Origin: Octopus vulgaris
Lineage: Eukaryota
Assembly (NCBI GenBank): GCA_951406725.2
Contig: OX597814.1
Location: forward strand, 216,318,001 to 216,382,000
Direction of reading: 5' to 3'
Length of the DNA: 64,000 nucleotides
The position numbers and the translations under genes are program-made. Positions 1 to 64,000 of the stretch are shown in pieces. The stretch's first letter is position 1. Every line of letters starts with the position of its first letter. The notes under the pieces were generated by a model, which had not been told where the DNA came from, did no database searches, and worked only from the letters and a program-made list of their open reading frames with translations.

Positions 1-400
1 CAGATATATCTCAAACATATTCTGAATGTTGGCTGGACCTTAAAAACTACAGACACCCAGGTCATGAGGACAGTTGATATCTTGAGTATTGAGGCAATGG
101 TACACAAGCAGCGGTTATGTTGGACTGGACACCTTATTAGAATGAAGGATTGCAGGATCCCTAAGCAGATGCTATATGGGGAACTTGTGAATGGAAAGAG
201 ACCTCGGTAGAAACCAAGGCTACAATTTAAGGACTGTGTAAAGTCCTCGTTAAAAACCTGTAATAAATAGGAGACTGACTGAGAGAGCAATGACTGTTAT
301 CACCACAGATGGAGGAAGCAGGTTAAGGATGGGGATCAACACTTTTGAGAGAGCATGTATTCAGCATGAAGAACTTAAGCATGTTGTTTGAAAGTGCACT
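1..400 (+). mobile_element. RTE/BovB-like LINE, 3' fragment of ORF2 (degenerate)
   Basis: Translates to SIEAMVHKQRLCWTGHLIRMKDCRIPKQMLYGELVNGKRPR*KPRLQFKDCVKSSL, the typical RTE C-terminus; in-frame stop present. Confidence 0.8.
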
Positions 401-458
401 GCTGGTGTAGTGAATGGGGAATCTTTGGTTTGCAATATATATATATATATGTATATAT

Positions 459-1050
459 ATCACTTGATCACTTTGACCGACCAGTCCGTCAGGCGTCCAT
501 TTGACACCGCTGGTCACAGCACGCTGTCCACTCCTCTCTGGATCACGCCTTTCTCATCCACGTGATCCCAATCGTCCTCTTGAAATCGTCACCCCACCGT
601 CGTGGAGGTCTTCCGGGTGGTCTTTTCCGCTCACGCGGGTACCACTCGATACCTGCATGCGTCCACCGATTATCGGTAAACCGGGCGACGTGTCCAGCCC
701 ATCTATACTTGCTGCGAGTATACTCTGCGATGACATCTCTCACACCGGACTTCTTTCTGATGATCTTGTTATTTATGTGCTCTCTCAACGAGATACCAAG
801 CATTGACCTTTCCATGGCTCTTTGAGCCGTTACCAGTCTTTGCTCTTCTCTCTTTGTTGTAGCCCATGTTTCACTACCATATAACATTGCAGGCAGAACT
901 GCACTGTTAATGAGGTTGGCGCGGGTGGTCCTGTCCAACCTTCTCTTGAGCATATCCCTTATGCCATTGAACGCCTTCCATCTGGCCCTTACTCTCCGTG
1001 AGATCTCCTTTTTGATATCCCGGCACATATTTACTTTCTGTCCCAGGTAG
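459..1050 (-). mobile_element. RTE-clade LINE, 5'-truncated 3' end
   Basis: ORF 543-1079(-): YLGQ...EISRRVRARWKAF...VLPAMLYGSETW...KYRWAGHVARFTDNRWT...WYPRERKRPPGRPPRRW. Confidence 0.85.
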
Positions 1051-1070
1051 ACATATGTATATATGTATTG

Positions 1071-1421
1071 AAGGCGCATGGCTCAGTGGTTAGAGCGTCG
1101 AGCTTACGATCATGAGGTTGTGAGCTCAAATCCCGGACCGGGCTGCGTGTTGTGTTCTTGAGCAAGGCACTTTATTTCACGTTGCTCCAGTTCACTAACC
1201 TGTAGAAATGAGTTGCGACGTCACTGGTGCCAAGCTGTATCGACCTTTGTCTTTCCCTTGGATAACACTGGTGGCGTGGAGAGGGGAGGCTGGTATGCAT
1301 GGGCGACTGCTGGTCTTCCATAAAAAAAATCAACCTTGCCCGGACTTGTGTCTAGGAGGGCAACTTTCTGGGTGCAATCCCATGGTCATTCATGACCGAA
1401 GGGGGTCTTTACCCTTTACCC
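1071..1421 (+). mobile_element. tRNA-derived SINE (CORE-like body)
   Basis: Box A TGGCTCAGTGG, box B-like GAGCTCAAATCC, body TTGAGCAAGGCACTT, simple-repeat tail; related head at 63968-64000 and tail fragment at ~20915-20985(-). Confidence 0.8.
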
Positions 1422-1829
1422 ATATATATACATATATATATATATATATATGGGTGTGTGTGTGTGTGTGTGTGTGTGTGTAAGGAAACTATGCAAGTGG
1501 ATTTTGCACACGGAAACTGAAAGAAGACTGTCGTATAGATATGTATATTTGTGTGTATATCTGTGTTTGTACCACCACCATTGCTTGACAAATGATGTTG
1601 CTGTGTTCAGGTCCCTGTAACTTAGCAGTTCAGCAAAAGACAGCAACAGAATAAGTACTATGCTTAGAAATAATAAATCCTTGGGTCTGTTTGTTTGTTT
1701 AAAGGTGGTGCTACAGCACGGCCATTCACATGACTGAAACAAGTAAAACAGCAAAAACTATGCCATTTTAATCCCGAGCAATACCAAGTATCGCTGCTTG
1801 TATGTTATAAAAAAACATTCCTTCAGCTT

Positions 1830-2990
1830 GTGACAGTGGATAGCCCTTGAGCTGGATTTTATTCTTGTCAAAATTCTTAGTCTTTGGGCAGAAACTCAAT
1901 CCCAGCACCAAGACAGGGACATCGTCTGGTGAAAGGTTTAGTTTAGATAAATTTATTCACTCGTATGATGGATTTTCTTGGGAGAGTGCTTTTCAGAGTT
2001 TCACTTTCATTAGATCTGTGACTATTTTTTGGGTTTTGCTCAAATTCTTCACTTAAAATATGGAACCTATTCCGTGATAAAAATGGTTTTGAATGTTCGT
2101 ATGAGGATCTCATAACTTTTAGTCATCTTTCTAGGAGTAAACCATTTCTGGGTTGGTGATAGAAAGTGAATGACTTCTGTGGTTTACGCAGACAATTGAA
2201 AGACCTTTCCTTTCGGGAAAGGAACAAATTTATTAAGAATATAAGATAAATATTAACCACTAGCTTTAACTCCAAGAACTCTAACACTGGACTTTCTGAA
2301 CGTCATATCTTGAAAAACAGTCGCGAGAGAGTTAAGCCCTGTTCATTGTGCAACAACGAGTCAAGTGAATTCCATCAGGAATCATAACAGAAATGTTATG
2401 ATTTATTCAGAAGGTGGGACATGTAGAGATCCAAATTTGGTGTATGTGGCAGAATGCATGAAACACAACATGATTTATGTTGGTTGCACAACAGAACAAT
2501 TAAACAAAAGACTTCATGGGCACAGATATGATGTCAGGAATGATAAAAATTCAACAGAACTTGCTGAACATTTTACATCAAATGGCTGCAATTTTCAAAA
2601 AAAATTTGAAAGTGCATATTCTCAGAAAATATTCTGAATCTGCTACACTTTCAGTCCTCAAAATGCACAGGGACAGATATGTTTTGTGAGTTATTAACAT
2701 CTACACCATGAAGGGATGAATAAAATGACAGAGGAATTTCATAATATTCACACAAAACTGACTATATATTCTTCTCCTTTTTCTTTTTTCTCTCGTTGTT
2801 TTTCTTTCTTTTAGCCAGTTATACAATTGAAAATTGAAGACTGATGACGTCATTTTGTCAAACTGGGAATGCAGGATCTCCTTGTTCCAACTTTTGAATT
2901 TGAATTTCTACAATTTTTAAATTTCTATTCATCACATTTTCATTAGAACTTGACAAAGAGAAGCAAACAGTTGAAATATTGATCAAACTA
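1830..2990. mobile_element. Penelope-like element fragments: N-terminal piece on - strand, GIY-YIG endonuclease on + strand
   Basis: + ORF 2365-2637: TCRDPNLVYVAECMKHNMIYVGCTTEQLNKRLHGHRYDV (GIY-YIG). Minus strand ~1955->1840: INLSKLNLSPDDVPVLVLGLSFCPKT (PLE N-terminal motif). Confidence 0.7.
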
Positions 2991-3474
2991 ATAAAATCAT
3001 CATCATTGTTTGACATCCATGTTCCATGCTAGAATGGTTGGGACGGTTTGACAGGAGCTAGCCAGGCACTTCTGTGTCTGTTTTGGCAGGATTTTTACAG
3101 CCTGATGCCCTTCCTAATATCAACCACTCAGCAGAGTGGACTTAGTGATTTGTACGTGGCACAAGCACAGGTGAGGTTAATTTTGGCAAGGTTTCTACAT
3201 CTGGGTGCCCTTCTGCACACCAACAACTTTACAGCATGGACTGGGTGCTTTTAAGCGGCACCTGCACTGAAACGGACACTAAGTACTTGCAAGACAAAAA
3301 ATACTTTCAAGAGGGGTGGGGGAATTGGAAGATATGATCTTGTGTCAGATGATGAAAGGTCAGAGAGAGAGAGAGAGAAATAGGGGTCTTGCTGTAATGG
3401 AAGTACAAGTTTACTCCACCAGAGAAAGAGAGATAAGGGATGAGGAAAGAAAGAGGCACACTACTGCAAAGGAA

Positions 3475-3927
3475 ATAAAATAAATACCAGCTGAGCACTG
3501 GGGTTGATGTAATTGACTTAGCCACTCTTCTGAAATTGCTGGCTTTCTGCCAAAATTTGAAACCAACATTCCAGTGATGTTTATGGTCAATAAAATAAGT
3601 ACCAGTTGAGCACTGGGGTTGATGTAATTGACTTAGCTACTCTTCTGAAATTGCTGGCCTTGTGCCAAAATTTGAAACCAACATTCCAGTGATGTTTATG
3701 GTCAATAAAATAAGTACCAGTTGAGCACTGGGGTTGATGTAATTGACTTAGCTACTCTTCTGAAATTGCTGGCCTTGTGCCAAAATTTGAAACCAACATT
3801 CCAGTGATGTTTATGGTCAATAAAATAAGTACCAGTTGAGCACTGGGGTTGATGTAATTGACTTAGCTACTCTTCTGAAATTGCTGGCCTTGTGTCAAAA
3901 TTTGAAACCAACATTCCTGTGATGTTT
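3475..3927 (+). repeat. Tandem array, ~4 x 115 bp, SINE-derived unit
   Basis: ACCAG(T/C)TGAGCACTGGGGTTGATGTAATTGACTTAG recurs at 3486, 3601, 3716, 3831; the unit resembles the SINE body seen at 46210-46420(-). Confidence 0.95.
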
Positions 3928-4134
3928 CTAGTATTTATTATAATTAATAGAGATAGTCTTTACTTAGTATCTGTTAAATGTTGATTATATTTTTCTAGAT
4001 GCTAATGTATTATACTAATAACATATTTTATGTCTTCAAATACTTTTTTCTGTCTTTACCCACTGAACTCCCTAGCTCACCCCTAATCCCTCACCAACGA
4101 AATGATTTTATCTTTTTACTTTTTCATAATTTAG

Positions 4135-5673
4135 TTGTGCTGGACGATTGTAACATATACGATCATATACTGCAAAATGTGAAGTTAGATGTTCAACCAT
4201 TGAGGGAACCATCAGAAGAAAATACCATTTCAAGACAGCAAGTCCATGACTATTTACTACCTTCCAAGTTCCATCTGACTTTCTTAAAAAGACATAAAAT
4301 CATAGTTAATGACCAATTAAAGAAATGGGCTGAAGTAATATGGAAAGATTCCAAGTTTAATAAACTGAAATTAAGTTATTCTGAAGGAAATTTGAAGCAA
4401 ATTGAACAATGTTTGGAAGACTTATTAAATTCCATTACTGTTGAAATCATTGATGTTCCAACCAATATTTTTGAAGATGTTGCTAGAACATTGAAAAGTG
4501 AAGATGATGAGATGTATTTTTATTTTGATATCCAATATCATAAAGTTCATATTTTTGGATTTGATAAAAGTAATGTAATTAAAATGAAAAACAGACTTTT
4601 GGATAATCTTAGAACGATATATGAGGATGATTTAAGTATTCATGGAAGGCGTATTCTATCTGGTCTCAGATTTTTTGAGCAGGCAGAAAGACAAGCTGAA
4701 GATCTACAAGTCAGAATTCATGGTAACAAAGTTATTTTTGAAGGCCAGTATTCCGAATTAGCTACTTGTCTCAAGAATATGTATAAAATTCTTCAGTCAA
4801 TTGTTAAATCTGAATTGTGTTTGCCTTTAAATACTGGAATGATCATAAATAAAAAACCAGTGAAAGAATATCTTGATGAAGAACTGAGAAACAAGAAATG
4901 TATTGGTTCATGGGAAACGGGTGATGGTGATTCAGTATTACTTTATGCAAGTGATAAAACACATCTTTCACTTTTGGAAGAAATTATGAAAGAAACTTTT
5001 GTCGCCAATACCCTGGATTTTGTAGACAAAATTAAGGATACTCCAAATTATGGAAAGTGGATGACATTTGTTGAAAGTCTAAAAGAAGAGTTTCCAGATT
5101 CCCATTTTATTGGAGAAAATTCTATTGTTGCTGTTGATGCTGTAGTTAATGATATAAAAAGCAAAATTGATAACTTTAAGCAATCTTTAACTGATGAATC
5201 TTATATATCGATGACTCATGCACATTTCCTCTTTCTTAAAGAGTTCAAAGAACAAGAAATCAATGACTTTGGTGCAAAAAATAAAATTAAGAATGTGTGT
5301 CTCAAAGATAATAAGTTACACCTGGAAGGAACACGAGAGCAAATTAGGAAAAAGGAAATATTTATAGAAAATTTAAGAAAGGATACCAGATCACAAGAAG
5401 AAAACTTTGAAATGTTTAGATTTCAAAAAACCCAGAAAAGTGAAGAAGGAAAGAATTTCTTGAGTGAAATGCAGAAGGAATATGAGAGTATAATATCTTT
5501 AAATTCAGATTTAGAAAGTGAAACAGAAGAAATAGTTAAAGTTAATTATAAAAACTGTGAAATAGTGTTGAGGGAAGGTGACATCACGACTCTGGACACA
5601 GATGTTATTGTTAATGCTACAAATGGCAGACTGAATCTTATGGAAGGAGTTGCAGCAGTCATTGTGCAGAAAG
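4135..5673 (+). CDS. PARP14: PARP14-like mono-ADP-ribosyltransferase, large internal exon (KH-like region + start of Macro1); first exon found in window
   Basis: 1539-nt open exon inside ORF 3999-5678. Acceptor tttcataatttag|TT (phase 1), donor AAAG|gttagt. Ends IVLREGDITTLDTDVIVNATNGRLNLMEGVAAVIVQK (macrodomain start). Symbol is a family-level call. Confidence 0.85.
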
Positions 5674-5714
5674 GTTAGTAATACCATTTTTTATAGTTAA
5701 TGTTTCTTTTTAGA

Positions 5715-5870
5715 TCCAAGTGTGGTTGAGAAGCTAACTTCCTGATCACGTGGTTTCAGGTTCAATTCCACTCACAGCATTTTGGACAAGTGTCTTCTGT
5801 TATAGGTCAGTGGTTGGCCAAAGCCTTGGGAGTGGATTTCGTTGATAGAAACTGAAAGAAGCTCATCATT
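5715..5870 (+). mobile_element. SINE (tRNA-derived, second family), degenerate
   Basis: GTGTGGTTGAGAAGC...GGTTCAATTCCAC...CAAGTGTCTTCT...GAAACTGAAAGAAG; related copies at ~10372-10530, ~21427-21585 and ~1490-1530. Confidence 0.65.
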
Positions 5871-7202
5871 TATACATACATATATACTTTTTTATAAAAG
5901 GTGTATACAGCTCATTGGAGCACTTCTATTTCCAGTCCGTTGTATATCTTGAGTGTTGTTGTCACTCAAGATATAACTTTATATTTTGTAATACATACAT
6001 ACATATATATACATGTGTGTGTGGGTGGGGGTGAGTAGCCAGGTGTTGACAGCACACGATGGTTGTAAATGAACATCACCATCACACAAGTGATGTTGTG
6101 AATATTCCCTCATTTGGAAACATGTGATACTTGGCTACAAGAAGGACACCCAGCCGTGGACATTAAATTATGGTGCACAGACACACACACACACACATAC
6201 ACATACACATGTACACACCAACACGCATGAACACACACACAGCATACATGCACACAAGAGCTTTATATACATCCACTTGCTTGCACACACAGTTATATCG
6301 CATAGCCTTATACACACACACATAAACCAAAAGCATGGACATACATACACACATGCATAGATACTTATACACAGTAGTCTCATACACATGTGTGCTCACA
6401 TACACGTGCCAAGTTCATTGTTGTCTCCCTTGTTATTCGTACTTCAAATCAGTTCTCATAGATGTCTCCCTTGATTGCCAGAGCCACTGACACCTTCAGC
6501 AACCTCTTCCTCCTCCCATCATTTCAGCTTGTAGTGACACTCTGACATGGGTTTCTTCTCTTCTCTCTCTCTTCTTCTATTCTTTCTGTCAAAGAGTAGG
6601 CTCAAAATGTTAAACACTTCCTAATTTCTCTAAGCATAAAGTTGATACACATCTGCTGTAGAGGTCAGGTCTTCTTGAGCACAGCAAGGCACCAGATATC
6701 TCAGTCCTTTGTCATCTCATCCACAAGGTTCACCGTTCGGAGGTTCTCCTTCAGAACTTCGTCCTCTGTTTTACTGGGTCTCCCTCTTACACAAGTTCCA
6801 TCCACTTTGAATGTACGGCACTTCTTTGTTGAGCTGTCAGCAACCCTTCACATCACATGACCAAACCATACTGTCTTCTCTCACAGACTGCATCCAATTC
6901 TTCTTCTGCCAAACTTCTCTCTCAATACACTAACAGTCTGTTGCATATATGTGTTTCTTTATTGGCCACACAAGGCTGAATACAGAAGGGACAAAATACA
7001 AAGTAGAGCTTTTCTTTTTGGAAGGAAGTAGAGAAGAAACCAAAAAAAGAAGTGGGTCAAATTCCAATCAAGAGGGTTTGTGAAGAAAAAAAATATATAC
7101 ATATACGTGTGTGTGTGTGTGTATACAAGTAAAATAGAATTAAAATGTAATATATATATTGATATATATAACAAAATATATTTTTAATAAAAATAATAAT
7201 AA

Positions 7203-9040
7203 TCATCGTTTAAGATCCGCTTTCCATGCTAGCATGGGTTGGACAATTTGACTGAGGACTGGCAAACCAGATGGCTGCACCAGACTCCAATCTTGATCTT
7301 GCAGAGTTTCTGCAGCTGGATGCCCTTCCTAACGCCAACCACTCTGAGAGTGTAGTGGGTGCGTTTACATGCCGCCAACACAGAACCTAGTTAGCTTGAG
7401 GCAACAGCCACGCTCAAATGGTGTTTGTTATGTGCCAATCCAGTGGCACTCGCAACGACCTCACTCAAATGTTTTTTCAGATGCCACCAGCACAAGTGCC
7501 ACTAAGACGACACTGGTAACAATCACGCTTGAATAGTGCTTTTTATGTGCCACCGCCATGGAAACCAGTTAGCTGCTCTGGCAACGATCACTCATGGATG
7601 GTGCTCATAGTGCTCCACTAGTAGGGATGCCAGTCATCAAATCTGATTTCGATTTCACTTGCCTCAACAGGTCTTTGCAAGCAGAGTTTAGTGTCCGAAG
7701 AAGGAAAGGTACACATAAGTGGGCTGGTTACACCCCTGGCATAGGACGCAAAGTTATGGTCTCATTTGGCTTGCAAGGTCTTCTCAAGCACAGCATATTT
7801 CCAAAAGTCTCGGTCACCAGTCATTGCCTCGGTGATGCCTAATGTTCGAAGGTCATGCTTCACCACTTCGAACCAGGTCTTCCTGGGTCTACCTCTTCCA
7901 CAGGTTCCCTCAAATGCTAGGGTGTGGCACTTTTTTACACTGCTGTCCTCATCCATTCTCGCCACATGACTATACCAGTACTGTCATCTCTCTTGCACCC
8001 CAATCTGATGCTTCTTAGGTCCAACTTTTCTCTCAAGGTAGTTACACTCTGTCGAGTATGCACACTGACATTACACATCCAGCGGATCATACTGGCTTTA
8101 TTCCTTGCGAGCCTACGCATATCGTGAGCAGTCATAGCCTATGTTTCACTGCCAAGTAGCATGGCTGTTGATACACATGCGTCATACAGTCTACCTTTTA
8201 CTCACCAGCAGAGGTAAGAGTTCTCTGAACTTTGCCCAGGCTATTCTTATTCTAGCAGCTACACTTTCAGTGCATACCCACCCACCGCTACTGACTTGGT
8301 CACCTAGGTAATGGAAGCTGTCAACTACTTCTAGTTTTTCTCACTGGAATGTGGCAGAAGTTCTTCTCTGCACATTTTCAGTGATTATTGCTCCTGAGCA
8401 TCTGCCACATACAAAAACTATCTTCCCAGTTAGCCTTCTTTCGATATTGTTGCACCTCTTATGTGTCCATAGCTTACGCTGGGTACATCTTATAGAGTTT
8501 CTACCTATGCCATTTCTACAGATCGAGCAGGGCCATCTACCTGAAGGGATTTGTGGTTTGCCTGCCTGATGGGCAAGTGGCTTTCCCGGTCTTCATACTC
8601 TTAATTGCTTTATCTACCAAGGTACTGTCAACTTGGATAGCTGGTCGCTCTGTGAGGTCAACATTCAGCAGACCCTCTTTCTCCCATTCATTTTCTTTAT
8701 TCAGCAACCTTTCATTGTGGCATCTACAAATCTCTCTCTTTGCGGCCTCATTTAGTGCAAGAGAACCATCATCCATGCGAACATATTTCTCTCCTACAAC
8801 ATCACGATTCTCTCTCACACACTGTCTTGCAACACGAAATACCTCAAGTCTTTGATCCTCACGGCGCAGAACATTGGCAAATTTTTCCTTATCTGCTTCC
8901 CTTCTGACTAAATAAACCTGCCACCTAGCTTCCCTTCTGGGAGTCTGATACACTTCCCTGCTACCACCGTTCTTCAAGTCTTTCCAAGCCTGTTTCTTTT
9001 CTCTAATAGCCCTGTCAACAACATTGTTCCACCACCATCT
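7203..9040 (-). mobile_element. RTE-clade LINE (PHD-finger-bearing family), 3' part with internal deletion
   Basis: Minus-strand ORFs WWWNNVVDRAIREKKQAWK..., ...CGRGRPRKTWFEVVKHDLR; 3' tail with GTGCC/GGCAC repeats ending near 7203. Confidence 0.85.
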
Positions 9041-9707
9041 TATTAAAAATCGAATTGGGGAATCCGAGTGCATGCACTAGTATATATAGGGTGGTGGTGT
9101 TGGTGGAAGAGGAGGAAGTCTTGGCGAGGCGAGTGGTAATCGAAAAAGAGAGAGACACACAGTCAGAGTGAGAGCGAGACAAAGACAGAGAGAGAGGGTG
9201 GGTAGAGATGTTCAGAACACGAGGTAGAAAAATATTCTTTTGGGATTTGTGTGGCATAGTTAATTTAACGAGACAGCAAATGTTGATAAGAGTAAAATAG
9301 AACTGAAGAATCTGAGAGCCAGTCTAAGACAAAATTAGAGAAATAAAGTGACTGTGTGATAGACTTTCATAGATGAATGAATGAATATGTTGCGGTTAAG
9401 GAATTGCTTGAACTAAGGTTATATTAAAGGCAAAAACAGGGAAGACGAAACTATTGAAACTATATTTACATGTCTACATGGTAATGAAATAGGTAGAATA
9501 ATGAAAAGAACTAACAAGGGGTTTATGATTTGTGCAGAAATAGAAGAGTAAGTGACGAGGTTGAAAAGACAAAACTTCTTATCTGAGCATCTTCTGAGAT
9601 TCGTATTTTTTCACTGAGGTATTGAAATAATATATTAATATATTACGCATATTAACACATATTAACATGTATTAAACAGGAACATAAGAATGCAAATATC
9701 TTTGCAG

Positions 9708-9956
9708 GTGGGTTTGGAATTCAAGCTGAATCTAACAGAATTATGAAAGAAAGAAAGAGTGAACTGAAACCTGGAGAAGTAGTGTCAACTAAAGCTGGTA
9801 AACTCAAATGCAAGGCTATCATTCATGCTGTTGGACCCGTTTGGAATGATGGACAAACTGAGGAAATTTTTCACCTTTCAAGAGCTGTTCGAAATTGTTT
9901 GGCAGGTCTTGAAGAAATGTCTTATACATCAATTGCAATTCCTGCCATCAGTACAG
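9708..9956 (+). CDS. PARP14: PARP14-like exon: Macro1 core
   Basis: ttgcag|GT...ACAG|gtaag. GGFGIQAESNRIMKERKSELKPGEVVSTKAGKLKCKAIIHAVGPVW...YTSIAIPAISTG; phase 1-1. Confidence 0.92.
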
Positions 9957-11179
9957 GTAAGAATTTACCATTTTGTTTCTGTTCAAATTAATTGGCACAG
10001 AAAGAGTAATTACACTATTTAGTGTATAGCAAGGCAACTATCCTGTCCCTCTCTCATGCTCTAACCTCTCCTCTGGCATCCATCCACTTCCCTTGGTTTC
10101 ACTCCTCGTCTCAACTAAAAGTCTTTGTCTTGCAAGTAACTTGGCAACCCCACTTTTTACGTGGCACCAGCTCCTGTGACGGTGTCCCAGAAAAAGCACC
10201 CAGTGCATTCTCAAAAGTGGTTGGCATTCTGGAAAGGAAGGGAATCCAGCCATAGAAACTATACCAAAAGAGAAAATTGGTACTTGGACAGCTCTCCGGC
10301 CTTGCCAGCATCAAAAACAGAGGTGAAATGATGACAATGATGATATTATATATATATATGTAATATTGTAGAAGATGTGGCAGTATGGTTAAAAGGTTGA
10401 TGTTCCACATGATTTCTGGTTCAGTTCCCTGGCAAGGTATTTTGGGCAAGTTGTTCATTATAGACCTGGGTTTGGCCCAAACCTTCCAGTGGATTTGGTG
10501 GACGGGAATTGAAAAGAGGCCTGTTGTGGCACAGCTGACATTCTAGAAGAACAGTATTTGTTGTTGTTGTGTGAGTGTGTGGCAGTCCTAGCACCTAAGC
10601 AGACGAGTCTTGTCTGCCAACAATATATGAGTGCTTTTATGCACCAGACATCCATATGAGACATCCTCTCATGGTAAATAACGCAGTATTTGGTGCTCAA
10701 ACACAACATCCACATTTAGTTGGATATAAAAATTGCCTGTTGGTATTACTATTGCTTCTGTTGCTGTTAATTACCTTTTTCATAGACTTGCTGGCTATTT
10801 GCAAAATCAGTGCCTTAACAGATACTGAAATTCTATATATGGTCAATAGATTTGGCTGTTATGTCACAACTAGATGTCTCCTACTGAAGAATCCAGGCAA
10901 GATGAAATCATGTCATCTGGCAGTAATAGTGATTATAGCAGATGGTTCTCGTCTCTTAAAAATATAAATATGAGTAATTTTATGCACCCAAGGCCCTGTG
11001 GGAGGTCCTTTTGAGGTAAATAATGGAGTACTCTCTGTTCTAACATGACCTCTACATTAAGTTGGAAGTAAAGTTTGCATATGTATATATTATGGCGGTT
11101 TTCGGTTTTAAACCTTAAGCTTTCTCTTAGGTTCTATTATTTATTTTGGATTTTCTCTGAGTAAGGGAGAATATAATGA

Positions 11180-11660
11180 TTCAACGTCACTTATACTCAA
11201 GTGTTATCCTTATACCTAAAACCCTAATGCTTGCAGGTGATGAAATAATCCTATCAGTGCCAAACTTTAGACCTTGGGTGCATCCACATTGTTGTGTGAT
11301 CTCCTTTGTGCATAAAGTGAGTGCCTGCGATGTAAAGTCCATGTTTATCGCAAAGCTCCAGCAGCATGAGACCATTGCTATTCATTTTCCCTACTCCAAA
11401 ATGCTCTAGAGAGTACCATGTTTGCCAGGCTGTTCCAACCCTGGCCTTGAAATCTCCCAATAGAATGACTCAGAATTGAAGATTTTCCTAAGTATGGCTC
11501 TCAGCTGGGTATAAAAAATAGCTTTATCTTCATTGCAACTAGTCAAAGCGAGTGCTTAGGCACTTACTAGAGTAGCAAACCACCCACCTTTCAGGTGCAA
11601 TCTTACAGTCATTAGACGTTCGTTTATAGGAACAGGAAGCACTCCAACTTCTTCAGGATA
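11180..11660 (-). mobile_element. RTE/BovB-like LINE endonuclease fragment
   Basis: GDFKARVG...GVGKMNSNGLMLLELCDKHGL...TMWMHPRSKVWH (APE-type endonuclease motifs). Confidence 0.75.
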
Positions 11661-11732
11661 TCAGATCGAACTGATATACCGATGATTAAATAAGGTGCAA
11701 AATGATAAATAAAATGTATATATTTGGTAGAA

Positions 11733-11836
11733 TGACGACACATGTTTCGTGGTTATATTTAAGAAATGATTATAGTAAAAATAGTATTAGTAGTAAAATC
11801 ATTTCAATATAAATATAGCCACTCATCAGGTTAAAA
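11733..11836 (-). ncRNA. Candidate minimal type I hammerhead ribozyme motif (Penelope-type), possibly degenerate
   Basis: Minus strand: CUGAUGA - stem II (GUGGCUAUAUUUA/UAAAUAUAACCAC plus inner GAAAUGAUU/AAUCAUUUC) - GAAAC-AUGU-GUC; stem I pairs poorly. Confidence 0.5.
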
Positions 11837-11959
11837 ATAACTACAATAATAAAATAATTAATTAATATATATACGTAAAGAATCTTTTAAAATAGAAATA
11901 TATTCTTTAAAATATCTATCTATCTATCTATCTATCTATATATATATATATATATATGT

Positions 11960-14900
11960 ATGTTGGGTGGGAATCTGGTATCTTCACTGGGGTACATGGT
12001 AGCCATAGTATTGGCACCCAAAACAATGAGGGGACTAGGTCACTGGAATTCTGTGATGCATGTAACCTTTTAATCTGCAACTCTAACTTCAGGAAGCCAG
12101 ACAGCCACCTTACAACCTATCAATGAGGAAACTCTGTAAGCCAGATTGATTTCATCCTCACCAGACAGCAGGACGCATGGTTGCTCTTCAATACAAAGAC
12201 CCTCCCGGGTGAAGAATGTACTCCCTAGCATATTAGTGACTTTAGGCTTGAGGCCAGAAGGATACCTAGAAGCAGACCAATCCAGAAAAAAAGAATATGG
12301 AAGCTAAAGAACCCTTCACATGGTCAAAGATTTAGGGACATTCTCATCAAGAAATTTGATGACAGGGAGGAGGAGTTACAGATGTCGGACATAGAAGGTA
12401 GCTGGAAATTCCTATGGGACAGCTTACTGAGTGCCACAGACCAAGTCTGTGGATGGTGCAAAGTCTCTTCCAGGCCCAGAATTACATGGTGGTGGAATAG
12501 AACAGTAGACAAAGCCATTAGAGCAAAGAAACAGGCCTGGAAAGCCTTGAAGGATGGTGGTAGCAAGGAACAGTAACATGTAGCCAGAAAGGAGGCTGGG
12601 TGGCAGGTATACATAGCCAAGAGTGAAGCAGAAAAGAAGAAGTTTGCCAATGTCCAGAGACATGAGGACCAAAGAACTGAGGTATTTCGGATTGCAAGAC
12701 AGTGTGTGAGAGAAAATTGTGATGCCACAGGAGAGAAATGTGTTCGAATGGATGATGGTGCACTTGCTTTTAGTGATTCTGAAAAGAAAGAGGCTTGGAA
12801 AAGCCATTATGAAAGACTGCCGAATGTGGAGAATGAATCGGAGGAGAAGAGCCTTCCAAATGTTGACCCAGAAGAGGGACCAACTATCCAAATCGAGAGC
12901 TCCCTAGTAGTTAAAGCAATTAAGGATATGAAGCTAGGAAAAACCCCTGGGCCATCAGGAATCACTGCTGAGATGCTTAAAGCATCTGGTGGTGTGGGGT
13001 ATGGCTTAGTCACCTGCATTGTAAACCAGGTAGTACATAACGGAGCTATACCCAATGACTAGCGTAGCAGCACCATATAGTCAACTGCTACAAGAGTAAA
13101 GGTGACGCTCTAGATAGAAATAACTACAGGGATATTAAACTGTTGGATCAGGTGATGAAGGTCACAGAGAGGGTCATAACCCATCTCATTAGGGAGAGAA
13201 TTTGCTTAGATGAGATGCAGTTCGGTTTTGTGCCGGGTAGAAGCACCACTGATGCTATATTTCTGGTCCGACAACTGCAGGAGAAGTACCTAGCTAAAGA
13301 TAAACCCCTCTACATAGCTTTTGTGGACTTGGAGAAAGCCTTTGACAGGTTCCCCTGATCCCTTATCTGGTGGTCTATGTGGAAACTGGAGATTGACAAA
13401 TGGCTAATAAGGGCTGTACAGGCCCTATACAGAGAGGCTGTCAGCAAGGTTAGGATTGGCAACGAATATAGTGAAGAATTCCGGGTAGAAGTAGGTGTAC
13501 ACCAAGGCTCAGCCCTCAGTCCCCTTTTATTCATCATAGTCCTCCAGGCAACAACAGAGGAATTCAAAACAGGTTGTCCCTGGGAGCTCCTCTATGCTGA
13601 TGACCTGGCTCTCATATCAGAATCACTACCAAAACTAGAAAAGAAATTTTGGGTGTGGAAACAAGGGTTAGAATCAAAGGGCCTTAGAGTAAATGTAGCA
13701 AAGACCAAAGTTATAGTAAGCAGAAAGGCGAACTCAGCACACACCCCATCGGGCAAGTGGCCCCGCTCAATCTGTAGGAAAAGTGTATGTAGAAACTCCA
13801 TAAGATGCACCCAATGTAAGCTATGGACGCATAAGAGGTGCAGCAACATCAAAGGGAAATTAACTGATAAGATAGTTTTCATGTGTGGCAGATGTACAGG
13901 GACAATAGACACCACAAATACTCAGAAAACAGATTCCATCACACTCCAGGGGGAGAAACTAGAAGTAGTTGATAGTTTCCGCTACCTAGGCGACCAAGTT
14001 AGTAGTGGAGGTGGATGCTAAGAGAGTGTCACCACTAGAATACGAATAGCCTGGGCAAAGTTCAGAAAGCTCCTACCCCTACTGGCGACAAAGGGTCTCT
14101 CACTCAGAGTGAAAGGTAGATTGTATGATGCATGTGTGCGAACTGCCATGCTTCACGGTAGTGAAACATGGGTCGTGACTGCAGAGGACATGTGTAGACT
14201 TGAAAGAAATGAAGCTAGCATGATCCGCTGGATGTGTAATGTCAGTGTTAATACACGACAGAGTGTAAGCACCCTGAGAGAACTGCTAGACATAAGAAGC
14301 ATCAGATGTGGTGTGCAAGAGCGACGCTTGCGATGGTATGGTCATGTACTGCGGATGGATGAGGAGAGATGTGTGAAGAAGTGCCGCTCCCAAACAGTTG
14401 AAGGAATCAGGGGGAGAGGTAGACCCAGGAAGACATCAGAGCGTTGGGCCTCACTGAGGCAATGGCGAAGGACTGAGATCTCAGGAGATGTGCTGTGACT
14501 GCAAAGACCCGGGATGCTTCCGGCACCAGTTCCAATAGCCCCTGGCCATTGAAAGTACCATGGGTCCCAGACCATCTCGCTGTGCTTGAGGAGACCTGTT
14601 GAGTCAAGTGCATGTACATGAACATCGAAACAAATATCAATGGAAATAGTAGTTGTGATACCTGTGCCGGTGGCACATAAAAAGCACCATCCGAATGTGG
14701 CCGTTACCAGCGCCGCCTCGACTGGATTCTGTGCCGGTGGCACATAAAAAGCACCATCCAAACGTGGCCGATGCCAGCGCTGCCTTGGCTGGCTTCCGTG
14801 CCGGTGGCACATTAAAAGCACCAACCGATCGTGGCCAATGCCAGACCCCCCGCTGGCACCTGTGCAGGTGGCATGTAAAGAGCACCCACTACACTCGCAG

Positions 14901-15045
14901 AGTGGTTGGCGTCAGGAAGGGCATCCAGCTGTAGAAACATTGCCAGATCAGACTGGAGCCTGGTGCTGCCCCTGGCTTCCCAGACCCCAGTCGAACCGTC
15001 CATCCCGTGCTAGCGGTGAAAACGGACGTTAAACGATGATGATGA
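11960..15045 (+). mobile_element. RTE-clade LINE, near-complete ORF2 (end of EN, RT, PHD-like finger, C-terminus) plus 3' UTR; frameshifted
   Basis: QFGFVPGRSTTDAIF...FVDLEKAFDR, GVHQGSALSPLLF, LLYADDL, CRKSVCRNSIRCTQCKLWTHKRC...CGRC, FRYLG; 3' UTR tandem repeats and (GAT)n tail. Confidence 0.92.
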
Positions 15046-15275
15046 TATATATATATAAATAAATAAATATATATATATATATGTATAAATATATATATAT
15101 GTATAAATATATATATATTTGTATAAATATATATTTATATGTATAAATATATATATATGTATAAATATATATATATGTATAAATATATATATATATATAT
15201 ATGTATAAATATATATATATATGTATAAATATAAAAATATATATATGTATAAATATATATATATATGTATAAATA
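15046..15275. repeat. AT-rich micro/minisatellite (AT)n-GTATAA
   Basis: Directly visible ATATATATATGTATAA-type units. Confidence 0.9.
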
Positions 15276-15880
15276 TCATCATCATCATCATCATCATCAT
15301 CGTTTAACCGCTTTCCATGCTAGCATGGGTTGGACGGTTCAACTGGGGTCTGGCAAGCTCGAAGGCTGCACCAGGCCAGTCAGATCTGGCAGTGTTTCTA
15401 CAGCTGGATGCTCTTCCTAACGCCAACCACTCCGAGAGTGTAGTGGGTGATTTTATGTGCCACCGACACAGGTGCCAGGCGAGGCTGGCAGACGGCCACG
15501 CTCGGATGGTGTTTTTATGTGCCACCGACACAGGTGCCAGACGAGGCTGGCAGACGGCCACGCTCGGATGGTGTTTTTATGTGCCAGACGAGGCTGGCGA
15601 ACGGCCACGCTCGGATGGTGTTTGTTACGTGCCCTCAGCACGGAGGCCAGTCGATGCGGTACTGGCTACGGTCACGCTCGGATTGTTTTCTTATGTGCCA
15701 CCGGCACTGGTACCACACGGATACAAATTCCATTGATGTTCATCTATTCTGATTTGGTTTGATTTGATTTGATTGATTTTCACTTGCCTCAACAGGTCTT
15801 CACAAGTGTCACAAGAAGGAAGGTATGCACAGGTGGACTGACTACGTGCCAGGTAGGGGCCATGGGTTATGGCTTCACAT
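15276..15880 (-). mobile_element. 3' end of the same RTE family in opposite orientation
   Basis: (CAT)n CGTTTAACCGCTTTCCATGCTAGCATGGGTTGGACGG... is the reverse complement of the tail at 14870-15045. Confidence 0.85.
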
Positions 15881-15934
15881 ATGTATAAATATATATATAT
15901 GTATAAATATATATATATGTATATAAATACATAT

Positions 15935-17300
15935 ATTGGGCCGAAAGTAACCAGAGACATACAGCCTAAAGAAAGCACCCGAAATCTCTCCAATCTGAAC
16001 TTCCACAAAGTAGATTGGAAATCGATCCAAAAAGAGATCCTCAGAGAGGACTGGCCGGAATGTCTCTCCACACCAGACATTGACATGAAACTAGAATGTT
16101 GTTTCATGTCTTCTGTGCAAGCCGTATGCCAGAAATATGTCCCAGAGCACAAGGCCAAAACAAATAGGAGCAAGATTCCAAGAGACAGGAAGATCCTCAT
16201 GAGATGACGGATGAAGGTTGCAAATCGTCTCAACCAACATCCCAAAAGTAGCGAAACGTCTCGCCTAAAAACAACACTGATGGAGATCGAAAAAAGGCTA
16301 CGACAATCCTATGTGAAGGAGAAAGCAGACAAAGAAGCCTGGGTTATAAAAAACATTAAATCAAACCCAAAGCCCTTCTTTCATTACGCGAAAGAAACAG
16401 TCTCAGTGCACTACAAGATAGGACCCCTCCTCTAAAAGGATGGCTCCCTCACAGACAGTCCAACTATGATCAGTGAGATGCTGAATGACCAGTTCAAAAG
16501 TGTCTTTACCACCCCATTGGAACACAGACAAGTGAACGAACCAGTGGACTTCTTTGCCGCCTCACCTATAACCAGCAAGGCGGTTACAATAGAATGTATT
16601 GACATTAGCGAAAAAGATGTCCTACTAGCCATAGATGAAGTGGACACAAACTCAGCTGCTGGTCCAGACGGTTTCCCAGCCAATCCTCCTCGAAGCGTGT
16701 AAGCATGCCCTGGCAAAACCCCTCAAGATTCTCTTCCAGAGCTTTCTTACAAATGGCAAACTGCCAAGCAAGCTGAAGGAGGGAATAATATGTCCAATAC
16801 ATAAAGGGGGAAGTAGAGCAGATGCCAAAAACTATAAGGCCTATCTCTCTGACTTGACACATCAGCAAAGTCATGGAAAGGATAATCAGAGGGAAACTAT
16901 TCACATTCCTTGAAAAAATAACTTGCTAAGTGATACCCAACATGGTTTGCGACCAGGTAGGAGCTGCCTGACCCAGCTCTTACAACATTATGACGAGGTG
17001 TTGAGGCAGTTACTAACAAATCAAATGGGGACATAATATACCTTGATTTTGCAAAAGCTTTTGCCAAGGTGGATCATGGTATGATATGCCACAAACTGTG
17101 TGACTTCGGCATAGCTGGAAAACTTGGAGAGTGGTTACATGACTTCCTGAAAGATAGGAGTCAGGCAGTAGTGGCTAATGGAGCCACCTCTATGAACACA
17201 CAAATAGTGAGCGGTTTTCCACAGGGCACTGTCTTGGGACCACTGCATTTTATAGTGGCCCTCTCAGTTATGCCCTCAAATGCCCGGATAGCCACTCTGG
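15935..17300 (+). mobile_element. CR1-clade LINE ORF2 fragment (RT), degenerate
   Basis: NFHKVDW, IKSNPKPFFHY, EMLNDQFKSVFT, GPDGFP, QHGLRPGRSCLTQLL, DFAKAF, PQGTVLGP motifs across broken frames. Confidence 0.85.
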
Positions 17301-17309
17301 CAATCAGAC

Positions 17310-17580
17310 CTTAAGCTTCAGACACTGGGATAAAAGGAAAACAACCAATTAATCCAGTTATATATGGTCCTTAAAAGAAAAAGGTGTCAGTTAGAAGATC
17401 CACTGGAAGATCTTGGCCAAATGTAAGCCTTACACTAATGGCAGTGGAAAGTGCAGTCTTTGCGATATGGAAAGATGGCTCGTTTGGAAAAGTTCTTTAG
17501 ACCCTACTACATGTCTAAATTCAAGAACTGAACTTTTTGGGTCATGTCCAAATATAGCGAAACATTTGTTATGTTTTTGC
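17310..17580 (+). mobile_element. Penelope-like element, GIY-YIG C-terminal fragment (Naiad/Chlamys-like signature)
   Basis: WKILAKCKPYTNGSGKCSLCDMERWLV...LNSRTELFGSCPNIAKHLL; clade assignment is from recalled motif similarity. Confidence 0.6.
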
Positions 17581-17759
17581 CCCCCGTCCCCCCAGAGCAC
17601 AGATAGATCCTGCTTTTTATATTATGTCCACATGCAAGCGTTTCATGTCTTCCCATTTCTTATATTTTATTCCTTTATATATTTTTTCTGTATATTATTT
17701 TTCACTCTTTATATTGGAATATGTGTGTGTATGCATGTTTTATATGTATTTATGTTTAC

Positions 17760-17811
<52 letters not shown>

Positions 17812-17844
17812 TTGTATGTATATGTACACGCGTGTGTCAGTATG

Positions 17845-18930
17845 TATATGGGAACAATGTGCACCTATTTGTTGGAACTTTGAGGCCCAAATATTCTCAA
17901 GATGCACTGGTCCCACTCCTGAACTATCATCATCATCATATGGTCGATATTTTGATGACTGTATTGGTGCACTCTACCACGAATACCTAGACGCCTTCCT
18001 CTCTTTTGTCAAATCTTCCCATCCTGCCCCCCACTTCTCCTGCACTATTTCCACGGTCAGCATTCATCACACCACTCTCAGCACCTCCAATATAAACATA
18101 GACTCACACTCATACCTCAACTTCTCCTCCTCCCACCCTAAACACACCAAGCTCTCCATCCCCTATTCTCAATTCCTTCATCTACACAGGCTCTGCAGTG
18201 ACGACCATGAGTTTGAGACTGAGTCTCAACTCATGGCTTGCCACTTCTTCCTACGTAGATATCCGCTCACCACTATCCACACTGCCCTTGCCAGACCACG
18301 TTTGGTGGACTGTGCGTCTAGTCTCTCCCCCGCCGTCTCCTGTTTACCCTCACCTTCCACCCCACCACTCTATCCAACACACCATTCTACGAGCCTTCTG
18401 GCGACTCCAGTCTGACCCCTACCCATTGCACATCTTCCTTAATGGACCTCTCCCCTCCTTCAAAAGAACCCACAACCTACGTGACTTCTTGGTCCACAGC
18501 CCTAACCCAACCCGGCCCATTCTCCGGCTCCTTCCCACACGGCTGCACTTGCCCTTACCTCTCTAACATCCCCGCCCCACAGGCATCCATCATCAACCCT
18601 TTCATATCACTGACTCCTTCACCTGCACTTTTAGCAACATCATCTACTGCATCTCCTGCTCTCTTTGTCCTTCTCTGTACATCAGTCAAATGGGAAGCCG
18701 CTTGGCTGACCAGTTCACGGAACACCTCCGAGACATCAGACTTGGCAACGACACCCCAGTCTCATGCCATTTCTGCTCTACCAGTCATTCTTTACAGCAC
18801 CTGTCTGTGTTCAGAATGTCATTGCACAGGGGCCATCCAGGCTTCCGTTTTCCTGTGAACAGGGATTAACCTTCTCTCTTCGCTCCTTTGCACCACATGG
18901 GCTCAACTCTCTTTCCCTCTTCATGAAACC
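17845..18930 (+). mobile_element. Penelope-like element: RT C-terminus + GIY-YIG, degenerate
   Basis: YGRYFDDCIG, DSHSYLNFSSSHPKHTKLSIPYSQFLHLHRLCS, FTCTFSNIIYCISCSLCPSLYISQMGSRLADQFTEHLRDI. Confidence 0.85.
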
Positions 18931-20488
18931 CTCCTCTCTTCCTCTCATATCTATTTCCTCCCACGCACCTCTCCTCTTGCTCTGACACCTACTTCCTCTC
19001 TTCTCTCCAACCCACCTTCTCCCTTCGCTGTAACCCCCACCCCTACACAATCCAACCCCACCCTCCCTGTTCATCCAATCCCATCCCACTCCCACATACC
19101 CCCCAACACCACATCATACCACCCTGCACACACTAGCACTAACCACTTCCCAGAACCCACACCATCATCCATACATCTACACATGCACACACATGTGTCA
19201 AGGTCACCAACCCTCATCCACATGCATATACACATTCTCACACGTATGAGCACATTCGTTTTGGGATCACAACTACTTTATTATTTCCCATTCTTCCTAG
19301 CTTTCCTGTGTGACTCCTCTGTCTAGCATTTGCCATGATAGATCGCTAGTCAACATTTTTTATTTTCTCTTCCTGTTTATTTCTGTGTTTCTTTCTGCGC
19401 GTAGGCTCAAAACGTTAAAGACTTTCTCACTTCCCAAGTGTTAAACTAATACATCTGCTTGTTGTTTACAGATCTGTCTTCATCTTTTATTTTTTGTAAA
19501 TTCTGACTATATATATATGTAACGGATTTAGTTTGGTTGATATTGAAATTGTCAGAGTCAGCAGTTGCGACGATGATTATTTGTTGTTATGACAGCATAC
19601 TGTAGGTTGTGAAAGATAGACACTGCATGAAGTTTAGAGGAAATGTTTATTTACCGTTACGTTACAATAACTTACCTCGACGGGCATGTTGTGATAAATC
19701 CAAAATCATGCAAAGTAAAGTTTGTCTATGTGTCCTCTTCATTGTTTAGTAGTAGTAATTACAGAGAGATAGAATGACATTGTAAGGGACAGAATTAGAG
19801 CTAGAGAGAATTGTAGGGTGTTGTCTCACAGTTGCTTTCTCCCTCTGACCAACGTTGGTCAGCCAGACCACGTTGAATCGTCACCAACCGTGACTAACTC
19901 CGTTAAGTCGTCATGACTGTGATGAACTCACTTTTGCTTGGGGTATGCTTGCTTTATAAAGATCCAGAAGGATAGATATATCATTGAGAACAACAGATTC
20001 AGTTGGTGGTCTTGTTATCTCTATTCTAGCTTTTGCTGAAGTAGAAGAGGTTAGAAAGGGTCAAGCGGTGAAAACATTATTTCGGCCTAGCTAAAGGCAT
20101 CAGAAAAATGTAAAACTGCTGTCAGAGAAACACCATTGTTCCATCGTGGGAAGAGTTCTGTAATAGTGTTAATTTAAATTTGGCTATGGTGGATCAAATC
20201 TACTTCATGCATGCAAGATTCACTACATATATATACACACACACACACGTGTTCGTGTGTGTGTGCACAACTGTATGTATATATATATATATATATGTGT
20301 GTGTGCATATGCAGATTCTGAGAAAAAAGTTTTACTTTCCCTATGCTTATTAGAGTAATTTTCCTTTCTTCAACAGTTTTTTTCATAGCATTTTTGTTTT
20401 GTCTTAATAACTGATGAGATGCCAGAGCAGATTTAAGCCCTGACATACAGAACTCTGAGTTTTATTATGACAACCAACTAATTGTCAC

Positions 20489-20533
<45 letters not shown>

Positions 20534-21134
20534 GTGGGTGTGTGTGTGACTGTGTTAGTACCTGTTTGTCTTTTAATCACATGATATTTGTAAACAAGGA
20601 TCACCATCATACAAGCAGTGTCATCCATTTGCAGTCTACAATGAAAACATGTCTGGCCATGGGGCAATATTAGCTTCCTTGGTGTGGGGGTGGGTGATAG
20701 GAATGTCACCTAGACATAGAAAATTTGCCTCAACCAATTCCACCTGAAATATGGAAAAGGAAACATTAAAACGATTATTATTATTATTATTATTATTGTT
20801 ATTATTATTATTATCATTATTATTATTTAACTGAACAAACAAGAAAGAAAAGAAATGTGTTCAACAAGAGAGAAACAAAGTTCTTATTAAATACCATTGT
20901 ATATTAATGGGGGCTAAAGACCCCCACCCCACCCCACCTCGGTCATGAATGGCCATGGTATTGCACCTAGAAATTTGCCCCCTGTCTATTAAAGAATCTT
21001 CTAAATGATGGAATTGTATTGTTTCTTGGCATTGTAGCTGATAAATTACTGAAATTATATCACAGGTTAATTATATATATTTTGAGTAAGAACAATTGTT
21101 GGATTAAATATGTTGTATACTTTATTTATTACAG

Positions 21135-21314
21135 GTACTTTTGGTATACCCATAGAAGAAGGAACTGAATGTATAGTAACAACTATAAAGATTTATCTTG
21201 ATGCTTACTCAAATTCTAAAATAAAACATATTTGTTTGATTGATGAACAGAAGGATGTAATCAGAGCTTTTAGGCATCATCTAGAAACGGTGTTTGGAAT
21301 CAGTAAAAGCAGAG
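21135..21314 (+). CDS. PARP14: PARP14-like exon: end of Macro1
   Basis: ttacag|GT...AGAG|gtagga. GTFGIPIEEGTECIVTTIKIYLDAYSNSKIKHICLIDEQKDVIRAFRHHLETVFGISKSR; completes the ISTG-TFG loop; phase 1-1. Confidence 0.9.
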
Positions 21315-22019
21315 GTAGGACATGTTATTTGTTTGATATTTTAGTGAAAACTTAAATGATTTATTTCAGGTGTTAAGATTTTTCCTCCTTCAGTCAACTT
21401 TTATCTGATTCCTATTATTGGTTTATGGGCACAGCCATGGATTTGTGGTTAAAAAGATTCATTTCTAACCATGGTGATTCCTAATGTAAGGCAACTCAAG
21501 AAAATATCTTCTAATATGGCCCTGAGCTGACCAAAGTCTTGTCAACTGGTTTAGAAGATAGAAACTGATACAAGAGCCCCTCATATATGTATTGTGTTTG
21601 TGTGTGTGTGTTTGTACTCTTGTCTTCACATCACGTGATGGCTGTAAACAAGCATCTCCAGCATGCAAGTGAGGTTGTTTGTTTCCTGTCTTCTGTGGAA
21701 ACCTCGTGTGGCCAGGGGGAAATATTACCTTGCTTGGAAACAGGTGAGAGTCAGCATCAGGAAGAGCATCCAGCTATAGAAAGTCTGCCTCAATAAACTA
21801 ATCTGACCCATGCAAGCAGGGAACAATGGATGTGAAATCAAGGATGATGATGATGTTTAATTTATGGCTGTTGATAAAATATTCTTGTCTCATTCTGTGA
21901 TTCCCTAACAAAGGATAATTATAATTATTTATCTGATACATTGTAAACATGACTTTTGTTCATATTCTAATTAATATGAAGGTATAAAGTATCCCCACCC
22001 CCACAAAAAAAACAGACAT

Positions 22020-23700
22020 TGGAGAGTTATCAAATTGTTGGATCAGGTGATGAAAGTCATGGAGAGGGTCATAGCCCAAATAATTAGGGAGAGAGTAAGT
22101 TTAGATGAGATGCAGTTTAGGTTTGTGCCAGGGAGTAGCACCACTGACGTTATATTTCTGGTAAGACAGCTGCGGGAAATAAACCTCTGTACCTAGCCAA
22201 AGATAAACCTCTGTACTTGGCCTTCATTGACATAAAGAAAGCTTTTGACAGAGTCCCCCAATCCCTTATTTGGAGGTCACTGCAGAAACTAGGGATAAAT
22301 GAGTAGTTGGTGAGAGCTGTTCAAGCCATGTACAGGGATGCTGTCAGCAAGTTAAAGGTTGGCAACAAGTATAGTGAAAAATTCCAGGTAGAAGTAGAGG
22401 TTCACCTCAGCCCCCTCTTATTCATCATAGTCCTCCAGGCAGTAACTGAGGAAATCAAGATAGGCTGTCCCTGGGAGCTCCTCTAAGCTGATGACTTTCC
22501 TCTATTAGCTGATTGACTACCAGAACTAAAGAAGTTTCAGGCATTGAAGCAAGGTCTAGAATCGAAGGGTCTTAGAGTTGATCTAGAAAAAACCAAAGTT
22601 TTAGCAAGTAGGAAGGTTGACAAATCACGAATCCCTTCAGGTAAATGGCCCTGCTTGATCTGCAGGAAAAGGTGTAGGTAGAAACTCCATAAGATGAACC
22701 CAGTGCAAGCTATGGACACATAAAAGGTGTAGCAATGTCAAAGGAAGGTTAACCAGGAAGATAGTTGTTGTGTGTAGGTACAATAAGCACTAGAAATGTA
22801 CAGAAAATAAACTCCATCAAATGCCTGTGAGGGAGACCTAGAAGTAGTTGACAGCTTCTGCTATCTAGGTGAACAAATTAGTAGTGGAAGTGGAAGCTCC
22901 AAGTGCAAAGCTGTAAGAATAAGATTAGGTTGGGCAAAGTTCAGAGAGCTTTTACCTTTGTTGGTAATGATGGGCCTCTCCCTCAGAGTGAAAGGTAGAC
23001 TGTATGATACCTGTGTGCAAATAGCCATGCTAAACGGCAGCGAAATATGGGCTGTATCTGCAGAGGACATGCAAAGGCTTGAAAGAAATAAAGGCACTCT
23101 GCTTCACTGGATGTGCAATGTCAGTGTGCATGTATGGCAGAGTGTAAGAATCTGGAAAGAAAAATGGTGCACAAGAGGCATCAGATGTGGTGTGCAAGAG
23201 AGAAGACTGCACTGTGGAGGGGACATGTGGAAGAGATAGACCCAAGATAGACAAGGGACGAGGTGGTGAAGCATGATCCTTGAACATTGAGCTTCATGGA
23301 GGCTATGACTAGTGACTAACACCTTTGGCAATATTCTGTGCTTAAGAAGAGCCATCAAGCCAAGTGAAATTGTAGTTGTGGCTGATGCCAGTGTTACACA
23401 AAAAGTACCTTACAAACTTTGGTCCACACAGAGATGATAAGTTGCTGAGACCTCTGGCAATTTACCATGCTTGAGAAGACTCATCAAACCAAATGAAATC
23501 ATAGACGATGCTGGTGTCACATAAAAAGCACCCATTTCACTCTTGGAGTGGTTGGCATTTGGAAAGGCATCCAGCTGTAGAATCTGTGTCAAATCTGACT
23601 GGAACCTGGTGCAGCTCTCCAGCCTATCAGTTTCAGTCAAACCATCCAACCCATGCCAGCATGGAAAGTGGATGTTAAATGACGATGATGATGATGATTT
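22020..23700 (+). mobile_element. RTE-clade LINE (PHD family), RT to 3' tail, degenerate
   Basis: Aligns by eye with 13130-15045; multiple stops; ends (GAT)n at ~23697. Confidence 0.85.
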
Positions 23701-24036
23701 ACATTTTCTACTAATCATTCTTTAAGAGAGAAATTTCTTGAAATAAGTGTTTTATTTTCTTACGTCCAATAATGTTGAACCAAGAGTTATAGCGTTGGCT
23801 GACTGTAAAGTATTTACGAGAGGCCATTTAGCTCTGGAAGCCTTCTTCAACTGAATAACCAAGTTTCTTTCCTTGAACAGGTTACCCTGTAAGAAATTAC
23901 TTATCACATGACCATCAGCCTGAGTCATGTGATGTGGTAAGCAGGTAAATTGCGTGAAGCAGACAACACTGCCATATGAGTGATATATACATGAAAGAAA
24001 AATTACAAGAAAGGTTTTAAAATGCACCATATATAT

Positions 24037-24067
<31 letters not shown>

Positions 24068-24904
24068 CATACATATATATATATATCCTTGACTAAAATT
24101 TTAAAGACTACATGTTTATTATGGACTTCTGGTCACACATGTGCAATGATATATAGCAACTAGCCTGAACATTACCTGCACCATGCCTATACATGTGTGT
24201 TGCAACGAATTTCTTTCCTTAAAATTTACAGAAAAGCATATTTTTTGATGAAATTTTTTATGAATATGCTTCAGATGGTATAAATTCCAATTCTACTGGA
24301 ATTTGAGGTAAAAAATAAAAAAAGGTTTCAAAACAAATATCTGACACGTATCAGTATTTATGTCTGCAATTTTTATTTTCATATTAAATTATTTTATTAT
24401 CATAATATACACACTCTTAAAGGTACTTGTGGAAATTTTCATTTAAAAATAACCATTTTCCAAAAAGTTATGAGGAAGCAAATTTGACTTGTGTGAATTT
24501 TCTGAAACTCCTCTCTCCACTCCCTCAAAAATATTTTTTTCACACCAAATTCTCAACTTACTGGAATCTACACCATCTGAAGCCTGTTTTAATAAATGTT
24601 TTAAGCAAAAACGTTTCATAAGAGGTGGAAGATCACATTTTACTAACCAGTTTCACTGTTTTCAGACTTTGAAAGTTTCAAGTATGTTCTTCAATGTATT
24701 TTTAGTCCATTTGGTAGAAGAAATAGATGGAAATAACGTTATATAGCCTTGTTGCTATAAAAAGTTGGTGGGGAAATGACTACAAGTTAGCATGTATTCT
24801 CTTGCTAAATCATATTTTCAGAAAGGAATATCATTACTATTTATATGGAATAAAGTAGTTCTTTTAAGAGAGAGAGAGAAGAAAGTTTAATTGTTTATTT
24901 TCAG

Positions 24905-25041
24905 AAACCACATAATTCAACGCTTCCCTTCTTGGTCCACAACAGAAAGCAGCCCCTACGACACCCAGAACTAATGTGGCATCCGGAGAAAATGCTGGCA
25001 TCAAAATACAACTATTGATTGATTCAATTTCTAATGCATCT
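24905..25041 (+). CDS. PARP14: PARP14-like cassette 1 exon A (linker + Macro2a start); contains in-frame TAA at 24913-24915
   Basis: ttttcag|AA...TCT|gtgagt. (E)TT*FNASLLGPQQKAAPTTPRTNVASGENAGIKIQLLIDSISNAS; same length and phase as the paralog at 36058-36194. Confidence 0.75.
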
Positions 25042-25322
25042 GTGAGTAAATAGATTCATGTAACTTATTTATATTTAATTGTTATTTCATTTCCAAATAA
25101 GGAATCATTACAGTTAATTAAAACATTTTCTCAATCAAACTCAAACATTTTATTTCCTTCACATCTGATATCCTGAGTATATCTTTTGCTAACTTTAACA
25201 ACCTCAAACTTACTACAACCATTCTGTAGAGCCTTTCTTAACAACAATATCAACTGCAACAATGTATCTCTCTTCTCTCCATGGAATGTTCCTTAGTTGT
25301 TTACCATTAAATTCCTTTGTAG

Positions 25323-25550
25323 GTTGATGTCATCATTAACAGCACCAATGAACATCTCTGTCTTGACATTGGTGTTATCTCCAAATATATTCTCCTTGCT
25401 GCTGGTCCAGAGATACAAGTTGAATGTAACCAGAAATATCCTCAAGGTATTTCTACATTTGAAATAGCCATCACTAAAGGATATAACCTCAACTGTAAGA
25501 ATGTATTTCACCTGGTATTACCTCCCTGGGATGAAACTTCATCTGATTCA
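25323..25550 (+). CDS. PARP14: PARP14-like cassette 1 exon B (Macro2a core)
   Basis: tttgtag|GTT...TCA|gtaagt. VDVIINSTNEHLCLDIGVISKYILLAAGPEIQVECNQKYPQGISTFEIAITKGYNLNCKNVFHLVLPPWDETSSDS; not in the ORF track. Confidence 0.9.
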
Positions 25551-26367
25551 GTAAGTATCAATCATATTATATCGATTTATTGAAAGAGTTGTTGTACAAC
25601 CCTAGGTTATCATTGATCCAGCATCCCTGTGGCATGAACGGAATTGTCCATAAAACTATGCACAATCCACAGATGTGTTTTTCCAGTCATACAACACTTC
25701 CGTCTGCTTCAAGACAGTAGCATGTATTTTGATGTCCACTGATGTACAGTATGGGCTACAGTGTGACAGTCTGGTGTTGTGGTATTCTGTACAATTTCCA
25801 AAGCATGGATTCTGGTTGTTTGAAATTGATGTAGACTCTATTGTAGATATTCCCTGAACATTTTGACTCAACCATAGTCTCTTGTGTGCAGTGTAGAATC
25901 TTTTGTGCCTGTGGCGCCCTGCCTTGTGGGTGGTTTTGTTGCTTCTTGCAGTATGTTCTCACCCAGATTTCCCTCTTGTAAATAATAATTAATCTCTCCT
26001 CTTCCCTATTATTTTTTTTGTTAATTACAAAATTCCACCTGAATTACACTGTGCAACCACCAAATCTTGGAACATTTCTCTTTCCATTCACGGCATCCAT
26101 ATCTTCACTCAGACCAGACTTCCTGCTATCACATGATCTGTGTTGATCCTTCTGTCAAATGATGTGTTAATCCAATGACCACATGATCTGTTAATCCAAT
26201 AATCACTAGAAGTTGTTTAATACTATTCAAATCTGTAAAACATTTCTGTTTAGAACAACAAATTTTGTGTGGAATTTGTTAATCAAAGAATATATTAATT
26301 ACAACTTAACAATTCCTTCCTCTAATAAAATATTCATTATCAATTACTAAACAATTATTTTTTTTAG

Positions 26368-26595
26368 ATTCTGGCAAACTTGACTCAAATAATAACCATT
26401 TGTCTGAAAAATACTGAGGGAATGGGAGTGAAAAGTATTGCATTTCCTATATTAGGAGCTGGAACATTGAAGTACCCCATTGAAAATCTACCCAGAACTA
26501 TGTATGAAGCCGTGAAAAACTACTCAAATCTAAATCCAAGCCAGATCAAAGATGTTTACTTTACGGTTTATCCTCAAGACAGAGAAATAGCAAAG
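26368..26595 (+). CDS. PARP14: PARP14-like cassette 1 exon C (Macro2a C-terminal half)
   Basis: tttttag|ATT...AAG|gttggt. ILANLTQIITICLKNTEGMGVKSIAFPILGAGTLKYP...IKDVYFTVYPQDREIAK. Confidence 0.9.
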
Positions 26596-27409
26596 GTTGG
26601 TTGATGTATTTGTTGTTTGTTGTTTTATGTTGATATTCTTGGAATTTACCAAAAACCAATATTCCGCAATAAAGAAAAGAAAATAGAAATGACCCTCATA
26701 ATAATTTACTGCCCTTGTTCCATACTTTCATGGGTGCAACATTTTGACTGGCTCCAATGAGCCAGAAGGGTTTATTAAACCCCAGTGTCTGCTTTGGCAT
26801 GGTTTCTATGGCTGGATGCCATTCCTAATGCCAACCACTTCACAGCATGTCCTGGGTACCTTTCTTCATGCTACCTTTAAGGCTGTTCATTATATCTTGT
26901 GCTTTATCCTTTCATTATACCATTTCCCATCACCAAATTCTTGCTTCTGAAATATTCCATTGTAACATTTGAAGCTAAGAATGTTTTCCTTGTTGGTTGT
27001 TATTGGATTCAAAACCAACTCTACAAGAATTGGTAACACTGAAGGTCTTCTTTGCAGTTTGGCTGTTCTTATTTAACCCCGAGTCAGTTCTGATTTAGCA
27101 GATTTGAAGTCAGTGATGTCTGTCTTCCTTTCACTCTTTTCCTCCTCCTCTTCCAAGCTGCCACAATCAAGACACATTTCACAATTCCACACCAATAATC
27201 TGTGTCCGCTTCCTCCCCCTTTACTCTGCTTCTTGTTCTGTGTCTTTTCCAAGAACATCAATGTAACTGAGTGGAACTCAACCCCCTGTCGGAGTGTAGA
27301 TATCTCCAAAATATAAAATCTGATATGGTCAAGTGTTCAACAAAGTAACAGGGTCAGTAAACCCTACTCTGTGTTTGAGCAACAATAGCAGAGATGGGTG
27401 GAATATCAG

Positions 27410-29697
27410 CTTCATCATCATCACCATCATCATTGTTTAATGTCTCATTTCCATGCTGGCATGGTTGGAAGGTTCCACTGAGGACTGGCAAACCAGAAGT
27501 CTGCACCAGGCTCCAACCTGATCTGGCAAGGTTTCTGAAGCTGGATGCCCTTCCTAATACCAGCCACTCCGAGATTGTAGTGGATGCTTTTTACGTACCA
27601 CTGGCATGGGGGCCAGTCATGTGGCACTGGCAACAACCAAGCTCAAATGGTGCTTTTTACATGCCACCAGCATGGGAACAATCAGGCAACACTGGCAACA
27701 ACCTCACTCGAATGGTGCTTTTTACATGCCACCAGCACAGCTGCCAATCAGGCAGTATTGGCATCCTCTATAACAATGATTTCACTTGACTCAACAGGTC
27801 TCCTCAAGTGCAGTTTATTGGCCAATGATTGATGGGTACTCTTAAATGGGCTGGTTATGTTACACTGGCATAGGTCATGGTTATCGTCTCACTTGGCTTG
27901 CCAGGTCTTCTCAAGTACAGCATATCTCCAAAGGTTTCTGTTGCTTGTCATCACCTCTGTGAGGCCCAACATTTCATGGTCATGCTTCACCACCTCATCC
28001 CATGTCTTCCTGGGTCTACCTCTTCTACAAGTACCCTCCACTGCTAGGGTGTGACACTTTTTCACACAGCTATCCTCATCCATTTGCACCACATGACCAT
28101 ACCAGTGCAGTCGTCTCTCTTGCACACCACATCTGATGATTCTTATGTCCAACTTTTTCTCATGGTTCTTAAACTCTGTTGTGTATCCACACTGACATTA
28201 CACATCCAGTGGAGCATACTGGTTTCATTCCTTGTGACCTTATGCATGTCCTCAACTGTCACAGCCTATGTTTCACTGCCATGTAGCATGGCTGTTCTCA
28301 CACAAATGTGTCATACAGTCTACCTTTCACTTGGAGTGAGAGGCCCTTTGTTACCAGCAGAGGTAGGAGCTCTCTGCACTTTGCCTGGGGTATTCTCATT
28401 CAAGAAGTTCTGCTCTCAGTGCATCCACCCCCAATGCTGACTTGGTCACCTAGGTAACAGAAGCTATGAACTACTTCTAGTTTCTCCACCTGGCATGTGA
28501 TGGAAGCTGTTTCCTGCACATTTCCAGTGTTTATCGCCCCTCTGCATTTGGCACACACAAAAACTATCTTCCCAGTTAGCCTTCTTTGATATTGCTGCAC
28601 CTCTTGTATGTCCATAGCTTGCACTGGGTACATCTTATGGAATTTCTACCGATGCCTTTTCTACAGATCAAGCAGAACATCTACCTGAATGGATTTGTGA
28701 TTTGTCTGTCTTCCTACTTATTAAGACGTTAGTTTTTGCGAAATTCTCTCTAAGACCCTTTGATTCTAGACATTACTTCCACACCTGAAACTTCTTTAGT
28801 TCTGATAGTAACTCAGCTATAAGAGCAAGATCATCAGCATCAAGGATCTCCCAGGGGCATCCTATCTTGAATTCCTCTGTTATTGTCTGGAGGACTATGA
28901 TGAATAAAATGGAGTTAGGGACTTGGTCCTTGGTGGATCCCTACTCAGAATTCTTCACTATACTTGTTGACAACCCTCACCTTACTGACAGTATCCCTGC
29001 ACATGGCTTGTACAGCCTTCACTAACCATTCATCTATCCCCAGTTTCCACATTGACCACCAGATAAGTGATCAGGGGACCCTGTCAAAGGCTTTCTCCAT
29101 GTCAACGAAAGTCAGGTACAGAGGTTTATTTTTGGCTAGGTATTTCTCCAGCAGCAGTCTTACCAGAAATATAGCATCAGTGGTGCTTTTCCCTGGCACA
29201 AACCCAAACTGTATCTTGTCTAAACTAACTCTCTCCCTAATTAGTTGGGCTACAACCCTCTATGTGACTTTCATTACCTGATCCAACAACGTGATACCTC
29301 TCTAATTATTTCTATCTAAAGTGTCACCTTTATCTTTGTAGCAGTTGATTATTATGCTGCTACACCAGTCATCGGGTATGACTCCTTCATGTATCACTTG
29401 CTTGACTATATGGGTGACTAGGCTATAGCCGACACTGCCAGATGTTTTAAGCATCTCTGCAGTGTTTCCTGATGGGTCGGGGCTTTCCCTGTCTTCATAC
29501 CCTTAATTGCTTTATCTACCCAGTTACAGTAAATTTAGATAGTTGGTCTCTCTGTTGGGTCGACATTTGGCAGACTCTCATTCTCCCATTCATTCTCTTC
29601 ATTTGACAACCTTTCATAGTGGTATCTCCAAGTCTCTCTCTTTGCAGCATCATTAAATGCAATTGAGCCATCATCCATGCAGACACATTTCTTTTCC
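27410..29697 (-). mobile_element. RTE-clade LINE (PHD family), RT to 3' tail, degenerate
   Basis: Minus-strand ORFs CGVQERRLHWYGHVVQMDEDSCVKKC...GRPRKTWDEVVKHD; (CAT)n tail at ~27411. Confidence 0.85.
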
Positions 29698-30800
29698 ATA
29701 AATAATGTGATTTTTTCCATTGCATGAACTGAAAGTTGGAGGGGGATGGGAAAAAATACGACCTGCATCAACTTGCTATAAAAGCAGGTAGTAATTTTAC
29801 CTTTGAATTATTCTTAATTCAAATTTTGAAGAGTGTAGTTCAATTTTAACAGTCATTTTTTCAAAGCTACAATGGAAGTTACAAAGGAGCATATTTGCAT
29901 TTTTGTTTTATGAGTTCAATAAAGGCATTAAAGACAATGGAAAGTGTGAGGAATATTAATACAGTATATGAGGATCGAACAATAAGTATAAGCCAGTGTC
30001 AATGGTGGTTCCACAAATTCTGTGTTGGAAACTACAGCCTAGAAGACAACCCTCATTCTGGAAGATCTGTAGAGCTCTATGAGGATGTCCTGCAAAGCCT
30101 GGTGGAACAAAATCTCATCATACTGTTAAGGAACTAACAGAGAAGCTTGTATTTGGTCATTCAACCATTCATCGACACCTGCATGCCACCAGACAAAGTC
30201 AGCAAACAGCAAATGGTGTCAATGATTTCCTCACTAACTTTCTGAGTCTAATCATGCACAGAGAGTGAAGGTGTGCTCTTCTTTGCTGTCACATCTCATG
30301 AATGAATCTTTTTTGGACTGAATAGCGACTGGTGACAAGAAATGGGTTCTCTATAAAAATGTCAAGTACTGAAGTGTGTAGGGAAAGGAGAAAGACCGAT
30401 ACCCCGGGAGAAAGAAAGTCTTCATCCATATAAGGTGTTGTTATCAGTTTGGTGAGATATGAAAGGTTAAGTCCACTTTGAACTTTTAAACCCAAACCAA
30501 GCAATAACAAAGGAGATCTACAGTGAGCAGCTTGAGCAGTTTAAGTCAGCACTAGAAGAACAACGACCATCTTTGGTTTGAAGATGAAAGGTGTTCTTCC
30601 ATCAGGATAATGTTTGGCCACATACAGCAAGAATGACATTCCAAAGGCTGGAGCAGTTTGAATGGGAAACGATGCCCCACCCACCATATTCATCAGACAT
30701 TGCTCCATCTGATTATATCATTCATTCTGCAGTCTTCAAAAATGATTTGGATGTAAAAAATATGAATTCTACAGACGAGGTCAGAACAGCAATGAAAAAA
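29698..30800 (+). mobile_element. Tc1/mariner (mariner) transposase pseudogene
   Basis: WFHKFCVGNYSLEDNPHSGR (HTH region), FHQDNVWPHTA...HPPYSSDIAPSDY; frameshifts and stops. Confidence 0.85.
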
Positions 30801-31931
30801 CAGGGTTTGTGCATAGAAGCTGTGATACAACGAAAGTAAACTTTAGAAGACATTGTTTTAAACAGTATGAAAGCAATGCGTGAGAGATAATACATGTGTG
30901 TGTGTGTGTGTATATATATATAGGGAGAGAGAGAGAGAGAGAGGGGCAGAGAGAAAAATAATAGAGAGAGATTCATGGTAACAAATAGAGAGAAAGACAT
31001 TTGCAGTTGAGTTCTCGTTGCAAATTATATTTTCATATTATTATTTATGGATGACCATTCATTGGGATGCAGATTTTGAATATCAAATTCGTTTTTTCTT
31101 GAGGATACATCGTTTCAGGGACTTTCAGGGCTAACCACACATACAGAACCATATACACTCATATCTATATAATAGATGTACAAGATGTGTGTGTACAGAC
31201 TAATGTAAATGTCTTGTCTATATATATATATATATATATATAGAATATCAGTATATATATATTTTTATAGTAATGTAAACTATATTGTCTATGCATAGAT
31301 GGATGTAAGCAAGATGGGTGTATATAAACTGAGCGTCATATATACACTTTCTGTATACAATATGTGTTGGGGACAGGAAAAGATTGTTTGGCTAGACCAG
31401 TTCCTTTTCTTCTTTCTCCTTTTATCTATACCCAGTGTTGGGTACACATCTGCAGATATACTCTGTAGGACAGTATATATAGCATTGAAGTAAAGCACTG
31501 TTGACATACCAGTAATTCACTGGAATTTACTCAAAGCCAGTCTGTTTCAACAGAAATGTTCTTCTTTTGGTTTTAATCAGTTTTGAAAATAATGAGGAAT
31601 TAAGTAAAATCGGTTTGTCATTATTAAGCTGGTGTTTGGGCATAACATGGAATCTTGATACCAAATTCAATTCCATGAATAATTTTTTACAGTCACTTAA
31701 ACAAGCAAATTTCATTTCTTTTTATTCTGTAAGTAAAAATTCCTCCCCAAACTACAGAATATTCAAAAGCCTGTTCCTCATAGGAAGTTATTCTATGATA
31801 CAATAAATGGAAATATTAATTTAAAACAATATTTGTGATAGAAACAATGAGTTAAAACATTGCATTGTAATTAACAGAAATTAATTATTTTTTCATTGAG
31901 TGATAATAAATTATTTGCTTACTTTTAACAG

Positions 31932-31986
31932 AAATTTAAAGAATATTTCCAACAAATGTCAGCAGATGGTTCAGATGTATCATCAG
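31932..31986 (+). CDS. PARP14: PARP14-like cassette 1 exon D (55 nt)
   Basis: ttaacag|AAA...TCAG|gtaaat. KFKEYFQQMSADGSDVSS; phase 0-1; paralog at 43364-43418. Confidence 0.82.
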
Positions 31987-32097
31987 GTAAATTCGTTTGT
32001 TTTTTTTTTCTTCTTATATTAAATATCATTTAGGAAGAAACTAGTGACACTTTTTCTCATCATCATCATCAATTATTTTTATTGCCATTATTATTAT

Positions 32098-32520
32098 TGA
32101 ATGAGAGAGCAGCAAATGCCATCAAAGTAACAATGGGGTACAAATATACAAAGCCAGTATCCACATCATTTCTACCCATCTGTTAAGGGTACACCAGGCT
32201 CATGCATCACAACCATATGTGCACAACATGGTTATCTCTTATCAAGATAAACAGTGCATGGCCTATCAGGTGGGGCCCAGTTAGAATTTTCTTCAGGTCA
32301 AGTAGTCCATCACACTCAAAAGGTCCCTGAATAAAGGTTATTAAAGGATGTTGAATGAAACACCCTTGTCTCCAGGGGTGAATTATTCAAACCCCAAAGA
32401 ATCCCTCTCACCACATAGCTATGATGCACCCACACTACTTCTGCTCATGATCAGAGAAGCACATATCATCAGCCACTAAGGGACATGCTCAACTGGTTAT
32501 GGTCAAACAACTGACAAGAA
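32098..32520. mobile_element. Interspersed SINE-like repeat, truncated
   Basis: Matches 53838-54076 + 55157-55470 (GAGAGAGCA..TGCCATCAAAGT..GATAAGGGTACAC..CAGCCACTAAGGGAC); breaks off abruptly at ~32520. Confidence 0.7.
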
Positions 32521-32639
32521 AAACAGTGCTATGAATGTACCAACACACGAGTTCAAGACATGACAATCCTCACACACTTCTCCTGAGGTATTCCAGAAAG
32601 AACTTCATGAAACTATTACAAGAACGCTTCCAACAGATT

Positions 32640-33733
32640 TCAGTAACCATTAGAAGAATAAGAAAACCAACTATAATAGGGACTCCGTTAGTTCCTAGCA
32701 ATCTCTGAGGTAGGAATTTTTATAATCCAAAATATTAGACCATGAATAATTCAATTATTTCTAACAGTTATTATAGTCCACTCTGCATTGTTGTACCATT
32801 CCAGATATGTTACATTGCTTATATATATGTATGTTTCTTTAAGAAAGTCAGGGCTGAATTGCTTGGAAGGTACTGTTAAATAGTCACTGAATTATTATGA
32901 TGATTATTCAGGCAAATATTGATATAAGTTCTTCAGATGGTTCCCAGATAATGGTTGAACATTTAACGATCACACGTGTGCCATTGCATTGTTGCATTCT
33001 ACAAACATCCAGCACAACTGAATTATGAAAAAGTAAACAGATAAAATCATTTCGTTGGTGAGGGATTAGGGGTGAGTTGGGGAGTTCAGTGGGTAAGGAC
33101 AGAAAAGTATTTGAAGACAAAGTAATGTCATTATTATAATACATTAGCAAACAGAAAAATATAATCAAAATTTAACTGATACTAAGTAAAGACTATCTCT
33201 ATTAATTATAACAAATACAAGAAACATCACTGGAATGTTAGTTTCAAATTTTGGCACAAGGCCAGCAATTTCAGGAGAGTGGCTAAGTTAATTACATCAA
33301 CCACAGTGCTCAACTGGTACTTATTTTATTGACCATAAACATCACTGGAATTTTGGTTTCAAATTTTGGCACAAGGCCAGCAATTTCAGGAGAATGGCTA
33401 AGTCAATTACATCAACCCCAGTGCTCAACTGGTACTTATTTTATTGACCATAAACGTTGCTGGAATTTTGGTTTCAAATTTTTGCACAAGGCCAGCAATT
33501 TCAGGAGAGTGGCTAAGTCAACTACATTAACCCCGGTGCTCAACTGGTACTTATTTTATTGACCATAAACGTTGCTGGAATTTTGGTTTCAAATTTTGGC
33601 ACAAGGCCAGCAATTTCAGGAGAGTGGCTAAGTCAATTATATCCACCCCAGTGCTTAACTGGTACTTATTTTATTGACCATAAACATCACTGGAATTTTG
33701 GTTTCAAATTTTGGCACAAGGCCAGTAATTTCA
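32640..33733 (-). pseudogene. Inverted paralogous fragment of ~3475-4490 (115-bp array + intron + start of the large PARP14-like exon)
   Basis: Minus ORF 32908-33168 LSLPTELPNSPLIPHQRNDFICLLFHNSVVLD matches ORF 3999. Array units at 33316, 33431, 33546, 33661 (115-bp period). The exon part is indel-ridden. Confidence 0.85.
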
Positions 33734-33917
33734 CTTGAATTTGTGGAACCAGTTGCTCCTGTATGATAAAACTTGATATTTATTTAACTGTCAATCAGTG
33801 AGATATTAGACTAAATCAATTGAAGATCAGGCAACAGACTCAGTAGTTGTCAATTTGTATTCTATCATTTATAAATTCAACACAAGAAAGTCTCTTTTTC
33901 AAGTATGGACTGTATTA

Positions 33918-33980
<63 letters not shown>

Positions 33981-34231
33981 AGTTTGACACATGCTTTGAT
34001 TTTTGGAAAATACAACATTGAACAAAGGATATTCCAACATTTGAATGAAACCATTTCACTTTGATTTGTGGAACCAATTGCTCCTGTATGATAAAACTTA
34101 ATATCTATTTAATCAGTGAGATATTAGACTTAATCAGTTGAAGATCAGACAACAGACTCAGTAGTTGTCCGTTTGTATTCTGTCATTTATAACCTCAACA
34201 CAGGAGAGTCTCTCTTTTTCAAATATGGACT
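33731..34231 (+). repeat. Direct repeat of ~180 bp (33731-33911 / 34056-34231) separated by (CA)n
   Basis: TTGTGGAACCA.TTGCTCCTGTATGATAAAACTT...AACAGACTCAGTAGTTGTC...TATGGACT occurs twice. Confidence 0.85.
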
Positions 34232-34307
34232 TTATGAAATTTTACTCATCATACATTGAAGGACAAATCTTTCAATTTACAATTTAATATAGTAGAACAT
34301 TTAATAT

Positions 34308-34370
<63 letters not shown>

Positions 34371-34554
34371 TACCTGTTATATACATTATATTATTTTTGT
34401 AATTTACTTAATTTTTACTTTTTAATTGTCATTTTAATTTTAACTTTTCTATGGTATGCAATTTTCTAGATGGTGTAACTTAATTGTTCATTTTGAATCG
34501 ATAAAAGGTGTATTTTTCCTAATATTTTATGTATAAGCATGTATATATATATAT

Positions 34555-36008
34555 TAGACCAAAGTTATAGTAAGCAGAAAGGCGAACTCAGCACACACAC
34601 CCTCGGGCAGGTGACCCTGCTCGATCTGTAGGAAAGGTGTAGGTAGAAACTCCATAAGATGCACCCAATGTAAGCTATGGATGCATAAGAGGTGCAGCAA
34701 CATTAAAGGGAAATTAACTGATAAGATAGCTTTCATATGCAGCAGATGCACAGGGACAATAGACACCACAGACACACAGAAAACAGATTCCATCTCACTC
34801 CAGGGGAAGAAACTAGAAGTAGTTGACAGTTTCCGCTACCTGGGTGACCAAGTTAGTAGTGGAGGTGGATGCTCAGAGAGTATCACCACTAGAATACGAA
34901 TAGCCTGGGCAAAGTTCAGAAAGCTCCTACCCCTACTGGCGACAAAGGGCCTCTACACAGAATGTCACAGGGATGGCCCAAAGGTAGATTGTATGATGCA
35001 TGTGGGCGAACTGCCATGCTTCACGGTAGTGAAACATGGGCTGTGACTGCAGAGGACATGCGTATACTTGAAAGAAATGAAGCTAGCATGATCCGCTGGT
35101 TGTGTAATGTCAGTGTGCACGCACGACAGAGTGTAAGCACCTTGAGAGAAATGCTGGACATAAGAAGCATCAGATGTGGTGTGCAAGAGCGACGCTTGCG
35201 ATGGTATGGTCATGTACTGCGGATGGATGAGGAGAGATGTGTGAAGAAGTGCCACTCCAAAACAGTTGACGGTATCAGGGGGAGAGGTAGACCCAGGAAG
35301 ACATGAGATGAGGTAGTCAAGCATGACCTCAGAGCGTTGGGCCTCACTGAGGCAATGGCGAAGGACAGAGATCTCTGGAGATATGCTGTGACTGCAAAGA
35401 CCCGGGCTGCTTCATGCACCAGTTTCGCATAGCCCCTGCCCATACAAAGTACCCTGGATCCCAGAACGTCCCACTGTGCTTGAGGAGACCTGTTGAGTCA
35501 AGTACATGAAGATGAACATCGAAATAAATATCAATGGAAATAGTAGTTGTGATACCTGTGCCGGTGACACATAAAAAGCACCATCCGAACGTGGCCGTAG
35601 CCAGCACCGACTCGACTGGCTTCTGTGCCGGTGGCACATAAAAAGTACCATCCAAACGTGGCCGATGCCAGCACCGCCCCGACTGGCTCTTGTGCCGGTG
35701 GCACATAAAAAGCACTATCCGAACGTGGCCGTTGCCAGCGCCACCTTGGCTGGCTTCCGTGCCGGTGGCACGTTGAAAGCTCCAACCGATTATGACCGAT
35801 GCCGGACCCCCCCAGGCACCTGTGCAGGTGGCACGTAAAAAGCACCCACTACACTCGCGGAGTGGTTGGCGTTAGGAAGGGCATCCAGCTGTAGAAACTC
35901 TGCCAGATTAGACTGGAGCCTGGTGCAGCCCCTGGCTTCCCAGACCCTGGTCGAACTGTCCAACCCGTGCTAGCGCGGAAAACGGACGTTAAACGATGAT
36001 GATGATGA
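34555..36008 (+). mobile_element. RTE-clade LINE (PHD family), 5'-truncated, ending ~50 bp upstream of cassette 2 exon A
   Basis: Closely similar to 13700-15045; HKRCSNIKGKLTDK...FRYLGDQ; (GAT)n tail. Confidence 0.9.
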
Positions 36009-36057
36009 TATATATACACACACACACACATGTTAATTAATACTTGTTTCTTTTCAG

Positions 36058-36194
36058 GAACCTCATCATCAAACCCATCCCCTCTTCATCCACAACAGAA
36101 AGCAGCTTCTGTGATACCCAAAACTAATGTGGCCCTGACAAAGAATCCTGGCATCAAAATAAACCTAATGATTGATTCAATTTCTAATGCATCT
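36058..36194 (+). CDS. PARP14: PARP14-like cassette 2 exon A (linker + Macro2b start), open
   Basis: ttttcag|GA...TCT|gtgagt. (G)TSSSNPSPLHPQQKAASVIPKTNVALTKNPGIKINLMIDSISNAS. Confidence 0.88.
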
Positions 36195-36472
36195 GTGAGT
36201 AAATAGATTCATGTAACTTATTTATTTAATTATTATTTCATTTCCAAATGAGGAATCATTACAGTTAATTAAAACATTTTCTCAATCTAACTCAAACATT
36301 TTATTTCCTTCACATCTGATATCTTGAGAAATCTTTTGCTAACTTTAACAACCTCAAACTTACTACAACCATTCTGTAGAGCCTTTCTTAACAACAATAT
36401 CAACTGCAACAATGTATCTCTCTTCTCTCCACGGAATGTTCCTTAGTTGTTTACCATTAAATTCTTTTGTAG

Positions 36473-36700
36473 GTTGATGTCATCATTAACAGCACCAATA
36501 AACACCTCCAGCTTAACATTGGTGCTATCTCCAAATATATTCTCCTTGCTGCTGGTCCAGAGATACAAGTTGAATGTAACCAGAAATATCCTCAAGGTAT
36601 TTCTACATTTGAAATAGTCATTACTAAAGGATATAACCTCAACTGTAAGAATGTATTTCATCTGGTATTACCTCCCTGGGATGAAAATTCATCTGATTCA
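36473..36700 (+). CDS. PARP14: PARP14-like cassette 2 exon B (Macro2b core)
   Basis: tttgtag|GTT...TCA|gtaagt. VDVIINSTNKHLQLNIGAISKYILLAAGPEIQVEC...CKNVFHLVLPPWDENSSDS. Confidence 0.9.
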
Positions 36701-37641
36701 GTAAGTATCAATCATATTATATCGATTTATTGAAAGAGTTGTTGTACAACCCTAGATTATCATTGATCCAGCATCCCTGTGGCATGAACGGAATTGTCCA
36801 TAAAACTATGCACAATCCACAGATGTGTTTTTCCAGTCATACAACACTTCCGTCTGCTTCAAGAGAGTAGCATGTACTTTGGTGTCCACTGATGTACAGT
36901 ATGGGCTACAGTGTGACAGTCTGGACTTGTAGCATTCCTTATAGTTTCCAGATCATGAATTCTCGGAATGGCCACTGGAAAGATAGGCAACTGCCACCAT
37001 TGAGGAAAACTGACCTTTTCCTCCACATGGTGATGGACGATAGGCAACTGATTACGAATCAAATAGCCAATGTTAGGAGCATATTCCATGAGACAGTTTT
37101 GTCCTCACTAACCATTCTAATTGTTCCTAATGCTTGCTAACATCCAGTTCGAAATTGATTGATATACGTTGTATTGTAGATATTCCTTGAACAAACTATT
37201 ACATTAAAATACAGTCTCTTGTGCGCAGTGTAAAGGCTGTTGTATCCCAAACACTGCATCCCAGGCGGTTCTCTGTGTTGTCCTGCCTTGTGGGCTGTTT
37301 TGCTGCATTTTACAATATGTTCTCACTCAGATTTCCCTCTTGTAAAGAATCATTAATCTCTCTTATTCCCTGTTGTTGTTTCCATTAATTACAAGAGCCT
37401 ACTTCAATTACACTGTGTATCCACCTAATCTTACAACATTTCTCTTTCCATTCATGGCATCCATATGTTCATTTAGACAGGCTTCCTTCTATCTCATGAT
37501 CTATGTTGATCCTTCTGTCACATTATCTATGTTAATCCAATGATCACATCATCTATTAATCTAGTAATCACTTGATGTTGTTTAAATGTTATTCTAATCT
37601 GTAAATCATAGACCATTTCAGTTTGCAACAACTAAATATGT

Positions 37642-40453
37642 CTTGCAAACAACTTGCACATGCAAGTGCTACCAGTCAAAAGCTCCGTATACCGGAAGCC
37701 AGCAAGTGTATGGGGTCATCAGGAGAGAATGCATGCCGTTTCGGGGCCTACTTGTCGACGGCATCAATGCGCACCAGCCCCCACCTCACTGATATGAGGC
37801 CCCACTTGCTAGATCAGCTGGTTATGAAGTTAAACTCAATATCCTTCTAGCCATTGCTCATCGTCTCTTTTTAACCAAATCCAGTGGCTAGCCTTCTCCA
37901 CTGTAGATTGGATATCAGTCATGGTGGCATTGACTTTACGATGAGTTAGGCCTAGCGATAACAACAATTGTCTCATGCTGTGTCCAACAAACCCTCTACA
38001 ACTGACTTTGATTGGAAAATGTTCTGCTTTCCAGCCTGCGTCTTCACATTCCTCGAGGATGTTTACATAACGGTTCAATTTTTGAGCCCGAGCGGCGTCC
38101 ATATTATCTTCATGAGGAACTGTTAGCTCGACTATATTTACAACTTTCTTTCATACCACATCAAAATATCTGGTTTTTTCGTAACTGGGATGGGAAAGAA
38201 AAACTGGCACCCAGGTAAATCTGCAGTTACCTCCCACTAGCCGTTCCACTTTCCATTTCTCTCAGGAAGTTTCTTGATCTTCTTGAAACAGATCCACTGA
38301 CCTGGTCGCACTTAGGTAATGAAATCTCTAGATGGTACTTTCAACGGTTTTTTCTCAGTGTTGTTGAGATGAATTTGGTTCTTTATAGCATTTAAGATAA
38401 CCTTAAGGACCAAGTTGTGCCTCCATGTATACCTGTTCAATGCTAATGAACAGTTGGAAAGAATATGTTTTAGTGTACTGACCTTTCCACATTTGCAGAT
38501 GTCATTCTCTGAGACGTTCCATCTTACTAGATTCGTAGTTGATGGCAAAACATCATAAGATGAATGAAACAGAAAACTCAGCTGAGATGTTGTCCACTTC
38601 CACATCTCATCCCAACTTACCTTCCTCTCAACAACATGTTCTTCCCATCTCGTCATTTGACCTTGATGAAAACATCGGATCAAATGAAGCTCTCTTCTCT
38701 CTGCTTCTCTTGTTTTGACGCTGTTGCTAACAACAGTTCTGCGTTCACTCCGCATCATGCTTGCAAACAGTCTGAACTGATCTGCGCCAAAACCAAATCC
38801 TTTCCGATGGTTCTGCGTTGCTTCCACCATATCTCTGGGTATAAGAGAAGAAAAGATGTTGTCAGTTTCTGCCTCTGCTTTCCACTTCCTGGCTGTTTTC
38901 ACCTCTGGTGGGTTACGCCTGATTTCCATATCCTTCAATCCTCTCAGCATTATGACCGTCCGTATCTTCCCCAGCTTATATATTTCGACTATTGATGCTA
39001 TTGGTAGCTGCAACGAACCTCTTTTAAGATAAAGAGCTGAACTGTTCAACATACAAGGTAGGCCTAGCCACTTTCTAATGAACACATTACATTTTTGTTC
39101 AATGATTTCAACTCGTGACAATGCTACCTCGTATATTAAAAGTGGCCATGCAAGTTGCGGGTACAAGCCGAACTGCAAGCACCAAATTTTATATTTACCT
39201 GGTAACTTCGAATTATCAATCGCTGATAACCCAGCCTCGGCCTGTTTCATAATTTCAATCCCATGACTTCTGTCTGACAATGTTCCAGCGTATACTCGTC
39301 CCAAGCTCTTGACGGGCTCTTCCTTGACTGTTGGAATGCTTCCTTCAGATATTCAATACTTAAATTCTTTCTCCTCTCCCTTAACATATGTCAGACTACG
39401 TGACTTTTTTGCTCTAAATCGCATCGTTGACCACCTTACAAGTTCGTCTAATCTCAAGAGGGCATTCTGCATGATTTGTTTATCTGTAGCTAGAAGTGTC
39501 ACGTCATCCATGAAGGCTTTCTTAGGCGATTGTACATGGGCGATTTGTTCCGAAAAATCTACACCTTTCAAAATCAACTCCATGACTAAGATAAACCACG
39601 TGACAGATATTGTACAGCCAGCAGCAATGCCAACCTCCAATCGGTGCCAATCTGTTGTAAAATTTCCAGTTGTAAACCTCATTTCGAAACTGTCATAGTA
39701 CATCCTCATTATTTTGATCACTTTGTTAGGAATGTGGAAGTGGTCCATGGCTGTTATTAGTAATTCATGTGGCACTGAACCATACCACGTTCAGACTTTT
39801 CTTGTTTTGTTTGGCGTCCTGGATCGCTTTCCAAATCGAAAAACAGTGTTCAACACATCCAGGGATCCCGGCCTTTTGAACAGATTCATCAACATATCCG
39901 TTACTCTGTAAATATGTCACTGTTCTCCTCGACAGAATTCCCATAAAGATCTTGCCTTCCACATTCAATAAGGATATCGGCCTAAACTGTTTTATGGTCT
40001 TTGCATTGGCCTCTTTCAGCAGGTATATACCTTCTGCCTTACACCAATCCTCTACTATAGTCTCCTCGCGCCACAGTTGTCGGAGTAGGACAAAGAGCTT
40101 CTTTCTCAGAAGATTGCAGTACTTGTGAGACTTTATATGAGAAGCCATCACCTCCTGGGGCACTCTTTGCTCTAGTCTTTCTTACAAAGTCATTCACCTC
40201 TCTGTCCCTGATGTCCCCAATCTGGAATTCGATATCAGGTCCTGAGAGATGATTTAGCCCATGTAGAGGTGGCAGCGGCTGGTTACGGTGCGGATCACTG
40301 TAGGTTTCCTTAATATGAGCATCCAATTCTTCTTTAGTGCACGATAAATTACCACTCTTCGGTTCAGTGAACAGCTTCTTAGTAAAACCGTACGGGTCCT
40401 TCAGAAACTGCCCCCGAGTCCTTTTACTCTCCTTTCGAGGCTCATATCGGCGG
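37642..40453 (-). mobile_element. HERO-like non-LTR retrotransposon (RT + zinc knuckle + restriction-like endonuclease), 5'-truncated, 7-bp TSD AATATGT
   Basis: FRPISLLNVEGKIF, GIAAGCTISV, AFMDDVT, CKCGKVSTLKHILSNC...RYTWRHN, KLNRY..CEDAGWKAEHFPIKVSCRGF. AATATGT at 37635-37641 and 40454-40460; absent from the paralogous intron at ~26260. Confidence 0.88.
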
Positions 40454-40581
40454 AATATGTGGGAAATTTCTTAATCAAAGAATATATTTATTACAACTTA
40501 ATGATTTCTCCCTGTAAGAAGAATTTGGAAATAGTTCCATAAAATGTTCATTATCAATTACTAAACAATTATTTTTTTTAG

Positions 40582-40809
40582 ATTTTGGCAAACATGACTC
40601 AAATAATAACGACTTGTCTGGAAACTGCTGAGAGAATGGGAGCAAAAAGCCTTGTATTTCCTATATTAGGAGCTGGAACATTGAAGTACCCCATTGAAAA
40701 TCTACCCAGAACAATGTCTGAAGCAGTGAAAAACTACTCAAACCAAAATTCAAGCCAGATCAAAGATGTTTACTTCATGGTTTATCCTCAAGACACAGAA
40801 ATAGTAAAG
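40582..40809 (+). CDS. PARP14: PARP14-like cassette 2 exon C
   Basis: tttttag|ATT...AAG|gttggt. ILANMTQIITTCLETAERMGAKSLVFPILGAGTLKYP...VYPQDTEIVK. Confidence 0.9.
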
Positions 40810-40929
40810 GTTGGTTGATTTATTTGTTGTTTGATGTTGATATTCTTGGAATTTACCAAAAACCAATATTCCACAATAAAGAAAAGAAATAGAACTGATC
40901 ATTTACTGCCCTTGTTCCAAATATAATTC

Positions 40930-41900
40930 TCTCCTACAACATCACGGTTTTTCCTCACATACAAAACACCTCAAGCCTCAAGTCCTCATGCAATAGAAAG
41001 AACTGACAAACTCTCTACTTCCTGCTGAGTATACCTGTCTCCTTGTTTCCCTGCTCATATGTTTCTCTATATTACCATCACACTTCCAGGCCTCTTTCTT
41101 CACTCTAATGGCCCTGTCTACTACACTGTTCCAACACCATGCTACCATAGGTCTAATTCAGATTTGACACCACCCACAAAACTTGGTCTGCAGATCTCAG
41201 TAAATTGTCTCATGGGAACTTCCCTGTATCTTCTGTGTTACACGTCTGTAACTCCCCTCTTTTTCATTAAATGCTTCACTGAAAATGCATAGACAACTGA
41301 TATGGCATGCCTGATGGGAAATGCTTGCCGAATCCTTCCTCCCAGATGCTGCATGTCATTCTCCTTCTCCATCTTACACCCTACTCCACCCTCCTGAACT
41401 TCCTTACAATTGTTAAGTGTCTGGATCCTTCATTTCCAGTTGTCTCGTAAGAACTTCTAGCTGTCCTCTATTTTACATGTCTCTATCTCTTCCTGGTTCA
41501 TGTTAAAAGTTTCAATTAGGACATCTCTAAATATCCGATCATTCAAAGTTGTTGATGATCTGCCAAAGAATATCATAAAAGCAATCCTTCTGTTCATTTG
41601 GCAGACCAATTTGAATGGCATAGGCAGAAATAACTGTTGCCATACAACTCTACTCTGAGCTCAAGTACCCAAACACACACTCTGACTATCTCAGCTACAT
41701 TATCCACCCATTTCCCAGCTAGAAGTATGACTACTCCACCTACCCCATCGCTGATGCTTTCCCAGAGAATTTTATAGATATGTATTTTGCCTGTGAGGTA
41801 TATGGACGAAGCTCCTCTCCACCTTACTTCTTGAAGGCAGCACACATCGAAACACCTCTGTTAGAACATCTCAACAGACCTAGCTTTCAATGTGTCTACA
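40930..41900 (-). mobile_element. Rearranged RTE-clade LINE fragments (endonuclease start and linker)
   Basis: CCLQEVRWRGASS...GVGGVVILLAGKWVDNV on - strand; interrupted by one arm of an inverted repeat. Confidence 0.65.
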
Positions 41901-42041
41901 TTGACAAAGCCAATTGTAGGGAACTTCAGGAGGTTGGGGCAGGGGGTAAGAGGGAGAAAGAGAATGACATTCAGCATCTGGGAGGAAGGATTCAGCAAAT
42001 GTTTTCCACCAGGCATGCCATATCAATTGTCTATGCATTTT
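41281..42041. repeat. ~130-bp inverted repeat arms (41281-41412 / 41911-42041)
   Basis: AAAATGCATAGACAACTGATATGGCATGCCTG...CCTTCCTCCCAGATGCTG is the reverse complement of CAGCATCTGGGAGGAAGG...CAGGCATGCCATATCAATTGTCTATGCATTTT. Confidence 0.85.
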
Positions 42042-43363
42042 ATCTGCCATTATTCATTCATCTTATACTTGCTGCATCTGCCTCAAGTGAGGGCTATAAA
42101 AGCATTGTTAATACAATAATGAACATATGAAAATAACTAATTAGTTAATCAATTAACGGACTGATAGGTTCTGCATTTTGGTGCAAAGTATAGAAAGTAC
42201 GACATTTGTGTTGCAGTGATATGGATGAGAGGCAACTATGAAGGGAAGGAAGAGGGGAGGGCAGAAGAAGGATTGTTGGGAGGGGTTCCAGTACAGAAGA
42301 AATGTAGGTAATGAGAGCATGAGCGGATGGGCACATCATGAGTAAGGAAAAGATGAAATGATGGGATTTGCACATTTCCACAGCTGATGAAGTAATGGAG
42401 ATAGAGGAGAGGTGAGATATATTTACAATAACAGAGATATATATTTACATTGACGTTAATAATTAAATGAGGAAATGAGGCATTAGGAGAGAAACTTTGA
42501 TGATGGTGGATTAAATTAAATTAAATTAAAGATGGGTTTGTTTCAACATGATACAAACACAAGCAGGAGATGAATAGAATAATGCAAAAATTAAAGCAAA
42601 AAAACAAATCATAGTAGTTTATCTCTCATATCTTTTCATTGTGCATAGAAGTGTGTAATAGTCAGAGTTGTTATTTGAAATGTCTTGTGTTGATATACAG
42701 CATCTGTATATACAGACTAATGTAAACATCTATAGACTATATTGGTACATATAGACTAATGTAAGTACGTTGTTTGTATACAACTATATTCTGTATGTAT
42801 AGTAAGCAGCTTGTATATAAACTGAGCGTCATATATACACTTTCTATATACAATATGTGTTGGGGACAGGAAAAGATTGTTTGGCTGGACCAGTTCCTTT
42901 TCTTCTTTCTCCAGTGTTGGGTACACATCTGCAGATATACTCTGTAGGACAGTATATATAGCATTGAAGTAAAGCACTGTTGACATACCAGTAATTCACT
43001 GTTTTTTACTCAAAGCCAGTCTGTTTCAACAGAAATGTTCTTCTTTTGGTTTTAATCAGTTTTGAAAATAATGAAGACTTAAGCTGATGCTTGGACATAA
43101 CATGGAGTCTCGAAAGCAATTACAATTCCATGAATAATATTTTCTTATTCTTTAAGTAACAATTCCTCACCAAACTACAGAATATTCCAAACCTTGTCCA
43201 TCGTAGGAGTTTATTTTATAATACAGTGAATAGAAATGTAAATTTAAAACAACATTTATGATAGAAGCAATGAATAAAAGCATTGCATTGAAATTAACAG
43301 AAATTAATTATGAAATTATGTTTTTGATTGAGTGATGATAAATTATTTGTTTACTTCTAACAG

Positions 43364-43418
43364 AAATTTGATGAATATTTCCAAGGAAACACAACAGGTA
43401 GTTCAGCTGCATCATCAG
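43364..43418 (+). CDS. PARP14: PARP14-like cassette 2 exon D (55 nt)
   Basis: ctaacag|AAA...TCAG|gtaaat. KFDEYFQGNTTGSSAASS; phase 0-1. Confidence 0.85.
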
Positions 43419-44469
43419 GTAAATACTTTCTTTTTATTTATCTTAAATGTATATTCAAATTATGTCATGTCACACTTAATTGCTACTGGTAACATGTAAC
43501 GCAGTACAACGTATCACATGGTCGGATGGTCAGTGACTAAACTGGCCACTACACTGAGCTTGCTGGGTATTTGTTGGATACCCTGTAGGATGGGAAATTC
43601 AACCTGCGAAAAGGTGAAGGATCTCATGAGTAGACAATGGCCATTCAATAATGTGTATATATGTATGTCTGGTTTGTGTGTGTGTGCACGTGCATGAAAG
43701 TATATCTGTATTGCGTATTTTCAAAACTTCTTTTTTATATTTCTATATTTATACATTTATATTTATATTTTTATGCACCCCTTTTATATTTTGATAGTTT
43801 TAGCATTTTTCTTTTTGATATTTTTGTATTCTTATTTCATATTCTATTATATTGTTATATTTTTGTATTTATAGTTTTACATATGTGTAATTTCTTTATA
43901 TCAGGGAGGGTTAGTAGCTCTTGTGGGAGGGGCTAATCACATTCCATAGGACTGACAGTACCAGCAGGTTTTGTAGGGTGCATGCTGCATGATGAATCAC
44001 TATGGGCCTCTGGTCATCCCCTGCTGCAGAAACGGTCTCCAACCATAGCGATGTTCCATGCCACTGACTCAAGTATTTTTTTCTTGATGAGAGAGTGCAA
44101 TTATCTTTGTGTAATGGCTTCCAAACTTACAACAATTTCATGCACAGGTGTCTGTGCTTCTCAGCCTTCCAACAGTCAATCTCATACCCTGTGGTGAGGT
44201 AGACCATTGATGAAGACTGCAGGTGGAGATAAGTGCTCGGAGTTCTAGTCACAAGCCTGCACATAGGAGACCAGCAGACCAGTGGTCGCTGTCATTGCAT
44301 TACACATCAGAAAATTTAACAGCAACCTAAGTGACTGAGCAGCGTTATTAGGACCACACTGCACACCCTAGTAAGATAAGGGTCTAGAAAAAGTGCCTTA
44401 AAGAAAGCTTTCCCTGAACAGATCTGGTCAACTACTCGCAGCTGACAGACTTAGCCATTTGTAGTCAAT

Positions 44470-45480
44470 TCAAACGGAGAAAGAAAGACCTAACCATTGC
44501 TACAAGGATTATTCTTAGCCAAAGAATTGTGGCGATACAATATCGACCTAGCAGCAATCTAGGCTGAGGAATGGTCCCTGACAGTATCAGGCAGCTGCTA
44601 CACTTTCTTCTGGAAAGGAAAGACTGTACATGAGAAGAGAATATATGTATTTGGAGAAACCATTAAGTCCTGTCTCCTGAAACAGTCTCCCAACCTTCAT
44701 ACAGGTGTAAATGAAAAGCCTATGAAACTCTACTTCCCTATCAGCCACAAACACTTCGTCCCTGTCATGAGTGGGTATGACCCTACAATCTCATGCTCAG
44801 AAGAGATCAAAGAGCAGTTCTGTGCTGACTGGGACACTGTGCTACATCACATGCCTGCTACTGACAAGCTTCTAATACTAGGGGACTTCAATGCTGTTGT
44901 TGGCAAGGATAAAGAGTGGTGTAGAAGGGTTAGATGGAAGTATGGAGTTGTGTAAATGAATAGCAATGGTCTTCAGTTGCCGAGCAAATTCGCCGAGCAC
45001 AACCTGCTGATTACCAACATCATCTTCCTGCTGGCTGATAAGTATAAAACATCACGGACACATCTGCATTCAAAACAGCGTGATAGCAGTGACATCCTCA
45101 TCACCAGGAGAATGCATGGGACAGAGTGCTCGACTGACCACAAACTAATAAGAGCCAAGCTCAACATCTGTGTAGTTCCCGAACACCACAACGGCTGAGA
45201 GCTCATTAGACCAGCCTTCAGCATGGCCAGACTCCTATCAGCCAAGTACCAGCAGTAGTTCCAGTCCAGCCTTGATGACAGGTGCGAGGTGATAGGACCA
45301 CTGACAAGACTCTTTCACGACAACATAACCGGATATGTTTTTGTGCAATGCTCACTGCACCAACTCTTTTGACATCTTCAATGGCCTAAAACATGGCTGT
45401 GTGCTCACCCTGTTTTGTTCAACTTGTTCTTCACACAAGTCCTACACCTGGGTCTATACATAATGCACTGCATTGTCAAG
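44470..45480 (+). mobile_element. RTE/BovB-like LINE 5' part (endonuclease), degenerate
   Basis: YTFFWKG, DKLLILGDFNAVVGKD, MNSNGLQL, ECSTDHKLIRAKL. Confidence 0.75.
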
Positions 45481-46209
45481 TGGGACACAAAAGTGACAGC
45501 AATGACACCATCAGCAGTGACATTGGTCCCTCGTCGGTTGTCACCTTTATAGGGTAAGTGGACAGCACAAAGGTAACCTTACTCAGGAAGGGTCATTATA
45601 GATTTATATATCTTAACCATCAATGAAAACCCCAAGTCCACTCTAGGGCTGTGACCCACGATGAGTTCAGAACCCAAAGCAGTAATTCTAGTGCAGCAGG
45701 GCAGAGCCTCATGTCACGCTTAACCGTAAAGACTACAATAATTAACTGCGACAACTTAAAACTAATTACCCAAATGATGTGGGGTACGACATGTCACATA
45801 CAACCTTAGAAATACTTGTGGGTGCCTTTGGATGCACCAAGTTTCCAGAAGAGATGTGACAAGGAGACACAGTACAGACAAGAGAAACATATAAGGAGAA
45901 TCCACCACAACCACCACCACCCTCACACCCCAGATTCACTCAATTGAAGTTCACAGTTCTTTGTGAAACAAAAGAAGAACTGATGGAACCATCATGTGCA
46001 CCAAAAGAAGACAAAATTAAGCATCCGCAAGTTGAATGAAGAGGAGATGGACTCTGCTCTGATTTTGTGCAACACCCATACAAGAGAACACTAGCAAAAG
46101 AATCACATGAGCTATCCATGAACCACTAATGTGCAATTTTGTAGAGGATGTGGAATATTTCATCCTTGGGATAATAGTAAATTTGTCCAGTTGCACCTTT
46201 GAATATATG

Positions 46210-46420
46210 TTTCTTTACTACCCACAAGGGGCTAAACACAGAGAGGACAAACAAGGACAGACAAATGGTTTAAGTCGATTACATCAACCCCAGTGTGTAA
46301 CTGGTACTTAATTTATCAGCCCCGAAAGGATGACAGGCAAAGTCGACCTCGGCTGAATTTGAACTCAGAATGTAACGGCAGACGAAATACGGCTACGCAT
46401 TTTGCCAGCACACCACCTTA
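46210..46420 (-). mobile_element. tRNA-derived SINE
   Basis: Reverse complement reads GAGTTCAAATTC (box B)...GAGGTCGACTTTGCC..TCATCCTTTCGGGG...AAGTACCAGTTACACACTGGGGTTGATGTAATCGACTTA. Confidence 0.75.
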
Positions 46421-46669
46421 TCTTTTTGTCCAGCACCTTTGAATATAGCAGTTTGAATGAGTGGCAGAAAGTCAATATTGATGGGATATTCTGGTTCAAC
46501 TTTCTGGTTCGACTTAGCTAAGTTGATTTCTCCCTCTACATGGGTTGCTTTCCTTAAATGCTTTCCAGGTCTTTGAATTAAATTATATTTTGCTTAAATT
46601 ATTGTGTTTCATATATGTTTATATATTATTCCTTGTTTATGTTGAATTGTTATTGTGTTTGTTGCATAA

Positions 46670-48275
46670 TGTGAAAGGGCCTCTGAGTCAACTTAGCAAA
46701 GACCAAAGTAGGCAAACAGACAGGACTGTAGTCGCTTCAATATATAGAAAAGGTGTATGTAGAAATTCCATACAGTGTACCTAGAGGTAGCAGATTGCTT
46801 CTGCTCTTTAGGTAGATTAATTAGCAGTGGAGGTGGATGTACTGAAAGTATAGTTGCTAGAAAAAGAACCAGCATGAGAATGTTCAGAGTCCTTCTACTT
46901 CTGTTGGTAACAAAAGTCCTCTTCTTCTCAGAACCGAAGGTAGATTGTATAATGCTTGTGTGTGAACAGTAATGCTACATGAAAGTGAAACAATAGCCCT
47001 GAATCAGAGGACATTGAAAACTAGAGGGAAATGAAGGCCAATATACTCCATTTTATGTGCAATGTCAGTGTGCATGTGTGAACAAAGTATATGTTGAGAG
47101 AGATTGGCAAAAGAGGTATCAGATATGACATGCAAGAGAGAACGCAGCAGTTGTATGCACATGTGAAATGTATGGATGAGGGTAGCTGTATAAAGAAGTG
47201 CTGGTTGCTAGAGAAGGATGGAACCAGAGTTTATTGTAATGAGATACCTCTTGCAGACACCTTAGACACATCTATACCAAGGGATATACCTAAACCAGTT
47301 GTACAGTATCCCACCCATGAGGGATTGATGCTAGATGGGTCAAAATGATTATTATGATGAATGAAGATTCTTGTATCAGCTTTTGCGTGGCCGATACCAG
47401 TGCCACCTCTACCAGTGGCATGTAAAAAGCATGAACCAAATGTGGCCCATACCAGTGCCACCTGACTGGCACATAAAAAGCATGTACTACATTCTCAGTG
47501 GGTGGCATTAGGAAGGGCATCCAGCTGTAAAATCCTTACCAAATCAGATTGGTGCCTGGTGCAGCCTCCCAGCTTGCCAGTTGTCAGTCAAACCATCCAA
47601 CCCATGCCAGCACCGAAAGCAGACATCAAACGGCAATGATGATAATGATGTTGATGACATATATATGCCTGCTCAGGTATGGTCATGTGATGCATGTGGA
47701 CAAAGACAGCTGTGTAAAGAAGTGCCGATCTCTAACTGTGGATGGAACCTGTGGAAGAGGTAGACCCAGGAAGACATGGGACAAGGTGATGAAGCATGAT
47801 CTTCAGATGTAGGGTCTCACAGAGGCAATGACTAGTGACTGAGACCTTTGACGATATGCTTTGCTTGAGAAGACCCTTCAAGCCAAGTAAAATCATAGTT
47901 GTAACTGGCACCCGTGCTGGTGACATGTAAAAAACGCCTTTGAAACATTGGGCCTTATGGACACAAAATGGCTGGGGCCTGAGGCATATGAAAAGCTCCT
48001 TTCAAGTGTTGGGCCTCACGGAGGCAATGACTGAGATCTTTGGCATTATGTCATAATTGAAAAGAAGACCCATCAAGCCGAGAAAAATTGCAGTTGTGGT
48101 AGATACCAGAGTCATGCAAATTCTTGGAGTGGTTGGCGTTAGGAAGGACATCCAGCTGTAGAAACCATGCCAAATGAGACTGGATTCTGGTGCAGCCCCT
48201 CAGCTTACCATCCCTGGTCAAACTATTTAATCCATGCCAGCATGGACATTGGATTTCGAATGATGATGATGATGA
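46670..48275 (+). mobile_element. Cluster of degenerate RTE (PHD family) 3' fragments and tails
   Basis: GVCRNSIQCT, SGGGCTESIVAR, YGHVMHVDKDSCVKKCRSLTVDGTCGRGRPRKTW; (GAT)n-type tails at ~47650 and ~48275. Confidence 0.75.
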
Positions 48276-48636
48276 ATTAGAGAGAATTTAAACTTGAATA
48301 CAAAAAAAGAAGAAATAATTTTAACAACACTTGACATCATTCACTACGCAGAGTCTCAGGATGGTAGCAGTGGTCTGAAATAGTCATATTGTAAACATGT
48401 ACTAGATAGTAATATATAGCAATAATTAAAGAGCAGTTGATATCATTCCCCACAGGGATAAGGTGATAATCTTTTTCAGGTTAACTTCATTATTTCAAGA
48501 ACCGATAGCTCTTCACTGAACAGAAAAACAGGAAACACTACAATTATTATTTAATCTTGAAGCTGCACCATAAGAAATCTTCTGCTGCTTGTTTGGTTAT
48601 TTTTCATTGACAAAATGAATATTTCTTCTATTTCAG

Positions 48637-48818
48637 ATGATGAAGATGAAGAAATAGAAGATAATGTCTTTGCTGGTCAAAAAGATGTTGGTGTCACATT
48701 GAAATTCTTAGCTAAATACCAAAATCTTGACAATGCTATAGAAACTGTTAAAAAGGAGTACAATTCTCTATTAACAACTGAGAAAATACCATTTGATGTG
48801 GACTTGACAGAACCTCGA
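48637..48818 (+). CDS. PARP14: PARP14-like exon after the macrodomains (acidic linker, KH-like)
   Basis: tttcag|AT...CGA|gtaagt. DDEDEEIEDNVFAGQKDVGVTLKFLAKYQNLDNAIETVKKEYNSLLTTEKIPFDVDLTEPR; phase 1-0 fits both neighbours. Confidence 0.8.
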
Positions 48819-48943
48819 GTAAGTTGTCCACAACAATACAGGGTTCTTATTTAATTATTATTGTTGTTATCATTTTCTGATTGAATTTTATTTTCATTTT
48901 CCAACTGGGTCTCAACCAGAGTCCTAAGGTACATATATATATT

Positions 48944-51900
48944 TGTTGTACAACACCCCTGACGAGAGTAGATGGCACCACTTCATATAAATAGAATCTG
49001 TCTGACGTAGTCGGGAGTTCACAGTTTGGTCTTTGAAGTCCAGATACAGTTTAGAGTTTGAGTTGGTGTGTTGGAAATACTGATTGTTGGTTCGTTGTGT
49101 TTTTTTTACTGCTGCTGTTTCTATTTTGTATTGTTATAACACTGTTACAGTGTAGTCTTTATCTATCATCAACAACATTGGAGGCGTAAAGATATAACAT
49201 CTCACAACGAGGATTTTTCAAAGCTCACAGAGGTTATTTGTCAATTTGAGCATCATACAAATTGCTAAATTATGGAGAAGCTATTAGCAGCAGTAATACA
49301 GCTTCAAGAGAAGCAACCAAAACAACTACAGGAGTTACAGAAGCAAATATTACAACAACAACAATGGTTAACTGAGTTACAGTGAAGGAAGTTTAAAAAT
49401 TCGGTAAGTTCGTTTACAGCAGACATCATGGCAAACTCAATTTCTGAATTCACTTATAATCCAGAGGAGGGTATTATGTTTTCTGCATACCATAGAAGGT
49501 ACAAGGAAAATTTTAACAAGGGTTGCATGTAATAATCAAAGATCATTATTTATCACTCAAATGGAATGTTGGAACTTAATGAAAAATGATGACCTTATTA
49601 CATATGCCAGAGAAGTTAACCATATGTGTGAAAATTCTAAACTTTAGGAACTCACTGAGGATATGTTTAAATCGCTTATCTTCATAGAAAGCCTTATGGC
49701 AAATGAAGATAGAGAAATTCAGGCAAGGGTTTTCTAAAATGGAGCAAGCGAACCAAGACTGCAATGGTCTACAGACCATTGCAGAAGAATGTCAAACAAT
49801 GGTAAACCTGAAGCACTGCATGAAAATAATTCAAGAAAAAGATTCTGCAAAAATACAGATGTGTCAACCCGGAAAGTACAACCAAAAAACAGTGCCAGGC
49901 CCCAATCCATGTTACTGATGTGAAGGCCTACACTTCAGGGAAGCGTGTCCGTTTAAAAACCAAAAATGCTGTAGGTGTCAGAAACTTGGTGGCAAGAGCT
50001 CACACTGTAGGACAAGATTACGAGAGTTGGATGCAAAATGTTCAAAGTGAATGCAACACAAAAACAAGAATATTCATACAAACAAAAATAAGCATTAAAC
50101 AACAGCTGGATACGGGTAGGGATATTTCTATCATTAATGCGGATACATGGGCAAAAATTGGGAAACTGAGGTTGAGTAAACGGGCGATAAACTACATTTC
50201 ATGGGTGAAATGTGTACAGGCATCACATTTCAAGGAGAAACATGCAAAGCCAAAATATTCTTTGTGGAGAATACAATCAATCAGTTTGGTAAAGATTGGT
50301 TGGAGTTATTTGACCTATGGTACCTCCCCATAAGTCTCTACTACAAAAACATAAATGGTTGTCCTGTTAGAAATAAATCGTGTGAGGAATTGATGTTTCC
50401 CCAAGTACTATCAGTGGACATAGGTCTATATAAAAAGACCAATGCCTGCTTTTAAATAAGTTAAAACGCTGTGCCTATATTTAAATCTAACAGAAAAGTA
50501 CCATCTGCAGCAATTGAAATCATAAATAAAGAGTTAGACAGACTGGAAAAGAGTGGATTCATCTAAAAAGTGGATTACTCTAAGTGGGCAGCACCCATGT
50601 TGTACATTAAGAAGAAAAATGATAATATTAGACTGTGTGCCAATTATCTCTACAGGATTAAAAGACTGCTTAAAGATATGCCACCATCCACTCTTGATAC
50701 CAGAGGACATTTTCGCAAAAATTAAATGGTGGAAAAAATTTCTCTAAATTGGATCTGTCTGACTCTTATTTACATATTAAAGTAAATGACAAATGCTCAA
50801 AGTATCTGAAAATAAATGTACACAGAGGATTGTACAGACATACCTGGTTAGCTTTTGGATTAAAGGTTACACCGGCAATATTTCAGCAAATCATGGATGC
50901 TATGTTATATGATTGTGAATTTACAGTCCCTTATTTAGACAAAATATTGATTAAAAGTAATTCATGTGAACAGCATATTGAGCATATAAAAGCTGTGTTC
51001 AAGAAAATTAAAGAGTACAGGTTCAATTTGAGTGAAGTAAAATGCAAATTCTTTTTGCCTCAAATTAAGTACTTAGGGCAAAGGATTGATAAAAATGGTA
51101 GATGGCCTGATCCATCGAGGGCAGATGCAATAAAGAATGTGCCTGTTCTGACAAATATACCAACGTTATAAGTGTTTGTTGGGCTGGCAAACTACTACCA
51201 AAACTACATTCTTAACATGCACAGATTAAGAGCTCAATTGAATGACTTATTAAAAAGGAAGTAAAGTGGAATTGGTTGGTTAAAAATGCCAAAATGCAAT
51301 TGAAAAAATTTGAAAAATTCTAATCGCAGATATTGTGTCTACTGTATTTTCATCCTGAAATAGACATTGTTGTAGCATCTAATGCTTTGGAGTATGGAAT
51401 TGCAGATTTGCTACATGAGTATGAAGATGGAATTAGGAAACCAGTGATTCCTGTTTCATGTTAGCTGATAGCAGCAGAGAAAAAATACAGTCCACTAGAA
51501 AAAGAAGCCCTAACGATTACTTTTACTGTGGAAACATTTTGCAGGTTTCTACATGGTAAAAGTTTTCCCTTACAAACAGACCATCAACCATTGCTATCAA
51601 TTTATGGATCAATGAAAGGGTTACCTACCCATACAGCAACCTGGCTACAACATTAGGGTATAACATTACTAAATTGCAATTTCAAAATGCAGTATGTTCC
51701 ATCAAAATAAATTAGTCTTGCACACTGTTTATCAAGACTAATTCCCCAAATTACGGAACCAGTAGAAGATACTGTAATAGCCACACCGCAGGCAGAAAAT
51801 GAAATAGAAAGTATTCATCTAATAACGACTCCGTTCAGAAAGCTCGAATAGAAGATGTCATTCGAGGAAAGAAAACTGTACAATGAATATCCACAGAACC

Positions 51901-53676
51901 AAGCTGTAGCTTTTGAATACTTTTACTTCGGGTCACAATATATACAAGTTGAATAAATCACGAAAGGTGTTTACAAGTGAAAGGCCATGTTCATCTTCTG
52001 TGCATTTAGACATTGAGCGTCAGATCTTCTCAATGTCTGTTAGCTGTTGTGTACCTTATGCAAGAGCTAAAGATAGTCACATCCTCGCATTCTGCTCTCA
52101 ATGAGAAAGAGGAAGGACTAAGTGCCGGAACCTCAGAGTTACATGCTGTGCCACCTAGTGGTGAGCTATTTAGACACCTATCATCAGGAGACGTAACTGT
52201 GCCTACAAGTATTATGACTGATATATGTTATCCAAGAACTGCCAATAACTGCACAGAATATAAGAATGAAATCAGTAGACAATGAGTATATTACAGAAAT
52301 GAAAGAAACTTTAAAATAGAAGCAGAATAAAAATACAAATTCAAGTAGTTTCTCAATATGCAACGATAGTAAAGAGTTGTAGTACCAACTGCATTACAAA
52401 AACGTGTATTGCAGCAATTCCACAGCTGACACCCAGTAATGTCGAGGACAAAAAAACTACGTCTGTTGGCCAACTATGGACTGAGATACCAAAAAGTTGG
52501 CGAGAACTTGTCGCCAATAAAATGCCAATCATGGCCAGAGACTGAGAACCCATGGTCTGGGTTACATATCAACTATGCCAGACTGGAGAACAGTGCTTAC
52601 TATCAAATCGTGGTAGGCAACTGTACAAAGTGGCCAGAGGCATGCAAGGGCAATAAACCAACCACTAAGACAACTATAAAGTTCCTATATGAATTGTTTG
52701 CATGATACAGTATTCTAGACACATTAGTTTCTGATAATTGAAAGCAAATCTCAGGTATGAATTCAAGAACTTCTGTAAAATGCATGCGATAAAGCATACT
52801 TGCATTCCAGGTCAAATGGACAGATAGAAAGGTTCGTGGGCTCATTTAAAAGTGCGTTAAGAAAAGCTAGGAACAAATTAAGTAATGACAAATCACTAAC
52901 AAAATTCTTAAGGGTATATAGTGTAAGCACCAATCCAAGTTCAAATTCAGGAAAGTCACCCACAGAATTGATGTTTACAAGAAGAGTAAAATCGATTTTT
53001 GATAAGTTATTTCCCAGAGAAAATAAGATGTAAAGGAAATATGAAAGATGCAACAAAATATTTTGAAGTAGGAGGTAAATGGCATTTTAGAACCTACAGA
53101 AATGGTAAAGAAGGCTGGAAGGATGGCCTTGTAACCAAATAAATAGGAAGTATGATGTATCTAATTAAAGGATCATGCTGGGAACATAAGAGACATGTAA
53201 TTCAGCTAAAGAAGAGAAATTCCTATAGAAATATTTTTTGATGTATTCGATGTCCCAGCACCAAAAGTAATCAAGTCCCATAGAACCAGCATGAGAAAAT
53301 GGAAGCAGACCAAACACCTTGAGATAAGGCCCAAGCAAAAAAATACTAAACAATAATAATAAATAAAATTTCTTTATTCCTTTGGAACCTGAAATCTCAA
53401 AAGGGGGGATGTTGTGGCAAATGTAAAAGACCGAGTGACAAGAATAGATGGGACCACTACATATTAATAGTAGTGGTCTGACATAGTCAGGAGTTCATAG
53501 TTTGGTCTTCAAAGTCCAGATACAGTTTAGAGTTTGAGTTGGTGTGTTGGAAATATTGATTGTTGGTTCCTTAAGTGTTTCTATTTTGTATTGTTATAAC
53601 ACTGTTACAGTGTATTCTTTATCTATCATCGACAATATCAACCGTACAACGATATTGGAGGCATAAGGATATAACA
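48944..53676 (+). mobile_element. Full-length degenerate Ty3/Gypsy LTR retrotransposon (Mag/K02A2.6-like)
   Basis: LTRs 48944-49199 and 53410-53676 (TG...CA), 5-bp TSD ATATT, PPT AAAAGGGGGGA. QLDTG protease, LDLSDSYL/FGLKVTPAIFQ RT, LQTDHQPL RNase H, HSRSNGQIERF integrase; many stops. Confidence 0.92.
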
Positions 53677-53837
53677 ATATTTGATGGAGAGAAACCTCCT
53701 GAAAATGTGGGCAGTTGATGTCAACACAATTGAGACTCATAAATTGTTGGTTTCTCGGCATGGACGGAAACCACACAATGAGCAAAAGGGCAGAAGCTCA
53801 CTCGATCTTGTTTTTCAGTACAAATATTATTATTGGA

Positions 53838-55470
53838 TGAGAGAGCAATGCATGCCATCAAAGTGACACTGGGAGCCAAATACACAAATCCAAATATACC
53901 CATCATGACTGCCCATCTGATAAGGGTACACTAGGCACAAGCATCACAACCATGTGTGCAACATGGCAATCTTATAGTAAGAAAGTGCATGACCTTGCAA
54001 GCAGGCCCCAGTTAGATTTTTCTTCAGTTAGAGTAGACCATCCTGCTCAAAAGGTTCCTGAATAAAGGTTGTTTAACCCTTTCGTTACTATATTTCTGAC
54101 CAAAATACACCCCTTATGTGTTTCAATTAATTTCTAACATAATCATAAATTTAGTCTGGTTTCATTAAACAACTATAACTTTTTTATTTATCAATATATT
54201 AATGTGAATTTTGGAAGATAATCTAATGAAATGTTCTCAACCAATTCTATACTATAATTTTTGTCACAAAGTGACTAATTGCAGGTAGATACAGGTAAAT
54301 TCAAAATATAAAATTATTAAAATTTTGTTCAAACATCGCTATAGAAAATGGGTTATTAGCTAATATTCAATTGGGTATACAACAAAATTTTACGATAGAA
54401 TTTGTTATTCTGGGTAACTTTCTGATACCCATAATAATATTTATTGCAAAATAGTCTTAATTTCATTTAAGGTTATGGGAAACCACTAACTATCCTTTCT
54501 TTCGCTTTGTTTACATTTAGCGTAACGGTTCGTTTCCGCCGTAATGATTTCAAATAGGCTCATTCGAAAAAGTAAAAAGAAATAGTCTAAGGCTTTACTC
54601 TTCTGGGAAAGTCTGTGGCTTGGTCCAGTTTCTTCAGAAAAATCACCGAAAGAAACAGTTTTTAAATTTTCACTCCATTCAGGTGCCAATTCATTTTCTT
54701 TATCACTGTCGGAGCTCTCGGATTCACTGTTTCCACTTTCGGAAAATGAAACATCAGATTCATTATCAAATACCACATGCTTTTTTTTTTCAGTCATAGA
54801 GTTAGATTTATGAAGGTCTTCAGTAAAAAATCCTTCGAATTCTGACTCGCTGCTTGATATAATGAAATTCGTATCCATTTTTTGTCAGAATTACAAATTT
54901 TGAAAACACAATAAGAACAAATTACGGAAAAAAATCTCCCAAAATTCAGGGAATTAAAATTACACTTCGATTGTTGTACAAAACTGTAGTTGAATTGTTT
55001 ATGAAGTATAATACGTGTTTTCACGAATGTACTAAAGAGATTTGCTCTGATATTCTCATTTAAATATGAATAGGTAAATATAGGCGGCTTTGGGCGGTTT
55101 GGTCACATTAACCAAAATTTTTTCGGGCGGCTTTGGGCGGTTTGGTAACGAAAGGGTTAAGGATGATGAACAAAACACCCATGTTTTCAGGGATGAATTA
55201 TTCAAACTCTAAAGAATCCTGCTCAACGTATGGCTATGATGCTCCCCTACTACTTATGCTCATGATCAGAGATGTACATATCGTCAGCCACTAAGGGACC
55301 AGCTCAACTGGTTAAGGTCAAGCAACTGACAAGTAAATCTGATATTGAGCAGAATATTTGCTGTAGCCCATCTTTTATACCAAGACAAAACAATGTACAT
55401 GATAACACTTCCAATCAGTTAAAATCAAAAGCCATGAGGGCCACTGCCTGGTACAGCATCAGGTCATGTT
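53838..55470. mobile_element. SINE-like repeat interrupted by the piggyBac element
   Basis: Flanks rejoin as GGTTGTTTAA|GGATG, matching the uninterrupted copy at ~32335-32350. Confidence 0.7.
54077..55156 (-). mobile_element. piggyBac transposon, internally deleted (1.08 kb)
   Basis: TTAA TSD at 54073-54076 and 55157-55160; TIR CCCTTTCGTTAC/GTAACGAAAGGG. ORF 54486-54878(-) encodes a PGBD4-like transposase N-terminus (ALDYFFLLF...IITAETNRYA). Confidence 0.92.
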
Positions 55471-55799
55471 ATTTATTTATTATTATTATTTGCTTTTCTT
55501 TCAATTTTGTTACCATTTCTTGCTGAGTGCCTTCTTGACACCTAGAGCAAAAAACTCACTTTGTACATTGATAGGCAATTAAAATAAACACACCAGGTTG
55601 TTCATTTACAAAATCAGATGAAATTATGTGGAAAACAAAATTTACACGGATGGTTATCATTGTCACATCAACAATTTTCTACTCAAAATGTAACGTATCA
55701 GTTAAAACAAACATTTGTACTTCTTGTGCTGGCATTCTAACCACATTGATATAACACATTTTCCAATTTCAATGAGAAAATCTTTATATTACTATTATT

Positions 55800-56878
55800 A
55801 GATTTTCTGGGCAGGGAACACTGACGGGGTCGGGGGCGTGAGTATACTTCACGCGGAGAAATGGGTTAATAAGGTAATCGCGGTAGTCAAAATATGTGAC
55901 AGACTACTTAAGATTAGATTAGTGCTTCACCATAGTTCAGCTACCATTATCTCGGCCTATTCCCCTCAACCAGGGCTAACAGAGGGGCAGAAAGACCGAT
56001 TCTATGACACCCTATTGCAGACTACCTCGTTGACAAATGACAGGGACCTTCTCTTTGTGGCTGGTGATTTCAATGAACATGTTGGACAATGTGCAGGGGG
56101 GTTCCATGCCATACATGGAGGCTATGGTTTTGGTTCCCACAATGAAGAGGCAACCAGGCTGCTGGAGTTCTGCAATGCAAATGCTCTTATGGTTTGCAAT
56201 ACCAACTTAAGGAAACTTGCCCATCACCTAGTCACCTATCGTTCTGGCAGACAAACAAGCCAAATTAACTATATCCTCAACAGAAAAAGGGAAAGATGGC
56301 TGCTTATAAGTGCCAAAACCTTCCCAGATGAAGAATGTACCCCTCAACATAGATTAGTAGTTAGCGACTTCAGGATTAGGGCTAAATGGATGCCCAGAAG
56401 AAGACCAGCCTGGAGGAGAAGGGTTTGGAAACTTAAACATCCTGTAAATGGGCAGAGATTTAGAGACATATTACTCAAAGCCTTTGATGAAATAGAAAGG
56501 GATATAGCATCACATAATGTGGAAGACAACTGGAGGTTTCTACGGGACAACTTGCTGAGAGCCACTGACCAGATCTGTGGCTGGTGCAAAGTCCCCTCTC
56601 GACCCAAGGTGACGTGGTGGTGGAACAATGTGGTTGACAGGGCTATAAGACAAAAGAAACAGGCTTGGAAGGACAGGAAGAACCGCCTGCATCTGTGCTG
56701 GTGGCACGTAAAAAGCACCCACTACACTCACGGAGTGGTTGGCATTAGGAAGGGCATCCAGCTGTAGAAACACTGCCAGATCAGACTGGAGCCTGGTGCA
56801 GCCTTCTGGCTTCCCAGACCCCAGTCGAACCATCCAACCCATGCTAGCATGGAAAACAGACATTAAACGATGATGATT
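55800..56878 (+). mobile_element. RTE-clade LINE endonuclease region joined directly to the 3' tail (RT deleted)
   Basis: ORF 55838-56767: ISAYSPQPG, VAGDFNEHVG, VTYRSG..SQINYIL, QHRLVVSDF, then runs into the tail repeat and (GAT)n. Confidence 0.85.
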
Positions 56879-56899
56879 CATATATGTACAACAGATTAG

Positions 56900-57835
56900 A
56901 CTGTTGAAAAGAAAAATTCCTAACATCAGGCTACAACAGAGTAACCTTAGATGCCAAGAACCCTCCTAAGTATCCAAGCTGTCCCTAATAACACTGTTTT
57001 CTGCCACTGTACTAAACAGGGTTTTATGTCTATTTCCTCTATCCATCTGTTCAGATCTTTAGGGATAGTTCCTAATGCACGTATAACTACAGGGATACCT
57101 TTTACACTCACTTTCTATAGTCTCTGTAATTCAATGGCTAGGTCCTGGTACTTTGCTATTTTTTCTATACTTTTCATATTAATTTTTTCATCATTTGGGA
57201 CTATAAAATCAGTTATATAGCACTTTCTGTTCTCTTTGTCTATAACTACTGAATCAGGCCTAAATTCTGTTCCTCTGTCAATCTGAATGTTAATGTCTCA
57301 CATCTTATATTTTTTATATCTAGTACTCTACTAGGTTCGTGAACATATGATTTATTAGTATGGTCAAATTTCAGCTTTCTACATAACACCCTGTGGATTG
57401 CTCTCTCTGGGTTGTCTTTTCTTGTATTCTTTCTTTGCCATCATGTTACATTCACTTACTATATGAGTAACACTTTTCTCTTTTGATTTGCATAACCTAC
57501 ACTGGGAATCTACTTGGTTATTGTCTATCTTGGCCTTTATCCAATTAGTCCTTAATGCATGATTTTGTGCTGCTACTAACAAACTTTCTGTCTCCCTATA
57601 CAGCCATCCTTTAAGCAAACATAACCATGTCTCACTACTACTATTTACTGAAACTATCTTTGGAAATCTACCATGCAATGCCTTCTCCTGCCAGTCAGAT
57701 AATTTCTGTTCCTTTTTTCTGATTTTTAAGTTCGTTTGGTATTTTGGTTGGTTTCCAAACTTTCTTTACTACAACTTACATAGTAGTCTATATCTATTCT
57801 AACTCCATGCAGTCTTCTACCGATATTAGCTCTCT
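56900..57835 (-). mobile_element. R4/Dong-like non-LTR retrotransposon 3' fragment
   Basis: HGRF...ETESLLVAAQNHALRTNWIKAKID...CRLCKSKEKSVTHIVSEC (zinc knuckle), followed by an RLE-like region. Confidence 0.8.
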
Positions 57836-57839
57836 TTTT

Positions 57840-59150
57840 ATTATTAGTCCTCTTATTATTGTTATCGTTATTTTTATTATCATCTTTCAGTTCTGTTTCT
57901 ATTTCTTGCTAAGTGTCTTCCTGACACCTAGGGCAGAGAAATGTACTGTATACATTGGTAGGCCATTAAAATAAACACGGCAGATTGTTCATTTACAAAG
58001 TCATGTGATAGAGAAAAAGAGAAGAAAGACAGAAAAAAGGAAAAAATAAACAAAGAAAATAAAAGGGAAAAAAGGAAAGAAAATTCACAGCAACAATGCT
58101 CTTCTCAATACGTGTGACCAGTTACCAGTTAAGACAATCCTTTGAACTTCCTGCATGGATGGTAATCCACGGATCATTCTTAAATTATTTTCAGTTCCTT
58201 TTTTGATCATTCCAAGTGCTCCTACAATCACTGGTGTTGTAGACATCTTGAGATGCCACATCTTTTTGATTTCAATCAGCAGATCGTTATATTTTCTGAG
58301 CTTATCAAATTCTTTTGCTGAGATATCATAGTCACAAAGTACGCTCACATCAATCAATAAACAGACTTTATTGTTTTGGTCTTTCACAATAATTTCTGGT
58401 TTATTAGCTTTGATGGTCACATCTGTACATACTGGGAAGTCCCAAAGAATCGTTACATTTTCTCCCTCTCTAACAGCCTCAGGGTGGTGCTTGTACCATT
58501 TGTCAGCAATTTTGATTTTATGACACTGATACATTATCCAAAGTAGATATTGGTCGACACTGTCATGTCTTGATTTATACTCTACAGGTGCTAAATCATT
58601 ACACCCAGAGATTAGGTGGTCCACTGTTTCAATCCCATTGTTGCAGTATCAGCACTTTGGGTCAACACCATTTTTTATCACAGGATTCATTGGAGCTCCT
58701 GCAGTCTTGCATGCATAGTGAGCTTATTACCCTCTGCCAATGGTACCATGCTTTCCATTCTCTTCAGCTCTCTAATACATTCCTTTTCAGCCTTCATTTC
58801 TTCAACCATAATTATGTCTCACTATTATTACTTCTTGCAACTATCCTTGGGAGTCACCATGCTAAGCCTTCCATTGGCTGTCAAATAATCTTTCTTCTTT
58901 TTTCTAGTTTTTGATATCATTTAGCTTTTTGGTTTCCCTATGTTCTGCTGTGTCTCTGGCAGCTCTTAATAAACTCACTTCACTATTACCTACACAAGAG
59001 ACTATATCTACCCCAGGTTACTCCACACAGTCTTCTACTCATATTAGCCATCTTTCACCTTCCATTCTAAGTAAGTAAAATCTTGCTACTCTGGCTCTTG
59101 GGTGAAGTCCTCTTTTCATATTGAATTCCTTCCTAGTTCTTCAGTTGGAT
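57840..59150 (-). mobile_element. Second R4/Dong-like element: RT end, RLE and 3' UTR ending in TAA-rich sequence
   Basis: ORF 58085-58624(-): DHLISGC..YKSRHD..ILWDF..KPEIIV..LIDVS..KLRKY..PVIVGALG; the same 3' UTR also occurs at ~55480-55620. Confidence 0.82.
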
Positions 59151-59459
59151 TTTGAAATTCATGTGCATAAATGTGTATGGCGTGGGGGGAGTGGCACCCT
59201 AGCATTAGTAATTGTGAACACAAGTTAGTACATACGTACTTATTTGCACATAGACTTACTCAGAGTCGAGTGTGGACATTAAATTATTTTTCACATTAGA
59301 ACTACAAAAACCTTCAAAAGGAAAATTAACAAATGAAGTGGAACCCACTGTGATAGTGATTCTTAGTAACAGGTGTTAGCGGCAGTGGTGAGCTCTCTCT
59401 CTCTCTCTATTTATATACATATATATATATATTTTTTCTTTGTTGATTTTTTTTTTCAG

Positions 59460-59829
59460 AAGCTGAGTTTAAGGAATATTAGTAGAATACATAAAATCCA
59501 GATTTCTATCAGTGAAACAATTACAATTTATGGCAGACATTCTCATGTAAAAGATGCTAAAATCTCTGTCCAATCATTATTAATGGAATTCAAAGAAACT
59601 GATGAGGAAACTCTTCTTAAAACAATGGTACAATGGTCTTACTTTGATGAAAATAATCCAGAAAACGTAAGAATGTTTAGTGACAAAGAAAATGCCAAGC
59701 TTGAGAAAGCATACTCACTGCAAAAGAAATTCCTTGATTGGAACAACAGAAGATACGATTTTCAGAAAATGACTTTTCAACTCGGAGGGAGCAAATTTAA
59801 AATGAAAAGAAAACAGAACCTAAAGGACG
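59460..59829 (+). CDS. PARP14: PARP14-like exon: KH-like end + WWE domain
   Basis: ttttcag|AAG...GACG|gtacgt. ITIYGRHSHVKDAK...VQWSYFDENN..FSDKENAKLEKAY..RRYDFQKM. Confidence 0.9.
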
Positions 59830-60238
59830 GTACGTGCATATTTTTACTATAAAGACATTCTCGTTTATTTTTTGGTGGGCTTTTTTTTTTAGCTATTATA
59901 ATAAAAGTGATATTCTGTCTGAATGTCTGGAACCTCTATACTTCAGTCTACAAATGCTCAACATAGAAATATTATATCCTTTTGGAATCAGAATGATCTC
60001 AGGATTGAAAATCTGCCCTTTATTTGGTTCTTGAACATCCAACATTGAGATCTGATTTAAAAGTATTTGTGTTATTATTTCTAGCAGGTAAAGCAGGGCT
60101 GATTCACACCATCCTGGTTGGCAGTATTTCTTGTCTAAACCTGAAAATTAATCAAAATATTCCTGTTTATTTTCAATAGAAAAAGGGTTCATAATTTTAA
60201 TTTTGTTCTGAAATATTTGATTTCTGTTTGGACTCTAG

Positions 60239-60372
60239 AATTGATCCCTAATACATGGTCAACAATGGAAAACGAGGAATTAATTAAAATTGTTCCAGTC
60301 AAAAATGGACCAGAATATGATGACATCAAGGCCACTTTCCATCAGGATTTGCCTTCGTATCGTATAATCAAA
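60239..60372 (+). CDS. PARP14: PARP14-like exon: start of PARP catalytic domain
   Basis: ctctag|AA...AAA|gtttgt. ELIPNTWSTMENEELIKIVPVKNGPEYDDIKATFHQDLPSYRIIK. Confidence 0.88.
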
Positions 60373-61089
60373 GTTTGTATTTTTATTTCTGTTTATAAAT
60401 AATATTTGATGGTTTATTGTTAAAACAAAATGTTAAGAGACATTTTGTTTGTATAAAAGATTTAATTCTCGTTGCATCTTCTTTGCGGCAGCATACCTGC
60501 TTCTGTCCTCAACCTTTACCTCTCTCTGTCTTGTCTCACTATAACTTTTCAACATCTGACACAAGATCTCCTCCTCCAATGCCCCCTCCCTTCTCAAAGG
60601 ATCCTTGTTTTGCAAGTTACTTGGTGACCCTGTCTGTGCTGGTGCCATTTAAAAAGCATCCACTCCACACTGTAAAGTGGTTGGCATTTGGAAGGGCATC
60701 CAGCTGTAAAAAGCCTGCTAAAACAGACACAGAAGTCTGGTGCAGGCCTCTGGCTGGCCAGATCCTGTCAAACCATCCCACCCATGCCAGCATAGAAGGT
60801 GGATATTAAACGATGATGATGAAGATGTATGAACTTATTTTGGGATTGTTCTAAGTGTTTTTGGATATTCACAAGAAATCTTTGCTCAACAAAAATACCT
60901 CTGCTTTAACTTCTTGCATTGAATTGTACATGCAACACCATTTTGCAGCTAAACTATTGTGCCTTACCAAAATTTACAGTTGAATCAAAATTGGTATCAA
61001 ATAAAAAAGAAAAAAAAAGCAGATAGGGTCGGGGTTTTTCACCACAAACGTTATTTCCTTGTCAAAGAAGTGAATTTTCCTTTCTACAG

Positions 61090-61267
61090 ATTGAGAGAAT
61101 TCAAAATAAAACATTATACCATGGATACCAAGCATTGAAAAGAAAGTTTGAGGTAGAAAATCCAAACATTACAAATGAAGTTGATGGCCTTTGGCATGGT
61201 ACTGCTGAAAGATCTGTTGAGGGAATAAATAAATCAGGATTCAACCGTAGCTATTGTGGTAAAAATG
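61090..61267 (+). CDS. PARP14: PARP14-like exon: catalytic domain with HGT motif
   Basis: ctacag|ATT...AATG|gtaagt. IERIQNKTLY...LWHGTAERSVEGINKSGFNRSYCGKN. Confidence 0.95.
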
Positions 61268-61989
61268 GTAAGTATATTATAATCAACATCATCATCATCA
61301 TCTACCCACCCTTCCTATTGTCCTGAGCTGGACAGTCACTCTCCACATTGATTGCTGTTTAGAATCCTTTCTCACACAGAGAGGATGCCATGTTGCCCAC
61401 ACATTCCATGTTTGGCATCGTTTCTACTGCCAGGTCCCCTTCCTAACATCTTCTGCTCTAGAGTAAACCAGGTGTATTTTATTATTGTGGAACCAACACT
61501 TTTATTTGGATTGGGAGGAAGGGTCTGTCCCCATCCATTAATGTTCCTCTTGAACCTTTGTAAATGAAAATATTGCAGGAAAGATAAGAGAAGGGGCAGA
61601 ATTCCAGAGGGGTAATGTTTTGGGGAAGAAGGACTAGGTGTAGTGGTAGGTCGGCAGGACTGGACAGAAATATCAACAAGTGAACACCAGGCCTAGCAAT
61701 CACCATTCTGAGTGTGTCAATTATAGATATACTGAGATAATCAATACAGTGTTGTTAACTCTCATTGAAATATTCAATGTCTGCTACGGCCTAGAAATTG
61801 GTTAAGGGACATTTAATAACTGTATAGAAATCTGATAAACAGAGGTCACTCCATTTAGATATCTCAAATGATCTTCTCTCACTAACTATTTTATCATCAT
61901 TTGGAATTAGATTTTAATGTGTATGGTGAATATGAATATGGGGAGAGTAGAAGAGTGATGTTCCACAAAATGCCATCCAAACAAGTTCA

Positions 61990-62822
61990 ATGGTAAATAT
62001 TGGCAATATTGTATACATCCACTGTAATTGACTCATGAAGCTGTAGTGGATGACACCAGCGCTGGACCACCAAACAGATTCCATTACCTATTTTTGGTGA
62101 ATATTTCTTTCTTGGGTTGTGTTTTGGCACTTCGTCTCTATACCACCACCATGCAGAACATTGCTATTGTTCAAAAGAATCCATTTTTCATCACACGTAA
62201 CAATACAATGCAAAAATGGTTTGCTTTTATGCCGTGAACAGTAAAGAACAGCAAGTTTCAAGATGACGTGTCATTTGATGCTCATTCAGTTTGTGTGTTA
62301 CCCACTTGTCCAGCTTATTTACCTTGCCAATTTGTTTCAAATGGACCAAAGCAGTTGGAATTGAAACATCAAACCTTGCTACTAACTCACTCGTAGTTTG
62401 AGATGTATCCATTTCCACTGGTTTCCAGCTCATCATTATCCACCTTGGTCTCAGGTCTACCACGGGGCTGATTTTCAAGAGTAAAGTCACCGGACCGGAA
62501 CTTCTCAAATGTACAGTGCACTCATTTGCCACATCTTTACCAAACACTCCATTGATGTTTCAAGCTGTCTGAGATAATTTGGTTCCATGACAGAACTTGT
62601 ATTCATAAACAACTCAAATTTTTAATCTGTCCATGGCTTCACAAAAATTGATTTACAAGAGAAAACTTACAATATAATCAAACACCATGAACTGCATTTC
62701 AGAAAGTGAATAAGTAACTCTTCAATGTTGCAAAACAGAGAATTGTCAGGATAAAACATTAGAGTTAATGACTGTCAAACTTGGTGCATAAGAAAACCAG
62801 ACATTTCATTCTTAATGACCTG
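61990..62822 (-). mobile_element. Mariner transposase relic (5' part)
   Basis: QTTSELVARFDVSIPTALVHLKQIGKVNKLDKWVTHKLNEHQ (WVPHEL-like motif). Confidence 0.78.
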
Positions 62823-63473
62823 TCCTTGAGATATATATATATATATTGTGTTATGTTGAATCTCCCTGAGAACTGTGTTAAGGGCACACATGTCTGTGGA
62901 GTGCTCAGCCACTTGCAGATTAATTTCACTGGCAGGCTGTTCCATTGATCAGATCAACTGGAACCTTTGTTATTATAAATACCAGTGCCTTGGTTGAGCA
63001 GTGAAGGTAATTGGCTGCTAATCCATTGGGGTCTCAGCCCATGACTTCAAATCTCATCCTTGTCAATTAAATTTTGCCTCAGGGAGGCAGTGAGAAGTGA
63101 CCAACACCTTTGGCAATATACCATGCTTGAGAAGATCTGTCATCCAAGTAAGATCGTAGTTGTGGCCAATGCCAGTGTGTCATAATTGGCACCTGTACCG
63201 GTGGCACATAAAAAGCACCCACTATACTTTTAGACTGGTCGGCGTTAGTAAGGGCATCCAGCTGTATGAACCATGTCAGATCAGATTGGAACCTGGTGCA
63301 GCTCCCCAGCTTACCAGTTTTCAGTCAAACCGTCCAAAAACAGACATGAAATGATGATATTTATGTAATCATAAACTTTTAGGACTTTCAGTTCTACCAT
63401 TCATTTTATATAAATATTAGCATATATATATATATACACACACACACATATATATCTTTTTTTCTCTTCTTAG

Positions 63474-63742
63474 CCACAGCATATGGTGAAGGTGTTTATT
63501 TTGCCAGTGACATCCATTATTCTGCAAATGATACCTATTCTACTCCTGACTGTCACGGAATAAAGAGAATATACAAATGCAGTGTTCTTGTGGGAAGAGT
63601 GATGCTAGGACACCATGGACTAAAAGTTTTACATGGTTCTTACAATTCTGCTGTTGATAATATTCAAAGACCCAATATTTATGTTACTTTTCATGACTCT
63701 CAGGCATATCCTAATTATTTGATTACATTCTCTAATCATTGA
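63474..63742 (+). CDS. PARP14: PARP14-like terminal coding exon (catalytic domain, stop TGA)
   Basis: cttcttag|CC. ATAYGEGVYFASDIHYSANDTYSTPD...VLVGR...YNSAVDNIQRPNIYVTFHDSQAYPNYLITFSNH*; not in the ORF track. Confidence 0.95.
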
Positions 63743-63861
63743 ATATAATTGGAATTCATAAAACACATATAAAGTGAACAGGAATATATTTAACAAAAGA
63801 AAGACAAAGAAAATACAGGAAATTCTCTAATTCTAGGTGCAATCCCAGGGTCTTTTGTAAG

Positions 63862-63867
63862 AATAAA
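63862..63867 (+). terminator. Candidate polyadenylation signal AATAAA
   Basis: First AATAAA, 120 nt after the stop codon, followed by GT/T-rich sequence at ~63903-63930. Confidence 0.5.
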
Positions 63868-63967
63868 ACCATTCAATAGAATATTTCTCTATCATTCACA
63901 CAGTGTTGTTGTCATTTTTTATCTTTTTTACTTTAGAAATAATTATTGCTCAAAATTAAAATACATG

Positions 63968-64000
63968 AAGGTGCATGGCTCAGTGGTTGAAGCATCGGGC
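63968..64000 (+). mobile_element. SINE 5' end (same family as 1071-1421), truncated by the window edge
   Basis: AAGGTGCATGGCTCAGTGGTTGAAGCATCGGGC vs AAGGCGCATGGCTCAGTGGTTAGAGCGTCGAGC. Confidence 0.7.

Follow-up and report, generated by a model that had tools for sequence, protein, structure and literature searches.

Tandem Macro2 cassettes in a PARP14-like gene of Octopus vulgaris and their counterparts across an expanded gene family

Results

Gene W and its pair of Macro2 cassettes

The window, a stretch of 64,000 nt of O. vulgaris genomic DNA, holds exons of a PARP14-like gene (W) whose layout is RRM-[block 1]x3-[block 2]x2-linker-ART, where block 1 codes for a putative KH-region and Macro1, and block 2 (the cassette) for Macro2. 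Two RRM-coding exons lie upstream of the window, at C1:216.239 and 216.244 Mb, but a first exon of W was not found there. The window itself contains the following features:

4135..5673, + strand: exon E0, 1539 nt; homologue of the PARP14 KH-domain stretch, and start of Macro1; opens block 1, third copy in W
9708..9956, + strand: exon E1, 249 nt; Macro1 core
21135..21314, + strand: exon E2, 180 nt; completes Macro1 and, in phase 1, the 1968-nt block 1
24905..25041, + strand: exon A1, 137 nt; linker and first strand of Macro2 copy 1
24913..24915, + strand: in-frame TAA in A1, missed by the first-pass annotation
25180..25718, + strand: gene-conversion tract around exon B (span of informative sites), shared with cassette 2
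25323..25550, + strand: exon B1, 228 nt; half of Macro2 copy 1 with loop 1
26368..26595, + strand: exon C1, 228 nt; half of Macro2 copy 1 with loop 2
31932..31986, + strand: exon D1, 55 nt; last helix and linker
36058..36194, + strand: exon A2, cassette 2 counterpart of A1
36473..36700, + strand: exon B2, cassette 2 counterpart of B1
40582..40809, + strand: exon C2, cassette 2 counterpart of C1
43364..43418, + strand: exon D2, cassette 2 counterpart of D1
48637..48818, + strand: acidic linker exon, directly after cassette 2 with no Macro3 in between
59460..59829, + strand: exon at the KH8/WWE position, named from its position and a BLAST match of the whole model to marsupial PARP14 (29%)
60239..60372, + strand: ART exon 1
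61090..61267, + strand: ART exon 2
63474..63742, + strand: ART exon 3, containing the gene's natural stop; best PDB match the PARP14 catalytic domain (E 3e-19)

The first-pass annotation had proposed a lineage-specific tandem duplication of a four-exon Macro2 unit inside one PARP14-like gene, and our analysis supports this: the sequences are octopod-specific, and Macro2 occupies the place that Macro3 has in other animals. The lengths 137/228/228/55 recur, all eight exons are bounded by AG/GT, and introns align at 77-93%. The cassettes, of 648 nt each, are 88.6% identical, with 74 differences (28/11/23/12 in exons A/B/C/D). With introns included, 24888-25813 matches 36041-36963 at 93% and the 3' ends match at 77% (31175-32012 vs 42692-43444), while two further stretches of cassette 1, 25909-26268 and 26266-26722, align to cassette 2 at 81% and 84%. 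Intron phases run 1-0-0-0-1 in both copies, which confirms that the 648-nt unit is phase-symmetric (1-1), as had been claimed.

The assignment of both cassettes to Macro2 also held, this being the best-scoring profile in each case: the two reach 179 and 187 bits with it, against 132 and 137 with the Macro1 profile and 107 and 113 with that of Macro3. The best single-domain PDB match is human PARP14 macro2 (3q71, E 2e-29), while the other two human PARP14 macrodomains match the same query at E 2.5e-12 and 8e-12. In a quick tree, octopod Macro2 domains form a single clade (SH-aLRT 99) and vertebrate and coral Macro2 do not group with mollusc Macro2 at support, so that Macro2 identity rests on the profiles and PDB matches. 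The copies lack the loop-2 aromatic; the loop-1 Gly aligned to a Gly of human macro2, which we take to be G1044, is kept in 80/80 matched domains. The third residue past the loop-2 GxG is K, R or N in 56/56 cases and G in 66/85 reference Macro2; a lemur Macro3 has K there. We do not read the missing GDI motif as evidence that binding was lost, since human macro2 has none either. The Macro2 copies are predicted to be non-catalytic ADP-ribose readers, which may add avidity or varied target preferences.

The upstream blocks and the C-terminal exons

Exon E0 in the window has an open frame and AG/GT ends, and in hhalign it matches the mollusc pre-Macro1 region strongly (prob 99.8, E 2e-28) and its vertebrate counterpart weakly (prob 4.7, E 0.009); a Pfam search gave no hit in E0 or in the exon at the KH8/WWE position. 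Block 1 (1968 nt, phase 1-1) is present in three copies in W; X, a twin gene described below, and the region at C1:5.38-5.42 Mb also carry block 1 more than once, with the E0 and E1 frames open. Because W has three Macro1 modules its count is 3+2, and not the 1+2 of a three-macro PARP assumed at first.

Hydrolase residues of Macro1 are given in PMC10221186 as a loop-1 Asn and Gly and a loop-2 hydrophobic and aromatic pair. The Macro1 in the window keeps them (loop-1 N and last G; loop-2 T-F), but next to these the loop-1 H and one G have become L and E. This usual H and one G are lost in two of the three W copies, and the first upstream copy has C in place of the loop-2 aromatic. The Macro1 copies are predicted erasers.

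At the other end, the last ART exon aligned to the PARP14 ART has I opposite L and the catalytic Glu is absent; what we take to be the His motif lies in ART exon 2. The ART of W is a predicted mono-ADP-ribosyltransferase. W has the PARP domain and at least two macrodomains by which macroPARPs are defined, and instead of the canonical PARP14 set Macro1-Macro2-Macro3 it has Macro1, Macro2 and Macro2, with no Macro3.

An inverted twin gene and conversion of exon B

We found an inverted twin of W, gene X, ~490 kb away and 93-98% identical over ~155 kb, with the same two cassettes and an uninterrupted frame of 2115 codons between E0 and the stop. Exons A, C and D pair by position (W1-X1 and W2-X2; exon C at 99.1 and 98.2%), whereas exon B is 95.2% identical within the gene vs 92.1 and 90.4% by position. 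Inside the tract around exon B, informative sites are 8 within-gene, 1 positional and 2 crossed, vs 0 within-gene and 84 positional outside it (8:1 vs 0:84, p 9e-11, with tract ends set after viewing the data). Exon B was thus exchanged between cassettes by gene conversion, after the W/X gene duplication; the first-pass annotation had noticed neither this exchange nor the repeated block 1. The cassette pair predates the duplication of W, which speaks against a single event creating a third macrodomain in W.

Between W1 and W2, dN/dS is 1.00 overall and dS ~0.12. Among 18 B exons pN/pS is 1.73 (codon-bootstrap range 0.97-3.49), in a set that left out 6/23 A exons and 2/18 C exons for length, and selection on exon B between W1 and X1 gives p 0.053; these values hint weakly at selection in exon B. 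The exon C ratio of 1.0 was set aside, since the copies were not aligned and indels that offset each other push it up.

Family members across the genome

Genome matches comprise at least 51 exon B, 19 Macro1-exon and 18 ART-last-exon matches, the last at 17 loci; gene counts drawn from match positions are lower bounds, giving at least 17 loci. The number of Macro2 per ART-ending locus is one (one locus), two (10 loci), three (three loci), four (two loci) or seven (one locus), so that 16/17 carry 2-7 cassettes. Macro1 exons were not found at 8/17 of these loci, nor was a D exon for cassette one or two of gene Y. Two cassettes are the commonest state in the family (10/17 loci), so a particular event that gave W a third macrodomain is not supported, and the pair in the window is an ordinary member of a family-wide pattern.

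Each of the 116 Octopus macrodomains falls into Macro1 (27) or Macro2 (89), and neither the Pfam Macro profile nor a Macro3 query from scallop picked up a Macro3 exon in the genome; this absence covers one genome and the proteins retrieved by Macro1/2 queries, and one unrelated macro exon, L072, with scores of 90.8 / 75.1 / 81.3, is left unassigned. Other molluscs mostly retain Macro1-2-3. We infer that Macro3 was lost in octopods, with extra Macro2 copies in its place.

Lesions, splicing and alternative readings

Because of the TAA in A1, cassette 1 of W is not open in this assembly. With two +1 indels, in A runs of the two upstream E0 copies, it makes up the three lesions of W, which might be taken for a decaying duplicate, a pseudogene whose work is done by the intact X and whose cassette pair is inherited baggage. 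Several additional changes in A1 and B1, the altered Macro1 loop 1 in two of three copies and the dN/dS near 1 point the same way, but we consider decay rather unlikely. Position 24914 is C in 7/7 contigs from four other runs, as at the same position of the 11 nearest paralogous copies. One DNA contig (depth 5) over A1 has 4 differences, vs 6-13 in 11 paralogs, and retains the W-private T at 24924, and is therefore best read as a stop-free W allele. A +1 in an A run is a common consensus error, and both indels are of this type; moreover, O. sinensis P0025, 98% identical to cassette 2, is open there, although the model itself breaks off prematurely within the linker exon. The TAA is probably either specific to this haplotype or a mistake of the assembly. 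Assembly could also be blamed for the pair itself, if haplotypes had been collapsed or two tandem paralogs fused or wrongly joined: the region is rich in repeats, the frameshifts hint at imperfect polishing, and X might be a false duplicate that represents the second haplotype. This is highly improbable, given zero N across 664 kb, cassettes that differ by 11% and carry different insertions, the lack of any ART or RRM exon between them, a sister-species (O. sinensis) model spanning D1-A2, and the same layout with an open frame in the inverted twin.

The cassettes may be optional or alternative units, where skipping any four consecutive exons would keep the frame and yield shorter proteins or hybrid domains, bypassing the A1 stop. 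Phase arithmetic permits it, and RefSeq isoform models of O. sinensis (four comparisons, three genes) differ by exactly a single unit (210, 225, 216 and 225 aa), with breakpoints at differing places within the unit; such isoforms can however stem from short reads mis-mapped among near-identical repeats, and we regard this use as possible though doubtful. The RefSeq model P0025 starts in D1 and runs into A2, and going by gene models P0025 and P0021 the D1-A2 and E2-next-E0 joints may be spliced; submitter models of W and X include the cassettes only in part. Contigs of run X15 (RNA status of read runs presumed) join an E2 end to an A exon in one case and A to B in another. This E2 end is identical in 6/7 further copies checked; these joints therefore speak for splicing at the family level only, and the X15 contig was dropped as a W transcript. 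Interspersed repeats swamped the read search over 21050-26700, which gave no informative joint; neither there nor among the contigs over 24914 did an exon-skipping joint appear, though these data were poorly suited to reveal one. A minority possibility of some weight is that the second Macro2 is old, dating to the octopod ancestor and possibly overwriting Macro3 in place, with its young look due to conversion and turnover. Two cassettes are the modal state, Argonauta also carries two nearly identical copies in tandem as well as a Macro2-ART protein that lacks Macro3, and conversion is seen in W; yet Argonauta and Octopus copies cluster by lineage, and the still alignable W1/W2 introns and low dS would fit recent duplication equally well.

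Discussion

We think it likely that both cassettes in the window belong to a single PARP14-like gene, as two Macro2 domains, and that this gene is one of an expanded Octopus family whose members consist of two kinds of frame-preserving block. Block 1 (1968 nt) and block 2 (648 nt) each start and end in intron phase 1, and loci differ in how many they carry; their number likely changes by unequal crossing-over, and the blocks are partly homogenised through gene conversion. By analogy with vertebrate macro-PARPs, host-pathogen conflict is probably the driver. An unlikely but broader proposal is a combinatorial intracellular recognition system, where at least 17 genes would be assembled from eraser and reader blocks, exon B diversified by conversion and selection, hybrid readers made by four-exon skipping, and copy number and stop alleles would vary among individuals. 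In octopods, Macro2 and the KH-Macro1 eraser block both appear to have become repeats of variable number throughout a large gene family. Such variation could serve to ask, in nature, whether PARP14 needs more than one reader for avidity or for specificity, and whether the eraser:reader ratio is tuned.

PMC10221186 and PMC13224862 give the metazoan PARP14 order as RRM-KH-Macro1-Macro2-Macro3-KH-WWE-ART, and the former calls the three-macrodomain form ancestral and >700 million years old. Octopus shares the order of RRM, putative KH-region, Macro1, Macro2 and ART, a Macro1 with hydrolase residues and a Macro2 without the loop-2 aromatic, but differs in having no detected Macro3, 1-7 Macro2 and up to three KH-Macro1 blocks per locus, and at least 17 loci. 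Its paralogues are clustered on one chromosome, as is reported for lancelet. According to PMC10221186 and PMC4038475, PARP9 and PARP15 are partial duplicates of PARP14; there too macrodomain number shifts by duplication and loss, with gene birth and death, but these genes lose domains via partial gene duplication, whereas octopus multiplies them in-gene by exon-block repeats. We found no description of the octopus family in the openly available literature, and supplements of PMC10221186 may list Octopus proteins.

The O. sinensis PARP14-like proteins XP_036355203.1 (98% identical to W cassette 2), XP_036364520.1, XP_036364784.1 and XP_029633854.1 belong to the same family, with 1-5 annotated Macro2 repeats; their names are automatic, and in contrast to W none of the 12 annotated proteins matched has a repeated KH-Macro1 block. 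Tandem macrodomains of the same type recur in PARP14-like proteins of Argonauta, Haliotis asinina, Glandiceps, Patiria, Babylonia, Littorina and Branchiostoma, although many of these, which were compared as proteins, keep Macro3. Among representative PARP14-like proteins, 64 carry their macrodomains in the order 1-2-3, and the other 60 are arranged differently or are fragments.

The Macro2 cassettes and the architecture of gene W

The first-pass annotation proposed two copies of a four-exon Macro2 cassette in gene W, the PARP14-like gene that spans the window, and all eight exons are in place, with AG/GT ends and lengths of 137, 228, 228 and 55 nt in each copy:

24905-25041, forward strand, exon A of cassette 1
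25323-25550, forward strand, exon B of cassette 1
26368-26595, forward strand, exon C of cassette 1
31932-31986, forward strand, linker exon D of cassette 1
36058-36194, forward strand, exon A of cassette 2
36473-36700, forward strand, exon B of cassette 2
40582-40809, forward strand, exon C of cassette 2
43364-43418, forward strand, linker exon D of cassette 2

The unit is 648 nt long with intron phases 1-0-0-0-1, and the two copies show 74 differences. Their introns are indeed alignable (77-93% identity), and each of the 12 differing sites in exon D changes an amino acid (p 0.03, uncorrected). The intron separating the cassettes contains an inverted 752-bp copy (89.6%; 32929-33675 vs 3474-4220), which takes in the 115-bp tandem array as well as the 5' end of exon E0. 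A retrotransposon-like insertion with similar ends and, as judged by eye, broken reverse transcriptase and integrase frames lies at ~48990-53660, and LINE fragments occur at 12.3-14.9, 34.6-35.8 and 37.6-40.4 kb.

Besides the cassettes, the window contains eight exons covering the KH-region, Macro1, a linker, an exon in the KH8/WWE position and the ART domain. The gene begins ~80 kb upstream of the window, with RRM exons followed by three E0-E1-E2 blocks (664 kb mapped, gap-free), each of 1539+249+180 = 1968 nt and in phase 1 at both start and end. Exon E0 shares homology (prob 99.8) with the segment that separates RRM3 from Macro1 in molluscs, a segment that carries KH domains in vertebrates. 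Gene W is therefore organized as RRM-[KH-region+Macro1]x3-[Macro2]x2-ART; domain order and paralog clusters are treated in PMC13224862.

A cassette pair typical of its family

Fusion or mis-joining of two paralogs had been put forward as an alternative to duplication. We found an inverted twin, gene X, ~490 kb from W and 93-98% identical across ~155 kb, with two of each block and open over 2115 codons. In exons A, C and D, cassette 1 of W pairs with cassette 1 of X and cassette 2 with cassette 2, which indicates that the pair predates the W/X split. Gene X could be the other haplotype rather than a separate locus, but even then two cassettes are present on both. Moreover, the O. sinensis RefSeq gene model XP_036355203.1 (98% identical) continues from exon D of cassette 1 into exon A of cassette 2. 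The pair is real, well explained and typical of its gene family.

The assembly holds at least 51 exon-B matches, at least 19 Macro1-exon matches and at least 17 loci with the last ART exon. Grouping by position the 48 exon-B matches on contig OX597814.1 (C1), of which the window is the interval 216,318,001-216,382,000, gives one to seven Macro2 copies per ART-ending locus, and exactly two in 10 of the 17; three other matches are on contig C29 and three on C1 without a nearby ART. Annotated Octopus proteins carry 1-5 Macro2 repeats, and in four O. sinensis isoform comparisons the length difference is exactly one unit (149 aa in a fifth). With two cassettes so common and the pair older than the W/X split, the earlier reading of this pair as an event of its own that made a third macrodomain is not supported. 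We found no description of this octopus family in the main texts of the open-access literature searched.

Macro1 blocks are also repeated in W (3), X (2), C1:5.38-5.42 Mb (2; E0 and E1 open, one E2 only partly extracted) and a locus downstream of W (3). The latter, on the + strand at C1:216,473,896-216,608,168 (L077-L090), has RRM exons and three KH-Macro1 blocks; genome searches, with parts of the locus sequence read, gave no Macro2 or ART exon nearby, and it might encode erasers alone or be a fragment. Gene Y (C1:216,005,823-216,106,207) has three Macro2 cassettes; for cassettes 1 and 2 no D exon was located, and the frame breaks in its absence. In the seven-copy locus (C1:206.65-206.72 Mb), loop 2 is altered in six of the seven copies, a change absent from W and X; five dead extra exon-A copies lie between its cassettes, and its last A exon is 138 nt long and frameshifted. 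A tandem pair of extra exon-A copies occurs at C1:8,704,286-8,704,742.

Gene conversion around exon B

Exon B departs from the positional pattern of A, C and D, being 95.2% identical between the two W cassettes vs 92.1% between the first and 90.4% between the second cassettes of W and X. Before 25012, 42/42 informative sites group by cassette position; at 25180-25718, eight group by gene, one by position and two are crossed; after 25718, grouping by position resumes (13 sites, followed by 18 within exon C and 11 within exon D). Gene conversion has therefore occurred between the cassettes around exon B (p 9e-11, with tract ends picked after inspection of the data).

Lesions in gene W

Exon A of cassette 1 contains an in-frame TAA at 24913-24915, on which the first-pass annotation was silent, and the two E0 copies further upstream each carry a +1 indel within a run of A. 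All seven contigs covering 24914 (four runs) read C, but most could be paralog-derived, because the 11 nearest copies likewise have C. One DNA contig of depth 5 shows only 4 differences and retains a W-private base, so that a stop-free allele probably exists. The lesions may mean that this allele of W is broken, that its sequence was poorly polished or that W is a recently formed pseudogene.

Apparent loss of Macro3

Profiles of Macro1, Macro2 and Macro3, built on 87 proteins with three macrodomains from other animals, place all 116 Octopus domains in Macro1 or Macro2. Pfam Macro (76 matches) and scallop Macro3 (74 matches) queries hit family exons plus six other loci, with no match scoring best as Macro3. 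Macrodomain exons from outside the family of W occur at L072 (C14:57.56 Mb), L071 and L076. PMC10221186 describes the three-macro form of PARP14 as ancestral and found in molluscs, which suggests that Macro3 would have been lost in octopods. A quick tree puts the Macro2 domains of Octopus and Argonauta together in one clade. Same-type tandem macrodomains are present in abalone, acorn worm, sea star, snails and lancelet, indicating recurrent repeat gain in invertebrates. The window contributes this apparent loss, a family count, a second repeated block and a mapped conversion tract.

Proposed mechanism and function

The family combines two frame-preserving blocks with variable block counts and conversion; changes in count would arise by unequal crossing-over. 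Following the reader/eraser distinction (PMC10499325; bioRxiv 10.64898/2026.08.12.744356), Macro2 copies, which lack the loop-2 aromatic and retain the loop-1 Gly, would be readers, Macro1, which retains the residues listed for this activity, a putative eraser, and the ART domain a predicted mono-transferase. In W, the H and G beside those residues are changed in Macro1 copies 2 and 3: in loop 1 at 5620-5673 and in upstream copy 2, L and E replace the usual H and first G, as also in one downstream KH-Macro1 block, a possible natural weakening of the putative hydrolase.

Extra readers might raise avidity toward multiply modified targets, and exon B variation might shift target preference or evade antagonists, after the model in PMC4038475; the selection signal in exon B is weak (pN/pS 1.73, range 0.97-3.49, 18 exons). 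An immune role of the octopus family is suggested by analogy only. Aquarium-kept O. vulgaris is reported to carry more of a PARP14-like protein in its skin mucus (PMC11431876).
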